Assembly: GCA_903857865.1 (NCBI GenBank)
Contig: CAIOGO010000022.1
Coordinates: 59,176-123,175, forward strand
Origin: an uncultured bacterium
GTDB taxonomy: Bacteria; Bipolaricaulota; Bipolaricaulia; UBA7950; UBA9294
DNA length: 64,000 nucleotides
Direction of reading: 5' to 3'
Shown: positions 1 to 64,000 of the stretch, one piece after another
How positions within the stretch are numbered: position 1 is the stretch's first letter
Layout: each line of letters begins with the position of its first letter
Position numbers and translations under genes: made by a program
The notes under the pieces: generated by a model
Seen by the model: the letters and a program-made list of their open reading frames with translations, nothing else
The model's database searches: none
What the model was told of the DNA's origin: nothing

Positions 1-505
1 GGAGATCGAGGCGCAAACCGTCACGCTCATTGCGCCGTCTAAGTCGTTCAACATCGCGGGTCTGCACTCGGCCGTCGCCATCATCCCCAACAAGGAACTG
101 CGCGAGAAGGTCGTGCAAGCGAAGCGGGGCCTCGTCCCGAGCGTCAGCATCTTCGGCTATGTGGGTATGCTCGCCGCGTACCGCGACGGAGAGGAGTGGT
201 TCGCCGATGTCTTCGCCTACGTAGAGAAGAACCGCGACTTCGTGCGCGAGTTCGTTGCACGCGAGATGCCGGGAGTCGCCGTCAGCCCGATCGAGGGAAC
301 GTACCTCGCGTGGCTCGACTGCCGGGAAGCTGGATTGCATGGCGATCCGTACGAGTTCTTCCTCCGCGAGGCGCGCGTCGCGACCAATCCGGGTCCGATC
401 TTCGGTCCGCAGGGAGAGGGCTTCATCCGCCTCAATTTCGCTTGCCCGCGATCTACCCTGAGCGAAGGCCTGTCGCGCATGCGGGACGCGCTGCGACGTC
501 AGTGA
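1..505 (+). CDS. PLP-dependent aminotransferase / C-S lyase (MalY/PatB-like), C-terminal fragment; 5' end lies outside window
   Basis: ORF open to window start; C-terminal region (…GTYLAWLDCREAGLHGD…NPGPIFGPQGEGFIRLNFACPRSTLSEGLSRM) resembles class I/II aminotransferase C-S lyases. Confidence 0.55.
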   Translation, partial: EIEAQTVTLIAPSKSFNIAGLHSAVAIIPNKELREKVVQAKRGLVPSVSIFGYVGMLAAYRDGEEWFADVFAYVEKNRDFVREFVAREMPGVAVSPIEGTYLAWLDCREAGLHGDPYEFFLREARVATNPGPIFGPQGEGFIRLNFACPRSTLSEGLSRMRDALRRQ

Positions 506-592
506 CCTCTGCGCCGACAAAGGCGCCAACGCTCCTCCCGAATGAGATCGGGAGACAGACCCGATACAATCCGCCCTTTGGGAGCGAATGAC

Positions 593-1513
593 ATGACGCA
601 ACCTGTTCTCGAAGTGACATCGATTTCGAAGCAGTTCGAGTCCGTGCGCGCCGTGGACGGCGTCAGTTTCGATGTCGGCCGGGGAGAGATCCTCGGCTAC
701 CTCGGTCCGAACGGTGCCGGGAAGACGACGTCGATCCGCATGATCCTCGGGATCTTCCAGCCCGACGAGGGCGAGATCCGCATCCACATCGACGGCCACT
801 CCGGCCGTCTCCTGAAGGAGCGAACGGGCTATCTGCCCGAGGAGCGCGGCCTCTACGCCGACGCGACGGTCCTCGACGCGCTTGCCTACTTCGCCGAGCT
901 CAAAGGGATGCGGCGCGCGGATGCGCGCCAGCGCGTGATCCAGTGGCTCGGACGGCTCGATCTCCTCGACTGGCAGAACAAGAAGGTGGAGAAGCTGTCG
1001 AAGGGGATGCAGCAGAAGGTCCAGTTCATCGCTGCGGTAGCGCACAAGCCGGACCTCCTCGTCCTCGACGAGCCGTTCTCGGGACTCGATCCGGTCCACC
1101 AGGATCTCATGAAAGACGTCATCCGCGAGCTGCGGGATGGAGGCGCCGCGATCATGCTGTCGGCGCACCAGATGAATCAGGTGGAAGAACTGTGCGACCG
1201 CATCTTCCTCATCCACCATGGGCGCCGCGTCCTCTACGGAAGACTCGACGACATCAAGGCGGCGCACGGCGAGCACGTCGTCCGACTGCGTTTCGAAGGC
1301 ACCGCCGAGGGTCTGGCCAACCTGCCGGGAGTCGCGGAGCTCTCGATCCAGGGGGATCGCGCTTCGCTACGGCTCGAGCGAAATGCCTCTCCGGACGTAT
1401 TCGTTCGTTCGCTGCCTGCTGCGCTCACGATCCGCGAGATCGTGGTCACGCGGCCGCCGCTCCACGATATCTTCGTGCGCACGATCGGGAGGGAAGACAA
1501 TGAAGCTGCGTAG
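593..1513 (+). CDS. ABC transporter ATP-binding protein
   Basis: Walker A GPNGAGKTT, signature LSKGMQQKV, Walker B LLVLDEP; ATG at 593 in frame with the track ORF. Confidence 0.85.
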   Translation: MTQPVLEVTSISKQFESVRAVDGVSFDVGRGEILGYLGPNGAGKTTSIRMILGIFQPDEGEIRIHIDGHSGRLLKERTGYLPEERGLYADATVLDALAYFAELKGMRRADARQRVIQWLGRLDLLDWQNKKVEKLSKGMQQKVQFIAAVAHKPDLLVLDEPFSGLDPVHQDLMKDVIRELRDGGAAIMLSAHQMNQVEELCDRIFLIHHGRRVLYGRLDDIKAAHGEHVVRLRFEGTAEGLANLPGVAELSIQGDRASLRLERNASPDVFVRSLPAALTIREIVVTRPPLHDIFVRTIGREDNEAA

Positions 1514-2366
1514 CGTCATCTCCTGGGAGTTCCGCCACACGATCCGCAGCAAGCAGTTTCTCCTGCTGTCTCTCTTGATCCCGGCGATCGCGACGATTGC
1601 CATCGTCGTGGCCAGCTCCGCCGAAGGAGCCTCGCGCGCGATGGCGGAGCCGCCTCCGCCGTTCATCATTGCCTTGATCCTGGCGATGATCCTGTTCATG
1701 GGCGCGTTCCTGAACGGCGTCATGGCGCTCTACGGCGTGGTGAAGGAGAAGCAGAGCCGAGTCGTCGAGCTCGTCCTGTCGAGCATCTCGGCGCGCGAAA
1801 TGATGGCGGGGAAAGTCATCGGTCTCGGCATCGCCGGGCTTCTTCAGGTCGTCGTGTGGGTGATCGCCGCCTACTTCGTCGCGCGGCAGTTCATGCCCAT
1901 CTCGCTCGCTTCGCTGACGCTCGTGCACTGGATCACCTACCCGATCTACTTCGTCCTCGGGTACCTGCTCATTGCCTCGCTCTACGCTGCGGTGGGCGCG
2001 GTGATGAAAGACGTGCAGTCCGGCGGAGCGTCGAGCATGGTGGGACTGATTCCGTACCTGCCGATCATGTTCGTGGCGTACATCGTCGAACACCCCGACG
2101 CCGTCCTCGTCCGCATCGCCGGATTCATCCCGCCGTTCACGCCGTCGGTGATGATGCTGCGCATCGGCGCTGTCCCGCTCGTGTCCGAAGGGATGAGGCA
2201 AGTGCCGGCGTGGGAAATCGGGCTCAGCATCGTTTCGCTCGGCCTGGGCGTGTGGCTGACGATGCGCTTCGCCGCCCGGATCTTCGAGATCGGACTCCTC
2301 ATGTACGGGAAGACGCCGAGCCCCAGAGAACTCTGGAGATGGATGCGCGCGAAGCGCGCCCCGTAG
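1500..2366 (+). CDS. ABC-2 family transporter permease
   Basis: Start MKLRSVISWEF overlaps the ATPase stop by 14 bp; ~6 predicted TM helices; ABC-2 permease-like. Confidence 0.7.
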   Translation: MKLRSVISWEFRHTIRSKQFLLLSLLIPAIATIAIVVASSAEGASRAMAEPPPPFIIALILAMILFMGAFLNGVMALYGVVKEKQSRVVELVLSSISAREMMAGKVIGLGIAGLLQVVVWVIAAYFVARQFMPISLASLTLVHWITYPIYFVLGYLLIASLYAAVGAVMKDVQSGGASSMVGLIPYLPIMFVAYIVEHPDAVLVRIAGFIPPFTPSVMMLRIGAVPLVSEGMRQVPAWEIGLSIVSLGLGVWLTMRFAARIFEIGLLMYGKTPSPRELWRWMRAKRAP

Positions 2367-2367
2367 T

Positions 2368-3294
2368 CTAGGTCAGCTTGGGACCGCGCAAGCTCTCGAG
2401 CTTGGCGAGGAACCGCCGCGCGTCTTCCTCGCGGATCTGACTGCGGTTGAACGCCAGACGCCGGCCGTCCGGGAGCTCGATTCTGAGTTCCCCGTCGGTG
2501 AACGTCGCGTCGATCTCGTCGAGCCGGTGCTCCACGCCGATGCCGATGCCTCCGAAGCGGCGGGCCGCGTCGGCCCACTTCGGGAGATCGCGGGCGAGCC
2601 GCTCCACCATCTTACGTTTGAGGAACGCCGCGGGGCCCTTCTCGTTGGCTCCGGCGTCGAGCTTTGCTCGGACGGCATCGAGCGCCTCCTCGACCGGCTT
2701 TGCGAACTCGAGCACCAGTCGCTGGTCGTTCGTCAGAATGACATCCAGGCTGTCGTCCGGGAGCGAGAGCACGGCGGCTTCGTCACGCCAGACCACTTCG
2801 TACAGGCGGCTGCGTCCGATACCCTTGATCTTCTTCTCCCCGAGGTCGCGGAAGGCGAAGCCCGAGCTCGCGGAGGAGCGGTCGCGTATCTCCGGCGCGA
2901 CGACGATCTGACACGCTTTGGCCAGATCGGCGAGGCGCTTCGCCAAGTTCACCGAATGTCCGAACAGGTCGCCGCCGGTTCGGATCGCCGGACCCCATGT
3001 CAGGCCGAACCCGGCGCACAGCGATTCCTCGGGGTGTCCCTCGTTGTACTCGGACAGCGCCCGCTGAGCATCAATGACGCTCAGCACCGCCGCGGTCGAG
3101 TCGTCGAACGACATCATGATGCCGTCGCCATACGTCTTGAGCAGTCGGCCGCCGTGCTCGTCGAGCTCAGCGCGCACAACGGACGCGAAACGCTCGGCGA
3201 CTCGCAACGCCTCGCGATCGCCGCGCTCGGCCGTATAGGAAGTGAAGCCTCTCAGGTCGCCGAATCCAATCGCCAGGGGCTGTTCGTCCGCCAC
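2368..3294 (-). CDS. class III adenylate/guanylate cyclase domain protein with uncharacterised C-terminal domain
   Basis: N-terminal FGDLRGFT…KTYGDGIMMSF cyclase catalytic motifs; C-terminal ~150 aa unassigned. Confidence 0.65.
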   Translation of the reverse strand: MADEQPLAIGFGDLRGFTSYTAERGDREALRVAERFASVVRAELDEHGGRLLKTYGDGIMMSFDDSTAAVLSVIDAQRALSEYNEGHPEESLCAGFGLTWGPAIRTGGDLFGHSVNLAKRLADLAKACQIVVAPEIRDRSSASSGFAFRDLGEKKIKGIGRSRLYEVVWRDEAAVLSLPDDSLDVILTNDQRLVLEFAKPVEEALDAVRAKLDAGANEKGPAAFLKRKMVERLARDLPKWADAARRFGGIGIGVEHRLDEIDATFTDGELRIELPDGRRLAFNRSQIREEDARRFLAKLESLRGPKLT

Positions 3295-3388
3295 ACATCC
3301 TCCTTCGCCGCGCCGTAGATTCTAGCGCCCCTGTCGGGTGGCAGGAAGACGGCTGCCGGCCGCGGATCTGGGGAGCGCGGCCGGCGCA

Positions 3389-3541
3389 GCTAGGGAGAAC
3401 GGCGGCTCTGGCGGAGCCGCTAGGGAGAACAGGTCTTCAGACCTGTTCTCCTTCCCGTTGCCCGTTCTTCTGGGGGGGGCGTGCGACAGCGGCCGCCGCT
3501 CGCGCGGCGGCTTGGGAGAAGGGGCTACAAGCCCCTTCTCC
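3389..3541. repeat. cluster of three GGGAGAA(N)…TTCTCC hairpin repeats (gctagggagaac x2; gggagaacaggtc-ttca-gacctgttctcc; gggagaaggggct-acaa-gccccttctcc)
   Basis: Read directly in the intergenic sequence between 3294 and 3567; related copies at 30863-30945. Confidence 0.6.
3514..3541 (-). terminator. terminator-like GC-rich hairpin 26 nt downstream of the 3567 stop (no U-tract)
   Basis: Perfect 11-bp stem gggagaaggggct/agccccttctcc with a 4-nt loop. Confidence 0.3.
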
Positions 3542-3566
3542 TTGGATATTCTCGATGGATGGCCCG

Positions 3567-6500
3567 CTATCGGCGGATGAACAGCGTGCCCTTCCCGGAG
3601 AAGCGGCTCGTCCCCGCCGAGGCCGAGATGACATAGATGTAGGCCCCATTGGCGACAAGATCGCCGCGCTCCGATCGGCCGTCCCAGATGGCGGAGAGCG
3701 CATCCACAGCTTCACCCGACCACACGAGGTGACCCTGCAGGTCGTACACGGCCACCGTGAGGAGGTCCGCCAGACCTTGCCCAGCGAAGGCAAAGGCGAT
3801 GTCGCCCTCGGACGGGTTCGGGGTGGCGTAGAACCGATCTACGCGCAACTCGCCGGCGACCACCTTGATGCTCGCCGAACTCGCGTCGGTCGGGTCGGTC
3901 GGATCGACGTAGGACGCGGTGATGGTCTCGCCGGGCGCAGCCTGAAGGTCGAGTCCTACGGTGATGAACGATCCGGGAGCTGCTCCGGCCAGAGGAGCGA
4001 GGTCGTAAGCGACACCGTTGATGGTTACGGCGTCGTTGATCGTCCCCGCGCCGGCGAGCGTCAGGTCGTCGACGCGAACGTAGACGAACTCGCCCTCGAC
4101 GTACGCGGCGACGGGATTCCCGGTCGCGTCGACGAACGTCGTGGTCGACCGCCCGACGGGCTCGGCCCCACCGATGGAGACCTTGATCGAGATCCACGCG
4201 ACGTCCGAGTGGTTCGTCGGATCCTGGTAGGCGGCGAGGATCGTGTCGCCCGGCAGGACACCGAGAGACGGAGCGCACGGGTACTGGCTCACGAGGTCAA
4301 TGCAGGTCACGCTCACAAACTCGCCCGTGTCCGTCCCCGTTTCGAACAGGTCGAACGGCGCCCATCGTCCGTTCCGCGGGTTGAGCACGTAGAGCTTCGC
4401 CCACGTTCCGTTCCCGACGATGTTTGTGTCGCCCAACAGGTCGTTCACCAGGTGGGCGTCAACGTCGAGGTAGCCGCAATCGGGAGCGTGGTTCGCCGCC
4501 AGGTCCATCGGCCCCATCGGGATGTTCTGATGCCCGTCCCAGAATCCGGCCACACGCTCGCGGCGCTGTTGGTCCTCGTTCTGGTCGGGATCGATCACCT
4601 GCACGAACACGCAGTCGCTGTTGACGTACCCCGAGGCGGGGTTTCCTGAGCGGTCGAGGAACCGCATGTTGATCTCGTCCCCGTCGTAGACCTGCGTGTC
4701 GGCGACTTCGAATACGGCAAACGAGACGTCGTTGGCGACGCGCGCCGACGCGATGGCCGGCGGGAACGACGTCGCGGTGTCCTGATCGCCCAGTCCGGCC
4801 AGCGCCTCTTCAGCGTAGACCACGTCGTTGTACCGCGCGTAGATCGAATCCTCGTTGAACGCTTCGAGGTCCCAGTTGTCGAGTTGCAGGGAGTAGCCGC
4901 CATCCTGTCCCGGATCGCCGATTCCGAGCGCGTCCCACACGGGCGAGAGCGACAGTCCGGAGTTGGAGAAGAAGACGGGCGAGTTGCTCGACAGCTCGTC
5001 GAGGATGAGCCACTCGGTGTCGTCGATCTCGTGCGGGTCGCAGACTTGAGCGACAACCTGTTCCGGGCAGCACGCCTCGACGTTGGCGTTCGCGTCCACG
5101 ACCTCGACGTACACCGGGTCGCGGCCGATCCAGAAGACGTCTTGGCTATTGCGCGCGTAGTCCGTGAAGTGAAGGGTGCTGTGGTTTCGCTCCCCGATGT
5201 AGGCCGTCGCGAGCTTGAAGTCGTCTTGATCGTTCGGGTCGATGTAGTAGGCGACAAGCACGTCGCGCACGTTGAGTTCCGTGAATCCCAGATCGTGGAG
5301 AATGCTGTTGATTCGGAACTCGAAGACGCCGGTGTTCGCCCCCGTCTCGGTGGCGTAGAACATGATGCGGGTCACGCCGCCCGTCGTCGCCGTGGCGAAC
5401 GACACCGGCATCTTGTCGGCTTCCGTCGGATAGTGGACGTAGTACGTCCCATCGGCGTTTGGCTGACGGCTTCCGTCATTGCGGAGGTTGACGTCGGCCG
5501 TGGTGAGGCCGCTGTCGTAGATGTTGCACCACAAGAGGGCCTGATCGGCCGGCGTCCCGATCAGGTCGACGACACCCCCCCAGCGGTTGATGGCCCAGAA
5601 GTCACTGGCGCTGGTCGGCTTGGCAGGGGAGATCACTGACCCAGCGGCCCAATTCCACGATCCTGGGTTCACGAGGATGAACACGGGCACCATCTCGGCT
5701 TTGCCCGGATGAAGATTCTCATCCGGGTCGGTGATCGTCACCGTCGCCGCCTCGTTTCCATCGGGATACACCTCGCGTGACCAGGCGATCTCCGCTTCCG
5801 TGTCGAAGATCTTGGCGCGCGCCAGAGCCACGTCGCCAGGGTCGTTCTGATCGACGTAGAGTCCGACGAGCGTGTCCATGTTCTCGAATCGCCCGAGCAT
5901 GTAGTCCTTCAAGCGTGCCAGGGAGCTGCCGTTCGGCAGGTACGCGTCGCCTCCAGGGATGAACGAGGCGCGCGCATCCACGAATTGGAGCACCGCGTTG
6001 TCGAGTTGCAGGGAAACCGTCTGCGTGGGGATCGTCAGCGCGCTCACCCAGACACGGTCATCGCCTTCGTCGCCCGGGTCCACGGCGGTGTCGGCATAGA
6101 GGTAGCCGCCCCACTGGAAGTCGGTCGGCTCGACGGAGCCGGGTCCGCGGCCGTCGACCGGCCCGACGATGTGAGCGTAGTCGCGCCCATCGTGGGAGTA
6201 GTCCACGCGCGTTCCGATCTGGAACGGCCGCGCGCTCACGAAGAGGCCCGTCGATCGATTGGTCTCCTCGAGGTAGTCGGCTCCAAGCCACCCTGCCGAC
6301 GCACCGGGCCAGTGGCCCTTGTGCGGCGAGTAGTCCACATCGCCGAATTCCGCTTCGCCCACGCCGTCTTCATCGATGTCCGCGCCGGACCGGTCGATGT
6401 AGCTCTTCCACACGATGTGCGCACCCGTCTTGGCGTCGATCACCTTGATGTCCGTCCACACCTTGTCGCGCACGTCGCAGTCGATGTCCTCATCCGGATC

Positions 6501-6668
6501 GCGGACGACAATCCAGATGTGCTCTCCCTCCTGAATCCTCGACACCCGGGTCTCCCCGTTTTTGTCGGCGGAGAAGTAGAGCTCCGCTTCCGTTCCTGCG
6601 GCAGTGGCCGCCCAAAGGGACGCGAGGAGAAGCGCGGCCACGGGAATGGCGCATCTTGTTCGTTTCAT
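3567..6668 (-). CDS. large secreted cell-surface protein (~1033 aa) with signal peptide and C-terminal T9SS-type/FlgD-Ig-like sorting domain
   Basis: Start MKRTRCAIPVAALLLASLWAATAAG (signal peptide) at 6668, in frame with track ORF 3567..6989; C-terminus …FYATPNPSEGDIAFAF…VAVYDLQGHLVWSGEAVD…WDGRSERGDLVANGAYIYVISASAGTSRFSGKGTLFIRR matches the Por/T9SS C-terminal domain pattern; ATGA overlap with upstream gene. Confidence 0.7.
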   Translation of the reverse strand: MKRTRCAIPVAALLLASLWAATAAGTEAELYFSADKNGETRVSRIQEGEHIWIVVRDPDEDIDCDVRDKVWTDIKVIDAKTGAHIVWKSYIDRSGADIDEDGVGEAEFGDVDYSPHKGHWPGASAGWLGADYLEETNRSTGLFVSARPFQIGTRVDYSHDGRDYAHIVGPVDGRGPGSVEPTDFQWGGYLYADTAVDPGDEGDDRVWVSALTIPTQTVSLQLDNAVLQFVDARASFIPGGDAYLPNGSSLARLKDYMLGRFENMDTLVGLYVDQNDPGDVALARAKIFDTEAEIAWSREVYPDGNEAATVTITDPDENLHPGKAEMVPVFILVNPGSWNWAAGSVISPAKPTSASDFWAINRWGGVVDLIGTPADQALLWCNIYDSGLTTADVNLRNDGSRQPNADGTYYVHYPTEADKMPVSFATATTGGVTRIMFYATETGANTGVFEFRINSILHDLGFTELNVRDVLVAYYIDPNDQDDFKLATAYIGERNHSTLHFTDYARNSQDVFWIGRDPVYVEVVDANANVEACCPEQVVAQVCDPHEIDDTEWLILDELSSNSPVFFSNSGLSLSPVWDALGIGDPGQDGGYSLQLDNWDLEAFNEDSIYARYNDVVYAEEALAGLGDQDTATSFPPAIASARVANDVSFAVFEVADTQVYDGDEINMRFLDRSGNPASGYVNSDCVFVQVIDPDQNEDQQRRERVAGFWDGHQNIPMGPMDLAANHAPDCGYLDVDAHLVNDLLGDTNIVGNGTWAKLYVLNPRNGRWAPFDLFETGTDTGEFVSVTCIDLVSQYPCAPSLGVLPGDTILAAYQDPTNHSDVAWISIKVSIGGAEPVGRSTTTFVDATGNPVAAYVEGEFVYVRVDDLTLAGAGTINDAVTINGVAYDLAPLAGAAPGSFITVGLDLQAAPGETITASYVDPTDPTDASSASIKVVAGELRVDRFYATPNPSEGDIAFAFAGQGLADLLTVAVYDLQGHLVWSGEAVDALSAIWDGRSERGDLVANGAYIYVISASAGTSRFSGKGTLFIRR

Positions 6669-7294
6669 TCGGTCCTTCCTTCCCTGGGTGTCCAAGCGAT
6701 GGCTCCCTCGGTCCCTGCGGCTCGCTGGGGCCGCAGGACGTTGCCTGGCGCGGAGGCCTGGAGTGCCGCGAACGCGCGTCTCCATGCCCCGATCGTGAAG
6801 GCCAGCCAGATGACGATGGGCGACGCCTCCCACAGCAGGCGAACCGCCAGTTGGGCGATCTCCCGCGTGCCTCCCGCGGTGAGTCCGGCGGCGCTGTACG
6901 ACAGCTCGACGGAGACGACCACGTAGAGGACGTGGAGGGCGAACAGCGCGGCGACACCGCCCGCCGCCAACGCCACGCGGCGCCCCCATCGGAGGTTGGG
7001 CGTCGCGAGGAACAGGGCGAGGAGCGGAACCACAGCGAAAAACGCGTATCGATCAAAGAACATGAACGGCGCGACGCGATCCTGACCGACGCGGCGGTAG
7101 GCCCAGACCGTGTCGCCCTGCGGGCTCACGACCGTCACATCGTCGCGCTCGACCCACCGGAATGCGGGCTGAGCGACGGCCGAGACCGCCGTGCCGTAAC
7201 GAGGGGCGACGAACGTCCAGACGGCGACAAGGACGGCGAGGGCGACGACGAAGACGAGCGCGAAGCGCCCCACGAGTCGGAGGGAAGCTCTCAT
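6665..7294 (-). CDS. small polytopic membrane protein (1 TM + ~55-aa loop + 3 TM), exosortase-associated
   Basis: Start MRASLRLVGRFALVFVVALAV at 7294 with AAGGAGG RBS; 4-bp ATGA overlaps at both ends (7291-7294 and 6665-6668). Confidence 0.55.
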   Translation of the reverse strand: MRASLRLVGRFALVFVVALAVLVAVWTFVAPRYGTAVSAVAQPAFRWVERDDVTVVSPQGDTVWAYRRVGQDRVAPFMFFDRYAFFAVVPLLALFLATPNLRWGRRVALAAGGVAALFALHVLYVVVSVELSYSAAGLTAGGTREIAQLAVRLLWEASPIVIWLAFTIGAWRRAFAALQASAPGNVLRPQRAAGTEGAIAWTPREGRTE

Positions 7295-7809
7295 GTGGCC
7301 CTCCTTGTCTGGGATCCTGCGCGTCCCGCCCACAGGAGCCACAACGAGACGGCGATCGCGATCACGAGCGATTGCCACACCAACTGGTGCACAAGCTCGA
7401 GCGCCGTTCGCCAGTACCTGCCGACGTAGTACAGCGAGGCGAGACGTACGACGTTGACAAGGAACAAGCCGACGAGGCCGACGCCGGTGCCAACGAGGCG
7501 CGCCCGCCACGATGTCGGGAACGCGACCACGGCGGCGAGGAAGAGGCCGGTGACGAAGAGCCCCGTGCACGCCGTGACAACCGAGATTCCGAACTCGTGT
7601 GACAGGATGTCCGTGCCCTGCGCAACGGTGTGGTTTCCGAGGACGTTGAGCACGGCGCTCGTCACGACCGCAAACGCGCGGCGAACAACGGCGGTCGCTG
7701 CGTCGTTCGACAAGACGAGAACGAGCGCTCCGAGCACGGCGCCGGCGCCGAGCGCCGAGGCGGCGGCGCGACGCCATGCGGGAACGTGTCGGTCCTCGCG
7801 CCGGCTCAC
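7291..7809 (-). CDS. minimal exosortase/archaeosortase-family protein (~172 aa), candidate IPTL-CTERM (XrtH-like) sorting enzyme
   Basis: Five TM helices; LGNHTVAQGTDILSHEFGISVVTACTGLFVTGLFLAAVVAF resembles the exosortase catalytic-Cys block (…V.eaCSG.rs…); downstream WRAR…LFLVNVVRLASLYYVG resembles the conserved Arg and N-x-x-R blocks; GTG start at 7809 gives a GTGA overlap with the upstream stop (the track ORF extends further, to 7971). Confidence 0.6.
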   Translation of the reverse strand: MSRREDRHVPAWRRAAASALGAGAVLGALVLVLSNDAATAVVRRAFAVVTSAVLNVLGNHTVAQGTDILSHEFGISVVTACTGLFVTGLFLAAVVAFPTSWRARLVGTGVGLVGLFLVNVVRLASLYYVGRYWRTALELVHQLVWQSLVIAIAVSLWLLWAGRAGSQTRRAT

Positions 7810-8879
7810 GCTCGGCCCCTCACAGCGTGCGCCCTTCGGCCCTGGAGGCGCCACGCGAACGCGATGACGAACGCAACGGAGAGCCCGATCATTCCCCACT
7901 CGGTCAGGCTTGGCGCGTCGATCGTGCCCGTGAGGGGAATCGGAAGCTCCGACTCCTGCACCGTGACGCACGTCGGGTCATCGTCCTCCGCTGTCGCCGG
8001 GTCGTCGGTGGGCTCGCTCGCGTCGACGGTTCCGTCGCGGTTGGAGTCCCAGCGGACGAAGCCCTGGTTGCAGAGCGCCGTTCCCGCTTCGACATCGTTC
8101 CCGATGCGCGCCTTGAACGTCAGCCGGACCGTGCCGCCGGCCGGGATCGAGCCGTCCCAGACGATCGAGTCGCCGGTTACGGCCGCAGTGCCGCGGTCCG
8201 CCTGGATGAAGCCCGTCGCCGACAGGCCGACGGGCAGCGTGTCGGTGAACTCGTGCTCCGGCCCGTCGGTCAGGTTGGCGCAGCCCTCGTTCACGATGAC
8301 GACCTCATAGCGAATGGTGTCGCCCGGGTTGGGGGTGCCGCCGTCCACGTCGACGGCCGTCTTGGTTGCCTCGACGTAGGGTGCGTTGGGGCGGACGAGG
8401 ACCTCGAACTCCTCTAGGTTGTTGTCCTCGTTCAGTTCCGCGACGGTCCCCCCGGAGTCGGCCCGTACGATGATGCGATGAGTTCCGGGAGGGACTCCGT
8501 CGGTGTCCCATGTGAACGTCAGTCTCACGAACTCGCAGCCGAGGAGCTTGTCGACGTGCCGCGTGGCAATCGGATGCGACGGATCGTCCCAGTAGACCGC
8601 GACATCGAACGGGCCTGCGTCGCCACAGCTCAGGTTGTCGATCGTTACGGTGATCGTCACTTTTCCGCCCTCGCAGACGTCGCCCGACGTCTCCTGGACG
8701 GAAGTTGCACCGCCGGAGAGGACTACGCCGGGGGCGGGGAACCAGAGGTCGGGGGACTTCACGCACGGCTCCTCAGCCGACGCACTGCCTGCCGCGAAGA
8801 GCAGGACGGAGAGCGCAAGCAGCGAACCCACCCCAGACATCCTTCCCCAACGTTCGATTCGCTTGTTCAATTGCACCAC
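7806..8879 (-). CDS. secreted repeat-domain (CARDB/DUF11-like) surface protein with IPTL-CTERM-type (IPTLxxWG) C-terminal sorting signal
   Basis: N-terminal signal peptide (SLLALSVLLFAAGSASA); C-terminus …IDAPSLTEWGMIGLSVAFVIAFAWRLQGRRAHAVRGRA = motif + TM helix + basic cluster. Confidence 0.7.
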   Translation of the reverse strand: MVQLNKRIERWGRMSGVGSLLALSVLLFAAGSASAEEPCVKSPDLWFPAPGVVLSGGATSVQETSGDVCEGGKVTITVTIDNLSCGDAGPFDVAVYWDDPSHPIATRHVDKLLGCEFVRLTFTWDTDGVPPGTHRIIVRADSGGTVAELNEDNNLEEFEVLVRPNAPYVEATKTAVDVDGGTPNPGDTIRYEVVIVNEGCANLTDGPEHEFTDTLPVGLSATGFIQADRGTAAVTGDSIVWDGSIPAGGTVRLTFKARIGNDVEAGTALCNQGFVRWDSNRDGTVDASEPTDDPATAEDDDPTCVTVQESELPIPLTGTIDAPSLTEWGMIGLSVAFVIAFAWRLQGRRAHAVRGRA

Positions 8880-9398
8880 TCCCTTCTCGCGCGCGAGTCT
8901 CGCCTCGTACGGCAGACAGCCGGTGCTGAGACTCCCAGCAAGGCTGACCAGAGGCTAGCTGAGTCCCTCTGTGATGGGCATGACGCTCGACGGCCGGGGG
9001 TGTGATCTTCGTCACAGTGGGAATCGGAACTGATGGGGGGCTGGGAGGTGACCGGTGTCCTGCCTATCCCGCTAGGGCAGCGGGGCACGCGCTCCCTCCA
9101 TGTCCCTCATGCCCCCCCAGTCCTCGCGCTAAGTTCCTAGATGCAAGCGGCAAGAAGCTCTCGAACAACGTGAAGTTGCCGATGGTCTTGGAGTTCTTGT
9201 GGAGCGACTTGCCTGCGGCGAAGCCCAGTTCCTCGCAGGCTGTGCACAACGCAAGCAGGGCGGCGCCAGGGCCAGAACTGCCTGCACAGAGCTGGAAACA
9301 CAGACATAACGCAGACAGGAACGCGATGACCTGCGACTCTGCGGTTTGTCTGGTCTTGCATCGTTGAGGTACTGTTGCCTTGGTATTGGGGGCAAGAC

Positions 9399-9746
9399 AT
9401 GAAATACAGATCGTCGGTGGTGGCGTTCGCCAAGGCGGTAATGTGTGACGCGGCCCAATATCGCGGGGACGAGATTCGCCAGGTCGTGCGGGGAATTGAC
9501 ATGGATTCGGCTTCGTTCAAGAGCGTGCTGGAGCAGGCGCTATCAGCGCACGACGCGGCATTTGTCAAAGCCGCCAAGTCGATCATCCCAGAGGGTGATT
9601 GGCAGGAGATCATCGACTACGTCTGCAAGTACCGTGACACATACGGGTTCGCTTCTCCGGTTCCCGGCACGAACAAGAACGCCCTCCTCTTGTTCCCGTG
9701 GGTGGCCGCAGTCGCGATATGCGCACTAGACGACATCGGGAGGTAG
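9399..9746 (+). CDS. hypothetical protein (lower-GC islet)
   Basis: ORF MKYRSSVVAFAKAVMCDAAQ…; local GC clearly below the window average; no recognisable domain. Confidence 0.3.
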   Translation: MKYRSSVVAFAKAVMCDAAQYRGDEIRQVVRGIDMDSASFKSVLEQALSAHDAAFVKAAKSIIPEGDWQEIIDYVCKYRDTYGFASPVPGTNKNALLLFPWVAAVAICALDDIGR

Positions 9747-9927
9747 AGAATGGGACAGGACGAGGACAAGAAGACAGTCGAAGGACAGCCTCTGGGTACG
9801 GGGCATGCCCACCAGGGAACGCGGCAAGAGAAGATCTTGACTGGCTCGGAAGAGGTCAGGAAGCTAGCAGAGGACTTCGAGTACAGGCCCCCAAGAAACC
9901 TCAGGCCAATCCTCCCAGAAGAGAACG

Positions 9928-10560
9928 CTACTCAGGCTTCCGCCCATCAAGAAACTCAACAAGAGCCACCTCCGCAGAAGGAGTGATGAGAATGCCGGGG
10001 CCATCGTGGGCGCTCTTCACCATGCTGCCTGCGGCGTAGATCGTCACGGGCTCGCCGCCGATCGGACCACGCACAAGATAGATGCTCGTCTGGGTTCCCG
10101 AAGCCGAATAGTACTTCGGGACGCCCATGATTCGGCGGCCGTCCTTCAGGTGAACAAGAGCCCATGCCCCCGCCTCTTCCGCGTGCTGGAACGCATCGAC
10201 CCACGTGTTCACGGTACCCTTCTTGGACCATCTTGACCTGAATAGCAGGGCCTGCCACAGCTTCCGCAACCAAGCCGCTCCCGTGAGAGCGCCAAGCAGG
10301 AGCGCCAGCGCCACGGCCACCGGAATAGTCATGGGGTTGAATGACGTCTTGATCGGGAACGGAGTCATTCCAAGCGGCTGGAGCGCAAGCAGTGCGCAGA
10401 AGATAACTGCATCATAGACGGCCGCCGAGACTAGTAGGCGCTTCACATCTCGTTCTCCCGTCTCCAATAGGGCATCACGGATGAGAACGGCGATTAGGCC
10501 GGGCAGCAAGGCCAGTCCCGCGAGTATGGCCGCAGTTCCAGACAGCTGTAGGTCCCACAA
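9928..10560 (-). CDS. hypothetical membrane protein (3-4 N-terminal TM helices + ~110-aa soluble C-terminal domain)
   Basis: 210-aa ORF in the lower-GC islet; no recognisable family. Confidence 0.45.
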   Translation of the reverse strand: MWDLQLSGTAAILAGLALLPGLIAVLIRDALLETGERDVKRLLVSAAVYDAVIFCALLALQPLGMTPFPIKTSFNPMTIPVAVALALLLGALTGAAWLRKLWQALLFRSRWSKKGTVNTWVDAFQHAEEAGAWALVHLKDGRRIMGVPKYYSASGTQTSIYLVRGPIGGEPVTIYAAGSMVKSAHDGPGILITPSAEVALVEFLDGRKPE

Positions 10561-10569
10561 ATTCCCCTC

Positions 10570-11928
10570 CTACGTGGCTAACCACGAACGAGCATCGGCT
10601 ACGACGCGGCGGCAGAGATCGGCCGAGAGACCGACATAGTCCGTTGGTCGCAGCTCGAGCAGGCGACGCTTCGTCTCCTGCGGCACGTCGAGTGACTTGA
10701 GCCAGGCGTGCAGGTCGCCGAGTTGAAGGGCGCGACCTCGAGTGGCCTCGCGAAGCTTCTCGTAGGGATCCTCGAGTCCTACGGCGCGCAAGATCGTCTG
10801 GTACGCCTCGGTCAGCGTCTCCGGCGTGGCGTCGACGCGCTCACGGGCGGCGCGCTCGTCGAGCGAGACGCGGCCAAGGCCCTTGAGAGTCTGCTCCGCT
10901 GCCAAGTACGCGTGCGCTAGGGCGACGCCAATGGTGCGCTTGACGGAGGAGTCGGAGAGGTCGCGCTGCATCCGGGAGTGCGTCAGCTTGTCGGAGAGAG
11001 TGTGGAGTAGCGCGGTGGACACCGTCAGGTTCCCTTCGCTGTTCTCGAAGTGGATCGGGTTCACCTTGTGAGGCATCGTCGACGAGCCGACCTCGCCGGG
11101 AACCGCAGCCTGAACGACATCGCCGTGCGAGATGTACTCCCACATGTCGAGATCGAGGTCGAAGAGAACGCCGTTGATGCGCGAGACCATGCCGAAGTAC
11201 TCGGCGAGCCCGTCGCCGTCGTCGATCTGCGTTGTGCACGGGATGGGGTCCAGGCCCAGCGACTGGACGAACCGTTCCGAGAAGGCGATCCAGTCGTTCT
11301 GCGGGAACGCCGTCGCAAGCGCGGCGTGCGTGCCCGTCGCTCCGGCGAACTTGCCGCGGAAGCGGAAGCGCTCAAGCGCGCGCCCCTGGCGCACGAGGCG
11401 CGCGATGAAGACGGCGAGCTCTTTGCCGAACGTGGTCGGCGACGCGGGTTGCCCGTGAGTGCGGGCCGGGAAGGGCGCATCGGCCCATCGCTCCGCGTAG
11501 GTCGCGAGAAGGTCGATCAGCCGTCGTAGTTGCGGAATCTGCTCGCGATCCCGGTAGCGCGAGAAGAGGCGTCCGTAGGCGAGGTTCGTGACGTCTTCGG
11601 AGGTGAGGCCGAAGTGGATGAGGTTCGGGTGAGCCAGCCCAAGCTTCTCGCGCAAGAAGAGCTCGCAGGCCTTCACGTCGTGCTGGGTCGTCTTCTCGAT
11701 CGTCTTGATGCGCGCGAACTCCTCGTCCGACAGCTGGCCGATTGCGCACTTCACGCGGGCTCTTTCGTCCTTTGACAGCCGCGGCAGGAGCGCGGTCTCG
11801 TCGAGCGCGAGGAGGTAGGAGACTTCCACCTCGCAGCGAGCCTGCATCAGGGCGTGCTCCGAGAAGTACTCGCCGAGGTGGCCCACCACGCCGGCGTACC
11901 GTCCGTCGAGCGGCGAGATCTCATGCAT
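10570..11928 (-). CDS. purB: adenylosuccinate lyase
   Basis: MHEISPLDGRY start; fumarate-lyase signature GSSTMPHKVNP; full-length PurB-like (453 aa); the track ORF has a spurious N-terminal extension. Confidence 0.9.
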   Translation of the reverse strand: MHEISPLDGRYAGVVGHLGEYFSEHALMQARCEVEVSYLLALDETALLPRLSKDERARVKCAIGQLSDEEFARIKTIEKTTQHDVKACELFLREKLGLAHPNLIHFGLTSEDVTNLAYGRLFSRYRDREQIPQLRRLIDLLATYAERWADAPFPARTHGQPASPTTFGKELAVFIARLVRQGRALERFRFRGKFAGATGTHAALATAFPQNDWIAFSERFVQSLGLDPIPCTTQIDDGDGLAEYFGMVSRINGVLFDLDLDMWEYISHGDVVQAAVPGEVGSSTMPHKVNPIHFENSEGNLTVSTALLHTLSDKLTHSRMQRDLSDSSVKRTIGVALAHAYLAAEQTLKGLGRVSLDERAARERVDATPETLTEAYQTILRAVGLEDPYEKLREATRGRALQLGDLHAWLKSLDVPQETKRRLLELRPTDYVGLSADLCRRVVADARSWLAT

Positions 11929-11936
11929 GGCGCCTC

Positions 11937-13427
11937 CTACGTGCTCCAACTGGAGAGCGAATCGGCCTCGGCGCCGAGCTGCAGAATGTCGTGCACCTTG
12001 CCTTCGCGGATGGAAAGCGCGGACACGAGCTCCAATTCCGCGCTTGCATGCAACTCGGCGATCGTCGCGCAGCCGCACGACGCCACCGCCGCCTTCACCT
12101 TGCTAACGAGAAGGGCCACGTTCTCGTGCAGCTTCCCGGCGTACTCGACGAACCCCTCCACGCCCTCCACGAAGGCGGCCTGCCGGTAGCGAGCCGGACT
12201 CCACTCGCGCGCCCGTGCCGATCCTTCGCCCCAGTAGGGCTTCATCACGCGATCGTTGATCCGCACGGTCTCCGTTGGCGATTCCTCCATGCGTGCGAAG
12301 AAGCGGCCCATCATCACGGCGTCCGCACCTAGGGCGAGGGCGATGATGACGTCCTTCGAGTTCACGATGCCTCCGTCGGCAATGACAGGAACATGGATCC
12401 CGGTTCGCGCGCGGTGGCGATCCCGCGCTTCGACGACCTTCATCACCGCGGTGGCGAGGCCGCGTCCGGTGCCCTTCTGCTCCTGGGTAATGCAGATCGA
12501 CCCTCCGCCCATGCCCACTTTGACCGCTCCTGCGCCGGACGCGACGAGGTAGTCGAATCCTTCGCCGGTGATCACGTTCCCGCCAACGACGGGAAGGCTT
12601 GGAACACGGCGGCGAATCCATTCGATCGTTTCGCGCTGGAAGACGGAGTGTCCGTCCGAGGAGTCGATGACCAAGACGTCGACTCCTGCCTCGACGAGCG
12701 CCGGGACTCGTTCGTGGTAGTCGTGGGTGTTGATCGCGGCCACGGCGAGGAGCCGTTTCCTTTCGTCGACGACCTGGTCGGGGTTGTCGAGGTGGTCCTC
12801 GATGTCCTTGCGGAAGACGAGCGACAAGAGCCGGTCCTCGGGATCCACGATCGGGAGCACGGAGCGGTGGCCTTCGATGAGGAGCTCGTTCGCTTCCCCG
12901 AGATCGGTGATCCCGACGCCGACATCGAGCTGCGCGCGTGGAACCATCCGCTCCTTGGCCGGGACGTCGGCATGAATGCGCGCGTCGTAGTCCCGGCGAG
13001 TGATCAAGCCGAGAAGACGGCCATCATCGTCGACGACGGGGAACGTCGAGAATCCCTCCTGGCGCCGCAGAGCGTCGACCTCGCACAGCAGCGTCTCCGG
13101 ACGGATGGTTCGCGGCTCGACGAAGCCCGCCTTGTGGGCCTTGATCTTCGCCGCCATGGCGGCCTCGTCCTCTATCGCTTGCGAGCAGAAGATGACGGCC
13201 GCGCCTCCCAGCTTGGCCAACTCGATGCCCATCCGCGGACCGGACACCGACTGCATGGCCGCCGCAAGGACCGGCGTCTTGAGGAGGACGGCGCTGCCGT
13301 CCGGGCGAAGAACGAGCGGGCTGGCCAGTGTGACCCTGTCGATGGAGGTTTCGCTCGTTGTGAGGCCCGGCAGGAGCCGGAACTCGGTCAACGTTCTTGA
13401 GGGTTCCATGTGTACGCGACGTGCCAT
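11937..13427 (-). CDS. guaB: IMP dehydrogenase family protein
   Basis: TIM-barrel IMPDH motifs incl. catalytic-Cys loop GGGSICITQE and a CBS-like insert; start may be 13409 (MEPSRT) rather than 13427. Confidence 0.75.
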   Translation of the reverse strand: MARRVHMEPSRTLTEFRLLPGLTTSETSIDRVTLASPLVLRPDGSAVLLKTPVLAAAMQSVSGPRMGIELAKLGGAAVIFCSQAIEDEAAMAAKIKAHKAGFVEPRTIRPETLLCEVDALRRQEGFSTFPVVDDDGRLLGLITRRDYDARIHADVPAKERMVPRAQLDVGVGITDLGEANELLIEGHRSVLPIVDPEDRLLSLVFRKDIEDHLDNPDQVVDERKRLLAVAAINTHDYHERVPALVEAGVDVLVIDSSDGHSVFQRETIEWIRRRVPSLPVVGGNVITGEGFDYLVASGAGAVKVGMGGGSICITQEQKGTGRGLATAVMKVVEARDRHRARTGIHVPVIADGGIVNSKDVIIALALGADAVMMGRFFARMEESPTETVRINDRVMKPYWGEGSARAREWSPARYRQAAFVEGVEGFVEYAGKLHENVALLVSKVKAAVASCGCATIAELHASAELELVSALSIREGKVHDILQLGAEADSLSSWST

Positions 13428-13587
13428 CGTGCCTCCCGGGTCTTCCGCCTTCCTTTGTACTCAGGGGGAGTCTGCGCTGCAAGAACCGGACCCTCGATGG
13501 GCCGCGCGTCGCCGCGAGAAGGAGAACGCGGCTGGTGCAGTCGGCGAAAGGAATCTCTCGTCGCCGCGGCCGGCCGCGCGGATGAGC

Positions 13588-14877
13588 CTACGCTCCAGCG
13601 CCGCAGGGTTTCGCCATGCGGGCCTCGAACTCCTCGCGGAACGAGTCCACGGCCGTCTGAATGGGAAGAATCGGCGACTGGCCGAGCGGGCAGAGAGATG
13701 TCGCTTGCATCGTCCTCGCCACCTCAACGAGTCGCTCGAGATCGTCGGCGGTTGCCGCGCCGCTCCGGATCCGCTCCGACAGAGTGACCAGAACCGAGGC
13801 ACCCACTCGACAGGGAACGCACTGCCCGCACGACTCATGGCGGAAGAATCGCAGAATTCCGTGCAGGAGCTCGACGACGGATGCATCCTCGTCGAGCACA
13901 AGGATGGCTCCGGATCCAAGCACCCCGCCGCGCTCTTTGGCACCGTCGAAGTCCATCGGCATCTCGAGGGCGCCGGGTCCAACGATCGCTCCGGCCGCGC
14001 CTCCGAGCAGAGCAGCCTTGAACCGCTTCCCAGCACGGATCCCGCCTCCGAATGCCTCAATGAGCGTGCGGAGAGGGGTCCCCATCTCCACTTCCACTGC
14101 CTTCGGAGTCTCAACGTCTCCCAGGATCTGGAACACCTTGGTCCCGGGGCTCGAGGCCGTCCCGAAGCCGCGGAACCAGTCCGCGCCACGCGCGATGATG
14201 GCGGGCACGTTGGCCAGGGTCTCGACGTTGTTCACCACGGTCGGCTTCTTCCACAGGCCGACCGAGCCCGGATACGGCGGCTTGAGGCGCGGATAGCCGC
14301 GCTTGCCCTCGATGGATTCGATGAGCGACGTTTCTTCGCCGCAGACGTAGGCGCCGGCGCCCTTCTTGACTTCGATGTCAAACGCGAAGCTGGAGCCGAG
14401 AACGGCGTCCCCAAGATACCCGCCAGCGCGGGCATCGTCGATCGCCTTCTGGATCCGGCGGATGGAGAGGCTGTACTCGCCGCGGATGTACACGTAGCCC
14501 TTGGAGGCTCCGACGGCGTACCCGGCCAGCATCATGCCCTCTAGGAGCTTGTGCGGATCCCCTTCGAGGATAAGTCGATCCTTGAAGGTTCCCGGCTCGC
14601 CCTCGTCTGCGTTGCAGACGATGTACTTGACATCGCCCGGCGCGGTGAACGACCACTTCACGCCGGTCGGAAAGCCGGCGCCGCCGCGCCCGCGCAGTCC
14701 CGAGCGTTTGATCTCGGCGGTGATCTCGGCGGACGGCCGCTTCTCGCGGACAACCTGGGTGACGGCCTTGTACGCGCCGGCCTTCACGGCCTCGCTCAGG
14801 CTTTCCGGATCGATCCGGCCGCAGTTCTCAAGCACGATCCGCGTCTCTTTCGCGGGGGCGCGGCTACCTGGTTGCAT
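13588..14877 (-). CDS. hoxF: NAD(P)H-binding flavoprotein subunit of the bidirectional hydrogenase diaphorase (NuoF-like)
   Basis: RGRGGAGFPTG FMN/NAD motif; C-terminal 4Fe-4S Cys cluster ESCGQCVPCR. Confidence 0.8.
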   Translation of the reverse strand: MQPGSRAPAKETRIVLENCGRIDPESLSEAVKAGAYKAVTQVVREKRPSAEITAEIKRSGLRGRGGAGFPTGVKWSFTAPGDVKYIVCNADEGEPGTFKDRLILEGDPHKLLEGMMLAGYAVGASKGYVYIRGEYSLSIRRIQKAIDDARAGGYLGDAVLGSSFAFDIEVKKGAGAYVCGEETSLIESIEGKRGYPRLKPPYPGSVGLWKKPTVVNNVETLANVPAIIARGADWFRGFGTASSPGTKVFQILGDVETPKAVEVEMGTPLRTLIEAFGGGIRAGKRFKAALLGGAAGAIVGPGALEMPMDFDGAKERGGVLGSGAILVLDEDASVVELLHGILRFFRHESCGQCVPCRVGASVLVTLSERIRSGAATADDLERLVEVARTMQATSLCPLGQSPILPIQTAVDSFREEFEARMAKPCGAGA

Positions 14878-15325
14878 CGCTCCTCCTCACCTCGGCGATC
14901 ACGCTCAGCACCTTCTCCTTCGTCAGGGCTCCATAGATCCTGTCGTCCACCATCATCGCCGGTCCCTCCGCGCAGGCGCCGAGGCAGCTCGTGGTCTCCA
15001 GCGTGAACGCGCCGTCGGGCGCCGTCTCGCCGACCGCGACGCCGAGATCCTCAGCGAGGATGTCGAGAAGAGTCTCGCCTCCCAAGAGTTGGCATGGCGG
15101 AGACTCGCACAGGCGGATGATGTGCCGGCCGCGCGGCATTCGGCTGTACATCGTGTAGAACGTCGCCGTGCTCACGACCTCCGACAGCGGAGCGCCAAGG
15201 TACTCGGCCGCCGCCTGCAGCGCCTCGTCCGACAGGTGGTGCTGCGGATCCGCGTCTTGGATCGCGTGCAGGATGTCCAAGAGGGACTCCATCGACCGGG
15301 GAAACTTCCGCAAGAGCTCGTTCAC
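14864..15325 (-). CDS. hoxE: NuoE-like 2Fe-2S thioredoxin-fold subunit of the diaphorase
   Basis: CESPPC…C.GAC 2Fe-2S pattern; sits between the hydrogenase protease gene and hoxF. Confidence 0.7.
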   Translation of the reverse strand: MNELLRKFPRSMESLLDILHAIQDADPQHHLSDEALQAAAEYLGAPLSEVVSTATFYTMYSRMPRGRHIIRLCESPPCQLLGGETLLDILAEDLGVAVGETAPDGAFTLETTSCLGACAEGPAMMVDDRIYGALTKEKVLSVIAEVRRSDATR

Positions 15326-15777
15326 GCATCCTCCTCAAGCACACCACCATGCGGTGCTGAACAGCCGAGCCAGCGGAGCGCCATCCGGCGCGCCTCGGGT
15401 ACCGCGCACTCGGCCTCCGGGCTGAGAGATTCGCCGAACGGAAACGCTCGTGCCGGCACCGTGAGCAGCCACCCCTCGGGCGCCCGGCCGTGGACCAGCC
15501 TCGTCCATTGCAGGAGCGCCTCGGGCGACAGCGCGTGCCCAAGAAGCGCGGCCTCCGCCGCGGGCTCAAGCGGGGACAACCGGACCGTGTCGTCCGTGGC
15601 GTGCGCGTCGATGAAGAGCACGCGTTCAGCGTCGCGCAATCGATCCGCAAGCTCCGGGGTCAATTGATGGACCGCGATGGTCTCCGCGTCCGGCCGCGGC
15701 GGAAGAGCCCCGACGACGCGGATTCCTACGCCGTCGTCGCCTCGCAACTCGTTTCCGATGCCCACGATGAGGTCCAT
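15322..15777 (-). CDS. hoxW: hydrogenase maturation (C-terminal processing) protease
   Basis: N-terminal GIGNELRGDDGVG motif typical of HycI/HoxW proteases. Confidence 0.75.
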   Translation of the reverse strand: MDLIVGIGNELRGDDGVGIRVVGALPPRPDAETIAVHQLTPELADRLRDAERVLFIDAHATDDTVRLSPLEPAAEAALLGHALSPEALLQWTRLVHGRAPEGWLLTVPARAFPFGESLSPEAECAVPEARRMALRWLGCSAPHGGVLEEDA

Positions 15778-15781
15778 GTCT

Positions 15782-17200
15782 CTAGTCCCGCGAGAGCGTC
15801 GCCTCCACTTCGCCCTGCGCGTTCACGATCTCGACGCGCAGCGGCATCCGCCCCACCGCGTGGACCGAGCAGGACAGGCAGGGGTCGTAGGCGCGGATCC
15901 CGCCCTCGATGCGGTTGAGGATTCCCTCGCTTACCTTCCCCTTCTTGATGTAGATCTTGGCGATCTCCCGGATCGCGCGGTTCATCGCCAGATTGTTGTG
16001 ACCGGTCGACACGATGAGGTTCAGCTTCTCGATGATGCCGTTCTGGTCGACCCAGTAGTGGTGAATGAGGGTCCCACGCGGCGCCTCATGGACTCCGACG
16101 CCCTCGCGAGCGTTCACGCCCGCCTCGGCGCGGATCGCCGGGGAGGTGATACGGTCGTCTGCCAGGAGTTCGGCCATCTCCTCGATCGCGGCGAGGATCT
16201 CGATCAGGCGCGCGTAGTGGTAGTCGAACACGCGCCCCGACCGGCCGCCCGATTGCGCGCGGAACTCCTCGAGCTCGGCCTGGGCGAGAGGTGTATCGAA
16301 TCGGTCGCAGGCGTTGATGCGCCCGAGAGGTCCGACGCGGTACATGCCTTCCGGGTACCCCATCGGTTGGTAGTAGGGGAACTTGAGGTAGGTCCAGGGC
16401 TCCGACGCTTCCTGGATAATCTCCGCGTACTGAGCCGGGTTGTGCTCGCGAACGACCCGCCCCTTGGCGTCGACGATGCGCAACACGCCCTCGTAGTGCT
16501 CCCAGGCGCCATCCTGACGCACGAGTCCCATGTAGAGGCTCGGGTAGTCGCCGAGCACGTCGCGTTCCTTCGTATCTCCGAATGCGGACTTGAACAGGGC
16601 CAGCGTCTCCTGGATCGTGGTCCGGGCCTCGGGCAGCCTTTCGGTCATCCAGGCGCGGTCTTCCTGCGACAGCGCTTGGTTTACGCCGCCCGGCACGGCC
16701 CACGCGGGATGGATGCGCTTCCCGCCAAGGCGGTCGATGGCCTCTTGGCCGAACGCGCGCAGGCGGATTCCCTTCCGCGCGAGGTCCGGGCGCGCGGCGA
16801 TGAGCCCGACGACGTTGCGCGTTGCCGGATCGCAGTCCCACCCGAGGAGGAAGTCCGGCGCCGAGAGGTAGAAGAAGCTGAGGGCGTGGGACTGTACGAG
16901 CTGAGCGAGGTTCATCAGGCGTCGTAGGAGTTGGGCCGTCTCCGGAATCCTGACCGCCAGAATCGCGTCGCAGGCCTTCGCCGATGCCAGGATGTGGCTG
17001 ACTGGGCAAATGCCGCAGATCCTCGCGGTGAGGCCAGGCATCTCCCACATCGTGCGGCCAACGCAGAACTGCTCGAACCCGCGGAGCTCCGTGACGTGGA
17101 ACTGCGCGTCGCGGACATCGCCCGCCGAATCCAGGAACACGGTGATCTTGCCGTGACCCTCGATGCGCGTCACCGGTTCAATGTGAATCTGCCTTTCCAT
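15782..17200 (-). CDS. hoxH: [NiFe] hydrogenase large subunit (group 3, bidirectional type)
   Basis: N-terminal [10 protein letters not shown] and C-terminal DPCLSCSVH Ni-Fe-binding motifs followed by a ~25-aa tail cleaved by the protease; ATG at 17200. Confidence 0.85.
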
Positions 17201-17217
17201 CGTTCCTGTCCTTCTGG

Positions 17218-17754
17218 CTATCCGAACTTGAGGTCGGAGCCGACGAGCTCCGGGGTTTCTCCGTCGAGCAGCGCGAGAATCACCTTGGCGATCAGCCCGG
17301 CTGGCGGCGGACACCCATGCACGAAGAAGTCCACGGGAATCACCTCAGCGAGCGGCGAAACGCGCCCGAGCAGCCGCGGAACCACGTCGAACGGCAGGGC
17401 GCCGTTGGACGTTGCCGGCGAGCCATAGATCGCTTGGATCATCTGGTTGGAGTCGAAGCCGTTGCGCAGCGCCGGCACGTTGCCCGTGACCGCGCAGTCC
17501 CCCAACGCTACGATGATCTTCGACTTCTCGCGCGCCGTGCGCACGAGGTGCAGGTGCTCCTCGTTTGCGACGGCGCCCTCGATCAACGTCACGTCGACAC
17601 CATCCTCGGGAAACGCTTTGAGATCCGTCAACGGGCTGTTGCGGAGGTCGATGCGCGCCGCGAGGTCGATCAGCGTCTCGTCGATATCAAGGAGCGACAT
17701 GTGACAGCCGGCGCACCCGCTGAACCACATCGTCGCGACTCGAACCTTAGCCAT
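17218..17754 (-). CDS. hoxY: [NiFe] hydrogenase small subunit (NuoB-like)
   Basis: [10 protein letters not shown]…GDCA…HGCPP Cys pattern of HoxY/20-kDa subunit family. Confidence 0.8.
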
Positions 17755-18445
17755 GGGACCTCCTCTCGGCGAGGTGGGCGACGACGTCCGGCTTCTTCCT
17801 CATCTCCGCGTTGCTCGCTCCCTTGAGGACGAGGGCTCCTGTCGGGCACACGTCCACGCACTTCCCGCATCCCGTGCATGTCTCCGCCTGTCCCCAGTCG
17901 ACATCGAGGTCGGTGATCACGCGTACCGCGCTCCCGCGCTCCGCGAAGTCCCACGTGCGTGCGCCTTCGATCTCGCCGCACGCGCGCACGCATCGGCCGC
18001 AGACGACGCAACGATCGCGGTCGATGAGGAATCGAGGATGACTTGCGTCAACCCGATTCCGCGGAAACGCGTAGGGAATCCGCACGGATTGCATGCCGAC
18101 CTCACACGCCAGGTCTTGGAGTTCACATCCCCCGCTTGACACGCAGAACGAGCAGACGTGATTCCCCTCGGCGAACAGCAACTCAACGATCATGCGCCGA
18201 TGCGCTCGGACCGCCTCGGTGTCCGTCAGGATTTCCATCCCCTCCGCGACGTTCGTTGTGCACGCCGTCACGAACTGGCCCCGCACGTCGACGATGCACA
18301 CGCGGCACGCGCCGACGTCCGTCAGTCCCTTCAGATGGCACAGCGTCGGGATTCGAATCCCGTTTTCTTCGGCGGCGTCGAGGATCGTCCTTCCGGGGCT
18401 CGTCGCGATGCCCCGACCGTCGATCTTTATCGTGACACGTTCCAC
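17747..18445 (-). CDS. hoxU: hydrogenase diaphorase Fe-S subunit (2Fe-2S + 4Fe-4S, NuoG-N-like)
   Basis: C.VC… 2Fe-2S motif plus CVVCGRCVRAC and CTGCGKCVDVCP ferredoxin motifs. Confidence 0.75.
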   Translation of the reverse strand: MERVTIKIDGRGIATSPGRTILDAAEENGIRIPTLCHLKGLTDVGACRVCIVDVRGQFVTACTTNVAEGMEILTDTEAVRAHRRMIVELLFAEGNHVCSFCVSSGGCELQDLACEVGMQSVRIPYAFPRNRVDASHPRFLIDRDRCVVCGRCVRACGEIEGARTWDFAERGSAVRVITDLDVDWGQAETCTGCGKCVDVCPTGALVLKGASNAEMRKKPDVVAHLAERRSHG

Positions 18446-18674
18446 ACTTCGCCTCCCACCCCTCGTGGCCGCGCTTCCCGGCGGACCCAGCCGCGTCGTG
18501 AGTGCCGGCCCAACCCGGCCTCTCCCTCGAGGGTTCCAAGTTGAGGCCCAGCGGCCTTCTCCGCCCTCCCGGGCAGCCGGCGCGCCGACTCCAAATGCTA
18601 TCCGGTCCTCCTTCGGTCTTCACGCGGGGAGGTCAAACGGCCGTTCTTGTTGCGCAGACTCGGATGCGCCCTCG

Positions 18675-19916
18675 CTACGACCCGAACTTCGGACAACGAT
18701 TCGCAAGGCTCATGAGCATCGGCAGGACCTGCCCGCTGAAGCGCAGGAGGCCGCCTCGCGCGGCCGTGTGCTCGTTGAACGACGTCACATCATCCCGACG
18801 AACGTTCGGGCCGACGAAGAGGACGGGCACCGGATCCGCCGTGTGGTCGCCGTAGTCGATCGACGTTGTGTGGTCTCCCGTGAACGCGAGGTGGGTGCTC
18901 TTCCAGTCGATGCGCTCGACGAGCGGAGCGATGAACTCCGCGTCGATGCGTTCGATGAACGCCGTCTTCGCGGCCGCGTTCTGGTCGTGTGCCGCGTTGT
19001 CGGTGCCCTTGATGTGGACGAAGACGAGGTCGTACGTCGCGAGTGCGGCCAACGTCGCCTCGGCCTTGGCGCGGAGGTCCGTGTCCAGGCCCCCCGTGGC
19101 GCCGGGCACATCGATCGAATCGAGCCCGCAAGCCAGAGCGACTCCGCGATAGAGGGCTCCGCCCGCGATCACCGCGCCGCGGACGCCGTAGATCGACGGA
19201 ATGGAGGGGATGTGCGGGCAGTCGGCGGCGCCGCGCACGAGCAGGATGTTGGCCGGCAGCTTGCCCGCTGCGGCGCGCTCCCGATTGAGAGGGAGATCCT
19301 TGAGGAGTTCGTAGCTCTGCCGGGTCAACTCGTTCACCGCCGCGGCCGTCCGCTTGGCCGCGGCGCCGTCGGCCGTCGGCCCTGCGGTGCGCATCGTTGC
19401 CCCCACCTCGTGCGGGTCGGTCTCGCTGACGTGGGGCGAGAGGTCCTTGCCGCGCAGTAGAAGGGCCCCACGGTGCTCGGTGGAGGCGCGGAATTGGATC
19501 TCCACGCCGGGCGTCTTCAACCGCATCGTGCCAAGAGTCGCCGCCAGTTCTTCTTGCCCAGACTCAATGCGTCCGGCGCGTCGATCGACGAGGCGCAACC
19601 CATCCTTCGACGCCTCGACGGTGGCGAAGTTGGCGCGAAAGCAGATGTCGCCGGGGCGCACGTCGAGGCCGATGCCCAAGCATTCGAACACTCCGCGGCC
19701 GGTGTACAGCTCGTGGGGGTTGTAGCCGAGCAAAGACAGATGAGCCGTGTCGCTTCCCGGACGAATGCCGGGGCCGATAGGATCGACGAGGCCGACCGCT
19801 CCGCGGTCGGTTAGCTCGTCGAGATGCGGCGTTCGCGCCGCTTCGAGGCACGTGCGCCCATCCATGTCCGTCGGTCGCCCGCCGAGCCCGTCGGCGATGA
19901 CGAGGATTCCCTTCAT
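18675..19916 (-). CDS. apgM: cofactor-independent phosphoglycerate mutase, archaeal type
   Basis: ApgM-family architecture (MKGILVIADGLGGRP…); 413 aa. Confidence 0.75.
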   Translation of the reverse strand: MKGILVIADGLGGRPTDMDGRTCLEAARTPHLDELTDRGAVGLVDPIGPGIRPGSDTAHLSLLGYNPHELYTGRGVFECLGIGLDVRPGDICFRANFATVEASKDGLRLVDRRAGRIESGQEELAATLGTMRLKTPGVEIQFRASTEHRGALLLRGKDLSPHVSETDPHEVGATMRTAGPTADGAAAKRTAAAVNELTRQSYELLKDLPLNRERAAAGKLPANILLVRGAADCPHIPSIPSIYGVRGAVIAGGALYRGVALACGLDSIDVPGATGGLDTDLRAKAEATLAALATYDLVFVHIKGTDNAAHDQNAAAKTAFIERIDAEFIAPLVERIDWKSTHLAFTGDHTTSIDYGDHTADPVPVLFVGPNVRRDDVTSFNEHTAARGGLLRFSGQVLPMLMSLANRCPKFGS

Positions 19917-20072
19917 GTCCCCCCTCCCTCAGCGTTCACGAAGACGGTATCCAACGCGCCGTGGCTTTTCAATTCGCTTCCCTAGCGAGATCCCGTGTCA
20001 TCGTCGAGGCGACGGTGCCCTGGAATCTCGGCCGTCCGTCCGACAGAATGAGGCGCGCTGAAAGGGGGGACG

Positions 20073-20939
20073 ATGCCCGCAGGAGCACTCTGGAGCGACG
20101 CATTGGTCGAGGCCATTCGCCGCGCGTCCATCTCGCTCCCATCCGATGTCGTCGCCGGCCTGCGGCGCGCGCTTGAGGGTGAGACGACGGAGCTCGCGCG
20201 GCTGCAGCTGGAGACGATGCTCGAAAATGCCCGCGTGGCGCGCGAGAACGGCCTCCCCTTGTGCCAGGACACGGGCACGCCCGTCTTCTTCGTCCACGCC
20301 GGAACCGAGAGCCCGTGGCTCGCCGACCTCCCGGGCGCACTCGTCGACGCGGTGCGCGTAGCGACCGACTCGATTCCTCTTCGGCCGAGCGCCATCGACC
20401 CCTTCACGAACCGCAATGTGGGGAACGTCGGCCGCGGAGTTCCCGTCATCGATTGGGATCTCGTGCCCGGCGAGGAGATCGTAGTCACGTACGTCGCCAA
20501 GGGAGGCGGAAGCGAGAACGCGTCCGGTCTCCTCTTCGTCCAGCCGGGCGGAGGATCCACCGCCGTGTTGCGAGCCGTCTTGGCCCACGTCGTACGCGTC
20601 GCGCCACGCGCCTGCCCGCCCGTCGTCGTTGGGGTCGGCATCGGCGGCACGGCGGATCTCGCGCTGCGTCTCGCCAAGCGGGCGCTTGTGCGACGGCTCG
20701 ACGAGCACCATGCGGATCCGTCGATCGCTGCGTTCGAGTCCGAGCTTCTCGACGCGGTCAACCGATCGGGGATCGGCCCGATGGGGCTCGGCGGAGCGTG
20801 CACGGCGCTCGCCGTTCACGCCGACTTCGCCTACCGGCATCCGGCGTCCCTGCCGGTTGGCGTTGCGCTGCAGTGCTGGGTCGATCGGCGAGTGACCGTG
20901 CGCATCCCGGCGAGTGGGATCGCGGAGGTCGTCGAGTGA
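20073..20939 (+). CDS. class I fumarate hydratase / tartrate dehydratase alpha subunit (Fe-S hydro-lyase)
   Basis: FumA/TtdA-alpha family similarity (LCQDTGTPVFFV…). Confidence 0.75.
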   Translation: MPAGALWSDALVEAIRRASISLPSDVVAGLRRALEGETTELARLQLETMLENARVARENGLPLCQDTGTPVFFVHAGTESPWLADLPGALVDAVRVATDSIPLRPSAIDPFTNRNVGNVGRGVPVIDWDLVPGEEIVVTYVAKGGGSENASGLLFVQPGGGSTAVLRAVLAHVVRVAPRACPPVVVGVGIGGTADLALRLAKRALVRRLDEHHADPSIAAFESELLDAVNRSGIGPMGLGGACTALAVHADFAYRHPASLPVGVALQCWVDRRVTVRIPASGIAEVVE

Positions 20940-21538
20940 TCCGCAAGGTTGTGCTGCCCGTCTCTCTCGCCGAGGTCGCCTCGTGGTGCGTCGGTGATGT
21001 CTTGTCTCTGTCCGGAGTCATCCTCACGGCGCGTGACCTGGCCCATCGTCGCATCTTGGAGGCATGCCTCCAAGGGGCCGGCGAGCGTGGCCTCGACCTC
21101 CCGTTTGATCCGACCGGCCTTCCCATCTTCCACTGCGGGCCGCTTGCTCGGCGTGACGGCGTTCGGTGGACGATCACCGGGCTTGGACCTACCACGAGCG
21201 CGCGCATGGAGTCGACGACCCCGGCGATCATGGCCCGCTTTGCAGCGCCCTTCCTCATCGGGAAGGGCGGGATGGGGCCAGCCACACGCGCCGCCCTCGT
21301 TGAGCGCGGCGCCGCCTACCTTGCGGCCGTTGGTGGGACCGGTGCGCTCGGCGCTCGCGCGGTCGTCGAGGTGCTGAGCGTGGCGTGGCTTGAGGAACTC
21401 GGGATGCCTGACGCGGTCTGGATTCTTCGCCTGAACGAGTACGGGCCGCTCGTCGTCACGATGGACTCGCAGGGGCGCGATCTCCACGAGGAGGTCGTCC
21501 GCGCTGCGGAGAGAACCCTTGGCAACGCGCCTCGATGA
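20936..21538 (+). CDS. class I fumarate hydratase / tartrate dehydratase beta subunit
   Basis: GTG start at 20936 in a GTGA overlap with the alpha subunit; VIRKVVLPVSLAEV…LSGVILTARDLAH beta-subunit pattern. Confidence 0.7.
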   Translation: MIRKVVLPVSLAEVASWCVGDVLSLSGVILTARDLAHRRILEACLQGAGERGLDLPFDPTGLPIFHCGPLARRDGVRWTITGLGPTTSARMESTTPAIMARFAAPFLIGKGGMGPATRAALVERGAAYLAAVGGTGALGARAVVEVLSVAWLEELGMPDAVWILRLNEYGPLVVTMDSQGRDLHEEVVRAAERTLGNAPR

Positions 21539-21598
21539 GGCCGCGCGCCGCAGCGCGCGCTACGATGGTGCTGCCCCTAAGAGGAACGAGGAGGGCTC

Positions 21599-22963
21599 AT
21601 GGCCGAGCGGAAGCCGGTGTCTCCTGAAGACGAACGTGTGAAGCGGGCCGCCGCCCCCGGCGAGAGGGCGCCTCGGCTGCATGCCTTCTACCGCGGCAAG
21701 ATCGAGGCGTCGGTAAAGTGCGCGATCACGAGCTTCGATGACCTCTCCGTGTGGTACACGCCCGGCGTCGCCGCTCCCTGCAAGGAAATCGCGGCCGACC
21801 CGTCGAAGCTGCGCGACTACACTAACGTTGCGAACGCTGTGGCCGTCGTGTCGGACGGCTCGCGCGTCCTCGGGCTTGGCAACATCGGCGCCCGCGCCAG
21901 CCTCCCCGTCATGGAAGGGAAAGCCCTCCTCTTCAAGTACTTGGGCGGCGTCGGCGCGTTCCCGATCGTGCTCGACACCCAAGACGAGGACGAGATCGTG
22001 CAGGCCGTGCGCTGGATCGCCCCCGGCTTCGGCGGGATCAACCTCGAGGACATCGCGACGCCCAAGTGCTTCCCAATTCTCGACCGGTTGCGGGCCGAGC
22101 TCGACATCCCGGTCTGGCACGACGACCAGCAGGGCACGGCGGCCGTCACACTCGCTGGCCTAGTCAACGCGCTCAAGCTCGTCGGGAAGCGTCTCGACCG
22201 GGTGACGATCGCCCTCCTCGGGTGTGGCGCCGCCGGCGCGGCCACGCTCCGCGTGCTTGTTGCGGCCGGCGCCAAGGCCGGTAACGTGCGCGTCGTCGAC
22301 ATCGTCGATGGTGCGCCCGCCGTGCTTGGCAAGAGCCACGATCTCGAGCGCCTCTTCCCGCACCGCGGCGCTCTTCTCGCGCGTACCAACGCCGACGGAC
22401 TCCGCGGATCCACAGCCGATGCTCTCGCGGGCGCCGACGTCGTCATCGCGTTCACCAAACCGGGGCCGGACACGATCCAGAAGGATTGGCTCCGGCGAAT
22501 GAACCCTCGCGGCATCGGCTTCTTCATGGCCAACCCCGTGCCCGAGATCTGGCCGTGGGAGGCTGCCGACGCGGGACTCGCCATCGTCGGCACCGGGCGC
22601 GGCGACTTCCCGAACCAGATCAACAACTCGCTCGGCTTCCCCGGCATCTTTCGCGGCACGCTCGACGTCTGCGCAGCGACGATCACCGACGAGATGGCCA
22701 TCGCCGCAGCCTACGCCATCGCCAAGACGGCCGAGGATCGTGGCCTGCGTGAGGATTCGGTTCTCCCGACGATGATGGAGACGGAGACATTCGTGAACCA
22801 GGCCGTGGCCGTGGGCCTGAAGGCGATCGAGCAGGGCATCGCGCGCCGCATCTTGACCGAGGCTGAGCTGCGTGCCGAAGCGAAGCTTCGCATCTGCCGT
22901 GCGCAGAACGAGACAGCGCTCCTCCAGCGCGAGGGTATCATCCCCCCGCCCCCGGCGACGTAG
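21599..22963 (+). CDS. NAD(P)-dependent malic enzyme (short form, no PTA domain)
   Basis: Malic-enzyme motifs (VVSDGSRVLGLGNIGA; Rossmann GCGAAGAA). Confidence 0.85.
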   Translation: MAERKPVSPEDERVKRAAAPGERAPRLHAFYRGKIEASVKCAITSFDDLSVWYTPGVAAPCKEIAADPSKLRDYTNVANAVAVVSDGSRVLGLGNIGARASLPVMEGKALLFKYLGGVGAFPIVLDTQDEDEIVQAVRWIAPGFGGINLEDIATPKCFPILDRLRAELDIPVWHDDQQGTAAVTLAGLVNALKLVGKRLDRVTIALLGCGAAGAATLRVLVAAGAKAGNVRVVDIVDGAPAVLGKSHDLERLFPHRGALLARTNADGLRGSTADALAGADVVIAFTKPGPDTIQKDWLRRMNPRGIGFFMANPVPEIWPWEAADAGLAIVGTGRGDFPNQINNSLGFPGIFRGTLDVCAATITDEMAIAAAYAIAKTAEDRGLREDSVLPTMMETETFVNQAVAVGLKAIEQGIARRILTEAELRAEAKLRICRAQNETALLQREGIIPPPPAT

Positions 22964-23000
22964 AGGGGGCGCTGCCGCCCACCTAGATGGAATCGGTAGA

Positions 23001-23025
23001 GTCTATAGTTCTTGGCCCACTATAG
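23001..23025. promoter_or_regulatory. inverted repeat TCTATAG-N11-CTATAGA just upstream of the phoU-like gene; related TATATAG motifs upstream of pstS and in the pstC-pstS spacer
   Basis: Read directly at 23001-23025; related motifs gtatatagtcgc (26771-26782) and gtagtatatagataagcgac (27765-27784). Confidence 0.3.
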
Positions 23026-23039
23026 ATGGCCGTGCTAGA

Positions 23040-24074
23040 ATGCGCCTCGACACAGGAGGCACGGTGTTCCAGCGCAAAGTGCAGAAGACGGGCGGATCGA
23101 CGTACTTCGTGACGCTCCCCAAGGAGTGGGCCGACGAGGTGGGCATCCGCCCCCAGGCCCTAGTGCAACTCATTCCGAGCGACTCCGGTGCGCTTCTCCT
23201 CGTCCCCGAGGGGCTGCCGGCGCGCAACCGCTGCACGGTCACCATCGGGGACTGGGACTTCGACCGTCTGCAGCGGGAGATCATTTCGCGCTACATCGTG
23301 GGATTCGATGTCATCGAGGTGGAGTCTGACCGCATCCGCACCGAACAGCGCCGGATGGTGCGCGAGATCGCGCAGGCGCTCATCGGCCTCGAGATCCTCG
23401 ACGAGTCGCAGAAGACGCTCACGCTGCACGTGCTGGTCAACGTGCGCGACTTCCCGGTGGAACGGACCCTCCGGCGCGTGTTCGATATCGCGCTCGCCAT
23501 GGCCACCGATGCCGTGAGCGCCTTCTGCAAGCACGACGTGGAACTCGCTCGCGATGTCGTGGAGCGCGACGACGACGTGGACCGCCTCGTTCTCCTCGTC
23601 GCGAGGCAGTTCAGCCTCCTGTTGCGTGACCTGGTCTCGGAAGAGGACTACGGTCTATCGCGACTCCAGTTTTCGAACTACAACGCCGTGGTCGACCAGC
23701 TCGAACGCGTCGCCGACCATGCCGGCAAGATCTCGGAAGCTACGCTGGCACTCGAGACCCCCATTCGGCCAGCCGCCGCCAAGGAAATCGTGGCGCGAGC
23801 CGAGGATTCGATGAGCATCCTGCGGCGCGCTGTCCAGGCGTTCGTTGACCAGAGCACGGATCTTGCGAACCAGGTGCTCGCCGAGCGAGAGCGCGAGGAG
23901 CGGCTGTTCTCTGTCACCCGCCGAACGATTGGCGACAAGCACCCCGAGGAGGCGCCGTCGATCAGCATCGCCCTCGACAGCCTACTGCGGATCCGCGAGT
24001 ACGGGTTCAACATCGCCGAGCATGCGTTGGACGTTCCGGCGGCGTCCCACGTTCGCGGACGGCCGACAGCCTAG
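23040..24074 (+). CDS. AbrB/SpoVT-PhoU fusion phosphate-uptake regulator (archaeal-type PhoU)
   Basis: N-terminal AbrB-like swapped-hairpin (KVQKTGGSTYFVTLPKEW) fused to two PhoU-like helical repeats; convergent with pstB; alternative GTG start at 23064. Confidence 0.65.
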   Translation: MRLDTGGTVFQRKVQKTGGSTYFVTLPKEWADEVGIRPQALVQLIPSDSGALLLVPEGLPARNRCTVTIGDWDFDRLQREIISRYIVGFDVIEVESDRIRTEQRRMVREIAQALIGLEILDESQKTLTLHVLVNVRDFPVERTLRRVFDIALAMATDAVSAFCKHDVELARDVVERDDDVDRLVLLVARQFSLLLRDLVSEEDYGLSRLQFSNYNAVVDQLERVADHAGKISEATLALETPIRPAAAKEIVARAEDSMSILRRAVQAFVDQSTDLANQVLAEREREERLFSVTRRTIGDKHPEEAPSISIALDSLLRIREYGFNIAEHALDVPAASHVRGRPTA

Positions 24075-24898
24075 CCGAACCGCCCGCAGAGGTAGTCGGC
24101 GACTTGCTCGTTGCAGGGGTGCTCGAACACCGTCTTCGTCGGTCCGAACTCGGCGAGGACGCCCTCGGCGAGCAGCACGGCGACGTGATCGCTCAGGCGG
24201 CCCGCCTGCTGCAGGTTGTGGGTGACGATTACGACCGTGAGCTCCTTGGCCAGTTCGCGCGTCGTCGCTTCGATGCGGTCGGTGGCCTTCGGGTCGAGGG
24301 CCGAGCACGGCTCGTCCATGAGTAAGACGGAAGGACGCACGGCGAGAGATCGCGCGATGCACAGGCGTTGCTGCTGCCCGCCGGAGAGCGAGAAAGCGCT
24401 CTTCTTCAGGTTGTCCTTCACTTCGTCCCACAGGGCAGCGCGTCGCAGACTCTCTTCGACGATGTCTCGTAGCTCAGCGCGGTTGCGATTTCCGTGGACG
24501 CGCGGGCCGTAGGCGACGTTGTCGAAGATCGACTTCGGGAACGGGTTCGGGCGTTGGAACACCATGCCGATGTGCCGCCGCACCGCGACCGGATCGGCTT
24601 TCAGGAGATCCTGGCCGAGGAATCGGACTGTGCCTCCGGAGCGCGTGTTGGGATAAAGCTCGTTCATTCGGTTGAAGGCTCGAAGGAGTGTGCTCTTCCC
24701 ACAGCCCGACGGTCCCATGATCGCCGTCACGCCATCGAGCGGGATCGAGAGGCTCACGTCGCGCAACGCCTGTTCCTTGCCGTAGAAGAAGCTGAACCGC
24801 TCCGTTTCGATGACGGCAGTTGAGTTCAGATTGCGTTCCAGCCACTCTCGCGTCGCGTCCAAGTTCCGTGCCGTTGTCCCGGCGTTCTCTACTACCAT
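24071..24898 (-). CDS. pstB: phosphate ABC transporter ATP-binding protein
   Basis: GPSGCGKST Walker A, LSGGQQQRL signature; start MVVENAGT at 24898 (the track ORF's long N-terminal extension is spurious). Confidence 0.9.
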   Translation of the reverse strand: MVVENAGTTARNLDATREWLERNLNSTAVIETERFSFFYGKEQALRDVSLSIPLDGVTAIMGPSGCGKSTLLRAFNRMNELYPNTRSGGTVRFLGQDLLKADPVAVRRHIGMVFQRPNPFPKSIFDNVAYGPRVHGNRNRAELRDIVEESLRRAALWDEVKDNLKKSAFSLSGGQQQRLCIARSLAVRPSVLLMDEPCSALDPKATDRIEATTRELAKELTVVIVTHNLQQAGRLSDHVAVLLAEGVLAEFGPTKTVFEHPCNEQVADYLCGRFG

Positions 24899-25773
24899 TG
24901 CTTCCTCCTCCGCACGCGGGCTCGCCACGTGACCGCGCCCAAGTTGACCAGCATCACCATGCCCAACAAGACGAGAGCCGCACCAAACTGGAGACTCCGC
25001 GTCTTGTAGTAGTTCGGGCTTTCCGTCGCCATCACGAAGATGTGGTACGGGAGGGCCATCACCTTGTCGGACAGTGTCTCCGGCAGCCGGCTCATGTAGA
25101 ACGCGGCGGCAGTGAACATGATCGGCGCCGTCTCGCCGATCGCGCGGCTGACCCCGAGAATCACACCGGTCAGAATCCCAGGGATCGCCGACGGCAGGAC
25201 GACGGTGCGTACCGCGTGCCACTTTGTTGCTCCGAGGGCGAGTGCCCCCTCGCGGAATGACATCGGAACAGCTCCCAACGCTTCCTCCGCAGCGCGAATC
25301 AGGATCGGCAAGATGAGGAGCGCGAGGGTCAGCGCGCCCGCGAGGAGGGAGACTCCGAGCCCGAGGACCTTGACGAAGAAAGCGAGGCCGAGAAGCCCGA
25401 ACACGATCGACGGGACTCCGGCCAAGCTGTTCACTCCGACGCGAATGACCCGGACCCACAGGCCGCCGCGCGAGTACTCCGAGAGCCAGATGGCCGACGC
25501 CACGGCGAGCGGGAGCGAGAGGAGCACGGCGCCCGCCGTGAGATAGAAACTGCCGACGAGCGCGGGGTAGATCCCGCCCTCGGTCATCATCTTGCGCGGG
25601 AACGAGGCTAGGAACTGCCACGACAGGGCGCTCGCACCGTTCGAGATCATCGAGTAGAGGATCGCACCGAGGGCGAGGAACGCGGAGACCGTGGAGAGAG
25701 TGAGGAGAGCAAACGCGATGCGCTGGACCACTCGCTTGCGCCGTTGTCCTTCCGCCGCGACCTGCGCGATCAT
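24892..25773 (-). CDS. pstA: phosphate ABC transporter permease
   Basis: Start MIAQVAAEG at 25773 (ATGA overlap with pstC); 6 TM helices; EAA-like loop. Confidence 0.85.
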   Translation of the reverse strand: MIAQVAAEGQRRKRVVQRIAFALLTLSTVSAFLALGAILYSMISNGASALSWQFLASFPRKMMTEGGIYPALVGSFYLTAGAVLLSLPLAVASAIWLSEYSRGGLWVRVIRVGVNSLAGVPSIVFGLLGLAFFVKVLGLGVSLLAGALTLALLILPILIRAAEEALGAVPMSFREGALALGATKWHAVRTVVLPSAIPGILTGVILGVSRAIGETAPIMFTAAAFYMSRLPETLSDKVMALPYHIFVMATESPNYYKTRSLQFGAALVLLGMVMLVNLGAVTWRARVRRRKQW

Positions 25774-26738
25774 CTCCCGTGCTTCCTTGCGAGTCGGCCG
25801 CGGAACCACTCCGCGAGGCCGTTGGTCACGAGAGCGATGAGGAGAAGGATCACGCCGAGCGCGAAGAGCGCGTGGTAGTGCGTGCTGCCCATTGCCGTCT
25901 CTCCCATCTCCAGGGCGATCGCGCCCGTCAGCGTTCGGACGGGCTTCAAGAGCGATGCCGTGATCTGCGGCGCGTTTCCTGCGACCATGAGCACGGCCAT
26001 CGTTTCGCCGATCGCTCGCCCCATGCCAAGGATGGCGGCGCCGATCAGTCCCGAGAACGCCGCGGGGAAGGTCACGCGGCGGATCGTCTGCCAACGGCTG
26101 GCGCCGAGGGCCATCGACGCCTCGCGGTACGAGTTCGGCACGGCGGTCAGCGCGTCTTCGGCCAGGCTGGCGATCGTGGGGAGCGCCATGATCCCGAGGA
26201 TGACCGACGCCGTGAGCGCCGTGCGCCCCGTGCTGAGGCCAAAGGCTCTCTGGAACGCCGGAGCGACGATCATCAGGCCGAAGAAACCGTAGAGGACCGA
26301 CGGGACTCCGGCAAGAAGCTCCAGCACCGACTTCGCGACATCCTTCATCCACCGCGGAGCCACTTCAGCAATGAACGCCGCGGCGGCGAACCCGAGAGGG
26401 ATGGCAAACACGAGTGCGGCGACCGTCACGAGGGCGGACCCCGCGATCATCGGCAGCGCCCCATAGCTGGCCGGATCGCCCGTGGGGTTCCAGCGCGTGC
26501 CGAAGAGCCCGCCGAGTCCGATTTCGCGCAGAACGGGAACCGCCTCGCGGAAGATGAAGAAGAGGATCAGTCCTAAGGCAACAAGCGACACGGAAGCTAG
26601 AGCGAGAAACACGGGGCGATCCCAGCGCTCTTTGAGGATCGTCACGAGTCCGCGGAAGCCGGCCTTGCGAATCGGTCGGAGGTCGAGGGGTGGACCCGCG
26701 GTGCCGTGGTCTCCTAGCGCACCCGCCCACTTACGCAT
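25770..26738 (-). CDS. pstC: phosphate ABC transporter permease
   Basis: PstC-like 6-TM permease. Confidence 0.85.
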   Translation of the reverse strand: MRKWAGALGDHGTAGPPLDLRPIRKAGFRGLVTILKERWDRPVFLALASVSLVALGLILFFIFREAVPVLREIGLGGLFGTRWNPTGDPASYGALPMIAGSALVTVAALVFAIPLGFAAAAFIAEVAPRWMKDVAKSVLELLAGVPSVLYGFFGLMIVAPAFQRAFGLSTGRTALTASVILGIMALPTIASLAEDALTAVPNSYREASMALGASRWQTIRRVTFPAAFSGLIGAAILGMGRAIGETMAVLMVAGNAPQITASLLKPVRTLTGAIALEMGETAMGSTHYHALFALGVILLLIALVTNGLAEWFRGRLARKHGR

Positions 26739-26902
26739 CCGCCGAGCCTCCTACTCACACAGTCACTGAAGTATATAGTCGCTCTGGAGAAATACAAGGC
26801 ATCTCCTCTTGTCTGGACGCGGAGATGTACGCACCCCTGGGTGGGGCGACAAGGGAACGAGGACGCCGAGCCGCGCCCAGCGTCCTTTGGCCCTTTCTTG
26901 CC

Positions 26903-27730
26903 CTAGGGGAGGGCGCGAATGGGGGCGAATCCCATCTCGAGGACGAGGCGTTGGCCGTCGTCGGAGAGAATCCACATGAGCACATTGAACGCGGGTCCCG
27001 TGGGGAAGCCGTTCGTCACCATGAACAACGGCCGGGCGACGGGGAATGTGCGATCGAGCGCGGTCTGCACCGTGGCTGGAATGCCACCGACGGCGACAGC
27101 CTTCACCGAGTCGTTGAGATACCCGAGGCCCACGTAGCCGATCGCGTTCGGGTTGCCGGCCACTTCGTTGGCTACATCGGCGTTCGATGACGTGTACACG
27201 GCCCCTGTGGTGACGGCCGCGCCTTTGAGGATGAGGTCGCTCCACGAGCCGTACGTGCCGGACGAACTGTCGCGCGAGACGACGAGGATGGGGGCATTCG
27301 TCCCGCCAACCTCGCTCCAGTTCGTGATCTCACCCGCGTAGATCTGTCTCAGTTGTGCTATCGTCAGGTCCGAGACAGGGTTCGATGGATGGACGATCGG
27401 GGAAAGCGCATCGTTCGCGATGTACCACATCATCGGGTGCACGCCTCTCGCGACGGCTGCAGCGTACTCCTCGGCCTTCAGGGCGCGCGACGAGTCGCAG
27501 ATCATGGTCGTGCCGTCGATCAGATTCGTGATCCCGACGGCCGACCCGCCGCCCGAGACTTCGATCTCGTAGATCCCCGCGTACGCCTCGGCCACCGCCT
27601 GCGCGATCGGGAGAACCGTCGTCGAACCGCTCATCGTCACGTCAGCCGCGCTGACCGCAAGGCCGAACGTGAAGAGTCCCGCCACGAGCGTCGCCACCAC
27701 TCCTGTCTGGAACATCCGACGTCTTGCCAT
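26903..27730 (-). CDS. pstS: phosphate-binding protein
   Basis: Signal peptide + periplasmic binding protein fold; first gene of pstSCAB. Confidence 0.8.
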   Translation of the reverse strand: MARRRMFQTGVVATLVAGLFTFGLAVSAADVTMSGSTTVLPIAQAVAEAYAGIYEIEVSGGGSAVGITNLIDGTTMICDSSRALKAEEYAAAVARGVHPMMWYIANDALSPIVHPSNPVSDLTIAQLRQIYAGEITNWSEVGGTNAPILVVSRDSSSGTYGSWSDLILKGAAVTTGAVYTSSNADVANEVAGNPNAIGYVGLGYLNDSVKAVAVGGIPATVQTALDRTFPVARPLFMVTNGFPTGPAFNVLMWILSDDGQRLVLEMGFAPIRALP

Positions 27731-27881
27731 GTTGACCGCCTTTCGTAATATGTAGTTGTTGGCGGTAGTATATAGATAAGCGACACAATATGCAAACCGG
27801 CAGTGGAGTGCATATCAGAACGCGGCTTGGGGCCCCAGGCGCAAGGCGTTGCGAGAGACGAGCGCTATACTCAGCAGCGCC

Positions 27882-28322
27882 ATGGCACCGAAAAAGGCGA
27901 CAAGAGGGACAGGATCAACGTTCCTCTTCCTGTGCCGGCACAACGCGGTGCGCTTGCAGATGGCCGAGGTGCTACTTCGCACCCGTTTCCCGGGTCGGTA
28001 CGAGCCGGCAAGCGCGGGGATCGCGCCTTCGGGCATCCATCCGCTGGCGATTGCCGTTCTCGAGGAGATCGGCGTCTCGACTCTTGGTCTACGGCCGAAG
28101 CACGTCGAGGAGTACTTGGGTCGAAGCTTCGATGTGGTGGCAACCGTCTGCGGCCAGGACGAGCCTTCGTGCCCATTCTTCCCTGGAGGCCGTCAGATCC
28201 ATCGTGTGTTCAGCGATCCCAGTTCGGCGTTGGGCACGGACGAAGAACGGCTCGCTGCGTTTCGCAACACCCGCAATGAGATCGATTCCTGGATCGGCGA
28301 TGCGTTCGGAGCGCGCTGCTAG
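27882..28322 (+). CDS. arsenate reductase / low-molecular-weight phosphotyrosine phosphatase family protein
   Basis: CX5R P-loop LFLCRHNAVRLQMAE; ~146 aa. Confidence 0.7.
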   Translation: MAPKKATRGTGSTFLFLCRHNAVRLQMAEVLLRTRFPGRYEPASAGIAPSGIHPLAIAVLEEIGVSTLGLRPKHVEEYLGRSFDVVATVCGQDEPSCPFFPGGRQIHRVFSDPSSALGTDEERLAAFRNTRNEIDSWIGDAFGARC

Positions 28323-28350
28323 GCGCGGCTGCGGCGTGTCGCGACCTTGC

Positions 28351-28578
28351 TTAGGTCGCAGGCGGGGTCACAGCCCCGCGCGCGTTCCAGTTGCGCGCGG
28401 CGTCGGCAATCGCTTCCGGGCCGAGGACGTGCTGATACGTCGACCGCATCTTGGCCGGGCACTTCGTGCAGGAGACGTAGCCGTTGTAGTCGATCTCGTC
28501 AGCCTGTGTGATCGTGGCGGAGCGACACCAACCGCGTGCCTCCCCACCGCAGAACGGACACGGCTTGAGCTTGAACAT
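28351..28578 (-). CDS. Lar-family restriction-alleviation-like small protein
   Basis: MFKLKPCPFCGGEA… matches the LKPCPFCGG hallmark of the Lar family; start choice (28578 vs 28617) uncertain. Confidence 0.45.
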   Translation of the reverse strand: MFKLKPCPFCGGEARGWCRSATITQADEIDYNGYVSCTKCPAKMRSTYQHVLGPEAIADAARNWNARGAVTPPAT

Positions 28579-28811
28579 GCGCCCTCCCCGGCACGGTTTG
28601 CCGGAATCATCCTTCATCCGGGAGCATATCGAGAAGCTTCGCGGGACCGCAGGACGCGCTTCCCGCGGGAGTCGGCCACCTGACCTGCCGTAGCTCCAGC
28701 GCAAATCGGGGCTCCCGATCTGCTGTGCATTGACTGCTCGCCGCGGCGCACCTATGCTCGGCCACGTCGAGCGAGCCCGACGTGGCTAGTGGCTAGAGAA
28801 AGGGTGGAACG

Positions 28812-29249
28812 ATGAGCGCATCGATTGCCGAGGTCCAGAAGGAAGTGTGGAGTCTCTTCAAGCCCAACCAGTGCGTGTATCTTGCGACTGCCGAAGCCGA
28901 CCAACCGCGCGTGCGGCCGGTCACGCTCTTGAACATCGAGCAGAAGTTCTGGATTGCCACGGGAAGGAGGAGCGCGAAGGCCCGTCAGATCCTGCGCAAT
29001 CCGAACGTCGAGTTCTGCCTTCCGCTCACCGAGACGTGCGGCACGGGGTACCTGCGCGTCGCCGGCGTGGCCACCGCGGAGAAGGATCCCGAAACGCGGC
29101 GAAGGATCGGCGAGCAAATCTCGTTCCTGCGCGAGTACTGGTCCGGCCCCGACGATCCGAACGTCATTCTCATTCGGATCACCAGAGTCGAGATCGAGTA
29201 CCTGAAGCCGGGGGAGATGACGGCCGTCACCTTCCTCGTTCAACCCTAG
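28812..29249 (+). CDS. pyridoxamine 5'-phosphate oxidase family (FMN-binding split barrel) protein
   Basis: PNPOx-like family pattern. Confidence 0.65.
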   Translation: MSASIAEVQKEVWSLFKPNQCVYLATAEADQPRVRPVTLLNIEQKFWIATGRRSAKARQILRNPNVEFCLPLTETCGTGYLRVAGVATAEKDPETRRRIGEQISFLREYWSGPDDPNVILIRITRVEIEYLKPGEMTAVTFLVQP

Positions 29250-29277
29250 TAGGTACGCTCAGCCGATGTGAGGGCGC

Positions 29278-29425
29278 CGCGTTGCCCGAGAACCGGTCAG
29301 GCCTCTTGGCAGACAGACCGGCATGCACGTTCAGAAGCGGGTAAGAGCCCCGAAGGTACGTGCAGCCAGCGCAAGGGCAACGCGTTGCCCAAGAACCAGT
29401 CAGACCTCTTGGCAGACTGACCGGC
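29278..29425 (+). repeat. tandem 45-bp imperfect direct repeat (period 103 bp) with internal hairpins, upstream of the CoxM/S/L operon
   Basis: cgcgttgcccRagaaccRgtcagRcctcttggcagacWgaccggc at 29278-29322 and 29381-29425, plus a hairpin tgcacgt…acgtgca between the copies. Confidence 0.6.
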
Positions 29426-29525
29426 GTCTACTATGATAAGTCCGACAGAGCTGATAGACGCGCGATCTCTAGCAGGGTCGCGCGTCGTCACTCCCCCGCG
29501 GGTCGAACGCGGAAAGGAGCCGCTT

Positions 29526-30380
29526 GTGCTCGGACGTTTCGACTACCAGAGACCGTCGACGTTGCCGGAGGCTGGCAGATTGCTTGCCGGGAACGATGGG
29601 CCGGCGGCGGTCCTCGCCGGAGGGACAGATCTTCTCGTCGACATCCGCGGCCGACGCCACGATCCCCGCATCCTCGTGGACATCAAGCGGATCGATGCGC
29701 TGCGGCGCCTTGACGTGGATTCTGCCGGCGCCCTGACGATTGGGGCGGCGGTCCCTTTGAATGAGATCATCGAGCGCGCGGCCATCCGACGGACACTCCC
29801 GGGCCTCGTGCAGGCGGCCGAGTCGATCGCAACGTATCAGCTTCGGAATCGCGCCACGGCCGTCGGCAACCTGTGCAACGCCTCGCCGGCCGCCGACATG
29901 GCGCCCATCCTCCTCGCGCTTGGAGCAGATCTCATGGCCTGGAGTCCACACGGCGAGAGGACGATGCCCCTCTCAAGTCTCTTCGTGGGTGTGAAGAAAA
30001 CATGCCTCGCGGCGGACGAGATCGCGACGGAGCTCCGTATTCTCGCGCCCGAGCCTGGCCTGCGGTCGGGATTCCTCAAGCAGCAGCGACTGCGTGGGCA
30101 CGACCTCGCGGTCTCGAGCGCCGCGGGGACGTACGCGCCGTCGACTGGGGTCCTGCGCCTGGCCGTCGGAAGTTGCGCCCCGACGCCGCTCCTCCTGGAG
30201 CCGATTGAGGTTGGGCGTTCGTCGAAGGCGGTCGTTGAGGAGAAGGCCGTGCGGGCGGTTCAGGCGGCCATGCGGCCGATTAGCGACACCCGCGCGTCGG
30301 CCGACTACCGGCGGGCGGTGCTCCCGGTCCTCGTGAAGCGCCTCGTTGCCGACCTGCTTGCGGAAGGAGGCGCGCCATAG
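29526..30380 (+). CDS. molybdopterin-dehydrogenase FAD-binding subunit (CoxM/XdhB-like)
   Basis: FAD-binding PCMH domain (AGGTDLLV); GTG start at 29526 six nt after an AAGGAG RBS (the track ORF's N-terminal extension is unlikely). Confidence 0.75.
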   Translation: MLGRFDYQRPSTLPEAGRLLAGNDGPAAVLAGGTDLLVDIRGRRHDPRILVDIKRIDALRRLDVDSAGALTIGAAVPLNEIIERAAIRRTLPGLVQAAESIATYQLRNRATAVGNLCNASPAADMAPILLALGADLMAWSPHGERTMPLSSLFVGVKKTCLAADEIATELRILAPEPGLRSGFLKQQRLRGHDLAVSSAAGTYAPSTGVLRLAVGSCAPTPLLLEPIEVGRSSKAVVEEKAVRAVQAAMRPISDTRASADYRRAVLPVLVKRLVADLLAEGGAP

Positions 30381-30397
30381 ACCACACGATCCGCGTC

Positions 30398-30982
30398 ATG
30401 GTCAACGGTCACATGGAGACGGCGTCCGTGCCGTCAGGGCTGACGCTGCTCGAGTTCCTCCGCGATCGCCTCTACCTCACGGGGACGAAGGAGGGCTGCG
30501 GCATCGGCGAGTGCGGCGCATGCACCGTGCTGCTCGACGAGAAGCCGGTCACGGCATGCCTCGTCCTCGCCGTGGAGGCTGACGGGTGCACCGTCGAGAC
30601 GGTCGAGGGCGAGGCGGCGGACGGCCAACTCTCCGTCCTGCAGCGCGCGTTCGTCGAGACCGGCGCGGTGCAGTGCGGCTTCTGCACGCCGGGGATGATC
30701 ATGTCGGCCCGCGGCCTCCTGCGCCGAGACCCGAACCCGAGCGACAACGAGATCGTCGAAGCGATGGCCGGCAACCTCTGTCGCTGCACGGGCTACGCGG
30801 CCATTCTCGAGGCCGTACGGCTTGCCGCGGTCGCGGTCGCGGCCCAGCGTGCGGCTGGACCGCTTACGGGAGAAACCGTAGGGTCCCAGCCTGCGGCTGA
30901 GACCCTTATGGGAGAAACCGGCACGGAACGCCGCCGGTTTCTCCGAGGCGCGGAATCGACTCGGAAGGATGGTCGGCGATGA
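30398..30982 (+). CDS. (2Fe-2S)-binding small subunit (CoxS-like) with unusual C-terminal tandem-repeat extension
   Basis: CGIGECGACTV and CGFCTPGM…CRCTGY motifs; ~35-aa C-terminal extension encoded by the repeat at 30851-30945; start may be a non-canonical codon upstream (the RBS at 30362-30370 is 27 nt from the ATG). Confidence 0.75.
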   Translation: MVNGHMETASVPSGLTLLEFLRDRLYLTGTKEGCGIGECGACTVLLDEKPVTACLVLAVEADGCTVETVEGEAADGQLSVLQRAFVETGAVQCGFCTPGMIMSARGLLRRDPNPSDNEIVEAMAGNLCRCTGYAAILEAVRLAAVAVAAQRAAGPLTGETVGSQPAAETLMGETGTERRRFLRGAESTRKDGRR

Positions 30983-33324
30983 CCCGCGAGCTTCGAGTCG
31001 TCGGAACGTCCGTGCTGCGGGATGATGCGATCGACAAAGTCACCGGCGCCGCGCGCTACACGACCGACCTCGCGTTCCCGGGCATGCTGCATGCGGCCAT
31101 CCTCACCTCGCCTCACGCCTCGGCCCGCATCGTGCATGTCGACCTTGAGGCGGCGCGCGCCGTGCCCGGCGTCCGAGCTGTGCTCGCTGGAAGCGACCTC
31201 GATGTTCGCCTCGGCCTCTACCTCCGCGACAAGCGGATCCTTGCCCGCGACGTCGTCCGCTATCAGGGCGAGCCGGTGGCCGCCGTGGCCGCCGACACGC
31301 TCGACGCTGCCCGCGAGGCCTGCCGTCGCATCCGCGTCGAGTACGACGAGCTTCCGGCCGTGTTCGACCCGCGTGACGCGATGGCGGCGGACGCGCCGCT
31401 CGTCCACCCCGATCTCGCGAGCTACGACCACATGCGCGGCGTCTTCTTCCCGAAGCCGGGAACGAACGTCGCCCACCACCAGAAGATCCGCAAGGGCGAC
31501 GTCCGAGCGTCTCTCGCCGCGGCCGACGTCCGCATCGAAGCTTCGTTCTACAATCCGCCGGTGCAGCATGTGCCGATGGAGACACACGCGTCCATCGCGC
31601 AGGCGTTGCCGGAGAGTCGCGTCGAGATCTGGACGTCGAGCCAGTCGCCCTACACCGTGCGTCACCTCCTGAGTGCCTGCCTCGGCCTGCCGCACGCGGC
31701 CATTCGGGTCCACGTGCCCTACGTCGGCGGCGGGTTCGGTGGCAAGGCCGGCCTCGGCCTCGAGCCGCTTGCCACGGTCCTGTCGAGGGCGGCCGGAGGG
31801 CGTCCCGTCCTTGTCACCGCGACGCGCGAGCAGGAATTCAACACGACCCCCTCGCGGCAGGGGCTGCACTCGACGATCAAGATCGGCGCGACGCGCGACG
31901 GCCGGATCACGGCGCTCGAAGCAACCTACGTCTGGGACGCCGGCGCCTACGCCGACTACGGCGTCAACGTCGGCCGAGCCGCCGCTTACTCCGGCGCCGG
32001 GCCGTACGCCATCGACCACTGCTCGATTGACTCCTATGTCGTCTACACGAACAAGGTCTACGGCACAGCCTATCGCGGCTTCGGGCACCTCGAGGTCCTG
32101 TGGGGCATCGAGCGCGCGATGGATCAGATGGCGCGAAAGCTCGGCCTCGACCCGGCCGAGTTCCGTCGCCGCAATCTCCTCAAGGAAGGGGCCACGACGA
32201 TCACCGGCGAGCTCTTCACTGCTGGGCACGGCAAGCCGGTCGAGTGCCTCGATGCCGTCGCCAAGGCCATTGACTGGGGCCGACCGTCCGGCGCACCCAG
32301 TGCTCCGCACAAGGTGCGCGGCAAAGGGATTGCCATGTTGCACAAGGCGCCGGCCATGCCGACGTACACGTCGTGCGCCGCGGTCATCAAGCTTGACGAA
32401 GACGGCGCCGCCGACGTGCTCGTGTCCGGCGTCGACTACGGCCAGGGAACCTACACGGTGCTTCGACAGATAGCAGCCGAGGAGCTCGGCCTACCCATCG
32501 GCAAGGTTCACCTCACCTGGGACTGCGACACCGCGCTCACGCCCTACGACTGGCAGACCGTGGCCAGCCGCTTCTCCTACATGGGCGGGAACGCCGTGAT
32601 CGAGGCTGCCGCCGATTGCCTAAGGCAACTCACAGCCGTTGCGGCGCAGGCTCTCGGCGTCGCCCCCGAGACAATCGTCTGTCAGGACGAGGTGGCCTTC
32701 CCGGCCGCCGAGCCCGACCGCGCGATTTCCTACAAGGACCTCGCGCTTGGCTACACATTCCCGAACGGGAACGCCATCGGCGGGCCGATCATCGGCCACG
32801 GGCGGTTCATCGCCACCGGACTGACGCACCTTGACCCTGAGACCGGGCAAGGCCGACCGGCACAGTTCTGGACCTACGGCGCCCACGCGGTCGAGATCGA
32901 GGTCGACACGGAAACGGGCGAGATCGAGATCCTGCATATTGCGACCGCCGTCGACGCGGGCAAGGTGCTGAACCCGCTCTCGTGCACCGGCCAGGTCATC
33001 GGCGGCGTCGTGCAGGGCCTCGGCTCGACACTCCTCGAGGGCTTCCAGTTCGACGACAAGGGACGGCTCCTCAACCCGAGCTTCGTCGACTACAAGATCC
33101 CGACCGCCAAGGACCTGCCGCGCCGGATGACGCCGATCTTCCTCGAGAACCCGCAGTCCGGCGGACCGTACGGCGCCCGCGGGGTCGCCGAGCACCCGAT
33201 GATCTCCGTGCCGTCCGCTATCGGCAACGCGCTCGCCGACGCGCTTGGGATCGACTACACCGTCCTCCCGCTCTCGCCCGAACGGGTGCTCCTGGGCATT
33301 CAGAAGAGGGAGAAGACGCCGTGA
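30979..33324 (+). CDS. xanthine dehydrogenase family molybdopterin-binding large subunit (CoxL homologue, not form-I CODH)
   Basis: Aldehyde oxidase/XDH a/b-hammerhead and Moco-binding domains; active-site loop reads AYRGFG rather than the form-I CODH AYRCSFR; ATGA overlap with upstream gene. Confidence 0.85.
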   Translation: MTRELRVVGTSVLRDDAIDKVTGAARYTTDLAFPGMLHAAILTSPHASARIVHVDLEAARAVPGVRAVLAGSDLDVRLGLYLRDKRILARDVVRYQGEPVAAVAADTLDAAREACRRIRVEYDELPAVFDPRDAMAADAPLVHPDLASYDHMRGVFFPKPGTNVAHHQKIRKGDVRASLAAADVRIEASFYNPPVQHVPMETHASIAQALPESRVEIWTSSQSPYTVRHLLSACLGLPHAAIRVHVPYVGGGFGGKAGLGLEPLATVLSRAAGGRPVLVTATREQEFNTTPSRQGLHSTIKIGATRDGRITALEATYVWDAGAYADYGVNVGRAAAYSGAGPYAIDHCSIDSYVVYTNKVYGTAYRGFGHLEVLWGIERAMDQMARKLGLDPAEFRRRNLLKEGATTITGELFTAGHGKPVECLDAVAKAIDWGRPSGAPSAPHKVRGKGIAMLHKAPAMPTYTSCAAVIKLDEDGAADVLVSGVDYGQGTYTVLRQIAAEELGLPIGKVHLTWDCDTALTPYDWQTVASRFSYMGGNAVIEAAADCLRQLTAVAAQALGVAPETIVCQDEVAFPAAEPDRAISYKDLALGYTFPNGNAIGGPIIGHGRFIATGLTHLDPETGQGRPAQFWTYGAHAVEIEVDTETGEIEILHIATAVDAGKVLNPLSCTGQVIGGVVQGLGSTLLEGFQFDDKGRLLNPSFVDYKIPTAKDLPRRMTPIFLENPQSGGPYGARGVAEHPMISVPSAIGNALADALGIDYTVLPLSPERVLLGIQKREKTP

Positions 33325-34925
33325 ACGAGATCCTGGTCGAGCGCGGCCGTTACTTTGACTCCGTCTTCCTCATGCGCATCAGCCGAGAGCTGGAGGCGAT
33401 TCCCGGAGTCCGCCGCGCGGTCGTCGCCATGGGAACGCCGGCCAATCTTGCCGCCCTGGAGAGCGTCGGATTCAAGCTCACGGCCGAGGCCGTCGGCCCG
33501 CGGGCCGGCCCCTCGCCAGGAGACGCCTCCGCAGGGACGTCTCCCCTAGCCGGCCCGCAGGCCGGCCTCCGAGCCGACGATCTCGTGACCGCTCTCGACG
33601 CCGAGAGTCCCGACGCGTTCGAGGCAGCGAAGCGGAGGCTCGTCGAGCTTCTCGCGGCGGGCACCGAGGAAAGCGAGAAGACCGAGGATCGTCCGACGAC
33701 GCTCGACGAAGCGCTCGCCATCGATGCAACGGCCAACCTCGCCTTGATCTCGGTTCCCGGCGCGTACGCGGCCGCCGAGGCGCGGCACGCGCTGCGCCGC
33801 GGCCTCCACGTGATGCTCTTCTCTGACAACGTGACCGTCGAGGACGAGATCGCGCTGAAGGATGAGGCCGCAGCCCGAGGCCTCCTCGTGATGGGCCCCG
33901 ACTGTGGCACCGCGATCCTCAACGGCGTGCCGCTCGGATTTGCCAACGTCGTGCGCCGTGGCGCCATCGGCCTCGTCGGGGCGTCGGGCACCGGGATTCA
34001 GGAAGTGTCCTCTCTCATCGACCGGTTGGGCGGCGGGATCTCCCAGGCCATCGGTATGGGAGGCAGGGACCTCTCAGAACGGGTTGGCGCCCGATCCACG
34101 CTCGCGGCCATCGGCCTTCTGGCCTCTGACCCAGCGACCGCGATCCTCGTAGTCGTCTCCAAAGCGCCTGCCAAGGCGGTGGCCGACCGCGTGATCGCTC
34201 GGCTGCGCGAAGCCGGGAAGCCGGCCGTCGTGCAGTTCGTCGGGGCAGCAACCCGCACAGCCGAAGGCGCGATCACTTTCGCCGACACGCTGGACGCCGC
34301 CGCGCGCGCCGCCTGCCGACTTGCCGGCGTCGAGGTTCCGGTGGAAGCGACGCTCCTGAATCTTCCGCGGGCTCACTTCCAGCCTGAGCTGAAGCGGGGG
34401 CTGCGCCCCCTGCGGGGCCTCTTCTGCGGCGGCACGCTTGCGCAGGAGGCGTGGGTTGTCCTGCACCAGGGCGGGCTCGAGGTGCGATCGAACGTCGCCG
34501 TCGACCCCGCGCTGAAGGTGAAGCCTGGAGCCAAAGTCCGCGGCCACGTCATCTGGGACCTTGGCGACGACGCGTTCACCGTCGGCCGACCCCACCCGAT
34601 GATCGAACCTGCGCTGCGCGATGACCTTGTTGCGGCCGCGCTCGGCGATCCCGGCGTGGCCGTCGTCCTCGTCGACTGCGTCCTCGGCTACGGAGCACAC
34701 CGCGACCCCGCCGGAAGCCTTGGCGCGGCCGTGGTCAACGGAAAGGTGGCGGGAACGCAGAGCGTCGTGATTGCCTCGATCACCGGCACGGAGCGCGATC
34801 CGCAGGGCTACCGCGAGCAACGCCGCACGCTCGAAGCGGCCGGAATCCTCGTCCTTGACAGCAACGCACTCGCTGCGAGATTGGCTCTGGACCTCGTGAG
34901 GCGTGCCGGAGGAGGTGGCGCATGA
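33321..34925 (+). CDS. fdrA: FdrA-family protein (succinyl-CoA-synthetase-alpha-like)
   Basis: GTG start in a GTGA overlap with the coxL-like stop; CoA-binding/ligase-CoA pattern; ~534 aa. Confidence 0.7.
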   Translation: MNEILVERGRYFDSVFLMRISRELEAIPGVRRAVVAMGTPANLAALESVGFKLTAEAVGPRAGPSPGDASAGTSPLAGPQAGLRADDLVTALDAESPDAFEAAKRRLVELLAAGTEESEKTEDRPTTLDEALAIDATANLALISVPGAYAAAEARHALRRGLHVMLFSDNVTVEDEIALKDEAAARGLLVMGPDCGTAILNGVPLGFANVVRRGAIGLVGASGTGIQEVSSLIDRLGGGISQAIGMGGRDLSERVGARSTLAAIGLLASDPATAILVVVSKAPAKAVADRVIARLREAGKPAVVQFVGAATRTAEGAITFADTLDAAARAACRLAGVEVPVEATLLNLPRAHFQPELKRGLRPLRGLFCGGTLAQEAWVVLHQGGLEVRSNVAVDPALKVKPGAKVRGHVIWDLGDDAFTVGRPHPMIEPALRDDLVAAALGDPGVAVVLVDCVLGYGAHRDPAGSLGAAVVNGKVAGTQSVVIASITGTERDPQGYREQRRTLEAAGILVLDSNALAARLALDLVRRAGGGGA

Positions 34926-36370
34926 CGAGAGACTTCCTTCAAAGCCAGCTCCGTGTCGTGAACCTCGGCCTCGCGTCGTTTGCCGACAGCTTGCGCGCGG
35001 CCGGCGCGCCTGTCGTTCACGTCGACTGGCGGCCGCCGGCCGGCGGCGATCCTGAGCTGGCGCGCATTCTCGACGACTTGCGTTCCGAGGATGGATCCGG
35101 CTGGAGGGAGCCGATTGCGTCGGCGAACGCGGAGGTCGTCGCCAAGCTTCTCGCCGCCGAGCCGCACGTCGTCGGCATCGGCCGCGCCGGCGACGTCGTC
35201 CCGGGCATGACCGACCGCACGATTCTGCACGCCGGCCCGCCGATCGTGTGGGACGCCATGTGCGGCCCGATGCGCGGCGCCGTGATCGGCGGCCTCCTCT
35301 ACGAAGAGCTGGCTGCGTCGCCCGAAGAAGCCGCCGAGCTTGCGGCATCCGGCGAGATCCGCTTCAGCCCGTGCCACCATCACCAGGCCGTCGGCCCCAT
35401 GGCCGGAGTCGTGACGGCGTCGATGCCGGTGTGGATCGTCGAGAACGCCGCGTTCGGCAACCGCGCCTTCTGCACCCTCAACGAGGGTCTCGGCAAGGTT
35501 CTGCGCTACGGCGCGTACTCCGAGGAGGTCTTGGTCCGCCTCGTCTGGATGCGCGACGTGCTTGCGCCCCTTCTCGTCAAAGCGCTCCGGAAGCACGGGC
35601 CGCTCGACCTGCGTAGCCTCCTCGCGCAAGCGCTGCAGATGGGCGACGAGGGTCACAACCGCAATCGGGCTGGCACGTCGCTCGTGATCCGCGAGCTTGC
35701 GCCGCACCTCGTTCGCCTGACCGCGCGGCGCGACGACGTCGCACGCGTCTTCGAGTTCCTGAATGCGAACGACCACTTTTTCCTCAACCTCAGCATGCCG
35801 GCCGCCAAGTGCGCGCTTGACGCTGCAGCCGACGTGCCGGGAAGCTCGCTCGTGACCGTCATGGCGCGCAACGGCGTCGAGTTCGGCATTCGACTCTCCG
35901 GAACCGGCGACCGCTGGTTCACCGCGCCGGCACCACGGGTCGACGGCCTCTACCTTCCCGGTTACAGCGCCGCCGACGCCGCGCCTGACATCGGCGACTC
36001 GGCGATCACCGAAACCGGCGGCTACGGCGGCTTTGCCATGGCCGCCGCGCCCGCCATCGTCCAGTTTGTCGGCGGCAGCCCCGAGAAGGCGCTCGAGACG
36101 ACGCGCCGCATGCGCAAGATCACGCTCGCGGAGAGCAACGCGTACCGCATCCCGGCCCTCGGCTTCCGCGGCACGCCGACCGGCATCGACGTACTGCGCG
36201 TTGTCGAGACGGGCGTCTTGCCCGCCATCAACACCGGCATCGCCCACAAGGAACCCGGCGTCGGCATGGTCGGCGCCGGCCTCGTCATCCCGCCGTTCGA
36301 CTGCTTCGCCCAGGGCGTCAGGGCTTTGGCGAGTTCGCTCCTTCAGCAACCCTCGGAGCGCGCAGACTAG
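34922..36370 (+). CDS. DUF1116 (YlbE-like) protein
   Basis: ATGA overlap with fdrA; YlbE-like family similarity. Confidence 0.65.
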   Translation: MTRDFLQSQLRVVNLGLASFADSLRAAGAPVVHVDWRPPAGGDPELARILDDLRSEDGSGWREPIASANAEVVAKLLAAEPHVVGIGRAGDVVPGMTDRTILHAGPPIVWDAMCGPMRGAVIGGLLYEELAASPEEAAELAASGEIRFSPCHHHQAVGPMAGVVTASMPVWIVENAAFGNRAFCTLNEGLGKVLRYGAYSEEVLVRLVWMRDVLAPLLVKALRKHGPLDLRSLLAQALQMGDEGHNRNRAGTSLVIRELAPHLVRLTARRDDVARVFEFLNANDHFFLNLSMPAAKCALDAAADVPGSSLVTVMARNGVEFGIRLSGTGDRWFTAPAPRVDGLYLPGYSAADAAPDIGDSAITETGGYGGFAMAAAPAIVQFVGGSPEKALETTRRMRKITLAESNAYRIPALGFRGTPTGIDVLRVVETGVLPAINTGIAHKEPGVGMVGAGLVIPPFDCFAQGVRALASSLLQQPSERAD

Positions 36371-36443
36371 ATCAGCCAGAATGGCCGTCGGTCTCTTCCC
36401 CGAGTAGTATGGACCAGTGTCTTCTCCAAATGGGGTGAGGTAG

Positions 36444-37517
36444 ATGGACATGAAATCGGAGTTGTACGAGCTGTGCCAGCGCGTGCCAGACCTGGCCGCG
36501 AAGGTCCGCACCGAGGAGGCTACGAAGCATGGTCTGGTCCTCCCGTTCATCAAAGCCCTCGGCTACAACGTCTTCGATCCCGCCGAGGTGGTCCCTGAGT
36601 TCATAGCCGACATCGGAGAGAAGAAGGGCGAGAAGGTGGATTACGCCATTCTTATGGATGGGAAGCCTATTCTTCTCTTCGAGTGCAAGACCTGCGGCGA
36701 GCAGCTTGAGCCTCAGCGAGCCATACAGCTTCAGCGCTACTTCCAAGGCGTAGCGAGCGTCAGGTTCGGAATTCTCACGGACGGGCTCGTTTATCGATTC
36801 TACTCCGACCTAGAACGCCCAAACGTCATGGACGCGAAACCGTTCCTTGAGATCAATCTCCAGAGCCTTACGGACGATGACGTTGAGCAACTCCGGAGAT
36901 TCTCGAAGCAGTCGTTCAACGTAGCTGACATCCTCGGAACCGCTGGTGCCCTCAAGTACACGCGCGAGATTCGGCAGCTACTGGAGACCGAGTTCGACAC
37001 GCCAAGTGACGACTTTCTCGAGTTCCTGACGCGGCGCGTCTATGGTGGGAACTTCACTAAGGCGGCTCTCGCGCGCTTCGTCCCCATCGTACAGAAGGCA
37101 CTTCGGGAGTTCGTGAACGGCCGAATCACACGCACCCTGGAAGCAGCTAGGGATCTTCAGGCGAGCGGACGCGCCGCGGAAGAGGCTGAGAGTGCGGGTA
37201 CAGGTGAGGAGTTGGTGACGACAAGCCACGAGTTGCAGGGCTACTACATTGTCAAAGCCATCCTGAGTCCCCACGTTGACCTCGGCCGGGTTGCGATCCG
37301 AGATGTCCAGAGCTACTGCGGTATCCTTCTTGACGACAGCAACCGCAAGCCTATCTGCCGACTGCACTCTAACGACCAGAACAAACTCCGGCTAGGCCTT
37401 TTCGATGCTGCGAAGCAGGAGGAACGTGTGCCGCTCCAACGCGTTGACGACATCTACAAGTACGCTGACCGCATTCGAGAGGTCGTGCGGAGCTACGATT
37501 CGCAGGAGAAGGTGTGA
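36444..37517 (+). CDS. HsdR-N / PD-(D/E)xK nuclease-fold domain protein (orphan)
   Basis: KVDYAILMDGKPILLFECK = D…ExK core as in the type I restriction R-subunit N-terminal domain; lower local GC. Confidence 0.5.
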   Translation: MDMKSELYELCQRVPDLAAKVRTEEATKHGLVLPFIKALGYNVFDPAEVVPEFIADIGEKKGEKVDYAILMDGKPILLFECKTCGEQLEPQRAIQLQRYFQGVASVRFGILTDGLVYRFYSDLERPNVMDAKPFLEINLQSLTDDDVEQLRRFSKQSFNVADILGTAGALKYTREIRQLLETEFDTPSDDFLEFLTRRVYGGNFTKAALARFVPIVQKALREFVNGRITRTLEAARDLQASGRAAEEAESAGTGEELVTTSHELQGYYIVKAILSPHVDLGRVAIRDVQSYCGILLDDSNRKPICRLHSNDQNKLRLGLFDAAKQEERVPLQRVDDIYKYADRIREVVRSYDSQEKV

Positions 37518-37659
37518 GGGGAGGCGTGCGAAAGACGCGACAGTCCTCCAAGCTACGAGCTGCATGCCACAGGCTGCCGCTTGTCTTTTCGAGTCGGGCG
37601 GCAGCTAGGGTCGAAGCTCCCTGCGGTCACTTCGACAGGCCGCCCCAGGAGGTAAGGCA

Positions 37660-38529
37660 ATGAAACTCATCGATCTGACGATCCCTCTCTCGATCGCCAC
37701 GCCGCCGTGGCCGACCTACGAGCCCCTGCAGGTGAAGTACTTCAAGCGGCTCGCGCCCAATGGCGCGAACGGGCAACTCGTCACGCACTCGAACCACGTC
37801 GGCACGCACCTCGACGGCGAGATCCACTTCTACACCCCGGGCAAGGACATTGCCCAGCTCAGCCTTGACTTCCTCGTTCACGAGGGCGTCATCGTCGACC
37901 TCTCCGACGCCGTCGGCGACTACGACATCTACACGTCCGCGATGATCGAGGAACGTGTCGAGGTGAAGGAAGGCGACATCCTCATCCTCCACACCGGCTA
38001 CCACCACTACGGCTGGGACCAGCCGACGGCTGACGAAGTGCGGTACATGGTCAAGCACCCCGGACCCGACCGCGAGTTTGCGCTGTGGTGCCGCGAGAAG
38101 AAGATTCGCTGGATCGGCGTCGACTGCGGCTCGGCCGACCACCCGATGAACACCATCATCCGTGACTGGATGCCGCGCCAAGCGAAGGAAGCCGACGCTC
38201 ACTTCCGCGCCAAGTACGGCCAGCCGCTGGCCGAGCGGTTCGACCCCGGCAAGTACCAGCTCATGCACATCGAGCTCTTCTGCCACGGCATCATTCACGC
38301 CGAGTGCCTCGGCGGCGACATCGACCTGCTCCTCAATCAGCGCGCTGTCATCGGCTGCTTCCCGTGGCGTTTCGTCGACGGCGAAAGCTCGATCGCGCGC
38401 ATCGTCGCCATGGTCGATGACGACCGCCACGCCGAGCTGATGCAGATCAAGTCCGAGTGCGTCTTGACCAAGCACGGCGACGTCGCCGGAGCGAAGAATC
38501 CACAGTTGCATGAGGTCGGGCGAACGTAG
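37660..38529 (+). CDS. cyclase family protein (kynurenine-formamidase-like metal hydrolase)
   Basis: HVGTHLDGEIHF motif. Confidence 0.75.
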   Translation: MKLIDLTIPLSIATPPWPTYEPLQVKYFKRLAPNGANGQLVTHSNHVGTHLDGEIHFYTPGKDIAQLSLDFLVHEGVIVDLSDAVGDYDIYTSAMIEERVEVKEGDILILHTGYHHYGWDQPTADEVRYMVKHPGPDREFALWCREKKIRWIGVDCGSADHPMNTIIRDWMPRQAKEADAHFRAKYGQPLAERFDPGKYQLMHIELFCHGIIHAECLGGDIDLLLNQRAVIGCFPWRFVDGESSIARIVAMVDDDRHAELMQIKSECVLTKHGDVAGAKNPQLHEVGRT

Positions 38530-38545
38530 GCGTTGCCTACGTTCG
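38521..38545 (+). terminator. terminator-like perfect hairpin overlapping the cyclase stop codon
   Basis: cgaacgtagg-cgttg-cctacgttcg (10-bp stem). Confidence 0.35.
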
Positions 38546-38547
38546 CC

Positions 38548-38749
38548 TAGGGCAGAAGCTGGTCTTCGGTTGCTTCTGCTGGACGCACGTAGCCAGAGCC
38601 TCTAGCGGAAGCATCACAGCTCATTGCTTCCGCCCCAGGTGAAGGCCAGTCTCGTTCGGGCCTTCACCCGTGTGGCTAGGGGTCGAAGGCTGCTCGACGG
38701 CGCGCGGGGCGAGGAGCTAGGGCGGAAGCCGATGAGTGGCTGCTTCCGC
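38548..38749. repeat. array of REP-like hairpins of the form CTAG(G)GC(R)GAAGC-N12-GCTTC(Y)GC
   Basis: Hairpins at 38548-38580, 38602-38633, 38718-38749 (and gtgaaggcc…ggccttcac at 38639-38667); a near-identical copy at 42288-42319. Confidence 0.6.
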
Positions 38750-38923
38750 GCTCAGCGGGAGTCGAGGTGATGCACATCACAGTCGCGGACAGATCTCCAG
38801 GACGTGACGTGCATCACGTCCGCGCCGCTTCTGCTCAGCGTGATGCGCATCACGCAATGGATGTCGCCACGGTGGGGGGCAGATGCTGTATCGGATGCCA
38901 AGAGTAAAGATTTGACCCCGGCG
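38718..38923. repeat. copy A of a ~180-bp direct repeat (REP-like hairpin + GATGCRCATCAC palindromic motifs + conserved 3' block ggatgccaagagtaaagatYtgaccccggcg)
   Basis: Conserved blocks align with 42288-42449. Confidence 0.55.
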
Positions 38924-38962
38924 CCCTTTGCGGAGAGGAGGGGAACAAGATATCCTTCAGGT

Positions 38963-40570
38963 ATGCCTGATGGCGAGAATGGTGATCTGTCTCGTGTAAC
39001 TCGGGTGTCCCTTCGCAACAAGCATAGCGCACCGAGTGAGAGAGAGGCCTCGGCGCGGAGGAAGTTCTACGTGCCGTCAAGGTACAACCACTTTCTCCGT
39101 GACGGGGACCGCTGGCTCGGTGCCAACCTGCTGTCCGGGGCTGTGATGAACCTGCGGGACGATGACTGCGCGCTCGTTCATCGCCTCTTGGCAATGAAGG
39201 TCAGACCACGCCAGCTCCCTGAGCGGGTGCTCTATGACATGCTCGTCAAGTCTCGTTTTCTCGTTCCGGCGGACTCTGATGAGACTGCGTACTTGAAACA
39301 GCTGTTTGCGGTTGGAAAGCAGTGCCGGGTAGGGTTCTCGCTGGGTCTTGTCGTCACGTTGGCGTGCAACTTCAGGTGCGTCTACTGCTATCAGGACCAT
39401 CGTCGCGCGATCATGGGTACCGACGTGCAGGACGCTGTCATGGCTCTGCTCAGGAAAGCGCTGCCGGGGAAGGAACACTTCACGGCATCGTGGTTCGGCG
39501 GTGAGCCACTGTTGAAGCCCAGGGTGATCACCGACCTCGGGCGACGGATGATTCAGTTGTGTGACTCTCTGGGTGTGAACTACGACTGCGTGTTAACGAC
39601 AAACGGCTATTTGCTCACACGAGCCAACATCGCGATGCTGGCAGCCGGCCGAGTCAGCCACATTCAGATCACCTTGGACGGACCGCGCGAGTTGCACGAC
39701 GTCACTCGACATCTCCAGGACGGGTCGGGCACCTATGAGGTCATCATGGCGAACCTCGGGAATCTGGTGAGGACTCTGCCTGAGGTGCCGATAACCATTC
39801 GCTGTAACATAACTGCCAGCTCCATGGCCGCCGGCGAGCACGCATGGAGCAGGCTTCTGTCGGACTTGGAGCCGTACAGGCGGTCGGTCTCGCTCACCAT
39901 TTGCCCGGCAATTCCGAGCAGGACGTCAAACGCGCACTGCATATCGAAGAGCCAGTTCGGGGATTTCTATGGCCACGTATCGACGATGATGGAGGAGAGA
40001 GGCTTCAGAGTAGCTTCGGATGGGCCCTCCCCAGGCGCCGTCTCCTGCGGCGCCATCCCGAGGCTGAACTGGCTCATAGGCCCTACCGGGCATGTCTCCA
40101 AGTGCACGGTGGGAGCGGACGAAACGGACGGCTATCTCGGGCGACTTGGGCCGGACGGCACGATCGACCTCTCAGCCGAGGCAGCGAGATGGCTGAATTT
40201 CTCACCGTTTCGTCTCAAGAAGTGTCGTGAATGCAGTGTTCTTCCCCTCTGCATGGGAGGCTGTGTGATTGTTCCATTTGACGATCCGCACGTAGACAGA
40301 TGTGACATCAAGACTAACGTGCTGATGTATGTGAAGAGCAACCTACCCAGAAAGGAGGTGATTGATATGACCGTACCGCAGTTCAACCTTGAGCGCGTGG
40401 AGAAAGCTCTCGAACAAAGCGCGACGGAGTACTACACGAGCCTGTTTGTTCAAGCGGGCATCCCTAAGGATGTTGCCTCGAAGGCAGCAATGGTGTGCGC
40501 CACTAACAAGTGCAAGGGGCCTGGCTTCCAGCCTGGTGGCCAGGCTCTACAGGCGCTCGTAACGACCTGA
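38963..40570 (+). CDS. radical SAM / SPASM-domain protein (anSME-like peptide-modifying maturase)
   Basis: CNFRCVYCYQ (CX3CX2C) and C-terminal SPASM cysteines (CRECSVLPLCMGGC); start uncertain (ATG 38963; the track ORF from 38804 runs through the repeat). Confidence 0.65.
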   Translation: MPDGENGDLSRVTRVSLRNKHSAPSEREASARRKFYVPSRYNHFLRDGDRWLGANLLSGAVMNLRDDDCALVHRLLAMKVRPRQLPERVLYDMLVKSRFLVPADSDETAYLKQLFAVGKQCRVGFSLGLVVTLACNFRCVYCYQDHRRAIMGTDVQDAVMALLRKALPGKEHFTASWFGGEPLLKPRVITDLGRRMIQLCDSLGVNYDCVLTTNGYLLTRANIAMLAAGRVSHIQITLDGPRELHDVTRHLQDGSGTYEVIMANLGNLVRTLPEVPITIRCNITASSMAAGEHAWSRLLSDLEPYRRSVSLTICPAIPSRTSNAHCISKSQFGDFYGHVSTMMEERGFRVASDGPSPGAVSCGAIPRLNWLIGPTGHVSKCTVGADETDGYLGRLGPDGTIDLSAEAARWLNFSPFRLKKCRECSVLPLCMGGCVIVPFDDPHVDRCDIKTNVLMYVKSNLPRKEVIDMTVPQFNLERVEKALEQSATEYYTSLFVQAGIPKDVASKAAMVCATNKCKGPGFQPGGQALQALVTT

Positions 40571-40680
40571 ACCTGATAGCACAGACCGGAACTCCGCGCA
40601 GGAGGGGGAACCGGAGATGATGGCCGGTAATTCTGCCTTCCGGTTCCTCCTTGGTCTTCAACGTCGCAGCAGGATAGGTA

Positions 40681-40709
40681 GCAGCCCGACTTGACGCAAG
40701 TCGGGCTGC
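40681..40709 (+). terminator. terminator-like hairpin downstream of the radical SAM gene
   Basis: gcagcccgactt-gacgca-agtcgggctgc. Confidence 0.35.
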
Positions 40710-40799
40710 TGGGTGACGCAGCGAGAGGGGGCTACCATTGGGCGTTGGGCGATGGGGTCAGGTCTTGTAATCGCGTACTGTCTGTGCTAGGCTGGCGTC

Positions 40800-41660
40800 A
40801 TGGCTCGCCCCCTCCGGATTGAGTACCCCGGCGCTGTCTACCATGTGACCTGTCGCGGCAACGCACGGGAGAAGGTCTTCCTTGTCGATCCCGATCGAGA
40901 GCTCTTCCTTGAAGTGTTCGCGGAAGTTGTAGAGCGCTTTAGCTGGCGCTGCCATGCGTACTGTCAGATGACGAACCACTACCACCTGCTGATCGAGACG
41001 ATTGAGCCCACCCTGTCGCATGGCATGCGACAACTGAACGGTGTCTACACCCAGGAGTTCAACCGCCGGCATCGTCGCACGGGACATGTCTTCCAGGGAC
41101 GTTTCAAAGCCATTCTCGTCGAGCGCGACGCCTATCTCCTCGAGCTTGGACGCTATGTTGTCCTGAATCCCGTTCGCGCCAAGATGGTGCGGAGGGCGCA
41201 AGACTGGCCGTGGTCAAGCTTCCGTGCGACGGCCGGCCTTGAGGACGTGCCCTTCTTCCTCGCCACAGACTGGATTCTCGAGCAGTTCGCGACATCGAAG
41301 GCGAAAGCGCAGAAGGCATACCGCAAGTTCGTCTCGGAAGGCCGTGGCGTCCCGGTGTGGGAGCACCTCCGCGGGCAGATCTACCTCGGCAGCGACACGT
41401 TCATCGAGGAACACGCGCCGGAACTGCCTCCAGTTCGCGAGATTCCGAAGACCCAGGTCCAGGTCCGTCGGCCGCCGCTCTCGGCCATTGTTGCCGACCC
41501 GAAAGACGCCGCGAGCATTGCACGCGCATACATCGAGCACCACTACGCCCAGCACGAGATCGCCAGCCACCTCGGCGTTCACTACTCGACGATCAGTCGA
41601 CGACTCCGAGCCTCCTGCGTGCCGCGGACTCGCAACATGGTACGCGATTACAAGACCTGA
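40800..41660 (+). CDS. REP-associated tyrosine transposase (RAYT) / IS200-like Y1 transposase with C-terminal HTH
   Basis: YHVTCRGN…HAYCQMTNHYHLLIE HuH motif and catalytic Tyr region; C-terminal HTH (…HLGVHYSTISRRL). Confidence 0.75.
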   Translation: MARPLRIEYPGAVYHVTCRGNAREKVFLVDPDRELFLEVFAEVVERFSWRCHAYCQMTNHYHLLIETIEPTLSHGMRQLNGVYTQEFNRRHRRTGHVFQGRFKAILVERDAYLLELGRYVVLNPVRAKMVRRAQDWPWSSFRATAGLEDVPFFLATDWILEQFATSKAKAQKAYRKFVSEGRGVPVWEHLRGQIYLGSDTFIEEHAPELPPVREIPKTQVQVRRPPLSAIVADPKDAASIARAYIEHHYAQHEIASHLGVHYSTISRRLRASCVPRTRNMVRDYKT

Positions 41661-41912
41661 CCCCGCACGCACTATGCGGACTACCTGCGGGACGGGATCT
41701 ACGAGCTGCGGGTGCGAGTCTCGACGACCCGCTACAGGGTTCTGTACTTCTTCTGCGACAGGACGGACATCGTGCTTGCTCACGCGATTGTGAAGGAGTC
41801 GGCGCGGGTTCCTAGGGCTGAGATCGACCGAGCTGTTCGCTGCATGGAAAACTGGATCGGGAGGAGACATGAGGACCCACAGGGAGTACCTCGCGAGCGA
41901 GCTCAAGGATGA
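41661..41912 (+). pseudogene. 5'-truncated higB-like (Gp49/DUF891 family) toxin gene remnant, in frame directly after the RAYT stop
   Basis: …YLRDGIYELRVRVSTTRYRVLYFFCDRTDIVLAHAIVKESARVP… matches the C-terminal two-thirds of Gp49-like toxins; no N-terminal portion or start codon. Confidence 0.5.
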
Positions 41913-42189
41913 GGCGTTCGCACGCGAGTTCCGCCGCGAGAAAGCACAGCTGCGGATTGCCTACGACATCCAGACCACGCGGCAACGCCTTGGACTGACG
42001 CAGAAAGACCCTGCCGGGATGGCGGGCGTGACGCAGCAGATGGTGTCACGCATCGAAACAACGAGGACGCCCAACATGACTCACGGCTCGATATGCAAGA
42101 TCGCTGAAGTGCTCGGCATGGATGTGGGACTCGTCGCGCGCCGTCCAGCCCGCGTCGCCGCGAAGACGGGCAAGAAGGTGCGCGCCTGA
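41869..42189 (+). CDS. XRE-family HTH antitoxin (HigA-like)
   Basis: HTH QRLGLTQKDPAGMAGVTQQMVSRIE. Confidence 0.6.
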   Translation: MRTHREYLASELKDEAFAREFRREKAQLRIAYDIQTTRQRLGLTQKDPAGMAGVTQQMVSRIETTRTPNMTHGSICKIAEVLGMDVGLVARRPARVAAKTGKKVRA

Positions 42190-42287
42190 CGGCTGCGAAG
42201 GGGGCCGCCCTATCAGAGTATCCAATCCTCAGCCCAGACGATGGTGTTGGGGGTGAAGGGCTACTCGGCGTTGTGGCCCGGCCGTAG

Positions 42288-42449
42288 CTAGGGCGGAAGC
42301 CGACGAGTGGCTGCTTCCGTGTGCTCGATAGAGGACGGAGGTAATGCGTATCACGTTCGCTGAAGGTTACGTGCGTCACACGATGGACGGCGCCACGGTG
42401 AGTGGCAGATGGTGCATCGGATGCCAAGAGTAAAGATCTGACCCCGGCG
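42288..42449. repeat. copy B of the ~180-bp direct repeat (see 38718-38923)
   Basis: ctagggcggaagccgacgagtggctgcttccg … ggatgccaagagtaaagatctgaccccggcg. Confidence 0.55.
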
Positions 42450-42462
42450 TCCCGGCCGAGTC

Positions 42463-43191
42463 TCAGACGCTCAAGCCAAGATCGTCTTTGCACCAACTGG
42501 AGACGACAGCCGCCACTGCATGACGGTTGGCGAAGTCCACTGGCTTGTAGATCTTCCCGCCGATATCTGACGGCATCGACGGAGCCGTACGGTCTTTCAG
42601 GAGAGCGCACCTCCGGCCGGTCATGAGCATCGCACCGACCTCACTCAAGACGTTGTAGTTCAAACCACGGCCAAGTCTGTCCTCAAACAAGCCAATGCCA
42701 AATCTACACGCCCACATGTGCGCCGCAACGTTTCCATGGATGTCATCAACCAGCTGGCGATCCGATGCCAGGTGCAACTCAAGCCCCGACTCAGAGACAA
42801 CCCGACGAATGTGCGGGATGAGTTCTGCAAGAACGTCGGCCTCCTCATCCTCACGAGCGGAGGGGAAACGCGTCATGAGGAGGACATTGGTCTCAAATGC
42901 GTGTTCGGCCAAGAAACGTTGGATTGCCCCCGCCCATACGCCCGGGCAGAGCTCCGGCGGCACAACCGAGTGCAGAGCGTTCCCGAAGAAGCTTCCGCTG
43001 TACTCCTGAGTGGTGACCGCCGGTTTCTTCCAGTCCGTTCTGCCCAGCCCAGCAGCAACTGCTGCCCTACCCGAGGGTGAGACTGCATATGCCTTGTCCT
43101 TCTTGACCAAGTACTTAGCCACCACCAGCCGACCGAGAGATGCGTGGAGATTCCCCGGCTTCGGTAGTCTAAGGGCAGCGTACAGTTCCAC
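42463..43191 (-). CDS. hypothetical protein; N-terminal wHTH-like segment and a C-terminal Rossmann-like region ending in a TIR-like SSWCKDDL motif (speculative)
   Basis: 242-aa ORF in the lower-GC island; motif read directly from the sequence. Confidence 0.4.
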   Translation of the reverse strand: MELYAALRLPKPGNLHASLGRLVVAKYLVKKDKAYAVSPSGRAAVAAGLGRTDWKKPAVTTQEYSGSFFGNALHSVVPPELCPGVWAGAIQRFLAEHAFETNVLLMTRFPSAREDEEADVLAELIPHIRRVVSESGLELHLASDRQLVDDIHGNVAAHMWACRFGIGLFEDRLGRGLNYNVLSEVGAMLMTGRRCALLKDRTAPSMPSDIGGKIYKPVDFANRHAVAAVVSSWCKDDLGLSV

Positions 43192-43307
43192 GACATCCTG
43201 AGGTGAGATCCAGCCCGCCGGTGATCGCTGTCCCGCAATGCTGCATAAGGCCAGAACCTGGTCGCTAGGACGGAGAAGTTGCAGCGCAAGAGCGCTCTGC
43301 TCGTTGC

Positions 43308-43895
43308 TCAGCTTGCACCTCCACTGGCCAGTCCGTCAACAAGCGTTCTCAACCTTTCTTCACCGACCTTGTTGAGCCTTACCTGTCGCTTCTGACCCAC
43401 TCCCCTTGAGCTGAACACGTCCTGCATCGTCTTCAGTGCCGACGCGAAGTTGGCTTGATCGTACTTCCCGTAGTGCTCGCACACTTCCCGGATACTAGCA
43501 GAGCTGGTCCACTCCTCGATTCCGCCAACCTGTCTGCCCCCAGCAACGAGAAGAGCGATCTGCTTTGCCGCAGGGGACTTCCCCGCATCGAGCTTTCCGA
43601 CCGGCACCACTGGCATCAACCCGCTGTCGTCGAACGCGTACACCTCCTTCACCCGGTCCAGCCCGACGTTCAACTTCTGCGCAATGCGCTGCAAAGGCTG
43701 GTCCGAGCCCGTATCGGGCGTGCCGCTCCTGCCCCCGGTTGGCCCCTTGGCATCCGCAGGGGCCTCCACTCCGCTGCCACCGCGCAGGAAGAAGTCGATA
43801 GCTCTCTCAAACGCGACTGCCTGAAGCGCATCGGGTAGTTCGGCCTCACGGACTGCACTCCACGACTCCTTTAGTACGTCCCTCATGTTCGTCAT
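43308..43895 (-). CDS. hypothetical protein (upstream partner of 42463-43191)
   Basis: Start MTNMRDVLKESW at 43895 with a GGAGGG RBS; ~195 aa; no recognisable domain. Confidence 0.4.
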   Translation of the reverse strand: MTNMRDVLKESWSAVREAELPDALQAVAFERAIDFFLRGGSGVEAPADAKGPTGGRSGTPDTGSDQPLQRIAQKLNVGLDRVKEVYAFDDSGLMPVVPVGKLDAGKSPAAKQIALLVAGGRQVGGIEEWTSSASIREVCEHYGKYDQANFASALKTMQDVFSSRGVGQKRQVRLNKVGEERLRTLVDGLASGGAS

Positions 43896-44573
43896 CCTAC
43901 CCTCCATCTGCAGCTCTGCAATTGATGTCGACAATCGACACCACATGATCTTGACGAAGTATACCCCGCGCGTCACCTCACGTCAAGGAGTTGGAAATAG
44001 CGGCCATATCTTGTCACGGAGCAATCGATTGGTGATAGTTCCACTTCCATTGCACAGTGGCATATGCTGCAGGGATCGGACGTTGCGCATCGGCCATGGC
44101 ATGTCTAGACGATGTGCACCAGTGTCACTGTCCATTGCATGGCATGAGGCGGCCATCCATTTCTCTCAGTTGGCGGCAGCGCCACAAGACGCAGAGGCTG
44201 GCTAATGCTTACTGTGACTGAAGTGTGCCGTAGAGATATGCATGCTGTTCTTCGGACACGACGGCGACACTATTCTGCATACCAATACGAAGCACACCAA
44301 CAGCCGTCTCGTCTCTGCCACTTCACCCGCACCTCGAGACAGCTGGGGCGGCGCAGCAGCCCGCGCCCAGCAGGTGGGGAGCAGCCTCATCGGTCCCTCC
44401 GCGGGAGCACGTCACCTCAGTTGGATTCGGAGTCGCCCGCTACGTCACAGCATGCGCTGAACTGAAGTTGTGTCGAGCTGCGGAGTCTGCGGCTTGACGA
44501 TTCCCAAAGGCGTTGCCAGAATCGGTCTTGTATCCACGACATACACGTTGTGTCACGCGCCCCGAGGAGCGAA

Positions 44574-44888
44574 ATGGAACCCGAGAAGCAGAAGCGGTTC
44601 TACGGTGCGGTGACGGTGAGCGAGCGCGGGCAGATTGTGGTGCCCGCCGCGGCCGGTCGGGACTTCAACATCCAGCTGGACGACAAGCTTCTAGTGTTCG
44701 GCGATCTGGACCAGGGAGTAGCCCTCGCGCCGTTCGGCATTTTGCGGAAGACGATGCAGGGGGCAATGGACTTCCTGCACGAGGCAGGTCCGGCAGTGTC
44801 GGCTTGGGTGATCGGGCAGATCTTGTTTCTTGACATCACACGGGAGCGCGTGCAGCTCCTCGCGCCTCAAGCGTGTCCAGCCGTCTAG
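44574..44888 (+). CDS. AbrB/MazE/SpoVT-family DNA-binding domain protein
   Basis: VTVSERGQIVVPAAAGRDFNIQLDDKLLVF swapped-hairpin motif. Confidence 0.5.
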   Translation: MEPEKQKRFYGAVTVSERGQIVVPAAAGRDFNIQLDDKLLVFGDLDQGVALAPFGILRKTMQGAMDFLHEAGPAVSAWVIGQILFLDITRERVQLLAPQACPAV

Positions 44889-45949
44889 GTCTTCTGCAAC
44901 TCGATGAAGACATGACGGTCGACTGCGCGGCGCGACAGGACCTCGAACCCGGCTGCCTCCGCCAGTTGCTGATAGTAGGCTGCATCCCGACCTTCGGATG
45001 GCCAGCGAACGCCGTAGTTGTTCGAGATCGTCTCTCCGTCCGCCAGTTCTACGGTGACGGGGAAGATGGCGACGTCTTCGTCCTCGTTCGTGCGAGGGGG
45101 CAGGACTGTGTCCCAGATGAGGAAGCGGCCGCCGGGCGCGAGGACACGGAAGACCTCCTCGAAGACGCGCTGGTGGTCTTCGTTTCCCATGTACATGAGG
45201 GTGAAGAACGAAGTCGCTGTCTGGAGAGTGCTGTCGAGGAACTGGAGATCCCGAGCGTCCATCACGATCTTGAGCGGGCCGGCGGGTGCTTCCTCCAGTT
45301 CTTCCTTGAGGCGATCGATGGCGATGACCCGCTCGCCCGCGATGAGACCGATGATGCCTCCTCCGCCACCGCCGATGTCGAGGATGGTCCCGGAGGTCGG
45401 TAGGCCGTCCACGACAACGTGCTGGCGCTCGAAGGTGTGCGTTCGGTTGTCCGCATCCTCGCTGAGGCTCTTACGCATCTGGAAATCCCTAGTCTCGGTT
45501 GGCGCTTCGTCTTCCGCGAACCCCAGCTTCTTGTAGAGGGCACGCGCCGGAGCGTTGTCGGCGCGCACGTAGAGGACGACGTTGCGGATGCCATCCGCTT
45601 TCAGAGAGTCGAGCATCCGCTCGAGGATCGCGCGGCCCAATCCCCGGCCGCGGTGCGCCTCGTGCACGTAGATGTCGAAGAGCAGACACGTGTCTGCTGG
45701 TATGCCTGGGGCGACGCCAACCCAGACGAATCCAAGCTCCTCTCCAGTCTCATCCCGGGCGATCCGGAACGCGTGGTTCGGCGTGTCCATGCCATTCGGA
45801 AGGAGCATGGGAATCATCGCCTCGAGCTGGGCGCGCTCGGTCTCGGGATCGGTGCCATTCACCCAGGCACGATCCTTCGCCTGGCGCTCGGCCGAGAGCG
45901 CGAACCAGCGATCGAACTCCTCCCGAGTCGGTCGATCGAGATGGATCAT
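44885..45949 (-). CDS. GNAT N-acetyltransferase fused to class I SAM-dependent methyltransferase
   Basis: N-terminal GNAT motif (HRGRGLGRAILE); C-terminal GxGxG SAM motif (ILDIGGGGGG). Confidence 0.6.
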   Translation of the reverse strand: MIHLDRPTREEFDRWFALSAERQAKDRAWVNGTDPETERAQLEAMIPMLLPNGMDTPNHAFRIARDETGEELGFVWVGVAPGIPADTCLLFDIYVHEAHRGRGLGRAILERMLDSLKADGIRNVVLYVRADNAPARALYKKLGFAEDEAPTETRDFQMRKSLSEDADNRTHTFERQHVVVDGLPTSGTILDIGGGGGGIIGLIAGERVIAIDRLKEELEEAPAGPLKIVMDARDLQFLDSTLQTATSFFTLMYMGNEDHQRVFEEVFRVLAPGGRFLIWDTVLPPRTNEDEDVAIFPVTVELADGETISNNYGVRWPSEGRDAAYYQQLAEAAGFEVLSRRAVDRHVFIELQKT

Positions 45950-46048
45950 GCGGTGCCTCCCTGCCTCGTACGCAGCAGTCCGCCCAATGAGTCGCAGTCT
46001 TGTGGCCTGGGGTTCAATCGTGCCCACACGGGGGCTCAGCCGAGGCTC

Positions 46049-46636
46049 CTAGCCCCTCTTCAGGTCTTTGCCGATCTCGAACGCCTGGCCGATGCGTTCG
46101 TCGAGTGCCCAGTAGCTGTGGACCTGCTTCCCGCGACTCGGATCGGGTGCGTAGAAGAAGGGTTGGATGCGCGTCACGTCGGGGACTCTGTCCTGCGTAA
46201 ACTCCTCGTTTGCGTACACGGCAACGACTTCGCCGACGTACACGGTGTGAACAGGGCGCACGAGCGTCTGCACGACGCGACACTCGACGTTGACCGGGCA
46301 CTCTTGGATCATCGGCGCGGTCTTGAGCTCTCCGTAGAACGTCTCGAACAGCGTCGCCTTCTCGCCGGTTCGACCGCTCGTCATGCCGCAGAAGTCGACT
46401 TCCTTCACTTGGCCGGCCGTCGGCTGGTTGATGCTGAACGTGCGATTCTGTTCGAGCCCCGTCCTCGAGTACTGCTCGTGCCCGACCGAGATCGACATCA
46501 TGTCATAGCACAGCCACCCGATGAGGCCGATCGTGATGAAGTTCGGCTTGTCGTCGACGTTCACGCCGACGAGCATCGGGGTATACGGGAACACGAGATT
46601 CTTCACGGCTCGCAGCTCTAGCTTCTTCTTCTCCAC
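46049..46636 (-). CDS. flavin reductase family protein (FMN-binding split barrel)
   Basis: GTG start at 46636 with a GAGG RBS; flavin reductase-like domain pattern. Confidence 0.6.
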   Translation of the reverse strand: MEKKKLELRAVKNLVFPYTPMLVGVNVDDKPNFITIGLIGWLCYDMMSISVGHEQYSRTGLEQNRTFSINQPTAGQVKEVDFCGMTSGRTGEKATLFETFYGELKTAPMIQECPVNVECRVVQTLVRPVHTVYVGEVVAVYANEEFTQDRVPDVTRIQPFFYAPDPSRGKQVHSYWALDERIGQAFEIGKDLKRG

Positions 46637-46896
46637 GGAGCACCTCTGCCGCCATCGTACTGCGGACGGTCTCGCCACCGTCTCGGGTGCGCGCCCACAG
46701 GAGCTCGAGCCGCATGCTCTCGACTGCTCATGAGAAGGGGGCGGCTTGTGGCCGGCCTACATGAGGATATCCCTGTTTGCTTCCATCTCTCGTTCATACG
46801 ATGATGTATGTCGATGAGTTCCGGCGAGCGGGCGCGGCCAGACTGGATCCGCGGGCGACCCTCCCCTGAGGGAGGGCGACGGCCGGAACGAGGAGG

Positions 46897-49059
46897 TTGC
46901 CCGTGACGCCCTCTGTCACGCTTGTCGTAGCTCTTGTAGCGGGTTTCCTGTTCTTGTTCGTGATCCTGAAGTCGATCCGCAGCATCGGACCGACGGACGT
47001 AGGTCTCGTCCTGAAGCGCGTCAGTTTCAAGAAGCTCAAGGGCGATAACCCGATCGCGTTTCGCGGTGAGGCGGGGTACCAGGCGGATCTGCTTCGGGCC
47101 GGTCTGTGGTTCAAGCTCTGGCCTATCTACAAGGTCACCCGGCATCCGATGGTCCAGGTGCCGGCCGGCGAGATCGGTGTGGTGATTGCCCAGGTGGGAC
47201 AGAGCCTGGCGGAGGGACAGAAGTCAGGGATCTACAAGCCCGTATTCGGCGACTTCTCCGACGTCCGGGCGTTCGTCGAGAACGGCGGGCAGAAGGGTCC
47301 GCAGCGGCCGACGCTGCGCCCCGGGTCGGTCCTTGCCATCAACCCTGCCGCGTTTCTCGTGCGTACGGCAAGCGCCATGTACGGGCTCCCCATCTCCAAG
47401 GAGGCGCTCGAAAAGGTGCGGGCACTTCCCTCCGAACGGTTCAAGCAGGTGGTCATTCGTCCGCAGGTCATCGTGGGGTCATCCGAGCAGCAGGAGATCG
47501 GTGCCCTCCACGTCCACGACCAGCTCATCCAGAACGTCGAGAAACGCAACGTCTTCGCGGTAGATGAGGATGCGCGTCGCGGGACGCCACCCGCGGCGGA
47601 GGCGTCGTCGTCGAAGCCTTCGGCGGAACAGGTCTCCCGGTCCTTCAACGATCCGATGCGGGGCAAGGTGAAGTTGGTGGATGTGATCGGCATCGTGCGC
47701 GTCCATGAGGGCCCGCCGCTCGAGCCGGGCGACATCGCGTGCCGCATCGGCGGGTTCGACGATACTCGCAAGCGGGAGGAATCGGGAGCAACGGATTCCC
47801 AGCTTGCGGACTTGATCATGGATAGCAAGGTCAAGCTCCACGACAACTACCAGAACTTCCAAGCGTTCCTCGATGCCGGAGGAAGGATCGGCCTGCAGCA
47901 CGATCCCCTCTTGTATGGAACGTTCAACCTGAACCCGTACCTGGTCGAGGTGGAACTCGTCCCGATGCTCGTCGTGGAGCAGGGGCAAGTGGCCGTGATC
48001 AAGTCGTACGTCGGACTCGTTCCGCAAGACACGTCGGGAGAGGCGTTCCGCTTTGGCACGCTCGTCCGGCCCGGCCATCGAGGCATTTGGCAAGAGACGG
48101 TGCGTACGGGCAAGTACGCCATCAACCCGCGCTGCTACGACGCGGAGATCGTTCCCACCTCGATCCTTACGCTGAACTGGGCGACGCAGGTCTCGGAAGC
48201 CCACAAGCTCGACCGGCACCTGAGCCAGATCGTGGCCAAGAGCCGCGAAGGCTTCGTGTTCAAGATCGACCTGCAGGTGCAGATCCACGTGCCCGACACG
48301 ATGGCATCGCGCGTCATCTCCGCGGTCGGAACGATGCAGAACCTCGTCAACGAAGTCTTGCAGGCTGCCGTGGGGAACCACTTCCGCGATAAACTGCAGA
48401 GCATGCCGGCCATCCAGTTCATCGAGAACCGGCAGAAAGTGCAGGAGGAGGCGTTCCAGCACATCATGAAGCAGCTGCAGGTGTACAACGTTGACACCCG
48501 CGGCGTCTTCATTCAGGACGTCATTCTGCCCGAGGAGCTGACTAAGGTGCTCACGGAGCGCGAGATTGCGAACCAGCAGATCCTCACCCTGCAGAAGCAG
48601 CAGGCGGCGGAGACCGCGCGCATTTCGACCGAGCAACAGCGCGGATTGGCCGACCAGCAGGCGGCGTTGGCGCGATCGAGCGTCGGCATCGAAATCGCCG
48701 GGAACACCGCGGCCGCCAGGATGCAGGAGGCGCAGGGAGAGGCCACCTACCTGGAAAGAGTGGGAACGGCCAGGGGAGCCGAAGTGCGGGCCGTGGCGCT
48801 GGCCAAGGCCGACGGCTACCTGCGGCAGACCGAGGCTCTCGGACGAGACGGCACCACGCTCGTCAACGCGATCCAGGCGCTGGCTTCGAGCCAGCAGCCG
48901 TTCGTTCCCGAGGTGTACGTCTCGGGCGGTAGCGGCGGCGACCAGGGGGCGATGAGCGCGTTCTTCGCCTCCCTCACGGGCTTGGCGCGGGCCGGGAAGC
49001 TCGGCGAAGTGCTGTCGGCTGCTGGCGTCAAGGTGGAACCCGGCGAGAAGAAAGCCTAG
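46897..49059 (+). CDS. flotillin-like SPFH/band-7 domain protein
   Basis: N-terminal TM helix, SPFH domain, long coiled coil with Q/A-rich flotillin repeats. Confidence 0.8.
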   Translation: MPVTPSVTLVVALVAGFLFLFVILKSIRSIGPTDVGLVLKRVSFKKLKGDNPIAFRGEAGYQADLLRAGLWFKLWPIYKVTRHPMVQVPAGEIGVVIAQVGQSLAEGQKSGIYKPVFGDFSDVRAFVENGGQKGPQRPTLRPGSVLAINPAAFLVRTASAMYGLPISKEALEKVRALPSERFKQVVIRPQVIVGSSEQQEIGALHVHDQLIQNVEKRNVFAVDEDARRGTPPAAEASSSKPSAEQVSRSFNDPMRGKVKLVDVIGIVRVHEGPPLEPGDIACRIGGFDDTRKREESGATDSQLADLIMDSKVKLHDNYQNFQAFLDAGGRIGLQHDPLLYGTFNLNPYLVEVELVPMLVVEQGQVAVIKSYVGLVPQDTSGEAFRFGTLVRPGHRGIWQETVRTGKYAINPRCYDAEIVPTSILTLNWATQVSEAHKLDRHLSQIVAKSREGFVFKIDLQVQIHVPDTMASRVISAVGTMQNLVNEVLQAAVGNHFRDKLQSMPAIQFIENRQKVQEEAFQHIMKQLQVYNVDTRGVFIQDVILPEELTKVLTEREIANQQILTLQKQQAAETARISTEQQRGLADQQAALARSSVGIEIAGNTAAARMQEAQGEATYLERVGTARGAEVRAVALAKADGYLRQTEALGRDGTTLVNAIQALASSQQPFVPEVYVSGGSGGDQGAMSAFFASLTGLARAGKLGEVLSAAGVKVEPGEKKA

Positions 49060-49186
49060 AAAACGTTGGCCGCCGCGTTGAGTGGCAGCGCAAAGTGCTG
49101 TAGGGCCCCGCGCCGAGCGCGGGGCCTCTTCTTGCGCTGTCTCGCGCAGTTGGCTAGGCTCAGCTTGCGTCGCGAAGGAGGAGGAC

Positions 49187-50737
49187 ATGGCGGGTGGGGA
49201 AGCGAGCGGGACGAGGAAGTCGATCGCCATCATCGGCGGAGGCGTCGCGGGGCTGTGCGCCGGCTGCTACGCCCAAATGAACGGCTACGAAGCCACGGTT
49301 TACGAGATGCACAGCCTTCCCGGCGGCGTCTGCACCGCGTGGAAGCGGAACGGCTACACCGTCGACAGCTGCATCCATTGGCTGCTCGGCTCCGGTCCCG
49401 CGTCCGGGTTCCACAAGCTGTGGAGAGAAGTAGGGGCGCTTAGAGGACTCACGATCGTCGACCTTGACGAGTTCATGCGCGTCGAGTGTAAGGGAAGTCC
49501 CGCCCTCGTCTTCTATCGCGACGTCGATCGCCTCGAACGGCACCTGCTCGAGCTTGGACCCGAGGACGCGAAGCCGATCCGAGAGCTGACGAACGCCATT
49601 CGCAAGTTCACGCGATTCGACATGCCGGTTGACAAGGCGCCCGAGCTGTACACGGTGTGGGACAAGTTCCTGATGGGCGCGCGCATGGTGCCTCTCGGCC
49701 CGGCGTTCATGAAGTGGCGCAAGGTCACCGTCGCGGACTTCGCGAAGCGCCTGAAGAGCCCCGCTCTCCGCGAAGCGTTCGGGGCGATGCTTGGCGAGTT
49801 CGACTCCTTCCCGATGCTCGGCCTGATCATGCCGCTCGCGTGGCAAGAGATGAAGACGGCGGGGTATCCCCTCGGCGGCTCGATGCCGTTCGTCCGCAAC
49901 ATCGAGAAGCGGTTGCTCGATCTTGGCGGGCAGATACGATACTCATCCAGGGTATCGCAGATCCTTGTGGAGGAAGGCGTCGGTGGCTCTGTCGCTCGAG
50001 CGGTCGGGGTGCGGCTTGTCGACGGAACCGAGCACCGCGCCGATGTGGTCATCTCCGCCGCCGACGGGCGCACGACGATCTTCGACATGCTTGGCGGCCG
50101 TTTCGCAGACGACGCCGTGCGCAAGCCCTACGAAGGAGGCATGACGCCCTTCTCGCCGCTTCTCTATGTGGGCCTCGGTATCGCCGATCCTCTCGACGGC
50201 ATCCCGCAGGTCGGCTCAGGCATCAGCTTCCCGCTCGACCCGAAGGTCGAGATCGACGGAAAGGCGAGGGATCGGCTGTCGATGATGGTCTACAACTTCG
50301 ATCCCGCGCTTGCCCCCGCCGGAAAGACGACGGTCATCGTCATGATCAGCGCCGACTACGACCGCTGGAAGGCGCTGCGCGAGGATCCTGTGCGCTACCG
50401 CGCCGAGAAGGAGCTCGCGGCAGAGCGCGTCATCGACGCCCTCGAGCAGCGCATTCCCGGGATCCGGGCAAAGGTCGAGATGCGCGACGTCGCAACGCCG
50501 GTGACGTGGGAACGCTACACCGGCAACTGGCGCGGAAGCTACGAGGGCTGGCTGATGACCGGGCAGTCGCTCGGAAAGCAGATGTCGAAGACGCTTCCTG
50601 GGCTTTCCGGGTTCTACATGGTCGGCCAGTGGGTCGCACCCGGTGGCGGACTGCCGCCGGCAGTCTCCACCGGACGGCACGTCGTGCAGATCCTGTGCAA
50701 GAACGACGGCAGACGTTTCGTCGCGCTGGAGCCGTAG
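49187..50737 (+). CDS. FAD-dependent oxidoreductase, phytoene desaturase (CrtI)/amine-oxidase family
   Basis: GGGVAGLCAG dinucleotide-binding motif; strong RBS GAAGGAGGAGGA. Confidence 0.75.
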   Translation: MAGGEASGTRKSIAIIGGGVAGLCAGCYAQMNGYEATVYEMHSLPGGVCTAWKRNGYTVDSCIHWLLGSGPASGFHKLWREVGALRGLTIVDLDEFMRVECKGSPALVFYRDVDRLERHLLELGPEDAKPIRELTNAIRKFTRFDMPVDKAPELYTVWDKFLMGARMVPLGPAFMKWRKVTVADFAKRLKSPALREAFGAMLGEFDSFPMLGLIMPLAWQEMKTAGYPLGGSMPFVRNIEKRLLDLGGQIRYSSRVSQILVEEGVGGSVARAVGVRLVDGTEHRADVVISAADGRTTIFDMLGGRFADDAVRKPYEGGMTPFSPLLYVGLGIADPLDGIPQVGSGISFPLDPKVEIDGKARDRLSMMVYNFDPALAPAGKTTVIVMISADYDRWKALREDPVRYRAEKELAAERVIDALEQRIPGIRAKVEMRDVATPVTWERYTGNWRGSYEGWLMTGQSLGKQMSKTLPGLSGFYMVGQWVAPGGGLPPAVSTGRHVVQILCKNDGRRFVALEP

Positions 50738-50758
50738 CGTCGTGACGATTCGCTGAGT

Positions 50759-51803
50759 CTAGGGCAATCCCCAGATGCGGATTGGGGAGTTCCCGGTCCG
50801 GGACTCGTAGCGACCGCTTCCGTTCGCAAGCTTCGTCCCGTCGGGCGAGAACGCGACGGGCCCAGACGTCGTAGCCGGAACTCGAGAGCGTGGATACGGC
50901 CTCGCCCGTCGTGGGATTCCACAGGCCGAGTCTGCCGGCGGCCCCGGTCGTTGCGAGCAGGGTCCCGTCCGGCGACCACGACACGCCGCGCGTCCACGAG
51001 AGCGACACGCGGAAGCTCCGCACCTCGACCCTCTCCGCCGGGTCCCACAGGCGGACGTAGCCGTCGTGCCCGGCGGTGGCGATCTGTCGGCCGTCGGGCG
51101 ACCAGGCGACGCCGTTGATGTCGTTGCGGGCGTAGGTCGTGGCTCGGAGGACGGCAAGAGGCGCGCCGGTCGCTGCATCCCAGATCCGAAGCGCGAAGTC
51201 CAGGCCTCCCGACGCGAGTCGGGTGCCGTCCGGAGACCAGGCGATCGCGATGACCTCTGTGGACAACCCGCCTTCGACGTGTCCCGGCCACTCTGCGACG
51301 ATGCGCAGATCGCTCGAATCGAGGAGTACGATCGTGCCGTCGCCTTCGCCGAGGGCCAGCCGTGCTCCGTTAGGAGACCAAGCGACGCAGAGAGTGCACT
51401 GCACGAGGCGACCGAGCTCGGCCAGCATCTCGCCTGTCTTAGCGTTCCAGATGCGGACCATGCTGCCACAACGTACGGTGACGACGCGCGTTCCATCCGG
51501 CGACCATGCGACGCCCCACCGACTGGCCGTTCCCTCTTCCAGTATGAGGAGCGAGGTTCCCGTCTGAGCATCCCAGATGTGGGCCGTTCCGTCCGAGCTC
51601 CCCGTCGCGATGCGCGATCCGTCCGGCGACCACGCGATGGAGTAGACGGCGCCGAGATGGCCGGTCAGTTGGCTTGTCTCGACGACCTGGCCCGCCGACT
51701 GGGGTTCGATCACAGGACTCGCGGCTGTTGACGCTGCAGCGAGTGAGAGAAGGCCGATTGTGAGAACGAGACTCCACGCAGACTTCCGGATGGTCCGGGA
51801 CAT
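50759..51803 (-). CDS. secreted WD40-repeat protein with an apparent frameshift near 50890
   Basis: Signal peptide + ≥6 WD repeats (WSPDG…); the final repeat (…PVAFSPDGTKLANGSGRYESRTGNSPIRIWGLP*) is in a different frame (track ORF 50759..51571) from the rest (track ORF 50430..51920). Confidence 0.5.
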
Positions 51804-51983
51804 GCTCCTCCTTGGGAACGAACACATCTCCGCATGCTTGGGCACTGCCCCCACGTGCCGCCTGATGTCCCGCACCCCATGCTGCAGGGAGTTTCTACGC
51901 GAGAACCGCCACAGGTGCAAGGAGTCCCGGCACGGAGACCCGGAATACCCGAGGTCTCACAGCTTGCGAATTCGTCCCTGGGC

Positions 51984-53351
51984 CTAGGGGCTCGTCATGC
52001 GAGCGTCAAGCGTTCCAAGGCCGCGTGTGGAGAGGTAGAAGGGCTTCGCCGTCCCCTTCGCGAATCCGCTGTGGTAGGGAGTCTCCTTGCCTGCCGCGGC
52101 TCGCTGCGCGAAATAGCTGTAGAAGCTCATCGCTTCGCGGGAGAGAAGGGCGTCAGAGACGATGATCGTCGCGACCCGGAACGCGTGGGGGCTGTGCGCT
52201 GCGTCCGGCACACGCGCCCCGACCTGCCGAACGATGTCCTGAATCGTCACCGTCTGGAGTTGCCCCTGCCATGTTCCGCCCCCGCACAAGGAGAAGAGGT
52301 CGGTTGACGTCGTTCCGCGCGGGAAGACCACGTGAGTCCCGACTTGGTCTGCAGGGAGGAGGCCCATCAGATAGAGGTCCAGGTCCGTGAAGACAGGGGC
52401 GTCGTAGCGCTGCGTCAGCGTCGCTCCTCCCGCGGCGGGAGTCACGACGCACGGGAACTGAAGTCCTTGTCCGCTTTCTGACTCTGCGAACCCCATGATG
52501 CCACTTGCGAGGTCGGAGAGAGGCCAGTGGGGGATCGCGTAGTTGAGCGGCGCGAAGGGGAGAAAGTTGACCCACTGATGTCCAAGCTCGTGCTGGAACG
52601 CGGCCTCCGCCGGGTCGAAGAGGTTACCGTTGGGGAACATCGTGATTCCGAGGAGCCGCCCCGCGCTTCCGTAGGTCCGCGAGGTGTCAAACGGCGTGAT
52701 GCCAATCCCGCGCACGTCGCTCTTCACTGCGAAGTGGTAGCGATTCTGAAAGTAGCCAGGGACTGCGATGACGCTCACAAAGTCGAAGTCGTCGGCGAAG
52801 AGGTCGTAGAAGCGGCGGAGAACGGACGTGATGTCGAACCCGTTCGTCAGGACGAAGTCGCGGTCGACGAGGTTCACGAGGTAGTCCGTACGCTGGGCGT
52901 CGGATGCGATAGATGTCACGGCGAGAAGCGGGATGTCATTCGTCAGGACGTCGGCGAACACGTTGCCTCGGGTCGCGAGCGTGGTGCCGTCGTAGACTTC
53001 GACGTAGCCGACCTCAGCGCGAAAGACGTCATCTGGTTTCAAGAGCGGCACGATGTCCGAGGCCGCGAGGCTGAGAGTGTAGACACTGTCACCGCGGACG
53101 CGATCGCCGCCCGTTCCGTCGTCACGTAGAGTTCGATGGATCGTCGACCCATCCGGTGCGTTGAGAATGAGCACGACGCGCGTTGGCGACCCCGTCACCT
53201 TCACCTCGTAGAGGACGTTGCCCGCGAGCCCCGACGGGATCACGAGCGGATCGAACGCGGAGTAGACAAGTCCAGGTGAAGCTACCGCCATACCCCCAAT
53301 CCAGCTCATCCCGAGGCCGACCATGCACGCCCACACTACGTTGCGTCTCAT
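51984..53351 (-). CDS. secreted putative zinc metalloprotease (HExxH)
   Basis: Signal peptide MRRNVVWACMVGLGMSWIGGMAVA; HELGHQW motif; start at 53351 (track ORF extension spurious). Confidence 0.55.
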   Translation of the reverse strand: MRRNVVWACMVGLGMSWIGGMAVASPGLVYSAFDPLVIPSGLAGNVLYEVKVTGSPTRVVLILNAPDGSTIHRTLRDDGTGGDRVRGDSVYTLSLAASDIVPLLKPDDVFRAEVGYVEVYDGTTLATRGNVFADVLTNDIPLLAVTSIASDAQRTDYLVNLVDRDFVLTNGFDITSVLRRFYDLFADDFDFVSVIAVPGYFQNRYHFAVKSDVRGIGITPFDTSRTYGSAGRLLGITMFPNGNLFDPAEAAFQHELGHQWVNFLPFAPLNYAIPHWPLSDLASGIMGFAESESGQGLQFPCVVTPAAGGATLTQRYDAPVFTDLDLYLMGLLPADQVGTHVVFPRGTTSTDLFSLCGGGTWQGQLQTVTIQDIVRQVGARVPDAAHSPHAFRVATIIVSDALLSREAMSFYSYFAQRAAAGKETPYHSGFAKGTAKPFYLSTRGLGTLDARMTSP

Positions 53352-53503
53352 GCTACGCTCCCCCCTTCGCACTGCCCGAAGAATAGTGGAGGCGTCCCTC
53401 CAAGCCAATGGCGGCGCTCGGGCGCCGCACGCGAGCCCGAGGGCGAGGTGAGCTTGTACAATGCCGGCGACATCACCATCCCCGAATACACAAGGAGCGC
53501 AAT

Positions 53504-54973
53504 ATGGCCGACGAGGCGACGAAAGAGGACGCGAAGAAGGCGGACGAGGGCAAGGACAAGAAGAGGAAGCTCCTCGGCATCGCACCGGTTGAGACGCACC
53601 ATGAAATGCAGCTCGGGGGGCGGACTCTGAAGTACACGGCGCGCGCCGGCGCCATTCCACTCAAAGACGAGTCCGACGAGACGGAAGCCGAGATCTTCTT
53701 CACGGCCTACGAGCTCGAGGGAGTCAAGGACCGCGCGGCCCGCCCTCTCACCTTCGCCTTCAACGGCGGGCCCGGCTCCGCGTCGATCTGGCTCCACATG
53801 GGCGCTGTGGGGCCGAAGCGCGTGGTGATGGAGAAGGAAGGCTGGATGCCCCGGCCGCCGTTCCGCTACGAAGACAACGCGCAGACGTGGCTTGATCAGA
53901 CCGACCTCGTGTTCATCGATCCTGTCGGGACCGGGTTCAGCCGCGCGGCGAAAGAAGAGCTGGACAAGAAGTTCTGGGGCTACAAGGGCGACATCGAATC
54001 GGTCGGGGAATTCATCCGGCTCTACCTGACGCGCTACGCGCGCTGGACATCGCCGCTCTTCCTCGCCGGCGAAAGCTACGGCACGACGCGCGCCGCCGGG
54101 CTCGCCGGGCACCTCATCGAGCGCGGGATCGCGTTCAACGGAATCGTCCTCATCTCGTCCGCGCTCGATTTCAACGCGTTCCATTTCTCGCGGGCGAACG
54201 ACCTTCCCTACGCGCTGTTCGTTCCGACCTACACAGCCACGGCGTGGTTCCACAAGAAGCTCTCGCCTGCGTTGCAGCAGAAGCCGATCGCGGAGCTGGT
54301 CGCCGAGGTAAAGGCGTGGTCTGAGAACAAGCTGGCGGCGGCGTTGATGAAGGGCGACCGGCTCGACGACGCGGAGAGAAAGGCTTTGGCGAAGAAACTC
54401 GCGGACTACACCGGACTTGACCCCGAGTACGTGCTCGGCACGAATCTGCGCGTCGACATCTTCCGCTTCTGCAAGGAACTGCTGCGCGGTGAGCGCCGCA
54501 GCGTCGGGCGCATCGATTCCCGCTTCAAGGGCGTCGAGGCGCTGGCGGTGACTGAACTCCCGGAGTTCGACCCGTCGATGCTGGCGATCACGCCTCCGTA
54601 TGCCGCGGCCCTCAACCACTATGTGCGAACGGAACTCGGGATCGAGACGGATCTGGTCTACGAAGTGATGAGCGGCAAGGTGAACGAAAAGTGGCAGTGG
54701 GAGAACGGCCAGATGCCTGCGACCGGCGAGGAAGTGCGCACGGCCATCGCCAAGAACCCGTACATGAAAGTCCTTGTCGCGCAGGGGTATTACGACCTCG
54801 CGACGCCCTTGTTCGCGACCGAATACATGATCAGCCACATGAACATCGACGCGAAGCTGCGCGCGAACATCGGGATGACGTACTACGAGTCAGGGCACAT
54901 GTTCTACCTCGACGTCGATTGTCTCGCGGCCTTCAAGGCCGATGTCGATCGGTTCATCAAGGAAGCCGCGTAG
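53504..54973 (+). CDS. S10 family serine carboxypeptidase
   Basis: GESYG catalytic-Ser motif; AAGGAG RBS 6 nt upstream of the ATG. Confidence 0.8.
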   Translation: MADEATKEDAKKADEGKDKKRKLLGIAPVETHHEMQLGGRTLKYTARAGAIPLKDESDETEAEIFFTAYELEGVKDRAARPLTFAFNGGPGSASIWLHMGAVGPKRVVMEKEGWMPRPPFRYEDNAQTWLDQTDLVFIDPVGTGFSRAAKEELDKKFWGYKGDIESVGEFIRLYLTRYARWTSPLFLAGESYGTTRAAGLAGHLIERGIAFNGIVLISSALDFNAFHFSRANDLPYALFVPTYTATAWFHKKLSPALQQKPIAELVAEVKAWSENKLAAALMKGDRLDDAERKALAKKLADYTGLDPEYVLGTNLRVDIFRFCKELLRGERRSVGRIDSRFKGVEALAVTELPEFDPSMLAITPPYAAALNHYVRTELGIETDLVYEVMSGKVNEKWQWENGQMPATGEEVRTAIAKNPYMKVLVAQGYYDLATPLFATEYMISHMNIDAKLRANIGMTYYESGHMFYLDVDCLAAFKADVDRFIKEAA

Positions 54974-55076
54974 AAGAAGTGCGACGCCGCCGGATGCCTG
55001 GCGGCGTCGCGGAGAGGTACGGTGTGCTTCGAGAGGGCGGCCGGATCCACAGGTCCAGCCGCCCCTTCTTCGGGTC

Positions 55077-55748
55077 CTATGGCGTAGTCTGGTCGGCGTC
55101 GGGCGCGACGATCCGACGGAGAAGGAGTTCGTCGAGCCTCTGTGTCAGCGCTTCGAGGCGCGCGACGAGTTGCGGAAGCTTCGGGCCGCTCGGCTCCGCG
55201 GCGTTCGCCTTCTTTGCGACGCGTGTGAGTTGCGCGGCTAGGGCTCGGGCGAGGTCGTGGGCCGCGCGGTCGAAGCGCTCGGCGTCGCGGGCGCTCATCC
55301 CGGACGCCGCGGCGGCGACATACCCGTCAACCCACGTGCGGAGTTCGTCGAGCGTCATCCGCGCCTTGGCGCGCTCAGGACGGTCGCGAGATTCTCCCAC
55401 GATCTCCTCAAGCAGCGCGACGAGGCGGTGGAGCGTCAGGTTGAGCCGGACGACACCCCTGGGGGACGCGGGGTCCTCGCTCTCGTCGCCGAGCGACGCG
55501 AGCACGTCCTCGACGAGCCTCACCGCTTCCTCAACGCGCTGTTCGAGCCGGTTGGCGGCCGGCCGGTCGACGGCCGCGAGCTCCGTCTCGAGGCGAGTGA
55601 GCAGGCCGGCCAGACGTTCGAGAGTGACCTCGAGCGGGCGGGGTTCGTTGGCCGCCGCGTCCTCCGCGGCGAGGACGGGAAAGACCGCCAGCAAGGACAA
55701 GACTACGATGGCGAGCGCCGCAATCTTCGTTCTGGACATTCTTCGCAT
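55077..55748 (-). CDS. secreted alpha-helical hypothetical protein
   Basis: Signal peptide; Ala/Leu/Glu/Arg-rich coiled-coil-like sequence. Confidence 0.4.
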   Translation of the reverse strand: MRRMSRTKIAALAIVVLSLLAVFPVLAAEDAAANEPRPLEVTLERLAGLLTRLETELAAVDRPAANRLEQRVEEAVRLVEDVLASLGDESEDPASPRGVVRLNLTLHRLVALLEEIVGESRDRPERAKARMTLDELRTWVDGYVAAAASGMSARDAERFDRAAHDLARALAAQLTRVAKKANAAEPSGPKLPQLVARLEALTQRLDELLLRRIVAPDADQTTP

Positions 55749-55896
55749 AGTTCCTCCTAGCGTCGGGGGACATCCCCAGATGCCGACCGCACGGTAGGGT
55801 GTTCGGCGTCGCGTCGGAATCGTCAGACGGTCAACAATCGATCAACGCACGCTGACGCTCCTTGCCGGGAGCACGGAACCGCCCTACCCTCTCAGC

Positions 55897-56790
55897 GTGA
55901 ACGCGATCCCCGTCTGGCTGCGGAATGGCAGGCTGATCGTTGCGGCGAGCGTCGTGATTGTCTGTACCGGCCTCGCCGTCGGGCTGTTCCTCACCTCGTA
56001 TGCGTCGGTCGTCCGATCGTCGTTTCACGAGCGCACCGTGACGTACGCGCAGGCGTTCGCGGCAACCGCCGGGTCATGGCTTGCGCGCGGTGACGTCGAC
56101 GTCGTCGAAACCCTGGCCCAATTCCTCGTTGCGGGTAGCGTCGTTTCCGTCGACGTCGTGGATCCCAGCGGGGTCGCTATCCACTGGGGCTCTGCGATCG
56201 ATGACGCGCCCGCCGGAAACCAGGACAGCGTCGCCGTCGTGCGTCGCGGACCTTCTCACGAGCGGTACCTCGATATCACGACGCCCATTGCGTCGTCTGG
56301 AGGGTACGTTCGCATGGTGGTGGACACGGCGTCGTCCGAGGCCGCGATCCGCCTTGCCGCGACGTTCGGAGCCGTCGGCGCGGTCGTGTTCGATGCCGGC
56401 ATCATTGGGCTCCTCGCGTGGGCCCTCCGAGGGCGACGTCGGGGCAACGTCGACGATGAGGCTTCGCCCGTCGAGGCCGCCGAGCAAGTCGTCGTCGGCG
56501 ATCTCGTCATTGTCCCCACCCGGTGCGCTGCGTCGTTCGCCGGACGGCCGCTTCGGCTGACGCCGAAGCAATACGCGCTCCTCACCGTGCTCGCGAGCGA
56601 GCCGGGGCGCGTGTTCAGCGAGGCGGAGATCCTGTCGGCGGCGTGGCCCGACTCACCCTACGCCGATGCTCGCGACATCAAGCAGTACGTGTACTTGCTG
56701 CGTCGCCGTCTGTCGGAGATCCGCCCCGACGGCCGCGAGGTCATCGTCACGGTTCCCGGCTTCGGCTATCGCCTGGAGGACGGGCGTTGA
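55897..56790 (+). CDS. membrane-anchored one-component regulator with C-terminal OmpR/PhoB-type winged-helix DNA-binding domain
   Basis: Two TM helices flanking a ~130-aa extracytoplasmic domain; C-terminal LRLTPKQYALLTVLASEPGRVFS…VPGFGYRLE trans_reg_C pattern. Confidence 0.6.
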   Translation: MNAIPVWLRNGRLIVAASVVIVCTGLAVGLFLTSYASVVRSSFHERTVTYAQAFAATAGSWLARGDVDVVETLAQFLVAGSVVSVDVVDPSGVAIHWGSAIDDAPAGNQDSVAVVRRGPSHERYLDITTPIASSGGYVRMVVDTASSEAAIRLAATFGAVGAVVFDAGIIGLLAWALRGRRRGNVDDEASPVEAAEQVVVGDLVIVPTRCAASFAGRPLRLTPKQYALLTVLASEPGRVFSEAEILSAAWPDSPYADARDIKQYVYLLRRRLSEIRPDGREVIVTVPGFGYRLEDGR

Positions 56791-56844
56791 CCGGCTGTTG
56801 ACCGAGAGGCGATGGACGAGGGAAGGTAAGACACGGAGGATGAC

Positions 56845-57399
56845 GTGAACGAACGGAGGTCGAAGATGAGACAGGCATGGACTGTGATTGCCGTGGCCGC
56901 GCTCCTCGCCGGACTCGCACAAGGGGCTCTCGGGCAAACGGAACCGCCGCAGCCGATCGAGCAACGCCTTGCGGGATTTGCCGACCGAATGCGCCTCAGC
57001 TTGTCCATGGCCTCCGTCGCTGTGTTCTCGCCGACCGTCAGCGACGCCCACGGGCAAGCGCAACGCCTAATCGCGCTCCTGCGAGGCGACGCGCGCGACG
57101 GGATCCCCGGGCTCGTTGCGGAGGCGGCACTGTTCGCGGACTGGATCGGCTCGCGCCCGTTCGACCCGGAGCCGAGGCGAGTCCTCCTTGGCGCTGCGAC
57201 GAACGTCCAAGCGCTCCTTCGCCTTGCCCTGGATGCGGCGATCGCGGCGAACCGGGATCGCGCGCTGGACAACGCGACGCAGGACCTTCTCCGCGTCTAT
57301 GCCTACCTCGTCGCCGCCTGGGGAAAGCCGATCGACGGAGTCGTCGTGCCGGGTCTCGAGACGTTGCTGCGCGGGTTTGGCGTTGCCGTTACCGCGTGA
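56845..57399 (+). CDS. secreted hypothetical protein
   Basis: Signal peptide (AVAALLAGLAQGALG); start may be 56866. Confidence 0.4.
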   Translation: MNERRSKMRQAWTVIAVAALLAGLAQGALGQTEPPQPIEQRLAGFADRMRLSLSMASVAVFSPTVSDAHGQAQRLIALLRGDARDGIPGLVAEAALFADWIGSRPFDPEPRRVLLGAATNVQALLRLALDAAIAANRDRALDNATQDLLRVYAYLVAAWGKPIDGVVVPGLETLLRGFGVAVTA

Positions 57400-57549
57400 G
57401 TGTCGGCGAATCCCGGGCGCGAGGGGCCCCTCCTTGAGGTGCCATCGGCGTGGCTGTTGCGCCTCCGGTGTTGCAGGTCCCGGGACGTTCGGCGAACGTA
57501 TCGCAGGCTAGCACTGGTTCGCGAGCCTACTCAGAGAGAAGGAAGGGAC

Positions 57550-58185
57550 ATGCTCACACTCATTGATCTCACCCGCCGGCTCACCGCGCGCAGCCTCTCC
57601 TACCCGGGGGATTGCCTCGGCGTCGAGATCCGCGTTGTCGATGCGGGCGACCCCGACGTGCACATGACGCACCTCGCGCACCTCGACATGCACCTCGGGA
57701 CTCACATGGACGCACCACTTCACTTCATCCCGGGGGCTTCCGACATCACGGATCTCGGCATTCCGTTGCGGCCGGCCATCGTCGTCCGATCCCGCGAGCA
57801 CTCAATCCCGGCCCGCGCACTCCCGGCGATTCCGCTGGAAGGCTGCGCGGTCCTGCTCGACACCGACTGGGTTGCGGACCCCGAGTCCCGCGCCTACTTC
57901 GAGGGGTACTCCCACATCTCGCCCGAACTGGCGCGCGAGCTTGTCTCTCGTGGCGCGGCGCTCGTCGGCATCGACACGCCGAGCGCGGATCCGCTTGACC
58001 CTGCGTTGGGCTGTCCGAGTCACCGGATTCTGCTCGGTGCGGGAATCCCGATCGTAGAGGGGCTCTGCAATCTCGGCACGCTGTCGAGCGCGCCGGGGAC
58101 TCTCTGGTTCGCTTGCTTTCCTCTGAAATTGGAGGGCGTCGACGGCTCGCCCGTCCGCGCCGTTGCGTTCACCGGGTCCCTCTAG
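57550..58185 (+). CDS. cyclase family protein (kynurenine-formamidase-like), second copy
   Basis: HLGTHMDAPLHF motif. Confidence 0.7.
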   Translation: MLTLIDLTRRLTARSLSYPGDCLGVEIRVVDAGDPDVHMTHLAHLDMHLGTHMDAPLHFIPGASDITDLGIPLRPAIVVRSREHSIPARALPAIPLEGCAVLLDTDWVADPESRAYFEGYSHISPELARELVSRGAALVGIDTPSADPLDPALGCPSHRILLGAGIPIVEGLCNLGTLSSAPGTLWFACFPLKLEGVDGSPVRAVAFTGSL

Positions 58186-58344
58186 GCTGTTCGGTTCCGG
58201 GAAGGCACTGCGGGCCACGTGCTGGCGTAGCGGTTGCGGTGCGTGCGCTGGCTCGTATACTGCGCCCGGGTTGTTGCGCCAGGACGGCGGGAGGGGCGGC
58301 TCTCGCGCGGAAGACGCCTCGCGCCGACTGAGACAGGAGGAACC

Positions 58345-59307
58345 GTGTCCGCCACAGAGACGCTGCTTCAGAAGATCGAAGCGTTGGGGTGGCGTGCGGC
58401 CGTCGTGCCGCACGCTCGGCGCGCCGAGGCGATCCACGCGATCGTCGAGCGCCACGAGAAGGGCGAGTTCGATGAAGCCTTCTACCAGGAGTACCTCGCG
58501 CCGATGTTCAGCGAGCCCCTGCCGGAGACCCCAACGCCGCGATCCGTGATCCTGGTTGCCGTTCCGGATCGCCCGGTGCGGATGCAGTTCACGCTCGACG
58601 GATCCCCGTTCACAGTGATCACGGCGCCCGGGTATCTGCGGGCGCCCGAGCCGCGGCCGTCCGTGGCGATTGCAGAGACCCTGAGCTCCTTCGGGTGCTC
58701 CGTCGCGCCCGCCCACGCGCCGCTCAAGACCTTGGGGACGATGTCGGGCTTCTCCCGCTACGGCCGCAACAACATCAGCTACGTCCCGGGTCTTGGCAGC
58801 TTCGTCGCGCTGGCGGCGTTCATCTCGGATCTTGACTGCGACGACGCGCCGGCACAGGCGCAAGAGACGCTGACTCGGTGCGGCGACTGCCATGCTTGCC
58901 GCGATGCCTGTCCGACCGGTGCGATCGGGGAAGATCGTTTCCTCCTTCACGCCGAGCGATGCATCACGTTCTGGAACGAGAAGTCGGGCGAGATCCCATT
59001 CCCGGAGTGGATCGAACCGCAGTGGCACAACGCGCTCGTCGGCTGCCTCATCTGCCAGCGCGCCTGCCCGGAAAACCGGCCGTTCCTCGATTCCTACTTC
59101 GAGGGCCCGTCGTTCGACGAGGCGACGACGCGGCTCCTGCTCGCCGGGGCGAAGAAGGAAGACCTGTCGGACGACGTGCGGCCGGCGCTTGAGGAGTGGA
59201 GGCTCGCCGACTTCCTCGACTATCTGTCGCGGAACCTTGGCGTGCTGGTGAAGAAGGAAGAGCTGCGCAGGACGAGAGGGCGATGCGGGAAAGGAGAGAA
59301 GACATGA
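58345..59307 (+). CDS. epoxyqueuosine reductase (QueG)-like 4Fe-4S protein
   Basis: CGDCHACRDACPTGAI and CLICQRACPEN ferredoxin motifs in QueG-like context (…RCITFWNE…); GTG start with an AGGAGG RBS. Confidence 0.6.
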   Translation: MSATETLLQKIEALGWRAAVVPHARRAEAIHAIVERHEKGEFDEAFYQEYLAPMFSEPLPETPTPRSVILVAVPDRPVRMQFTLDGSPFTVITAPGYLRAPEPRPSVAIAETLSSFGCSVAPAHAPLKTLGTMSGFSRYGRNNISYVPGLGSFVALAAFISDLDCDDAPAQAQETLTRCGDCHACRDACPTGAIGEDRFLLHAERCITFWNEKSGEIPFPEWIEPQWHNALVGCLICQRACPENRPFLDSYFEGPSFDEATTRLLLAGAKKEDLSDDVRPALEEWRLADFLDYLSRNLGVLVKKEELRRTRGRCGKGEKT

Positions 59308-59888
59308 CGACAACGGGAGTCCGCGGGACATTCGCCTCGGTGACGAGGCTCGTCATCCTGGGAATCAGCCTCGGGGTTTCCACCGCGCTCCGCTGGGTGC
59401 GCCTGTTCCCGAACAACGATCCGATCATGGCTGTGATGCTGCCCTGCGCGAAGCGGGGACGTGCCGCCGCCTTCGCGTTCCCTATCGTGGCGATGGTCCT
59501 ATTCGACATCCTGTCACGCAAAGTGGGGATCTGGACCGCCGTTACAGCCGGAACCTACGGACTCCTCGGCCTTGGTTTCTCCTTCGCCTACTCGGCGCTG
59601 GGGAAGCGCGGACGCCGCATCGGGGCTGCAACGTTCCTCGTCTCCGGCGTCGTCGGTGTCCTCGTCTTCGACTTCATCACCGGCCCGATCCTGTCGAGCG
59701 CCATGTTCCGCATGTCGTTCGCTCAGGCGTTCGTCGGGCAGATCCCGTTCACCCTCAAGCACCTTGCGAGCGTGTCCGTGTACGCCCTCGTCGTCAGCCC
59801 TGTCCTCGATTGGATGCTCGGGCACGTCGAGCGGGCCGAGGGCGCGATCGAACGGAGGCTCGCCCAAGCGGCGTCACGCAGTGTGTGA
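59304..59888 (+). CDS. membrane protein, possible ECF-type S-component / queuosine-precursor transporter-like
   Basis: 5-6 TM helices; ATGA overlap with the QueG-like gene; assignment speculative. Confidence 0.4.
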   Translation: MTTTGVRGTFASVTRLVILGISLGVSTALRWVRLFPNNDPIMAVMLPCAKRGRAAAFAFPIVAMVLFDILSRKVGIWTAVTAGTYGLLGLGFSFAYSALGKRGRRIGAATFLVSGVVGVLVFDFITGPILSSAMFRMSFAQAFVGQIPFTLKHLASVSVYALVVSPVLDWMLGHVERAEGAIERRLAQAASRSV

Positions 59889-59977
59889 GCGCGCTGCCGA
59901 GGAACTTCCCTAGAGTTCTCGTGTGACGTACATCACACGACGCGCCGCAGCGCGGCCGACTTAGTCGGCGAGGCCGA

Positions 59978-60604
59978 CTAGTCGGCGTACGGCTTGGCGC
60001 GCAGGCGGCGGGCGACGCCGTTTTTCTTCGCCTCTCGCCGCCACATGATGTTTCCGCCGATGCGGTAGAGCCACGCCGGCATCGCCTTGTTGGCGGCGAG
60101 GTCTGGGGCCGGTCTTCCCTCCGCAAGAGCCTTTCCGATCAGATCGAGCACCTCGTGGGCAGAGCCGCCGTACGTCTCGACGCCGCCGAGGGCGAGTCCG
60201 CCGAGCCAGCGCCACCCGACCTCCGCCGCGAAGCACTCGGCGATGGCGAGGGCCGTTGCATTCTGTTCGCTCTCCGGGAAGCCACACTGGATGATCAGAA
60301 GAATCCGTGTCCGCCCAGCGCCAACGCGCTGTTCGGCGATTCGCTCGAACAAGGCGATGACGGGCGCGGGGAACGAATCGACATAGAGCGGGAGTGACAG
60401 GACCACGAGGTCCGCCCAAGCCACCGCTGCCAGCGCCCGTTCCGTCTCCGTCGGCGAACGTACGACAGCGTGGACGTGGAGCTTGTCGGTCTCGAACCCG
60501 CGCTCCTTCAGGGCGTCGAGCAAGCGGCCGCCAAGACGGCCGGACGTGCTCTGCTCGATCCCCCGCGGACTGCCGACGAGCAAGAGAGCCTTCTTCTCGG
60601 TCAT
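59978..60604 (-). CDS. NAD(P)H-dependent FMN reductase / flavodoxin-like oxidoreductase
   Basis: LLLVGSPRG flavodoxin-like N-terminus. Confidence 0.65.
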   Translation of the reverse strand: MTEKKALLLVGSPRGIEQSTSGRLGGRLLDALKERGFETDKLHVHAVVRSPTETERALAAVAWADLVVLSLPLYVDSFPAPVIALFERIAEQRVGAGRTRILLIIQCGFPESEQNATALAIAECFAAEVGWRWLGGLALGGVETYGGSAHEVLDLIGKALAEGRPAPDLAANKAMPAWLYRIGGNIMWRREAKKNGVARRLRAKPYAD

Positions 60605-61161
60605 CGTGCCACCGCTTCAATGAGTCCGCGTGCGATTGCCGCAACATCGCTCGTTCCGTCGAGCGCAACAACGGCCGCCGCGGTGCGTGGGCTCCTCCAG
60701 TTGAGTGCGTTGTGCGCGACCAGAGTCTTGAAGATCGCTTCTGCCTCACGGTCCGGCTGCGGCAGAACGCCCAGCCCGATCAGGGAGGGGCAGCGCCGGT
60801 AGCGCCTCTGGTGGTGCGTTTCCCCCTGGACCCGTGCGAAGAACGGCGAGATGTTCGGGATGAACCGATCGACAGCCTTCTTCAGTTCGGACGAGAACCC
60901 GCCGAAGGTCACCGGGGTGACGTACGCGAGGAGATCGGAACGTACCGCCGCTCGCGCGACGGCCCTTCCGTCGTCGTCGATGACGCACTCGCCCGGCGTC
61001 TTGATCCAGCACCCGAAGCAGCCGAGACACGGGGCGATTGTCTTCTCGCGCAGAACGACGACCTCCGTCGCGTACCCCGCCTGAGCAAGTGCGTTCGTCA
61101 GCACAGCAAGAACGCCCTGTCCCTCCTCACCGCGAAACCCGTCGAGCACGAGTGCATTCAT
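60601..61161 (-). CDS. iron-sulfur flavoprotein (flavodoxin-like fold with Cys motif)
   Basis: CLGCFGCW motif; ATGA overlap with downstream gene. Confidence 0.6.
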   Translation of the reverse strand: MNALVLDGFRGEEGQGVLAVLTNALAQAGYATEVVVLREKTIAPCLGCFGCWIKTPGECVIDDDGRAVARAAVRSDLLAYVTPVTFGGFSSELKKAVDRFIPNISPFFARVQGETHHQRRYRRCPSLIGLGVLPQPDREAEAIFKTLVAHNALNWRSPRTAAAVVALDGTSDVAAIARGLIEAVAR

Positions 61162-61411
61162 CGTGTCGAGATCGTAGCCAAGGGACGGCGCACGGCCAAC
61201 AGGAGGCCCGGGCGTGGGATGCGACGTGCGCCATGGCGCGCACGCCAGGCCATGCGCTCACGCGGGATGCTCGCAGTCGGTCGACCATGGATGTATCGAG
61301 CGAGAGCGTAATAGCAGACAAGAACAAAGGACAGATGGGGAAAGCAGCGAAAGAAACAGGGGCACAACAAGTACATACTGTAGGCTGTAGTCTTTTCCAT
61401 GTCACCAGAGT

Positions 61412-62497
61412 ATGCTGAGGTTGCGTACGGTCGTGTGCGCAGGAGGCACGTTGCGCCGACGTTTTGGATCTGTCCGAATAGCTGCGTTGTTCGCGATCGC
61501 CGTGCTTGTTGGCGGGTGCACGCCGCCGGCGGATCCTCCCGCGGCAGAGGTAAGACTGTCCGTCTCCTTCCTGGATGTGGAGCAAGGCAACTGCATTCTG
61601 ATCATCGCACCGTCCGGAACGGCGGCCCTCGTCGATGCCGGAACCGGGCAGGATGGTGATGCCGCATCGGACACCGACGCAGTGGAGTTCATCCGCGCGC
61701 TGGCGTCCGCAACGGTCGGCTTCCGCCTTGAGTACGTCGTGGCGACTCACTACGACGCGGATCACATCGGGAAACTCGACGATGTGCTCCAGGCTGCGCC
61801 ATCCCTTGTGGCCGATGACTACCAGCTCTATACACGCCTAGGAGGGTGGGTGAAGACGGCGACTCCCTGCGAGGCATATGGCTACATTGAGAGCATCAGC
61901 GCTGACCATCGAGCCGCCATTGCTCCCTCCGACGTCATTGATCTGGGTGGCGGAGTCACTCTGACGTGCTACGCTGCGGGAGGCTCGTACTGGGACGGTA
62001 CGGGCAGCCAAACAGTGGCGCTCGCACCCACCGACGAGAATGGCCGCTCTATTGCGCTCATCCTCGCGTATCGCGATGTCAAGATGTGGTTCGGCGGAGA
62101 TCTGGGGGAAGCCGTCGAGGAAGCTTTGGCTCCGCATCTCCCTGACGTCGACGTGTACGCGGTCGATCATCACGGCTCCAACGGGAGTTCAGCCCCCAAC
62201 TTCCTCCAGGCGCTCAAGCCGGAGTACGCCATCTGCCAGTCAGGGCAGACCAACGGCCATGGGCATCCGAACGAGGAAGCCGTGAGCCGGATCTTGTCAG
62301 TCGTGACGACTGACGGCGTGTCACACCCGCAGTTCATCCAGCAGAACCACGCGAAGCCTGGCGATGTGCGGTCGGATGACAGCCTGGCTTCAGCTATCGC
62401 GGACCCTGATGGGAGCGGTCCTCTTCCAGGCACGATCACTGTCACTACAGACGGGTTCGACATGGTCGTCGCGTGGCCCGAATCGGTGGGCCCATAA
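61412..62497 (+). CDS. MBL-fold metallo-hydrolase lipoprotein (ComEC C-terminal-domain-like)
   Basis: Lipobox LVGGC; HYDADHIG and DHHGS metal-binding motifs. Confidence 0.6.
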   Translation: MLRLRTVVCAGGTLRRRFGSVRIAALFAIAVLVGGCTPPADPPAAEVRLSVSFLDVEQGNCILIIAPSGTAALVDAGTGQDGDAASDTDAVEFIRALASATVGFRLEYVVATHYDADHIGKLDDVLQAAPSLVADDYQLYTRLGGWVKTATPCEAYGYIESISADHRAAIAPSDVIDLGGGVTLTCYAAGGSYWDGTGSQTVALAPTDENGRSIALILAYRDVKMWFGGDLGEAVEEALAPHLPDVDVYAVDHHGSNGSSAPNFLQALKPEYAICQSGQTNGHGHPNEEAVSRILSVVTTDGVSHPQFIQQNHAKPGDVRSDDSLASAIADPDGSGPLPGTITVTTDGFDMVVAWPESVGP

Positions 62498-62615
62498 GAG
62501 CATCAACGGTGCGGAGCGACTGCAGGTGGTATGGGACGCGTGGCGGTTGCCGTTTGCATCGCGAGGACGGGGAGAACGCAGCCGGCCCCAGCACAGAGAT
62601 GCGGCCTGCGGCCGT

Positions 62616-63557
62616 CTAGCTTACCGCGCTATACAAGAGCTCGAGGAACCGCTCGCGACTCGCTTCGAGGACGACGTCCGCGTTCGGCTCGAGGCCGGTC
62701 ACGCGCAGGTGATCGACGACCGTCGCTCCGCGCGTCAGCTCGCTCTTCGTCTCGATGTCGACGCGCAGGCGCTTCACGATCGTGGCGACACTCGGATCGA
62801 GCGCCACGGCCATCGCGATCGGGTCGGGAAGGTCGAATCCCTCCTGTTTGAGGTAGCTCTTGCCGAACTCGCGCAGTCCCTCTTGGATGTCGACGCAGAA
62901 AGCCGCAAGGTCTGAGACCGCGTGGAGCCGTGCTTCGTCCTCCGGACTGAACCGTGCGTGCTTGTGCGACACGTCCCACCCCACCATCTCGATCGGCAGT
63001 CCCGACTCGAAGACGATCTTCGCCGCGTCGGGGTCGACCCAAATGTTGTATTCGGCCGCCGGGACGATGTTCCCGTACCCGAAGCCGATGCCGCCCATGA
63101 TGACGCAGCGCTCGACGTTCGAGGCGAGCGACGGATCGCGCAGGAGGGCCGCCGCAACGTTGGTGAGTGGCCCGAGGGTCACGAGCGTGAGCTTGCCACG
63201 GAAGCGGCGCACTGTCTCGAGCAAGACGTCGACCGCATGTCCCTCGGCCGGCACCCGTCCGATGAGAGGCAGGCCGATGTCGCCGAAGCCGTCCTGCCCG
63301 TGGCAGAACTGCGCCGTCTGCAGCGGGCGTAGCATGGGGCCGGCGATGCCGGCGTAGACGGGAACGCGTGCTCCGCATCGCTCGACGGTGTAGAGGGCGT
63401 TCTGCACACCGATCTCGAGCGGGACGTTCCCCGCGACAACGGTGATCGCCTCGACGCGGACGTCGGGATACTTGAGCGCCATGACGAGCGCCACCGCGTC
63501 GTCCGAAGCGGTGTCGGTGTCAATCACGAAGTGACGCACGGGAACCTCCTTGTACAT
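62616..63557 (-). CDS. inosine-uridine-preferring nucleoside hydrolase family protein
   Basis: N-terminal DTDTASDDAVA aspartate cluster; start at 63557. Confidence 0.8.
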   Translation of the reverse strand: MYKEVPVRHFVIDTDTASDDAVALVMALKYPDVRVEAITVVAGNVPLEIGVQNALYTVERCGARVPVYAGIAGPMLRPLQTAQFCHGQDGFGDIGLPLIGRVPAEGHAVDVLLETVRRFRGKLTLVTLGPLTNVAAALLRDPSLASNVERCVIMGGIGFGYGNIVPAAEYNIWVDPDAAKIVFESGLPIEMVGWDVSHKHARFSPEDEARLHAVSDLAAFCVDIQEGLREFGKSYLKQEGFDLPDPIAMAVALDPSVATIVKRLRVDIETKSELTRGATVVDHLRVTGLEPNADVVLEASRERFLELLYSAVS

Positions 63558-63656
63558 CCCTCCACCATAAGCGGGCCGGGGCCAGAGGCCAAGAGGGCGA
63601 CGAGAAAGGACTCCGCAATCATCCATCCAGTGGCCCTCTAGACAGGCTAGAGTGTC

Positions 63657-64000
63657 CAGTTTCACAGTAGTGTTTGCAGTCGGCGACGGCTGAGGGTTGG
63701 GAGAAGAGAGAGAGTCACCGAAGCAACATTCTCAGGAATCCGCCAAGAGACCTGGGAGGTAGCCCGATGACTCTCGAGGACAAGGTACACGCTTTCCGTC
63801 TGCACGTCCTGCGTCGAGCCGCGGAACTGGGAAACGTCAGCGCCGCCTGTCGTGAGCTGGGGATCTCGCACACCGTCTTCTACCGCTGGAAGAAACGGTT
63901 CTCGATGTACGGTGCCGATGGACTCCATCCGCGTCAGACGGGTACAAGACCTGGGCGCCCTCCTCAGTTGGGGACCATCAAGGAGCGACTGGTCATCGCC
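63657..64000 (+). mobile_element. IS481-family insertion sequence, 5' portion (transposase N-terminal HTH from 63763; runs off window)
   Basis: MTLEDKVHAFRLHVLRRAAELGNVSAACRELGISHTVFYRWKKRF… typical of the IS481 transposase N-terminus; left boundary estimated (tgtccagtttcacag…). Confidence 0.55.

Follow-up and report, generated by a model that had tools for sequence, protein, structure and literature searches.

A protein with a predicted T9SS-type C-terminal domain closes an exosortase operon in Candidatus Bipolaricaulota

C-terminal domains (CTDs) of the T9SS type are treated as a hallmark of the Bacteroidota and the FCB superphylum and of type IX secretion, and beta-barrels of the PorV/PorQ family are a known partner type of these domains. 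Exosortase and archaeosortase substrates are recognised by three features, namely a short motif, a transmembrane helix and a basic cluster. PorU and PorZ retain their CTDs, which are bound to PorV and PorQ, and a concept of cognate barrels for CTD proteins has been put forward in which PorV-like barrels would shield CTDs against cleavage (PMC10202324). Both kinds of signal have been found on S-layer proteins: in the diderm Methylomirabilis, an S-layer protein identified by experiment has an IPTL-CTERM signal (PMC8671808), and TfsA and TfsB of the Tannerella S-layer are described as CTD cargo (PMC8869499). The first cultured member of the Bipolaricaulota possesses a toga-like outer membrane with a hexagonal S-layer to which no protein has been assigned, and the lattice of strain J31 is reported to have p6 symmetry and to repeat every 6.25 nm (bioRxiv 10.1101/2025.11.21.689855). 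In the literature searched, we found no description of an exosortase operon with a fourth, CTD-bearing gene.

The window, by which we mean the whole 64-kb stretch of DNA that was analysed, belongs to Candidatus Bipolaricaulota, outside the Bacteroidota and the FCB superphylum; homologues, like the GTDB species genomes, are labelled Candidatus Bipolaricaulota or Acetothermia, and the GC content of the genome is ~65%, in agreement with the high-GC, non-Bacteroidetes genome supposed in the earlier note. The gene of interest lies in an open reading frame spanning 3567..6989 on the minus strand (Table 1). The ATG at 6668-6666 was chosen as the start codon, yielding a protein of 1033 aa. The same start is found in the gene call of an identical metagenome contig, agrees with the N-termini of 68 aligned homologues, and has a GGAAGGA ribosome-binding site 6-7 nt 5' of it.

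Table 1: Features of the exosortase cassette and of the 1033-aa protein (positions within the window).
Feature	Position	Strand	Remarks
341-aa secreted CARDB + CLIPPER (DUF11, isopeptide-type) protein with IPTL-CTERM	7806..8831	(-)	CARDB 46.2, DUF11 32.9, IPTL_CTERM 17.5 bits (cut-off 20.5)
IPTL-CTERM signal of the 341-aa protein	7809..7931	(-)	TGTIDAPSLTEWG, hydrophobic helix, RLQGRRAHAVRGRA
172-aa small XrtH-like exosortase	7291..7809	(-)	TIGR04177 78.9 bits (cut-off 86), TIGR04178 46.5 (23), PF09721 27.2 (25.7)
209-aa polytopic membrane protein	6665..7294	(-)	NF041730 17.1 bits (cut-off 35), weak likeness to exosortase H-associated membrane protein
1033-aa protein gene	3567..6668	(-)	fourth and last cassette gene; from translation and homologue N-termini
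Signal peptide, residues 1-25 of the 1033-aa protein	6594..6668	(-)	MKRTRCAIPVAALLLASLWAATAAG, then TEAE; by inspection and hydrophobicity scan
Body, chain of Ig-like beta-sandwich domains	3849..6593	(-)	
CTD, residues 941-1033	3570..3848	(-)	seven-strand T9SS-type/FlgD-Ig beta-sandwich; ends in KGTLFIRR, then stop
Hairpin 1	3515-3541	(-)	perfect, 11 bp, loop TTGTA, just past the stop of the 1033-aa gene
Hairpin 2	3424-3451	(-)	perfect, 12 bp, loop TGAA, just past the stop of the 1033-aa gene

By inspection, residues 1-25 of the protein show the n/h/c organisation typical of Sec signal peptides, with a likely signal peptidase I site between AAG and TEAE, and the N-termini of the homologues are hydrophobic too. 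Apart from this region, the hydrophobicity scan revealed one weak hydrophobic stretch, which lies within the CTD. The protein is acidic, Asp-rich and all-beta, with a pI of ~4.1 and a mass of 109 kDa for the mature form. An AF2 model of the whole chain (pLDDT 84.5, pTM 0.73) consists of nearly all strands, predicted to be arranged in ~nine Ig-like sandwiches plus the CTD. Acidic motifs recur at the strand ends of the body (DPDEDID, DPDENLH, DPNDQDD, DANANVE and DPDQNED, then the aligned DPTNHSD and DPTDPTD), and conservation is very high in its first ~250 residues. Sequence searches of Pfam, NCBIfam and the PDB gave no match except in the CTD. The family as such is conserved across the deep-branching phylum Bipolaricaulota.

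Judged by sequence and predicted fold, the last ~93 residues are a genuine relative of T9SS CTDs. The T9SS-CTD pattern noticed there earlier was borne out by matches to TIGR04183, CHU_C and FlgD_ig, with whole-protein scores just below the cut-offs (17.4 bits against 23, 26.6 against 27 and 18 against 27, respectively). The isolated 95-aa CTD scored 30.1 bits with CHU_C (cut-off 27), 23.1 with TIGR04183 (23) and 16.6 with PF18962 (27). At the family level, the CTDs of all 31 members matched FlgD_ig, CHU_C and the C-terminal region of PorU; TIGR04183 was matched by 25 and the PorZ CTD region by 24, followed by PF18962 (13/31) and the type B model TIGR04131 (1/31), with a threshold of E<0.01 for CHU_C, TIGR04183 and PF18962. 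PorZ, FlgD and PorU were the only returns of a PDB profile search with the CTD, and PorU and PorZ were its best Foldseek and sequence matches. The AF2 model of the domain (pLDDT 97) is a seven-strand sandwich that superposes on solved T9SS cargo CTDs with ~2 Å rmsd. The protein combines a Sec signal, recognised by inspection, at its N-terminus with a seven-strand sandwich at its extreme C-terminus, as CTD-type proteins do, and some other CTD proteins of the Bipolaricaulota exceed the TIGR04183 cut-off.

The cassette encodes, in this order, the IPTL-CTERM protein, the XrtH-like exosortase, the membrane protein and the 1033-aa CTD protein. According to the gene calls all three junctions are 4-nt overlaps, the last being an ATGA that contains both the stop codon TGA of the preceding gene and the ATG of the CTD-protein gene. 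Together with the two hairpins past its stop, this overlap upholds the proposal that the gene closes the exosortase operon. The hairpins (3424..3541) are terminator-like but without a T-run, and were not listed by a consensus terminator scan in which a T-run is required. In other genomes the cassette is contiguous for 34/34 genes of the cassette-linked clade. The position of the 209-aa membrane protein gene is kept in all cassette loci, and a 4-nt overlap with the gene downstream (ATGA or GTGA) was seen in 22 of ~40. The 172-aa protein, which lies above the cut-off of the generic exosortase/archaeosortase signature TIGR04178, has the catalytic residues C80, R121 and H140, each kept in at least 95% of 39 orthologues. 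For the 341-aa protein, the motif GTIDAP[ST]L[ST]EWG, the transmembrane helix and the RRRR tail, which are the elements of an exosortase substrate, are kept in 36 loci, and this protein is presumably the sole dedicated substrate. As proposed, a single, tightly coupled operon carries two kinds of C-terminal signal, IPTL-CTERM on the 341-aa protein and the CTD on the product of the last gene.

The CTD is less isolated than the earlier note assumed, since PorV/PorQ-type barrels are found in the phylum. In the loci fetched with the target family, 17/17 PorV-like genes directly follow, in the same orientation, a gene for a CTD protein, and in four cases this CTD protein is from outside the family. 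An independent set of 80 metagenome loci was fetched with the barrel as query; of the 32 close homologues whose upstream region is present, ~30 come 60-100 nt after a family protein with a terminal CTD, and 17 more distant barrels also follow a CTD-ending open reading frame. The barrel is very highly conserved and matches the PorV/PorQ family NF033709 with 82.2 bits, just under the NCBIfam cut-off of 90 (E 4.8e-23, profile positions 10-325 of 326). Further matches are PorV2 (54 bits), PorQ (33 bits) and PorV (32 bits), and its top PDB sequence match is PorV 6h3i (E 0.015). CTD paralogues next to such barrels occur without the exosortase cassette, and several genomes contain a PorV-linked paralogue in addition to a cassette copy. 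The CTD HMM scores of the two groups overlap (~100-142 bits for PorV-linked paralogues, 103-144 bits for cassette-linked orthologues). No PorV-like gene was detected within the 64-kb window or at ≤10 kb from any cassette-linked orthologue, so that a barrel would have to act in trans for the cassette-linked proteins.

With moderate confidence, we favour the explanation that the 1033-aa protein is located at the surface of the toga-like outer membrane, where its CTD binds a barrel of the PorV/PorQ type, and that the exosortase processes only the IPTL-CTERM neighbour. As a structural cell-envelope protein it would be exported by Sec and then fold into a chain of Ig-like domains. The CTD would be retained and would dock the protein on an outer-membrane beta-barrel of the PorV/PorQ family, by analogy with the CTDs of PorU and PorZ on PorV and PorQ and with type-B CTD proteins, which are paired with a PorP/SprF barrel gene downstream; for the cassette-type protein such a link to the barrel is suggested at the level of the phylum, by its paralogues. 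The exosortase would cut no part of the CTD protein and would act on the IPTL-CTERM tail of the 341-aa CARDB/CLIPPER protein. The four genes might be translationally coupled because their products work together at the cell surface, possibly in contact with each other, and the cassette products may combine a small, anchored subunit with a large array of Ig-like domains. Counting against docking, a folded protein of 109 kDa would have to pass the outer membrane with no SprA-type translocon to carry it, the barrel would have to act in trans, and the PorV-like protein falls just short of its family cut-off.

It appears unlikely that the terminal sandwich is simply one more structural Ig-like domain with no part in sorting or anchoring, used for example for contacts within a lattice or oligomer like the domain of FlgD, and that the protein is an S-layer subunit or adhesin brought to the surface in some other way. 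FlgD_ig was indeed matched as consistently as the T9SS models, the fold is also matched by Fn3-like domains of unrelated proteins, the body is similar in architecture to archaeal S-layer proteins, and no flexible linker precedes the CTD in the AF2 model. However, the CTD is always the very last domain, at the extreme C-terminus of all relatives, including those of 1.2-2.9 kaa with other architectures, and CTD genes co-occur one by one with PorV/PorQ-type barrels. Neither the terminal position nor the barrel pairing is expected of a generic Ig domain, which argues against this reading.

A two-component layer, in which the exosortase-processed IPTL-CTERM protein forms a membrane-proximal anchor or lattice and binds the 1033-aa protein directly, possibly by its CTD, would resemble SlaB/SlaA of the Sulfolobales, and we judge it rather improbable. 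The proposed contact is presumed, the exosortase works at the cytoplasmic membrane whereas the S-layer of strain J31 is located on the outer membrane, and the CTD is equivalent to that of the barrel-linked paralogues. Such a layer would nevertheless fit the four-gene coupling that is invariant in the cassette-linked clade, where no barrel gene adjoins, the IPTL-CTERM protein of similar size that makes up the Methylomirabilis S-layer (PMC8671808), and an S-layer without an assigned protein in the phylum. By our own volume estimate, six 109-kDa subunits in a 6.25-nm p6 lattice would result in a thickness of >~20 nm; because of this lattice spacing the 1033-aa protein is hardly the p6 subunit of strain J31, and if the operon builds that S-layer, the 341-aa protein would be the better lattice candidate. 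Circumstantially, the acidic multi-Ig architecture, the phylum-wide conservation and the archaeal S-layer fold matches may point to an S-layer role of the 1033-aa protein.

We further consider it quite improbable that the protein is conventional cargo of a full type IX secretion system encoded in the genome, with the CTD as an export signal removed by a PorU-type sortase. Apart from the PorV/PorQ-family barrels, no T9SS component (SprA/Sov, PorK/L/M/N, PorU) was detected in the 64-kb window or in the scanned flanks (≤10 kb) of CTD and PorV loci of relatives, even though a genuine member of the T9SS-CTD superfamily, barrels beside CTD-protein genes in the phylum, CTD proteins above the TIGR04183 cut-off and an outer membrane are all in line with such a system. 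Reviews place T9SS in the Bacteroidota or the FCB superphylum only. For a closed Acetothermia genome, LPS genes were reported absent and Sec is the only export route in the model (PMC6092417); with no LPS genes, attachment to A-LPS would have no acceptor.

The suggestion that the exosortase module may handle both signals is not supported, since the folded CTD has no exosortase-substrate motif, transmembrane helix or basic tail and no IPTL_CTERM match, and paralogues whose CTD is equivalent occur without the cassette and are followed instead by a PorV/PorQ-family barrel gene. Although the gene order and the start/stop overlap with the exosortase-associated membrane gene are strictly kept throughout the phylum, and although the cassette-linked clade never has its own adjacent PorV-like gene, recognition and processing of the CTD by the exosortase is therefore highly improbable.

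A genuine member of the CTD family here belongs to a protein conserved in a distant, deep-branching phylum, which pairs such proteins gene by gene with PorV/PorQ-like barrels. This raises the questions of what role a CTD-barrel module has where the rest of the T9SS may be missing, and whether docking preceded secretion in evolution. The invariant linkage to the XrtH-like cassette represents a second link, between two surface-sorting pathways, and a CTD protein and an exosortase in one operon suggest a way of surface building not described outside the known group of the CTD. It is conceivable, if doubtful, that CTD/PorV-type barrel pairs act as self-contained surface anchoring without the T9SS translocon and motor in an LPS-less, toga-like diderm outside the FCB group, coupled in one operon to an exosortase pathway, and that matured IPTL-CTERM and CTD proteins co-assemble in the toga surface layer. 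If all this is true, CTD-barrel docking would predate type IX secretion or be more widely distributed, and two sorting systems thought unrelated would cooperate. In the first Bipolaricaulota isolate to be cultured, candidates for S-layer or toga proteins are the 341-aa IPTL-CTERM protein, the 1033-aa CTD protein and the PorV-like barrel, which makes the hypothesis experimentally testable.

In comparison with known surface layers, the top whole-protein fold matches are archaeal Ig-domain S-layer proteins (Nitrosopumilus maritimus 8c8m/8c8k; Haloferax csg 7ptp) with the same acidic Ig-like chain, a likeness of domain type rather than proven homology in view of low TM-scores (0.15) and 10-15% identity. 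TfsA and TfsB of Tannerella forsythia are likewise large surface-layer proteins with a T9SS CTD (PMC8869499), but are exported by the complete T9SS of a Bacteroidete, and no sequence similarity of their bodies to the target was detected. The protein mela_00855 of Methylomirabilis lanthanidiphila, a secreted IPTL-CTERM protein of ~316 aa forming a hexagonal S-layer on a diderm (PMC8671808), can be likened to the 341-aa protein by size and signal, whereas no large CTD partner has been reported for Methylomirabilis. XrtH/IPTL-CTERM systems (TIGR04177, TIGR04174, NF041730) share with the cassette the small Cys/Arg/His exosortase, the adjoining membrane protein and the substrate tail AP[ST]L[ST]EWG followed by a transmembrane helix and a basic cluster. 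In contrast to these systems, the cassette scores under the cut-off with all three models, has a single presumed dedicated substrate in cis and includes a fourth, CTD-bearing gene.

T9SS type A CTDs (TIGR04183/PF18962; for example RgpB, Tannerella mirolase, Flavobacterium NucA, RemA, FspA) occupy the same extreme C-terminal place on a Sec-exported protein and have the same size of ~75-90 aa and the same 3+4 arrangement of the seven strands in an Ig-like sandwich. They also share the motifs PNP, vYDl.G and aNGaYiY and a basic last strand with the target, which differs in a host phylum outside the Bacteroidota/FCB group and a score at or just under the cut-off. Type-B CTD proteins with a cognate PorP/SprF-like barrel gene, such as SprB-SprF of Flavobacterium, show the same gene order as the Bipolaricaulota paralogues, a large CTD protein and then a barrel gene; here, however, the CTD is type-A/FlgD-like and the barrel PorV/PorQ-like, not PorP/SprF. 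As for the attachment complex of P. gingivalis, the bodies of PorU (a C25-type peptidase) and PorZ are unrelated to that of the target, and the Bipolaricaulota barrel lies under the family cut-off and would act in trans, yet the same type of partner as in the docking of PorU and PorZ CTDs on PorV and PorQ is encoded beside the target's paralogues.

Translation of the reading frame under study starts at the ATG at position 6668, resulting in a protein of 1033 amino acids, in agreement with the gene predicted on an identical JGI contig and with the N-termini of 68 aligned homologues; a ribosome-binding site (GGAAGGA) is located 6-7 nt upstream. The ATG overlaps with the TGA of the preceding gene (ATGA), and gene calls on the identical JGI contig place a 4-nt overlap at each of the three junctions within the four-gene cluster. 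Downstream of the stop codon, two perfect hairpins of 11-12 bp were found. These overlaps and hairpins therefore define the gene as the last one of a tightly coupled operon, confirming the earlier note, which had placed it at the end of an exosortase operon with an ATGA start overlap. The hairpins may represent a terminator without a T-run or a REP-like element; the 12-mer GTTCTCCCTAGC is present twice in this region, ~30 nt apart. ARAGORN predicted an 89-nt tRNA-Ala(CGC) within the region coding for the C-terminal domain (CTD), which is most likely a false positive since Rfam detected no tRNA at gathering score at this position. The Rfam search of the window yielded no matches.

The assumption of a high-GC host outside the Bacteroidetes was borne out by the names of the homologues. 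Full-length homologues with 52-100% identity are assigned to Candidatus Bipolaricaulota (= Acetothermia, OP1), and the GC content of the window is about 65%. Scanning one genome per GTDB species, 117 relatives were found and 80 loci kept, most of them labelled Bipolaricaulota/Bipolaricaulia; the remaining ones comprise TPA assemblies submitted as 'uncultured Thermotogae bacterium' and a few with odd labels. The operon is adjoined by an NAD-linked [NiFe] hydrogenase cluster (HoxH-type large subunit, small subunit, 51-kDa and 2Fe-2S subunits, and maturation protease) as well as by genes for IMPDH and adenylosuccinate lyase, an observation listed for the window and also for the fetched loci L001 and L002. 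This layout is syntenic in L002, a relative with 69% identity, and not in L003 (52%). A further region with a GC content of 0.60-0.62, compared to about 0.65, may have been acquired as an island and may contain a RiPP locus.

Features located in the window and in fetched loci (L, genome or metagenome loci; P, proteins of the related set)
Feature	Location	Strand	Remark
Reading frame containing the 1033-aa gene	window 3567..6989	-	
Hairpins after the stop codon	window 3515-3541 and 3424-3451, within 3390-3545	-	
tRNA-Ala(CGC), ARAGORN	window 3642-3730	-	
Region of the 341-aa exosortase substrate	window 6665-8831	-	
NAD-linked [NiFe] hydrogenase cluster	window 13588-18445	-	
Region of lower GC content	window 36000-46000		
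HSDR_N fragment	window 36444-37517		
Radical SAM/SPASM peptide maturase	window 38804-40570		
IS200-like Y1 transposase	window 40800-41660		
PorV/PorQ-family barrel	L047:3028-3972	+	homologues L036-L039, L042-L044, L046, L051, L065, L067, L071, L085; P0287-P0406
Second-flavour CTD genes	L039:14276-17701, L043:5317-9489, L037:816-6011, L067:1-3129, L006:3941-5524		

Residues 1-25 of the protein resemble a Sec signal peptide, and the mature part is acidic (pI about 4.1, 10.4% Asp), poor in Lys and contains no further membrane segment. An AF2 model (pLDDT 84.5, pTM 0.73) consists nearly exclusively of beta-strands arranged as a chain of Ig-like sandwiches, with acidic DP-D/N-x-D/N motifs repeated at the strand ends. 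Outside the CTD, the body gave no match to Pfam, NCBIfam or PDB sequences, and its family is narrow, with 185 representatives in 1.84 billion proteins. Four giant proteins of 3.4-3.7 kaa (P0169, P0170, P0182, and P0189) carry 15-19 tandem copies of a domain matching residues ~415-575, so that the Ig-like module doubles as a repeat unit elsewhere.

The CTD (residues 941-1033) scored just below the cut-offs when the whole protein was scanned (TIGR04183, 17.4 versus 23; CHU_C, 26.6 versus 27; FlgD_ig, 18 versus 27), and reached 30.1 for CHU_C and 23.1 for TIGR04183 when scanned alone (95 aa). All 31 diverse family members analyzed matched FlgD_ig, CHU_C and the C-terminal region of the PorU model, 25 of them TIGR04183 and 24 the C-terminal region of PorZ. 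When PDB sequences were searched with a profile of the entire family, only PorZ, FlgD and PorU were retrieved, each via the CTD. Because of these family-wide matches and the PDB profile matches, the T9SS-type pattern, which the earlier note had recognized from the sequence, is real homology at the sequence level rather than chance. A second CTD protein was not detected in the six-frame translation of the window.

A second flavour of the CTD (N[YIV]PNP..DVHTTTF ... LANGVYLY ... KLAILR-stop) terminates other large Bipolaricaulota proteins with beta-helix or CLIPPER bodies, one of which exceeds the TIGR04183 cut-off (25.7 bits). Distant relatives are labelled Thermofilaceae and Thaumarchaeota/Terraquivivens. 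The argument that the CTD also occurs in Archaea and is consequently not T9SS-related was dropped, as L006 looks mis-binned and L005 was not placed. L006 ('Thermofilaceae archaeon', GCA_038887975.1, JAWAJK010000030.1) holds a PorV/PorQ-like barrel, a GGDEF gene and CTD proteins; the first two make it very likely that this contig is bacterial and was mis-binned. In L005 ('Candidatus Terraquivivens', P0137 cluster), a beta-helix is fused to residues 255-936 plus the CTD.

Upstream of the gene, three genes on the same strand complete the exosortase cassette. The first encodes a 341-aa protein with CARDB and CLIPPER/DUF11 domains, the latter a type tied to intramolecular isopeptide bonds in a 2025 survey (PMC12617251); its tail (GTIDAP[ST]L[ST]EWG, a hydrophobic helix and RRRR) represents an IPTL-CTERM-type signal kept in 36 loci. 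A weak match of this protein to the 'midcut-by-XrtH' model (16.5 bits) was also observed. The second gene encodes a 172-aa XrtH-like exosortase (TIGR04177, 78.9 bits versus a cut-off of 86), whose residues Cys80, Arg121 and His140 are shared by at least 95% of 39 orthologues, and the third a 209-aa membrane protein with weak similarity to an XrtH-associated protein. The four genes are contiguous in all 34 loci of the cassette-linked clade, including orthologues of 50-52% identity with different flanking genes, and the 4-nt overlap between genes 3 and 4 was seen in 22 of about 40 loci. On the complete Bipolaricaulota chromosome CP070725.1, the cassette lies at 768-791 kb (L040). The exosortase part has all that a dedicated exosortase/substrate pair requires, and the 1033-aa protein has no exosortase-substrate feature. 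Many genomes moreover contain one to three further 1030-aa copies (45-52% identity) that share the architecture and the CTD but have no cassette. Since the dedicated pair is complete, the 1033-aa protein lacks substrate features and equivalent CTDs work without the cassette, we reject joint handling of the two signals by the exosortase. The initial interpretation is retained for the CTD and for an operon carrying two kinds of signals, and given up for an exosortase acting on both.

The flanking ORFs of the cassette-free paralogues were grouped by clustering, and the family itself by identity clustering. In 13 loci, a signal-peptide protein of ~315 aa is encoded 4-80 nt 3' of the paralogue on the same strand. 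It matches NF033709 (PorV/PorQ family) over its full length (82.2 bits, E 4.8e-23, cut-off 90), as well as the PorV2, PorQ and PorV models, and its best PDB sequence match is Flavobacterium PorV. In loci selected via the CTD family, 17 out of 17 such barrel genes lie directly downstream of a gene for a CTD protein; four of them (L037, two in L043, and L006) follow non-family CTD proteins with beta-helix or CLIPPER bodies and a CTD ending in KLAILR. As these loci had been chosen via the CTD family, a reverse test was performed with the barrel as query, retrieving 80 metagenome loci. About 30 of the 32 close barrel homologues with upstream sequence were preceded at 60-100 nt by a CTD-ending family protein, and 17 more distant barrels likewise by a CTD-ending ORF, even under narrow HMMs. 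CTD HMM scores of barrel-linked and cassette-linked copies fall into the same range. The link between CTD and barrel is shown at the level of the phylum Bipolaricaulota. No locus of the cassette-linked clade has an adjacent barrel, and a PorV-like barrel was not detected in the six-frame translation of the window.

The barrel shows very high conservation: with 784 database hits in total, the best 120 clusters are 84-100% identical, and the CTD protein just upstream diverges to 45-60%. Databases list the barrel as 'hypothetical'. The barrel may be a major, strongly constrained outer-membrane protein of the toga.

The 1033-aa protein could be conventional T9SS cargo, which would accord with its CTD. 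Scanning 20 further ORFs of the window revealed no T9SS or outer-membrane components, and the neighbours of the CTD/PorV loci comprised only PKD proteins, a Lon-like protease, a PLD nuclease, a transposase and beta-helix CTD proteins, with no other T9SS parts; we regard conventional cargo as improbable. To the reading we favour we assign an even chance: the 1033-aa protein would be located in the envelope or on the toga surface, its CTD would be retained and docked on a PorV/PorQ-type barrel supplied in trans, and the exosortase would mature solely the co-produced IPTL-CTERM neighbour, with which the protein may be in contact. The literature fits this reading as an envelope protein. Strain J31, the first cultured Bipolaricaulota isolate, possesses a toga-like outer membrane carrying a hexagonal S-layer (bioRxiv 10.1101/2025.11.21.689855), a closed genome of the phylum is devoid of LPS genes and contains outer-membrane markers (PMC6092417), in the diderm Methylomirabilis the S-layer protein bears an IPTL-CTERM signal (PMC8671808), and the S-layer proteins of Tannerella are CTD cargo (PMC8869499). 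The proposal that strain J31 builds its hexagonal S-layer from the 1033-aa protein itself was weakened by a volume estimate set against the reported 6.25-nm spacing; by our own reasoning, this estimate suggests the 341-aa protein as a better lattice candidate than the 109-kDa protein.

A T9SS-type CTD with PorV-like pairing combined with an XrtH/IPTL-CTERM exosortase is new here, in a phylum without an earlier joint description, and now that an isolate exists the combination is open to direct testing. In organisms with a T9SS, PorU and PorZ keep their CTDs, which hold the two proteins on PorV and PorQ, and cognate PorV-like barrels with genes beside those of CTD proteins are an established theme (PMC10202324). 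The gene-by-gene pairing of CTD proteins and barrels in Bipolaricaulota fits the same model.

What the first reader, a model, noticed from the sequence alone, without database searches (positions are those of the whole stretch)
7291..8879. IPTL-CTERM-type substrate translationally coupled to a minimal (~172 aa) exosortase-family enzyme
The 357-aa secreted repeat protein ends in …APSLTEWGMIGLSVAFVIAFAWRLQGRR, i.e. an IPTLxxWG-like motif, a TM helix and a basic cluster, which is the architecture of exosortase-type C-terminal sorting signals. Its stop overlaps (GTGA) the start of a five-TM protein that carries exosortase/archaeosortase catalytic-core hallmarks: a Cys in …ISVVTACTGLF…, then W-R-A-R and N-V-V-R blocks. 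At under 180 aa this is far shorter than XrtA or ArtA (~280-500 aa). From memory, database models pair IPTLxxWG-CTERM with 'exosortase H', but I know of no experimental characterisation. A substrate-then-enzyme arrangement this compact is a clean candidate for defining the minimal sorting module.
Basis: partly seen in the sequence, partly recalled or inferred. Interest (0 to 1): 0.8.

Follow-up and report, generated by a model that had tools for sequence, protein, structure and literature searches.

The report
Divergent exosortase H sorting operon, Bipolaricaulota
This is a real but fairly ordinary protein-sorting cassette: a small membrane cysteine protease of the exosortase H type sits next to the one surface protein it probably trims and anchors, within a four-gene operon found in all sampled members of the phylum Bipolaricaulota.

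Summary
On the minus strand, a 357-aa secreted CARDB/DUF11 protein (7806-8879) ends in APSLTEWG, a TM helix and a basic cluster. Its stop overlaps (GTGA) the start of a 172-aa exosortase-family protein (7291-7809).

The enzyme's best curated match is exosortase H (79.9 bits, cutoff 86), and it passes the general exosortase/archaeosortase signature. Ortholog tails pass the IPTL-CTERM model.

Three points need correcting:
- **Length:** 172 aa is normal. The XrtH, XrtX, XrtF, XrtM, ArtB and ArtE models are 150-174 positions long, and the 185 database homologs are mostly 165-190 aa.
- **Conserved core:** it is Cys81/Arg122/His141. The "W-R-A-R" block is variable.
- **Module size:** it is four genes joined by 4-nt overlaps. 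The third is a distant exosortase-H-associated membrane protein homolog (6665-7294). The fourth is a 1,033-aa acidic all-beta secreted protein (3567-6668).

The order is conserved in 32/32 Bipolaricaulota genome loci and 68/68 informative metagenome contigs, always with a single tail-bearing substrate.

Verdict: a divergent, phylum-specific member of the known XrtH/IPTL-CTERM system. Cleavage and anchoring are inferred, not shown. A speculative link to the unidentified Bipolaricaulota S-layer is the most interesting reading.

The parts
7806..8879 (-). Substrate gene: secreted CARDB + DUF11 protein with an IPTL-CTERM-type tail. 357 aa from the GTG at 8879; alternative starts are TTG 8870 and ATG 8840.
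   Evidence: ORF and translation. Pfam CARDB 46.2 bits (aa 66-155) and DUF11 32.9 bits (aa 177-265). Orthologs at 39-94% identity directly upstream of the enzyme in every locus not cut by a contig end.
7809..7928 (-). Tripartite sorting signal (aa 318-357): extended motif GTIDAPSLTEWG, TM helix MIGLSVAFVIAFAW, and basic cluster RLQGRR...RGRA.
   Evidence: TIGR04174 gives 17.5 bits here (cutoff 20.5); orthologs L019 (35.6) and L022 (32.5) pass. Family consensus PLSGTIDAP[ST]L[ST]EWGMI..AF.W..RRR.
7291..7809 (-). 172-aa XrtH-like exosortase. The GTG start overlaps the substrate stop (GTGA).
   Evidence: TIGR04177 XrtH 79.9 bits (cutoff 86). TIGR04178 signature 48.3 (cutoff 23, passes). PF09721 27.9 (cutoff 25.7, passes). 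185 homologs, mostly 165-190 aa. AF2 model pLDDT 84.4.
7567..7569 (-). Codon of Cys81, the predicted nucleophile, at the outer end of the second hydrophobic TM segment (aa 76-97).
   Evidence: Invariant in 99/99 Bipolaricaulota and 28/29 Chloroflexota copies. Codon tgc read. Position in the model.
7444..7446 (-). Codon of Arg122 (N-V-V-R block), a predicted catalytic Arg.
   Evidence: Invariant in 128/128 copies. It lies 41 residues after the Cys, as in ArtA Cys173/Arg214.
7387..7389 (-). Codon of His141, the predicted third triad residue.
   Evidence: Invariant in 128/128 copies. Haft 2023 gives the family triad as Cys/Arg/His.
6665..7294 (-). 209-aa membrane protein, a distant homolog of the exosortase H-associated membrane protein. 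Its ATG overlaps the enzyme stop (ATGA).
   Evidence: Translation. NF041730 gives 16.6 bits (cutoff 35). phmmer hit P0264 (E = 1.7e-10) itself passes NF041730 at 35.3 bits. Present in 32/32 genome loci. A weakly similar ORF follows the enzyme in at least 16 Chloroflexota loci.
3567..6668 (-). 1,033-aa acidic secreted all-beta protein with a FlgD-Ig/CHU_C-like C-terminal domain. Its ATG overlaps the stop of the third gene (ATGA).
   Evidence: Junction. 50-76% identity in 31/32 genome loci. 393 homologs; the full-length ones among the 120 listed are about 1,000-1,050 aa. AF2 gives a multi-beta-sandwich, pLDDT 69. Only generic macroglobulin/Ig-like fold matches. pI 4.15.

Best explanation
The locus is a dedicated, one-substrate sorting system of the exosortase H (XrtH)/IPTL-CTERM type. 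It is embedded in a four-gene, translationally coupled operon conserved in every Bipolaricaulota locus examined.

**Proposed mechanism**
1. The CARDB/DUF11 protein is exported through Sec using its N-terminal signal peptide. It stays tethered in the cytoplasmic membrane by its C-terminal helix, with the Arg cluster inside (inferred from sequence).
2. The 172-aa enzyme binds the extended motif GTIDAP[ST]L[ST]EWG, which abuts the outer end of that helix. Cys81, Arg122 and His141 are predicted to sit at the outer membrane face (positions inferred from the model and the positive-inside rule).
3. Cys81 attacks a peptide bond in or next to the motif. This releases the helix plus Arg stub and forms an acyl-enzyme. 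The acyl-enzyme is resolved onto an unknown acceptor (lipid, glycan or envelope polymer), or onto water (inferred by analogy with ArtA/PGF-CTERM and sortase; not shown).
4. The co-translated 209-aa XrtH-associated-type membrane protein is an obligate partner. It may hold the substrate or present the acceptor (inferred from invariant adjacency only).
5. The 1,033-aa acidic beta-sandwich protein made from the same message is a co-functioning surface component (inferred from synteny only).

**What is shown:** gene structure, family assignment, residue conservation, synteny, and the one-to-one pairing in all held DNA.
For: **Family assignment**
- XrtH is the top NCBIfam hit for the window protein (79.9 bits). 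It is matched by all 36 aligned relatives and is top in 9 of the 10 relatives scored individually (XrtX edges it by 0.6 bit in P0112). TIGR04178 and PF09721 pass their cutoffs.
- Dehalococcoidia relatives reached with the same profile pass the XrtH cutoff (L035 at 103.3 bits, L034 at 88.1). They have classical tails nearby, VPSMTQWG and IPSVSQWG.

**Catalytic residues**
- C81, N119, R122 and H141 are invariant across 128 copies from two phyla.
- This matches the Cys/Arg/His triad stated for the family and the 41-residue Cys-to-Arg spacing of ArtA.

**Tail**
- It has the tripartite architecture. Orthologs pass TIGR04174, and NCBI names one an IPTL-CTERM protein.

**Coupling and synteny**
- There are three 4-nt overlaps in the window, and an independent gene caller reproduces them.
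- The four-gene order holds in 32/32 genome loci.
- The enzyme is adjacent in 68/68 metagenome contigs with enough downstream sequence. The same substrate family is present in 58/58 with enough upstream sequence.
- All 100 IPTL-like tails in 865 kb of held DNA belong to the cassette substrate.

**Third gene**
- A transitive link to NF041730 runs through P0264.

**Topology**
-.
Against: - The window's own three proteins all score below the curated cutoffs: XrtH 79.9 against 86, IPTL-CTERM 17.5 against 20.5, XrtH_assoc 16.6 against 35. Strict membership is therefore not met for this copy.
- No cleavage, acceptor or localisation data exist for any XrtH system that I could find.
- There is no solved structure for the fold.
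- The enzyme-substrate interaction was not modelled.
- Helix 36-56 has uncertain topology, so placing the triad at the outer face rests on the positive-inside rule.
- The genome-wide substrate count could not be measured. The held DNA is biased towards the cassette itself.
Confidence: 0.8

Rival explanations
1. The tail is only a permanent C-terminal membrane anchor and is never cleaved. The small exosortase-like protein acts on a different target, for example the 1,033-aa protein or a non-protein substrate.
For: No cleavage data exist. The fourth gene is the best-conserved member of the cassette. The window tail falls below the IPTL-CTERM cutoff.
Against: A plain anchor would not need a 15-residue, nearly invariant motif directly before the helix. 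The motif co-occurs with the enzyme gene in 68/68 informative contigs. The 1,033-aa protein has no tripartite tail and ends in a beta-sandwich domain. Ortholog tails pass the curated sorting-signal model.
Confidence: 0.1
2. The enzyme is a hydrolytic release protease rather than a transpeptidase. It cuts the tether so that the CARDB/DUF11 protein is freed to assemble non-covalently with the 1,033-aa protein on the outer sheath.
For: Transpeptidation has not been demonstrated even for ArtA or rhombosortase; only the endopeptidase role is supported. The cultured Bipolaricaulota strain is reported to have an outer toga-like layer, separate from the cytoplasmic membrane where cleavage would occur. 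No acceptor-synthesis genes lie in the operon.
Against: The Cys/Arg/His triad mirrors that of sortase transpeptidases. ArtA substrates do end up lipid-modified. This differs from the best explanation only in the last chemical step, and nothing here discriminates between the two.
Confidence: 0.25
3. The 172-aa ORF is a truncated, mis-called or decaying fragment of a longer XrtA/ArtA-like exosortase.
For: A longer in-frame ORF exists (226 aa from the GTG at 7971), overlapping the substrate gene. XrtA-class enzymes are described as having eight or more TM helices.
Against: The extra 54 residues add nothing to any HMM match; the score falls slightly, from 79.9 to 78.9. The 185 homologs are mostly 165-190 aa, and in about half the orthologous loci the start sits at the 4-nt overlap. 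The catalytic residues are invariant. Curated short-exosortase models are the same length. The AF2 model is compact and confident.
Confidence: 0.02

Closest known systems
Exosortase H system (XrtH TIGR04177 + IPTL-CTERM TIGR04174 + XrtH-associated membrane protein NF041730)
   Same: It is the best-scoring family for the enzyme. The protein has the same length class (model of 158 positions) and the invariant Cys/Arg/His core. The tail has the xP[ST]LxEWG motif, then a TM helix and an Arg cluster. A homologous small membrane protein is encoded directly downstream.
   Different: All three window proteins fall just below the curated cutoffs. The motif is extended and starts with Ala instead of Ile (GTIDAP[ST]L[ST]EWG). 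All 100 tails found belong to one substrate family, always adjacent to the enzyme. A fourth, phylum-specific 1,033-aa gene is fused into the operon.
Archaeosortase A / PGF-CTERM (Haloferax volcanii ArtA and its S-layer glycoprotein)
   Same: It belongs to the same enzyme superfamily. The Cys-to-Arg spacing is the same (C173/R214 against C81/R122). The signal is tripartite. The substrate is a major surface protein. ArtA is the only family member with mutagenesis and processing data.
   Different: It recognises PGF rather than IPTL-like motifs. It is archaeal and serves several substrates. Its HMM match here is negligible: only 3 of 36 relatives match TIGR04125.
Methylomirabilis lanthanidiphila S-layer protein mela_00855 (IPTL-CTERM)
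   Same: It is a small (31 kDa) secreted protein with an N-terminal signal peptide and a C-terminal IPTL-CTERM domain. Proteomics covered all of it except the C-terminal tail.
   Different: It is reported to have no homology to other proteins, so it is not a CARDB/DUF11 relative. Its sortase context was not examined in that paper.
One-target tandem sorting systems such as JDVT-CTERM/MrtJ
   Same: There is one target protein per genome, encoded in tandem with its processing enzyme, which implies co-ordinated expression.
   Different: That enzyme family is unrelated (CPBP/Rce1-type glutamic protease), and its motif has an invariant Cys.

Membership tests
Exosortase/archaeosortase superfamily (TIGR04178 signature, PF09721) | Score above the curated cutoff on the signature-region model and on the Pfam model | tested here: met
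   TIGR04178 scores 48.3 bits (cutoff 23). PF09721 scores 27.9 bits (cutoff 25.7)..
Exosortase/archaeosortase superfamily | Nearly invariant Cys, Arg and His (suspected catalytic triad) | tested here: met
   C81, R122 and H141 are invariant in 99/99 Bipolaricaulota copies and in 28-29 of 29 Chloroflexota copies. The triad definition comes from Haft 2023.
Exosortase/archaeosortase superfamily | Cys-dependent endoproteolytic removal of the C-terminal signal | not testable with these tools
   This needs expression, mutagenesis or proteomics.
Exosortase H (TIGR04177) | Whole-protein score at or above the curated cutoff of 86 bits | tested here: not met
   The window protein scores 79.9 bits. Five other Bipolaricaulota members score 70.6-80.2. 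Dehalococcoidia relatives score 74-103, with L034 and L035 passing. This is a near miss, and XrtH is the best-scoring family.
Exosortase H (TIGR04177) | Pairing with IPTL-CTERM target proteins | tested here: met
   An IPTL-type tail is encoded directly upstream in all complete loci. Ortholog tails pass TIGR04174.
IPTL-CTERM sorting domain (TIGR04174) | Score at or above the curated cutoff of 20.5 bits | tested here: inconclusive
   The window copy scores 17.5 (fails). Orthologs score 35.6 (L019) and 32.5 (L022), which pass; 20.4 (L027), which is borderline; and 16.6 (L032), which fails; L011 gave no TIGR04174 hit at E <= 0.1. NCBI names a Bipolaricaulota fragment on a 5,474-bp contig (the length of L014's contig) an IPTL-CTERM protein.
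IPTL-CTERM sorting domain (TIGR04174) | Tripartite architecture at the extreme C-terminus (motif, TM helix, basic cluster) on a protein with an N-terminal signal peptide | tested here: met
   Read directly from the sequence: APSLTEWG, then a 14-residue hydrophobic stretch, then RLQGRR..RGRA. The N-terminus is MVQLNKRIERWGRMSGVGSLLALSVLLFAAGSASA.
Exosortase H-associated membrane protein (NF041730) | Score at or above the curated cutoff of 35 bits | tested here: not met
   The window protein scores 16.6 bits. Of the five orthologs scanned, two hit weakly (19.4 and 12.9 bits) and three gave no hit at E <= 0.1.
Exosortase H-associated membrane protein (NF041730) | Homology to bona fide members, and a gene position next to the XrtH gene | tested here: met
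   phmmer hit P0264 (E = 1.7e-10, full length) passes NF041730 at 35.3 bits. Five other remote hits match only that model, below threshold. The gene is always directly downstream of the enzyme.
Exosortase X (NF046081) / archaeosortase B (TIGR04144) | Score at or above the curated cutoffs (170 and 150 bits) | tested here: not met
   74.4 and 51.9 bits.
S-layer protein with its anchoring system | The protein forms the outermost paracrystalline lattice | not testable with these tools
   The support is circumstantial only. There is no specific fold match to solved S-layer proteins.

The most novel reading that the evidence does not exclude
The four-gene cassette encodes the still-unidentified surface lattice of Bipolaricaulota together with its own anchoring machinery. 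Cryo-EM of the first cultured strain, J31, shows a hexagonal S-layer coating the toga-like sheath. In this reading, the ~30-kDa IPTL-anchored CARDB/DUF11 protein and/or the 1,033-aa acidic beta-sandwich protein build that lattice. The XrtH-like enzyme and its partner attach it. This would be a bacterial counterpart of ArtA with the Haloferax S-layer glycoprotein.
Probability: 0.25. Interest if true: 0.6.

Novelty: new member of a known kind. Interest (0 to 1): 0.3.

Why it matters
No exosortase H system has been characterised experimentally, and no member of the whole exosortase/archaeosortase fold has a solved structure in the PDB copy searched.

This Bipolaricaulota version has practical advantages for a first biochemical or structural study of the short exosortases:
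- The enzyme is small.
- There is one obligatory partner protein.
- There is one adjacent substrate with a long, nearly invariant recognition motif.

A cultured representative of the phylum now exists, with a visible S-layer whose protein the retrieved passages of its description do not name. The operon therefore gives a concrete, testable candidate for that envelope. The find does not change what is known about the family: curated models for all three components have existed for years.

Tried and rejected
**Searches that led nowhere**
1. A tail-only profile search of the 5.8-billion-protein database returned four short fragments and not the known orthologs. It was useless for counting substrate architectures. 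I replaced it with a back-translated DNA pattern scan of metagenomes.
3. The Chloroflexota ORFs downstream of XrtH gave no NF041730 hit. The link to XrtH_assoc had to be made through a remote-homolog search instead.
4. Haft et al. 2012, the founding paper, is not held. I took the triad definition from Haft 2023.
5. The promoter/terminator scan, Rfam and the composition profile of the upstream region were uninformative.

**Ideas rejected**
6. A thioester-protein reading of the fourth gene (fold hits to complement C3/alpha-2-macroglobulin plus a "CCPEQ" string). The Gln is not conserved, and the matches are generic beta-sandwich chains with TM about 0.13.
7. A mis-called longer exosortase.
8. 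R163 as the equivalent of ArtA Arg253. It is variable (R/K/T/L) and predicted to be cytoplasmic. I could not align ArtA directly.
Full report
**1. What is in the sequence**

All features lie on the minus strand. ORF 7806..8879 encodes a 357-aa protein. It has:
- a signal-peptide-like N-terminus (MVQLNKRIERWGRMSGVGSLLALSVLLFAAGSASA|EEP);
- a CARDB domain (aa 66-155, 46.2 bits);
- a DUF11 domain (aa 177-265, 32.9 bits);
- the C-terminus ...PLTGTIDAPSLTEWG-MIGLSVAFVIAFAW-RLQGRRAHAVRGRA.

The TGA of this gene overlaps a GTG (GTGA) that opens a 172-aa ORF, 7291..7809. The stop of that ORF overlaps the ATG (ATGA) of a 209-aa membrane protein, 6665..7294. The stop of the third gene in turn overlaps the ATG (ATGA) of a 1,033-aa protein, 3567..6668.

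JGI's gene caller made the same 172, 209 and 1,033-aa calls with the same overlaps, on a metagenome contig (Ga0236338_1000120) whose copy of the fourth protein is identical to the window's. It started the first gene at an internal ATG, giving 344 aa.

**2. Family assignment of the enzyme**

Against NCBIfam, the 172-aa protein's best hit is exosortase H (TIGR04177) at 79.9 bits, with a curated cutoff of 86. Next come exosortase X (74.4 against 170) and archaeosortase B (51.9 against 150). It passes the general exosortase/archaeosortase signature TIGR04178 (48.3 against 23) and Pfam PF09721 (27.9 against 25.7).

The longer 226-aa reading from an upstream GTG adds nothing to any match.

They are XrtH 158, XrtX 168, XrtF 174, XrtM 150, ArtB 156 and ArtE 153. 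An exosortase of about 170 aa is therefore a long-curated size class, not an outlier.

A database search found 185 relatives, most of them 165-190 aa. The named ones come from Candidatus Bipolaricaulota MAGs and are annotated only as "archaeosortase/exosortase family protein".

All 36 aligned relatives match XrtH, which also has the best E-value of any family across the set. Bipolaricaulota members score 70-80 bits. The Dehalococcoidia relatives reached with the same profile straddle the cutoff: L035 scores 103.3, L034 scores 88.1 and L062 scores 85.7.

The window protein is therefore a divergent branch of XrtH that the curated cutoff narrowly excludes.

**3. Catalytic residues and topology**

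I compared 99 Bipolaricaulota and 29 Chloroflexota copies.
- **Invariant:** Cys81 (one Ser exception), Asn119, Arg122 and His141. Trp145, Gln146, Trp157 and Trp160 are essentially invariant too.
- **Variable:** R102 is replaced by L, T or I. R104 is mostly Lys.
- **Variable:** R163.

Haft (2023) states that the suspected triad of the family is Cys, Arg and His. ArtA mutagenesis identified Cys173, Arg214 and Arg253 as critical. The Cys-to-Arg spacing is 41 residues in both ArtA and this protein.

AlphaFold2, run with the family alignment, gives a confident model (pLDDT 84.4, pTM 0.75). It has five helices and a short beta-hairpin (aa 62-76) just before Cys81.

Hydropathy supports four strong TM segments at about 15-33, 76-97, 105-127 and 144-162. 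Helix 36-56 is amphipathic and contains an Arg-Arg pair.

The N-terminus, the WRAR loop and the C-terminus carry the positive charge. By the positive-inside rule (an inference), Cys81, Arg122 and His141 then sit at the outer membrane face. That is where the substrate's motif meets its own TM helix.

No solved structure resembles the model.

**4. The tail and the pairing**

The window tail scores 17.5 bits on IPTL-CTERM (cutoff 20.5). Positional orthologs score 35.6 and 32.5, which pass, and 20.4, which is borderline. NCBI already labels a Bipolaricaulota fragment, on a contig of the same length as L014's, "IPTL-CTERM sorting domain-containing protein".

The family consensus is P-L-[STC]-G-T-I-D-A-P-[ST]-L-[ST]-E-W-G-[MA]-I, then a helix with a conserved AF.W, then RRR. 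This is an unusually long conserved motif, with Ala where the classical signal has Ile.

In 29 of 32 Bipolaricaulota genome loci, the gene directly upstream of the enzyme carries this tail. The other three loci are cut by contig ends.

Gene junctions are 4-nt overlaps in about half the loci. In the rest they are gaps of 1-39 nt, in most of which an RBS-like sequence is visible just after the stop.

To ask whether the tail ever occurs elsewhere, I scanned the metagenome collection with a back-translated pattern for GTIDAP[ST]L[ST]EWG. It matched 79 contigs.
- All 68 with at least 500 nt downstream have the enzyme gene adjacent.
- All 58 with at least 700 nt upstream encode the same CARDB/DUF11 family.

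A looser tripartite detector, run over 865 kb of Bipolaricaulota-type DNA, found 100 tails. Every one belongs to the cassette's own substrate. The 64-kb window has exactly one.

Two caveats apply. The DNA pattern includes residues that may be specific to this substrate. The held DNA is centred on the cassette. A true genome-wide count therefore remains undone.

One-target systems with tandem target and enzyme genes are a recognised pattern. A single substrate does not argue against function.

**5. The third gene**

The 209-aa protein has an N-terminal TM anchor and at least two further hydrophobic segments. It hits NF041730 (exosortase H-associated membrane protein) only weakly, at 16.6 bits against a cutoff of 35. 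Of the five orthologs scanned, two hit that model weakly (19.4 and 12.9 bits) and three not at all.

A profile of the Bipolaricaulota orthologs hits the ORF immediately downstream of the enzyme in at least 16 Chloroflexota loci, and almost nothing else. Those ORFs do not match NF041730.

An exhaustive phmmer search of 1.84 billion cluster representatives gave 39 hits. One of them, P0264, matches at E = 1.7e-10 over the full length and itself passes NF041730 at 35.3 bits. Five others match only that model, below threshold.

The third gene is therefore a distant member of the XrtH-associated family. The "minimal module" has at least three parts.

**6. The fourth gene**

The 1,033-aa protein is the best-conserved product of the cassette. 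It shows 50-76% identity in 31 of 32 genome loci.

It has 393 database relatives. The full-length ones among the 120 listed are about 1,000-1,050 aa, and every hit that carries an organism tag is a Bipolaricaulota MAG (one is labelled Thermotogota). They are called hypothetical or named only for a C-terminal FlgD-Ig/CHU_C-like domain.

AF2 predicts a chain of beta-sandwich domains (pLDDT 69). Fold matches are generic macroglobulin/Ig-like arrays with TM about 0.13. A thioester reading was excluded.

Both mature secreted proteins are strongly acidic, with pI about 4.1.

**7. Mechanism: shown versus inferred**

Shown here:
- gene structure and coupling;
- family relationships;
- residue invariance;
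- strict synteny;
- one-to-one pairing in all available DNA.

Inferred:
- Sec export, with retention by the C-terminal helix;
- recognition of the extended motif at the outer face;
- attack by Cys81 assisted by Arg122 and His141;
- release of the helix plus Arg stub;
- transfer of the mature protein to an unknown acceptor, or hydrolytic release;
- the 209-aa protein acting as an obligatory partner.

Even for ArtA, one-step transpeptidation is unproven.

**8. Biological role: speculative**

Several observations together make a surface-lattice role plausible.
- The S-layer protein of Methylomirabilis lanthanidiphila (31 kDa) carries an IPTL-CTERM domain. Its C-terminal tail was the only part not seen by MS.
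- ArtA processes the Haloferax S-layer glycoprotein.
- The first cultured Bipolaricaulota strain, J31 (64.5% G+C; the window is 65.0%), has a toga-like outer sheath coated by a hexagonal S-layer. The retrieved passages of its description name no gene for that protein.
- The cassette is conserved in every Bipolaricaulota locus examined, and both secreted products are acidic.

This role is plausible but untested. I give it about 25%.

**9. Verdict**

The identification as an XrtH/IPTL-CTERM-type pair is essentially right. The claims of unusual minimality, of a W-R-A-R catalytic block and of a two-gene module are not.

This is a divergent, phylum-specific member of a known and curated, though experimentally untouched, system. 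Interest is modest. Its value is as a compact, well-defined test case and as a candidate for the Bipolaricaulota envelope.

Noticed in passing
window 5031-5072 (-), aa 533-546 of the 1,033-aa protein: The motif C-C-P-E....C-D-P-H has two adjacent invariant cysteines (32/32), an invariant Pro, Asp-Pro-His, and a third nearly invariant Cys. It is not a thioester CxEQ motif, because the Gln varies. It may be a vicinal disulfide or a metal site. Unexplained.
   Followed up: partly
P0271, P0275, P0282: In other lineages, the XrtH-associated-type membrane domain is fused to a C-terminal TPR region. That region resembles PrsT, the TPR protein of the XrtA/PEP-CTERM system. This hints at a shared accessory logic between XrtH and XrtA systems.
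   Followed up: partly
window 3642-3730 (-) and 28313-28404 (+): ARAGORN calls a tRNA-Ala (89 nt, inside the coding region of the 1,033-aa gene) and a tRNA-Ser. Rfam reports no RNA family at gathering threshold anywhere in the window. The first call is probably spurious. The second is unconfirmed.
   Followed up: no
L029 4260-5888 and L025 3820-5829: These are variant cassettes. L029 has a longer substrate ORF (542 codons, stop to stop) with a tail lacking the GTID prefix (..CAAPTLSEWG), and no ortholog of the 1,033-aa gene. L025 has a 669-codon substrate ORF. Substrate size and the fourth gene are therefore not absolutely fixed.
   Followed up: no
window 2368-3294 (-): A 308-aa protein with a weak adenylate/guanylate cyclase domain lies 270 nt downstream of the operon on the same strand. 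The same neighbour is present on the JGI contig L143. I did not check whether it is linked to the cassette in other genomes.
   Followed up: no
window 8880-9930: About 1 kb upstream of the substrate gene has lower G+C (56-60% against 65%) and only short ORFs. JGI calls proteins of 78 and 115 aa on the opposite strand. There was no promoter consensus hit. This is presumably the operon's regulatory region.
   Followed up: partly
L034, L035, L054 (Dehalococcoidia): Enzymes scoring 74-103 bits on the XrtH model (L034 and L035 pass the 86-bit cutoff, L054 at 74.4 does not) sit beside, or within a few kb of, ORFs carrying classical VPSMTQWG or IPSVSQWG tails. The tail-bearing ORFs in L034 and L054 are large (865 and 572 codons) with Pro-rich linkers; the one in L035 is only 74 codons. 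The system type is thus shared between Chloroflexota and Bipolaricaulota, with different cargo.
   Followed up: partly

Follow-up and report, generated by a model that had tools for sequence, protein, structure and literature searches.

The question raised by this locus is whether the accessory genes lying between a ylbE(allG)-like gene and an AbrB-like gene in the window (the whole 64,000-nucleotide stretch of DNA that was analysed) form one acquired island, as a preliminary description made from the sequence had proposed, and what the uncharacterized two-gene module within them might do. All the features listed in that description are present: an HsdR-N protein, a cyclase, hairpins, direct repeats, a RAYT, a truncated higB with higA, a maturase and two minus-strand genes (Table 1). 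Its claim of lower GC also holds, with the interval 36370-44600 at 0.601 against 0.650 for the whole window and 0.692 for the block directly upstream, the lowest value among 224 sliding 8.2-kb windows. Past 44600 the GC remains at 0.60-0.64 over several kb, so that the right edge cannot be placed by composition alone. At third codon positions (GC3) the inserted genes have values of 0.66-0.75 versus 0.84-0.89 in backbone genes.

At least three independent events at an accessory hotspot

A blastn alignment of the window with relative L180 (~92% identity) recovers the shared blocks 31062-36310, 37657-38582, 41669-42453 (78%) and 44884-56644, which are separated by DNA found in the window only. 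Hence, instead of one island there are three independent indels around a backbone; the right edge falls at 44883/44884, which places the AbrB-like gene inside the variable part. The three segments are separate acquisitions at a strain-variable accessory hotspot that lies downstream of a conserved xanthine-dehydrogenase/allF/allG/cyclase-family cluster and took shape through no fewer than three independent events. The predicted accessory character of the region, rich in mobile, toxin–antitoxin (T–A) and conflict-related genes, is borne out, and most of the interval is ordinary mobile or accessory DNA.

Table 1. Segments, genes and repeats of the interval, with window coordinates
Feature	Coordinates	Strand	Evidence or remark
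Window-specific segment 1	36311..37656	.	1346 bp vs 85 bp in L180 (blastn synteny); GC 0.586
Stand-alone HsdR-N-type PD-(D/E)xK endonuclease-family protein, 357 aa	36444..37517	+	Pfam HSDR_N E 5e-13
REP-like hairpin (CTAGGGTCGAAGC...CTTCGAC), right junction of segment 1	37605..37640	+	
Cyclase-family (arylformamidase-like, PF04199) gene	37660..38529	+	Pfam E 2e-33
REP-like hairpin array, motif CTAGGGNNGAAGC ... GCTTC	38545..38748	+	
Window-specific segment 2	38583..41668	.	3086 bp vs 461 bp in L180
MITE-like composite repeat, copy 1	38716..38926	+	3' end AAGATTTGACCCC, similar to RAYT inverted repeat
Radical-SAM/SPASM RiPP maturase, 468 codons, without own stop codon	38963..40366	+	Pfam Radical_SAM
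Cys-containing precursor peptide of 67 aa, sharing the frame of the maturase	40367..40570	+	Sequence; homologous peptides
Left 25-nt inverted repeat (REP) of RAYT	40754..40778	+	
REP-associated tyrosine transposase (RAYT) with C-terminal HTH	40800..41660	+	NCBIfam NF047646, Pfam Y1_Tnp
Right 25-nt inverted repeat of RAYT	41640..41664	-	100% complementary to left repeat
higB remnant, C-terminal ~77/129 codons only, beginning at RAYT repeat	41661..41912	+	Gp49 profile, reading frame
higA-type HTH antitoxin, intact	41869..42189	+	Also in L180
MITE-like composite repeat, copy 2, marking left junction of segment 3	42287..42452	+	
Window-specific segment 3	42454..44883	.	2430 bp (blastn vs L180)
Gene G, winged-helix N-domain and TIR/NDT-like C-domain	42463..43311	-	
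Gene H, 195 aa: helical N-domain, disordered linker, tandem winged-helix domains	43308..43895	-	Conserved partner upstream of G
Divergent intergenic region, ~680 bp	43896..44573	.	No gene or RNA detected
Promoter-like site TTGACG-17-TATACT, upstream of H	43958..43986	-	Consensus match only
AbrB/SpoVT-domain protein, 104 aa	44574..44888	+	NCBIfam AbrB domain E 2e-6

One of the events was the insertion of a lone HsdR-N-type endonuclease gene between allG and the cyclase-family gene. Segment 1 is also missing from the more distant relatives L174-L179, in which allG is joined directly to the cyclase gene and the latter is followed by an MNT/HEPN pair. The HsdR-N protein matches phrog_4225 “endonuclease” over its full length (E 4e-111), its gene has a GC3 of 0.72 against 0.87-0.89 in its neighbors, and a PDB sequence search found no relative of it. 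The cyclase-family gene had been counted as mobile or defence-type content; it is instead conserved metabolic backbone outside the accessory DNA, adjoining allG in all of L174-L180, with 85-94% nucleotide identity to the relatives and a GC3 of 0.89. A defence or signaling cyclase can be rejected here, since the PF04199 family comprises arylformamidase-type hydrolases.

In another event, a REP/MITE-RAYT element came in along with a RiPP unit of two parts, maturase and Cys-containing precursor. The RAYT scores 83.7 bits against NCBIfam NF047646 (cutoff 80) and displays the HYH and Y..NP motifs; the REP-like motif occurs in 7 copies in the window versus 0.9 expected, few copies being visible because the examination covered 64 kb only. 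There is a 94-nt direct repeat (38833-38926 / 42359-42452), and the MITE-like repeat is found once in L180 (91% identical). The higB remnant covers positions 48-89 only of the Gp49 profile; in L180 higBA is intact, with a HigB allele of 129 aa. The arrival of segment 2 cost higB its promoter and its initial ~52 codons while sparing higA. The truncated higB and the higA described earlier are real, but higBA is not island content, being present in relatives too.

A further event brought in a 2.4-kb cassette, in which the AbrB-like regulator accompanies a conserved operon of two genes, H followed by G. At this site L180 has a 1.34-kb segment encoding an unrelated 316-aa membrane protein, and a 98%-identical copy of segment 3 is carried by L006, with other genes adjoining past a MITE-like repeat.

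The uniformly lower GC and GC3 of the inserted genes and the REP/MITE repeats at several junctions would also fit a single horizontally acquired island of cooperating genes (e.g., a RiPP- or nuclease-based defence). However, the segments are separated by the backbone cyclase gene and higBA, the presence or absence of each is independent among relatives, the region yielded no integrase, tRNA or att site, and the radical-SAM pair and H-G are always apart in the other loci examined. We accordingly regard a single island as very improbable and already largely refuted. The proposed PADLOC check of the interval returned no known complete defence system among its models. We infer that the HsdR-N gene, the RiPP pair, the RAYT, the higB'A remnant and H-G are functionally independent neighbors rather than parts of a single system.

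The radical-SAM maturase and its fused precursor

The RiPP-type system suspected in the preliminary description does have a counterpart in segment 2: a radical-SAM/SPASM maturase with a downstream Cys-containing precursor, the latter having been missed. The stop codon of the maturase has been lost, so that it runs on into the precursor in a single frame of 535 codons. This 535-aa fusion occurs in 4 recorded contigs, and it is seen in all near-identical copies extending to the 3' end. The 48-50% identical homologs of the maturase are 433-459 aa long, and a separate peptide of 48 or 52 aa follows 3-6 nt past their stop; a stand-alone homologous peptide, sharing a (D/N/T)KC motif, likewise comes after the radical-SAM stop in L092, L181 and distant relatives. 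The precursor ATG in the window stands at the exact position of the L092 maturase stop. The CNFRCVYC and SPASM cysteines of the maturase are invariant, and the nearest NCBIfam models, TIGR04463, Clo7bot and CefB, are each matched below cutoff. As a separate matter, the PADLOC models gave pVip matches for the maturase, but we rejected a viperin assignment, the score of 45.9 bits against the NCBIfam viperin cutoff of 180 reflecting generic radical-SAM similarity.

It is possible, albeit on the doubtful side, that the stop loss inactivated the RiPP pair, which the RAYT/REP insertion would then merely carry along as a decay product, given that all the 48-50% homologs retain the stop, that no protease, transporter or immunity gene adjoins the pair, and that it lies amid repeats and a toxin gene that has been disrupted. 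Against such decay, the frame, the radical-SAM/SPASM cysteines, the peptide KC motif and the precursor's own strong ribosome-binding site (AAGGAGGTGA, 5 nt upstream of its ATG) are all intact, the identical sequence recurs in several assemblies, and the peptide might still be translated independently from its own start.

The H-G operon and its predicted activity

The module noted earlier as uncharacterized is a conserved, widespread two-gene operon featuring a TIR/NDT-like effector-type domain. The G family spans 1549 representative clusters, without a Pfam family or defence-database assignment. In 51 of 96 G matches the gene directly upstream is H-like, mostly with gaps of -65 to +113 nt, and at 15 further G loci a second small partner family occupies the same layout. 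H adopts a winged-helix fold of the PadR/MarR type and has no family match. G falls below all Pfam, NCBIfam, PHROG and PADLOC thresholds; its fold matches are NDT, MilB, BcmB, DNPH1, Cap12 TIR-STING and SARM1. Its residues E170, N178, N180 and E184 are invariant even in domain-shuffled relatives, and many homologs have a C-terminal CxxC motif that is absent from the window copy. G comprises 282 codons from a CTG overlapping the stop of H, its first canonical start being a GTG at 43191 (242 aa); the conserved first 40 codons are thus without a canonical start codon, and this copy may yield an N-terminally truncated product or depend on the CTG.

The gap upstream of H had been placed at 43977-44573 (~600 bp): that it lacks called genes stands, but it begins at 43896 and measures ~680 bp because H is here given its true start. 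It shows no Rfam match, no decayed gene and no remnant of the third gene known from other loci, its folding is not unusual (z-scores +1.27 and -0.19), and promoter-like sites, by consensus match only, occur on both strands; overall it resembles a divergent promoter region. The AbrB-like gene across it, whose start was confirmed through an exact look-up, lies within segment 3 yet is no conserved partner of H-G: none was found near G in 80 other loci.

We propose that H-G is a T–A-like or abortive-infection N-glycosidase (NADase) module. G would be an N-glycosidase of the TIR/DrHyd(NDT)/SLOG class, acting most probably on NAD+ or, as a second choice, on a (modified) nucleoside monophosphate, and tethered through its own winged-helix domain to DNA or a partner. 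H, the product translated immediately ahead of G, in many cases with its stop overlapping the G start, could serve as the DNA-binding regulator, antitoxin or sensor of G. If the system were disturbed, for instance when a phage infects or the element is lost, G might then be released or assembled, leading to depletion of the nucleotide cofactor and to cell arrest. This module taken jointly with a mosaic hotspot of at least three events is the account that we favor with moderate confidence.

One may alternatively see in H-G a regulatory or metabolic pair devoid of any conflict role, in which a nucleotide-salvage/NMP hydrolase (DNPH1/MilB/LOG-like) is joined by a dedicated winged-helix transcription factor. 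The best structural matches are indeed metabolic enzymes (MilB, LOG, DNPH1/Rcl and nucleoside deoxyribosyltransferases), G is mostly surrounded in other genomes by ordinary genes of metabolism or transport (in raw counts, uncorrected for background), and 50,697 phage records furnished no G homolog. We nevertheless consider such a pair unlikely: the distribution is patchy, the neighborhoods are not conserved, the 98%-identical copy sits in another context, and the GC3 of H-G is atypical for the host genome. Further, an integrase lies within 5 genes in 12 of 72 loci, one G locus is inside an integrase/Prim-Pol/small-terminase element adjoining an SRA-HNH gene, G is now and then found near restriction, SoFic and dGTPase genes, and in small enterobacterial plasmids a protein with the G domain is almost the sole cargo. 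Remote members of the family score above the Pfam threshold of PF10137 (CAP12/Pycsar TIR domain), the PADLOC candidate PDC-S35 has a weak match in 15 of 37 members, and the domain is elsewhere combined with CHAT/STALD and HEAT modules.

The plasmid and integrase associations, along with the compact layout of two overlapping genes and the presence of other T–A pairs at the hotspot (higBA in the window, MNT/HEPN in relatives), are equally what one would expect of an addiction module that only stabilizes mobile DNA and has no anti-phage role. That the regulator comes first, the large effector second, and both carry DNA-binding domains is atypical of classic type II T–A systems, and we hold this alternative to be rather improbable.

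Relationship to known systems

The RAYT resembles the TnpA-REP transposases of enterobacteria and pseudomonads in being a HUH-Tyr transposase above the curated cutoff, with inverted REP flanks and related repeats nearby; it differs in its extra C-terminal HTH and in that its right repeat overlaps the gene end. The maturase shares with the thioether-forming enzymes of the TIGR04463, Clo7bot and CefB systems its domain layout and the short Cys-containing precursor immediately following, but scores far below the cutoffs of all three (for TIGR04463, 213 against 525); no curated model matches the precursor, and no stop codon separates enzyme from substrate. In borosins (OphMA), too, the RiPP-modifying enzyme and core peptide are in one polypeptide. 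There, however, the enzyme is a methyltransferase and fusion is the family rule, whereas here the enzyme is of another class and the fusion is peculiar to one lineage whose relatives are two-gene systems.

H-G is a widespread, unstudied module, the second protein of which resembles NAD- or nucleotide-cleaving immune effectors. Type II retron effectors combine an NDT-like domain and a DNA-binding domain of the winged-helix type within a single protein (PMC7736814), and in Retron-Eco1/Ec86 and Retron-Sen2, which are conflict systems, the effector is restrained by a nucleic-acid-binding partner (PMC7736814; bioRxiv 10.1101/2023.08.16.553469). G unites the same two domain types, but in reversed order, winged helix first; its partner is a winged-helix protein, and the H-G region has neither a reverse transcriptase gene nor an Rfam RNA-family match. 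The PADLOC models, taken to include retron effectors, do not match G, and no retron effector is among its best structural matches. Unlike CBASS Cap12 (TIR-STING) and Pycsar PycTIR, G and its neighbors have no CD-NTase or PycC cyclase and no cyclic-nucleotide sensor domain, and G itself scores below the PF10137 threshold. Its best fold matches are the N-glycosidases NDT, DNPH1 (Rcl) and MilB-BcmB: a Glu opens the helix that follows strand 4 and is preceded, at a distance of six positions, by a polar residue, an arrangement that we take to be like the NDT catalytic pair. Identity to these enzymes is 10-16%, with no sequence-profile match, and G differs from them in its additional winged-helix domain and its partner gene.

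Three insertions in a mosaic hotspot

The preliminary description took 36370-44600 to be one lower-GC accessory island with room for a defence or RiPP-type system. An ORF list, together with scans against profiles and a search for repeats, recovered every feature that it named (see the table), and the GC content is indeed depressed (0.601 against 0.650 for the whole window), being the lowest among 224 sliding windows of the same length. The boundaries, which it had proposed to define from related genomes, were obtained by aligning contigs of related populations reached via look-up of near-identical flanking proteins. The contig L180, a relative with ~92% nucleotide identity, aligns in four blocks: 31062-36310, 37657-38582, 41669-42453 (only 78% identical) and 44884-56644. 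There, the cyclase-family gene comes immediately after allG; next are an intact 129-aa higB with higA, a single copy of the MITE-like repeat and a gene for a 316-aa membrane protein, and then the GNAT-methyltransferase, flavin reductase and Band_7 genes, these last three being common to the window. In the more distant contigs L174-L179 (71-85% identical) allG also adjoins the cyclase gene; the synteny with the window ends at 38529, and an MNT/HEPN pair and sulfate-assimilation genes come after the cyclase gene. These alignment blocks thus delimit the window-specific DNA as three segments: 36311-37656, 38583-41668 and 42454-44883.

The three segments vary independently among the relatives, as opposed to being present or absent as a single block, and the single-island model therefore has to be given up; the third-position GC values (GC3) are consistent with the split into backbone and inserts. 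Likewise, the “cyclase”, earlier counted as part of the island, adjoins allG in L180 and L174-L179 and is a component of the conserved metabolic backbone belonging to the arylformamidase family. As regards a prophage, an integrative and conjugative element or a genomic island, the profile scan revealed no integrase in the region, and no tRNA gene lies within 8 kb. Taken together, this is a mosaic hotspot of the ordinary sort, in which the site past the cyclase gene hosts a different occupant in each lineage, and the hunch that it was the place to look proved right. It illustrates how REP/RAYT-associated repeats can lie at the junctions where genes were gained and lost, and how one insertion can inactivate a resident toxin gene.

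Features of the region, with the basis of each call and the GC3 of genes in the backbone and the segments
Feature	Position	Strand	Basis	GC3
allG (backbone)				0.87
HSDR_N-domain protein (segment 1)	36444-37517		Pfam, E 5e-13	0.72
PF04199 “cyclase” protein (backbone)	37660-38529		Profile scan	0.89
Short hairpins	after 38545		Repeat search	
94-nt direct repeat	38833-38926 / 42359-42452		Repeat search	
Radical-SAM/SPASM protein (segment 2), inside ORF 38804-40570	38963-40366 (probable start)	+	Profile scans	0.72
Precursor peptide (segment 2)	40367-40570	+		0.68
Perfect 25-nt inverted repeats flanking the RAYT	40754-78 / 41640-64		Repeat search	
REP-associated tyrosine transposase, RAYT (segment 2)	40800-41660		NF047646, 83.7 bits (cutoff 80)	0.75
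Gp49/HigB fragment	41712-41912		Profile scan	0.71
HTH antitoxin	41869-42189		Profile scans	
G (segment 3)	42463-43311 if read from the CTG (as ORF, 42463-43191)	-	No Pfam, NCBIfam or PHROG match; one marginal PADLOC match, E 0.0077	0.66
H (segment 3)	43308-43895 (as ORF, 43308-43976)	-	No Pfam, NCBIfam or PHROG match	0.71
Gene-free stretch, then AbrB-domain gene	up to 44573		Profile scan	
Flavin reductase (backbone)				0.86
Band_7 (backbone)				0.84

Several further observations concern the surroundings. The site past the cyclase-family gene holds three different toxin-antitoxin (TA) or conflict-type occupants in three lineages; in each of L174-L179 it is an NTP_transf_2/HEPN pair of the MNT-HEPN toxin-antitoxin type, at ~11013-12007. 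Directly past the variable segment, 44885-45949 on the minus strand codes for a 354-aa protein, conserved in L180, that joins GNAT acetyltransferase and class I methyltransferase domains. Elsewhere in the window, a stretch of about 4.8 kb (24020-28868) is missing from L175, in which the flanking homology blocks are just 190 bp apart; this stretch may be a second variable segment, and the REP-like hairpin motif CTAGGGNNGAAGC also occurs in it, at 28089-28127. ARAGORN called an 89-nt tRNA-Ala at 3642-3730 and a 92-nt tRNA-Ser at 28313-28404, whereas an Rfam scan, run over all 64 kb at gathering thresholds, returned no tRNA and no other family: either the tRNA calls are doubtful or the filters of the Rfam scan missed them.

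The endonuclease, the repeats and the fused maturase

The sole gene of the first segment codes for a 357-aa protein that matches phrog_4225 (“endonuclease”) across its full length (E 4e-111). It is thus an HsdR-N-type endonuclease of a known stand-alone family, sharing with HsdR the nuclease-type N-terminal domain only; no methylase or specificity genes of a type I restriction-modification system lie nearby, and a PDB sequence search with the protein gave no match. The gene is present in all contigs with an identical AllG and absent from L180 and L174-L179; it is therefore an insertion of one gene and polymorphic, with a REP-like hairpin at the right junction.

Such repeats recur across the region: the hairpin-opening motif CTAGGGNNGAAGC has seven copies in the window where 0.9 would be expected, five of them within 37.6-42.3 kb, and a larger composite repeat has two copies, 38716-38926 and 42287-42452, which both terminate in AAGAT(T/C)TGACCCC, an end that resembles the RAYT's own repeat, ACAAGACCTGACCCC. 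The transposase itself is a RAYT of known kind: besides exceeding the curated threshold it matches Pfam Y1_Tnp (E 3e-12), shows in translation the HYH version of the HUH motif and the Tyr motif, has an additional C-terminal HTH, and is bracketed by its inverted REP flanks; a motif related to these flanks ends the two MITE-like copies within the 64-kb window. To its right is a remnant of a higBA module, again of known kind. The higA antitoxin is intact; the toxin is reduced to positions 48-89 of the 90-position profile and lacks the first ~52 codons of the L180 allele, which encodes 129 aa. The higB frame is open up to the right repeat of the RAYT and its homology to the L180 allele begins at YADYLRDG; hence, the insertion deleted the toxin promoter along with about 52 codons.

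The radical-SAM enzyme of the second segment, which probably starts at the ATG at 38963, displays the motif CNFRCVYC and seven further invariant cysteines, as is typical of radical-SAM/SPASM maturases, with a short peptide adjoining. Its scores against the nearest curated models fall far below the cutoffs for equivalog membership (TIGR04463, 213.4 vs 525; Clo7bot, 187.7 vs 600; CefB, 145.4 vs 600). It is also no prokaryotic viperin (pVip), given 45.9 bits for NF038283 against a cutoff of 180, with the PADLOC pVip hit (E 1e-13) reflecting the generic radical-SAM core only. The identical 535-aa product is recorded in four contigs. Its homologues (48-50% identity) have 433-459 aa and cover ~80% of the query; the final 67 codons of the window gene begin at the ATG at 40367, preceded by AAGGAGGTGA at five-base spacing. 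In two related loci, L092 and L181, the maturase has its own stop and a separate gene for a peptide of 48 or 52 aa follows 3-6 nt on with a similar ribosome-binding site; pairwise alignment places the window ATG exactly at the L092 stop. The window precursor is homologous to these peptides, and a C-terminal (D/N/T)KC motif is common to them: AAMVCATNKCKGPGFQPGG in the window, IPGDKCKKPGTMGP in L092 and EETKCSGKCQLLG in L181. More distant maturases are also followed by Cys-containing peptides, one of which has a similar leader. From the peptide homology and the layout in the relatives, we conclude that these are a RiPP maturase and its precursor, from a small uncurated subfamily. The pair adds a new member to the radical-SAM/SPASM maturase class, one in which enzyme and substrate are unusually fused, the stop codon between the two being missing in the window lineage. 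The presence of the fusion in all near-identical copies that reach the 3′ end rules out an assembly error.

In this natural in-frame fusion the maturase might modify its own substrate peptide in cis; with its ribosome-binding site intact, the peptide could also be translated separately. The pair has no protease, transporter or immunity gene beside it, and a literature search on TIGR04463 and radical-SAM-precursor fusions retrieved nothing useful. Two strong hairpins follow the precursor gene at 40611-40710, namely GGAACCGGA...TCCGGTTCC and, at 40680-40710, a stem of 14 bp without mismatch; probably they either terminate transcription of the RiPP pair or are additional REP-type elements immediately ahead of the left RAYT repeat. 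The fused gene is a curiosity. It could serve to find out, in a natural case, whether an enzyme of the radical-SAM RiPP class acts on a substrate tethered to it.

The H–G gene pair and its relatives

The third segment is dominated by two minus-strand genes, which we term G and H (the upstream partner). Pfam, NCBIfam, PHROG and PADLOC scans of both proteins yielded no usable family. A word-seeded search recovered 1544 homologues of G, and an exhaustive profile search 1549 representative clusters at 50% identity, 1143 of them at E ≤1e-10 and 87 at E ≤1e-30; none of the G-family clusters has a Pfam domain or name. Exact look-up of G with the start from the ORF list, and of the GNAT-methyltransferase with its longest start, returned no record, and alternative starts matched. 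In four contexts obtained by exact look-up, a gene of 190-195 aa lies directly upstream of G on the same strand, its product being 31-40% identical to H, and across 80 loci from named genomes an H-like gene precedes G in 51 of 96 hits, mostly with gaps of -65 to +113 nt. Thus, the pairing is conserved. Fifteen other loci have a different small partner with a like layout (a small N-terminal domain, a disordered linker and a winged helix), and four more a third variant related to the second. Comparison by hhalign gave a probability of 10% between the alternative partners and H, as against 93% between the two alternative families; hence, we claim for the former only a shared layout. Three-gene variants of the module also exist: in L055 and L058, both from Solirubrobacteraceae, an extra ~181-aa gene occupies about 540 bp between the H-like gene and G, and in ~8 loci a further ~167-aa winged-helix-like gene precedes H.

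In the window, the true start of H is at 43895, giving 195 aa. The frame of G is open for 40 codons 5′ of its first canonical start, the GTG at 43191, and this stretch aligns with the N-terminus of the family. It contains no ATG, GTG or TTG; instead, a CTG (43309-43311) overlaps the TGA of H as CTGA, precisely where the start and stop codons of the relatives overlap, and in the 98%-identical copy L006 a synonymous CTG-to-TTG change supplies a TTG nine codons downstream. The window G is without the C-terminal CxxC found in many homologues.

The AbrB-like gene, with its true start at 44574, is inside the segment; as no homologue of it occurs near G in the 80 loci, we rejected it as a fellow traveller of the pair. 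Within the 678-bp intergenic region, promoter-like sites point in both directions. An Rfam scan over 36-46 kb with E up to 1 gave no match, folding of the gap showed no excess of structure or energy, and the gap has no trace of the extra gene located before H in some genomes. The cassette is mobile; L006 shares 42451-44632, after which come a MITE-like repeat and then different genes. At the cassette site L180 has its 316-aa membrane protein, which is unrelated to G.

The hosts of G are mostly Actinomycetota (Solirubrobacterales, Gaiellales, Mycobacterium, Nocardioides, Aeromicrobium, Microbacterium, Amycolatopsis and Leifsonia), together with Chloroflexota, Verrucomicrobiota, Trueperaceae and others. 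The concentration in soil Actinomycetota, including the cultured representatives of the six named genera, is of interest in that few defence systems have been tested there. Examples of cultured hosts with a full-length copy are Mycobacterium sp. M23085 (NZ_CP174280.1, near 5.23 Mb), Nocardioides pinisoli STR3 and Aeromicrobium sp. 9AM. The flanking genes are not conserved across loci. A tyrosine-recombinase cluster lies within five genes in 12 of 72 loci, a raw count without a background rate, and one locus is inside an integrase/Prim-Pol/small-terminase element, beside an SRA-HNH gene; a search of 50,697 phage records gave no homologue of G. Most of the neighbours are ordinary genes, although genes for DNA methylases, for a type II restriction enzyme and for SoFic and dGTPase-like proteins turn up now and then. 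That H and G are a plain metabolic or regulatory pair we consider improbable.

The Gaiellales metagenome-assembled genome JBBRMM01 has two diverged G paralogues on separate contigs (L047 and L057), one with an H partner in the above-mentioned element and the other with a different small upstream partner. The same C-terminal domain is also present in a ~312-aa protein that is nearly the sole cargo of 3.6-13 kb plasmids of Citrobacter, Salmonella and Klebsiella. In the non-mobilisable 3.6-kb Citrobacter freundii plasmid NZ_OW967268.1 (L173), which has near-identical counterparts in the other two genera, this 312-aa hypothetical protein is encoded at 1648-2586, its C-terminal half being 34% identical to the TIR/NDT-like domain of G; apart from it the plasmid has just an HTH gene and part of a replication gene.

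Domain class of G and its nearest parallels

G combines an N-terminal winged helix with a C-terminal domain of the TIR/DrHyd (NDT)/SLOG class: a three-layer α/β fold with a five-stranded parallel sheet and a conserved acidic residue after strand 4. The residues invariant in the family include N154, E170, N178, N180, E184 and G186, with E184 becoming E224 when G is numbered over 282 aa; the signature N-P/Y-N-[IV]-x-x-E-[LV]-G-[AY]-M and both glutamates are retained even where the domain is N-terminal or joined to other partners, and some of these relatives exceed the Pfam threshold for PF10137 (CAP12/Pycsar TIR). Relatives of the domain include one with CHAT and STALD domains and another with HEAT repeats. 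The PADLOC candidate PDC-S35 aligns with the window protein at E 0.0077 over 40 residues; 15 of 37 family members match it weakly (best E 6e-5), and a literature search on it found nothing. A PDB sequence search with the G profile gave no match.

From this fold we predict that G is an N-glycosidase. The link to PF10137, a class of reported NAD+-consuming effectors in conflict systems (PMC9503650), makes NAD+ the preferred candidate for its substrate; alternatively, the MilB/DNPH1-like fold matches raise the possibility of a nucleoside monophosphate, potentially a modified one. H could regulate or neutralise G, with both proteins predicted to bind DNA. The domain classes are known ones, and their arrangement is outside all curated families and defence catalogues. 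It is reasonable to treat the H–G operon as a candidate new TIR/NDT-type conflict module, although we hold an actual conflict role, be it in defence or addiction, only tentatively. Somewhat more doubtful is the specific proposal of a new stand-alone anti-phage system acting by abortive infection, wherein the winged-helix proteins would control a TIR/NDT-like N-glycosidase that depletes the pool of NAD+ or nucleotides. Were H–G a defence or addiction module, it would be a compact addition to the TIR/NDT effector repertoire, with neither a Pfam family nor a defence-database assignment.

As for the established systems with comparable effectors, no CD-NTase or PycC gene is found in the window region or recurs among the neighbours in 72 loci, and the N-terminal domain of G is a winged helix, not a cyclic-nucleotide sensor as in CBASS and Pycsar effectors. 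Among described systems the type II retron effector comes closest, an NDT-like domain being joined in it to a winged helix (PMC7736814). However, G has the reversed domain order and comes without a reverse transcriptase or RNA: no ORF of the region has a reverse transcriptase domain, and neither an Rfam match nor excess RNA structure marks the gap. In the anti-phage proposal, the winged-helix DNA-binding proteins would both sense the trigger and restrain the effector, as the reverse transcriptase and msDNA do in type II retrons. A parts list like that of the type II retron effectors, albeit without the retron, bears on how N-glycosidase effectors are silenced and triggered.
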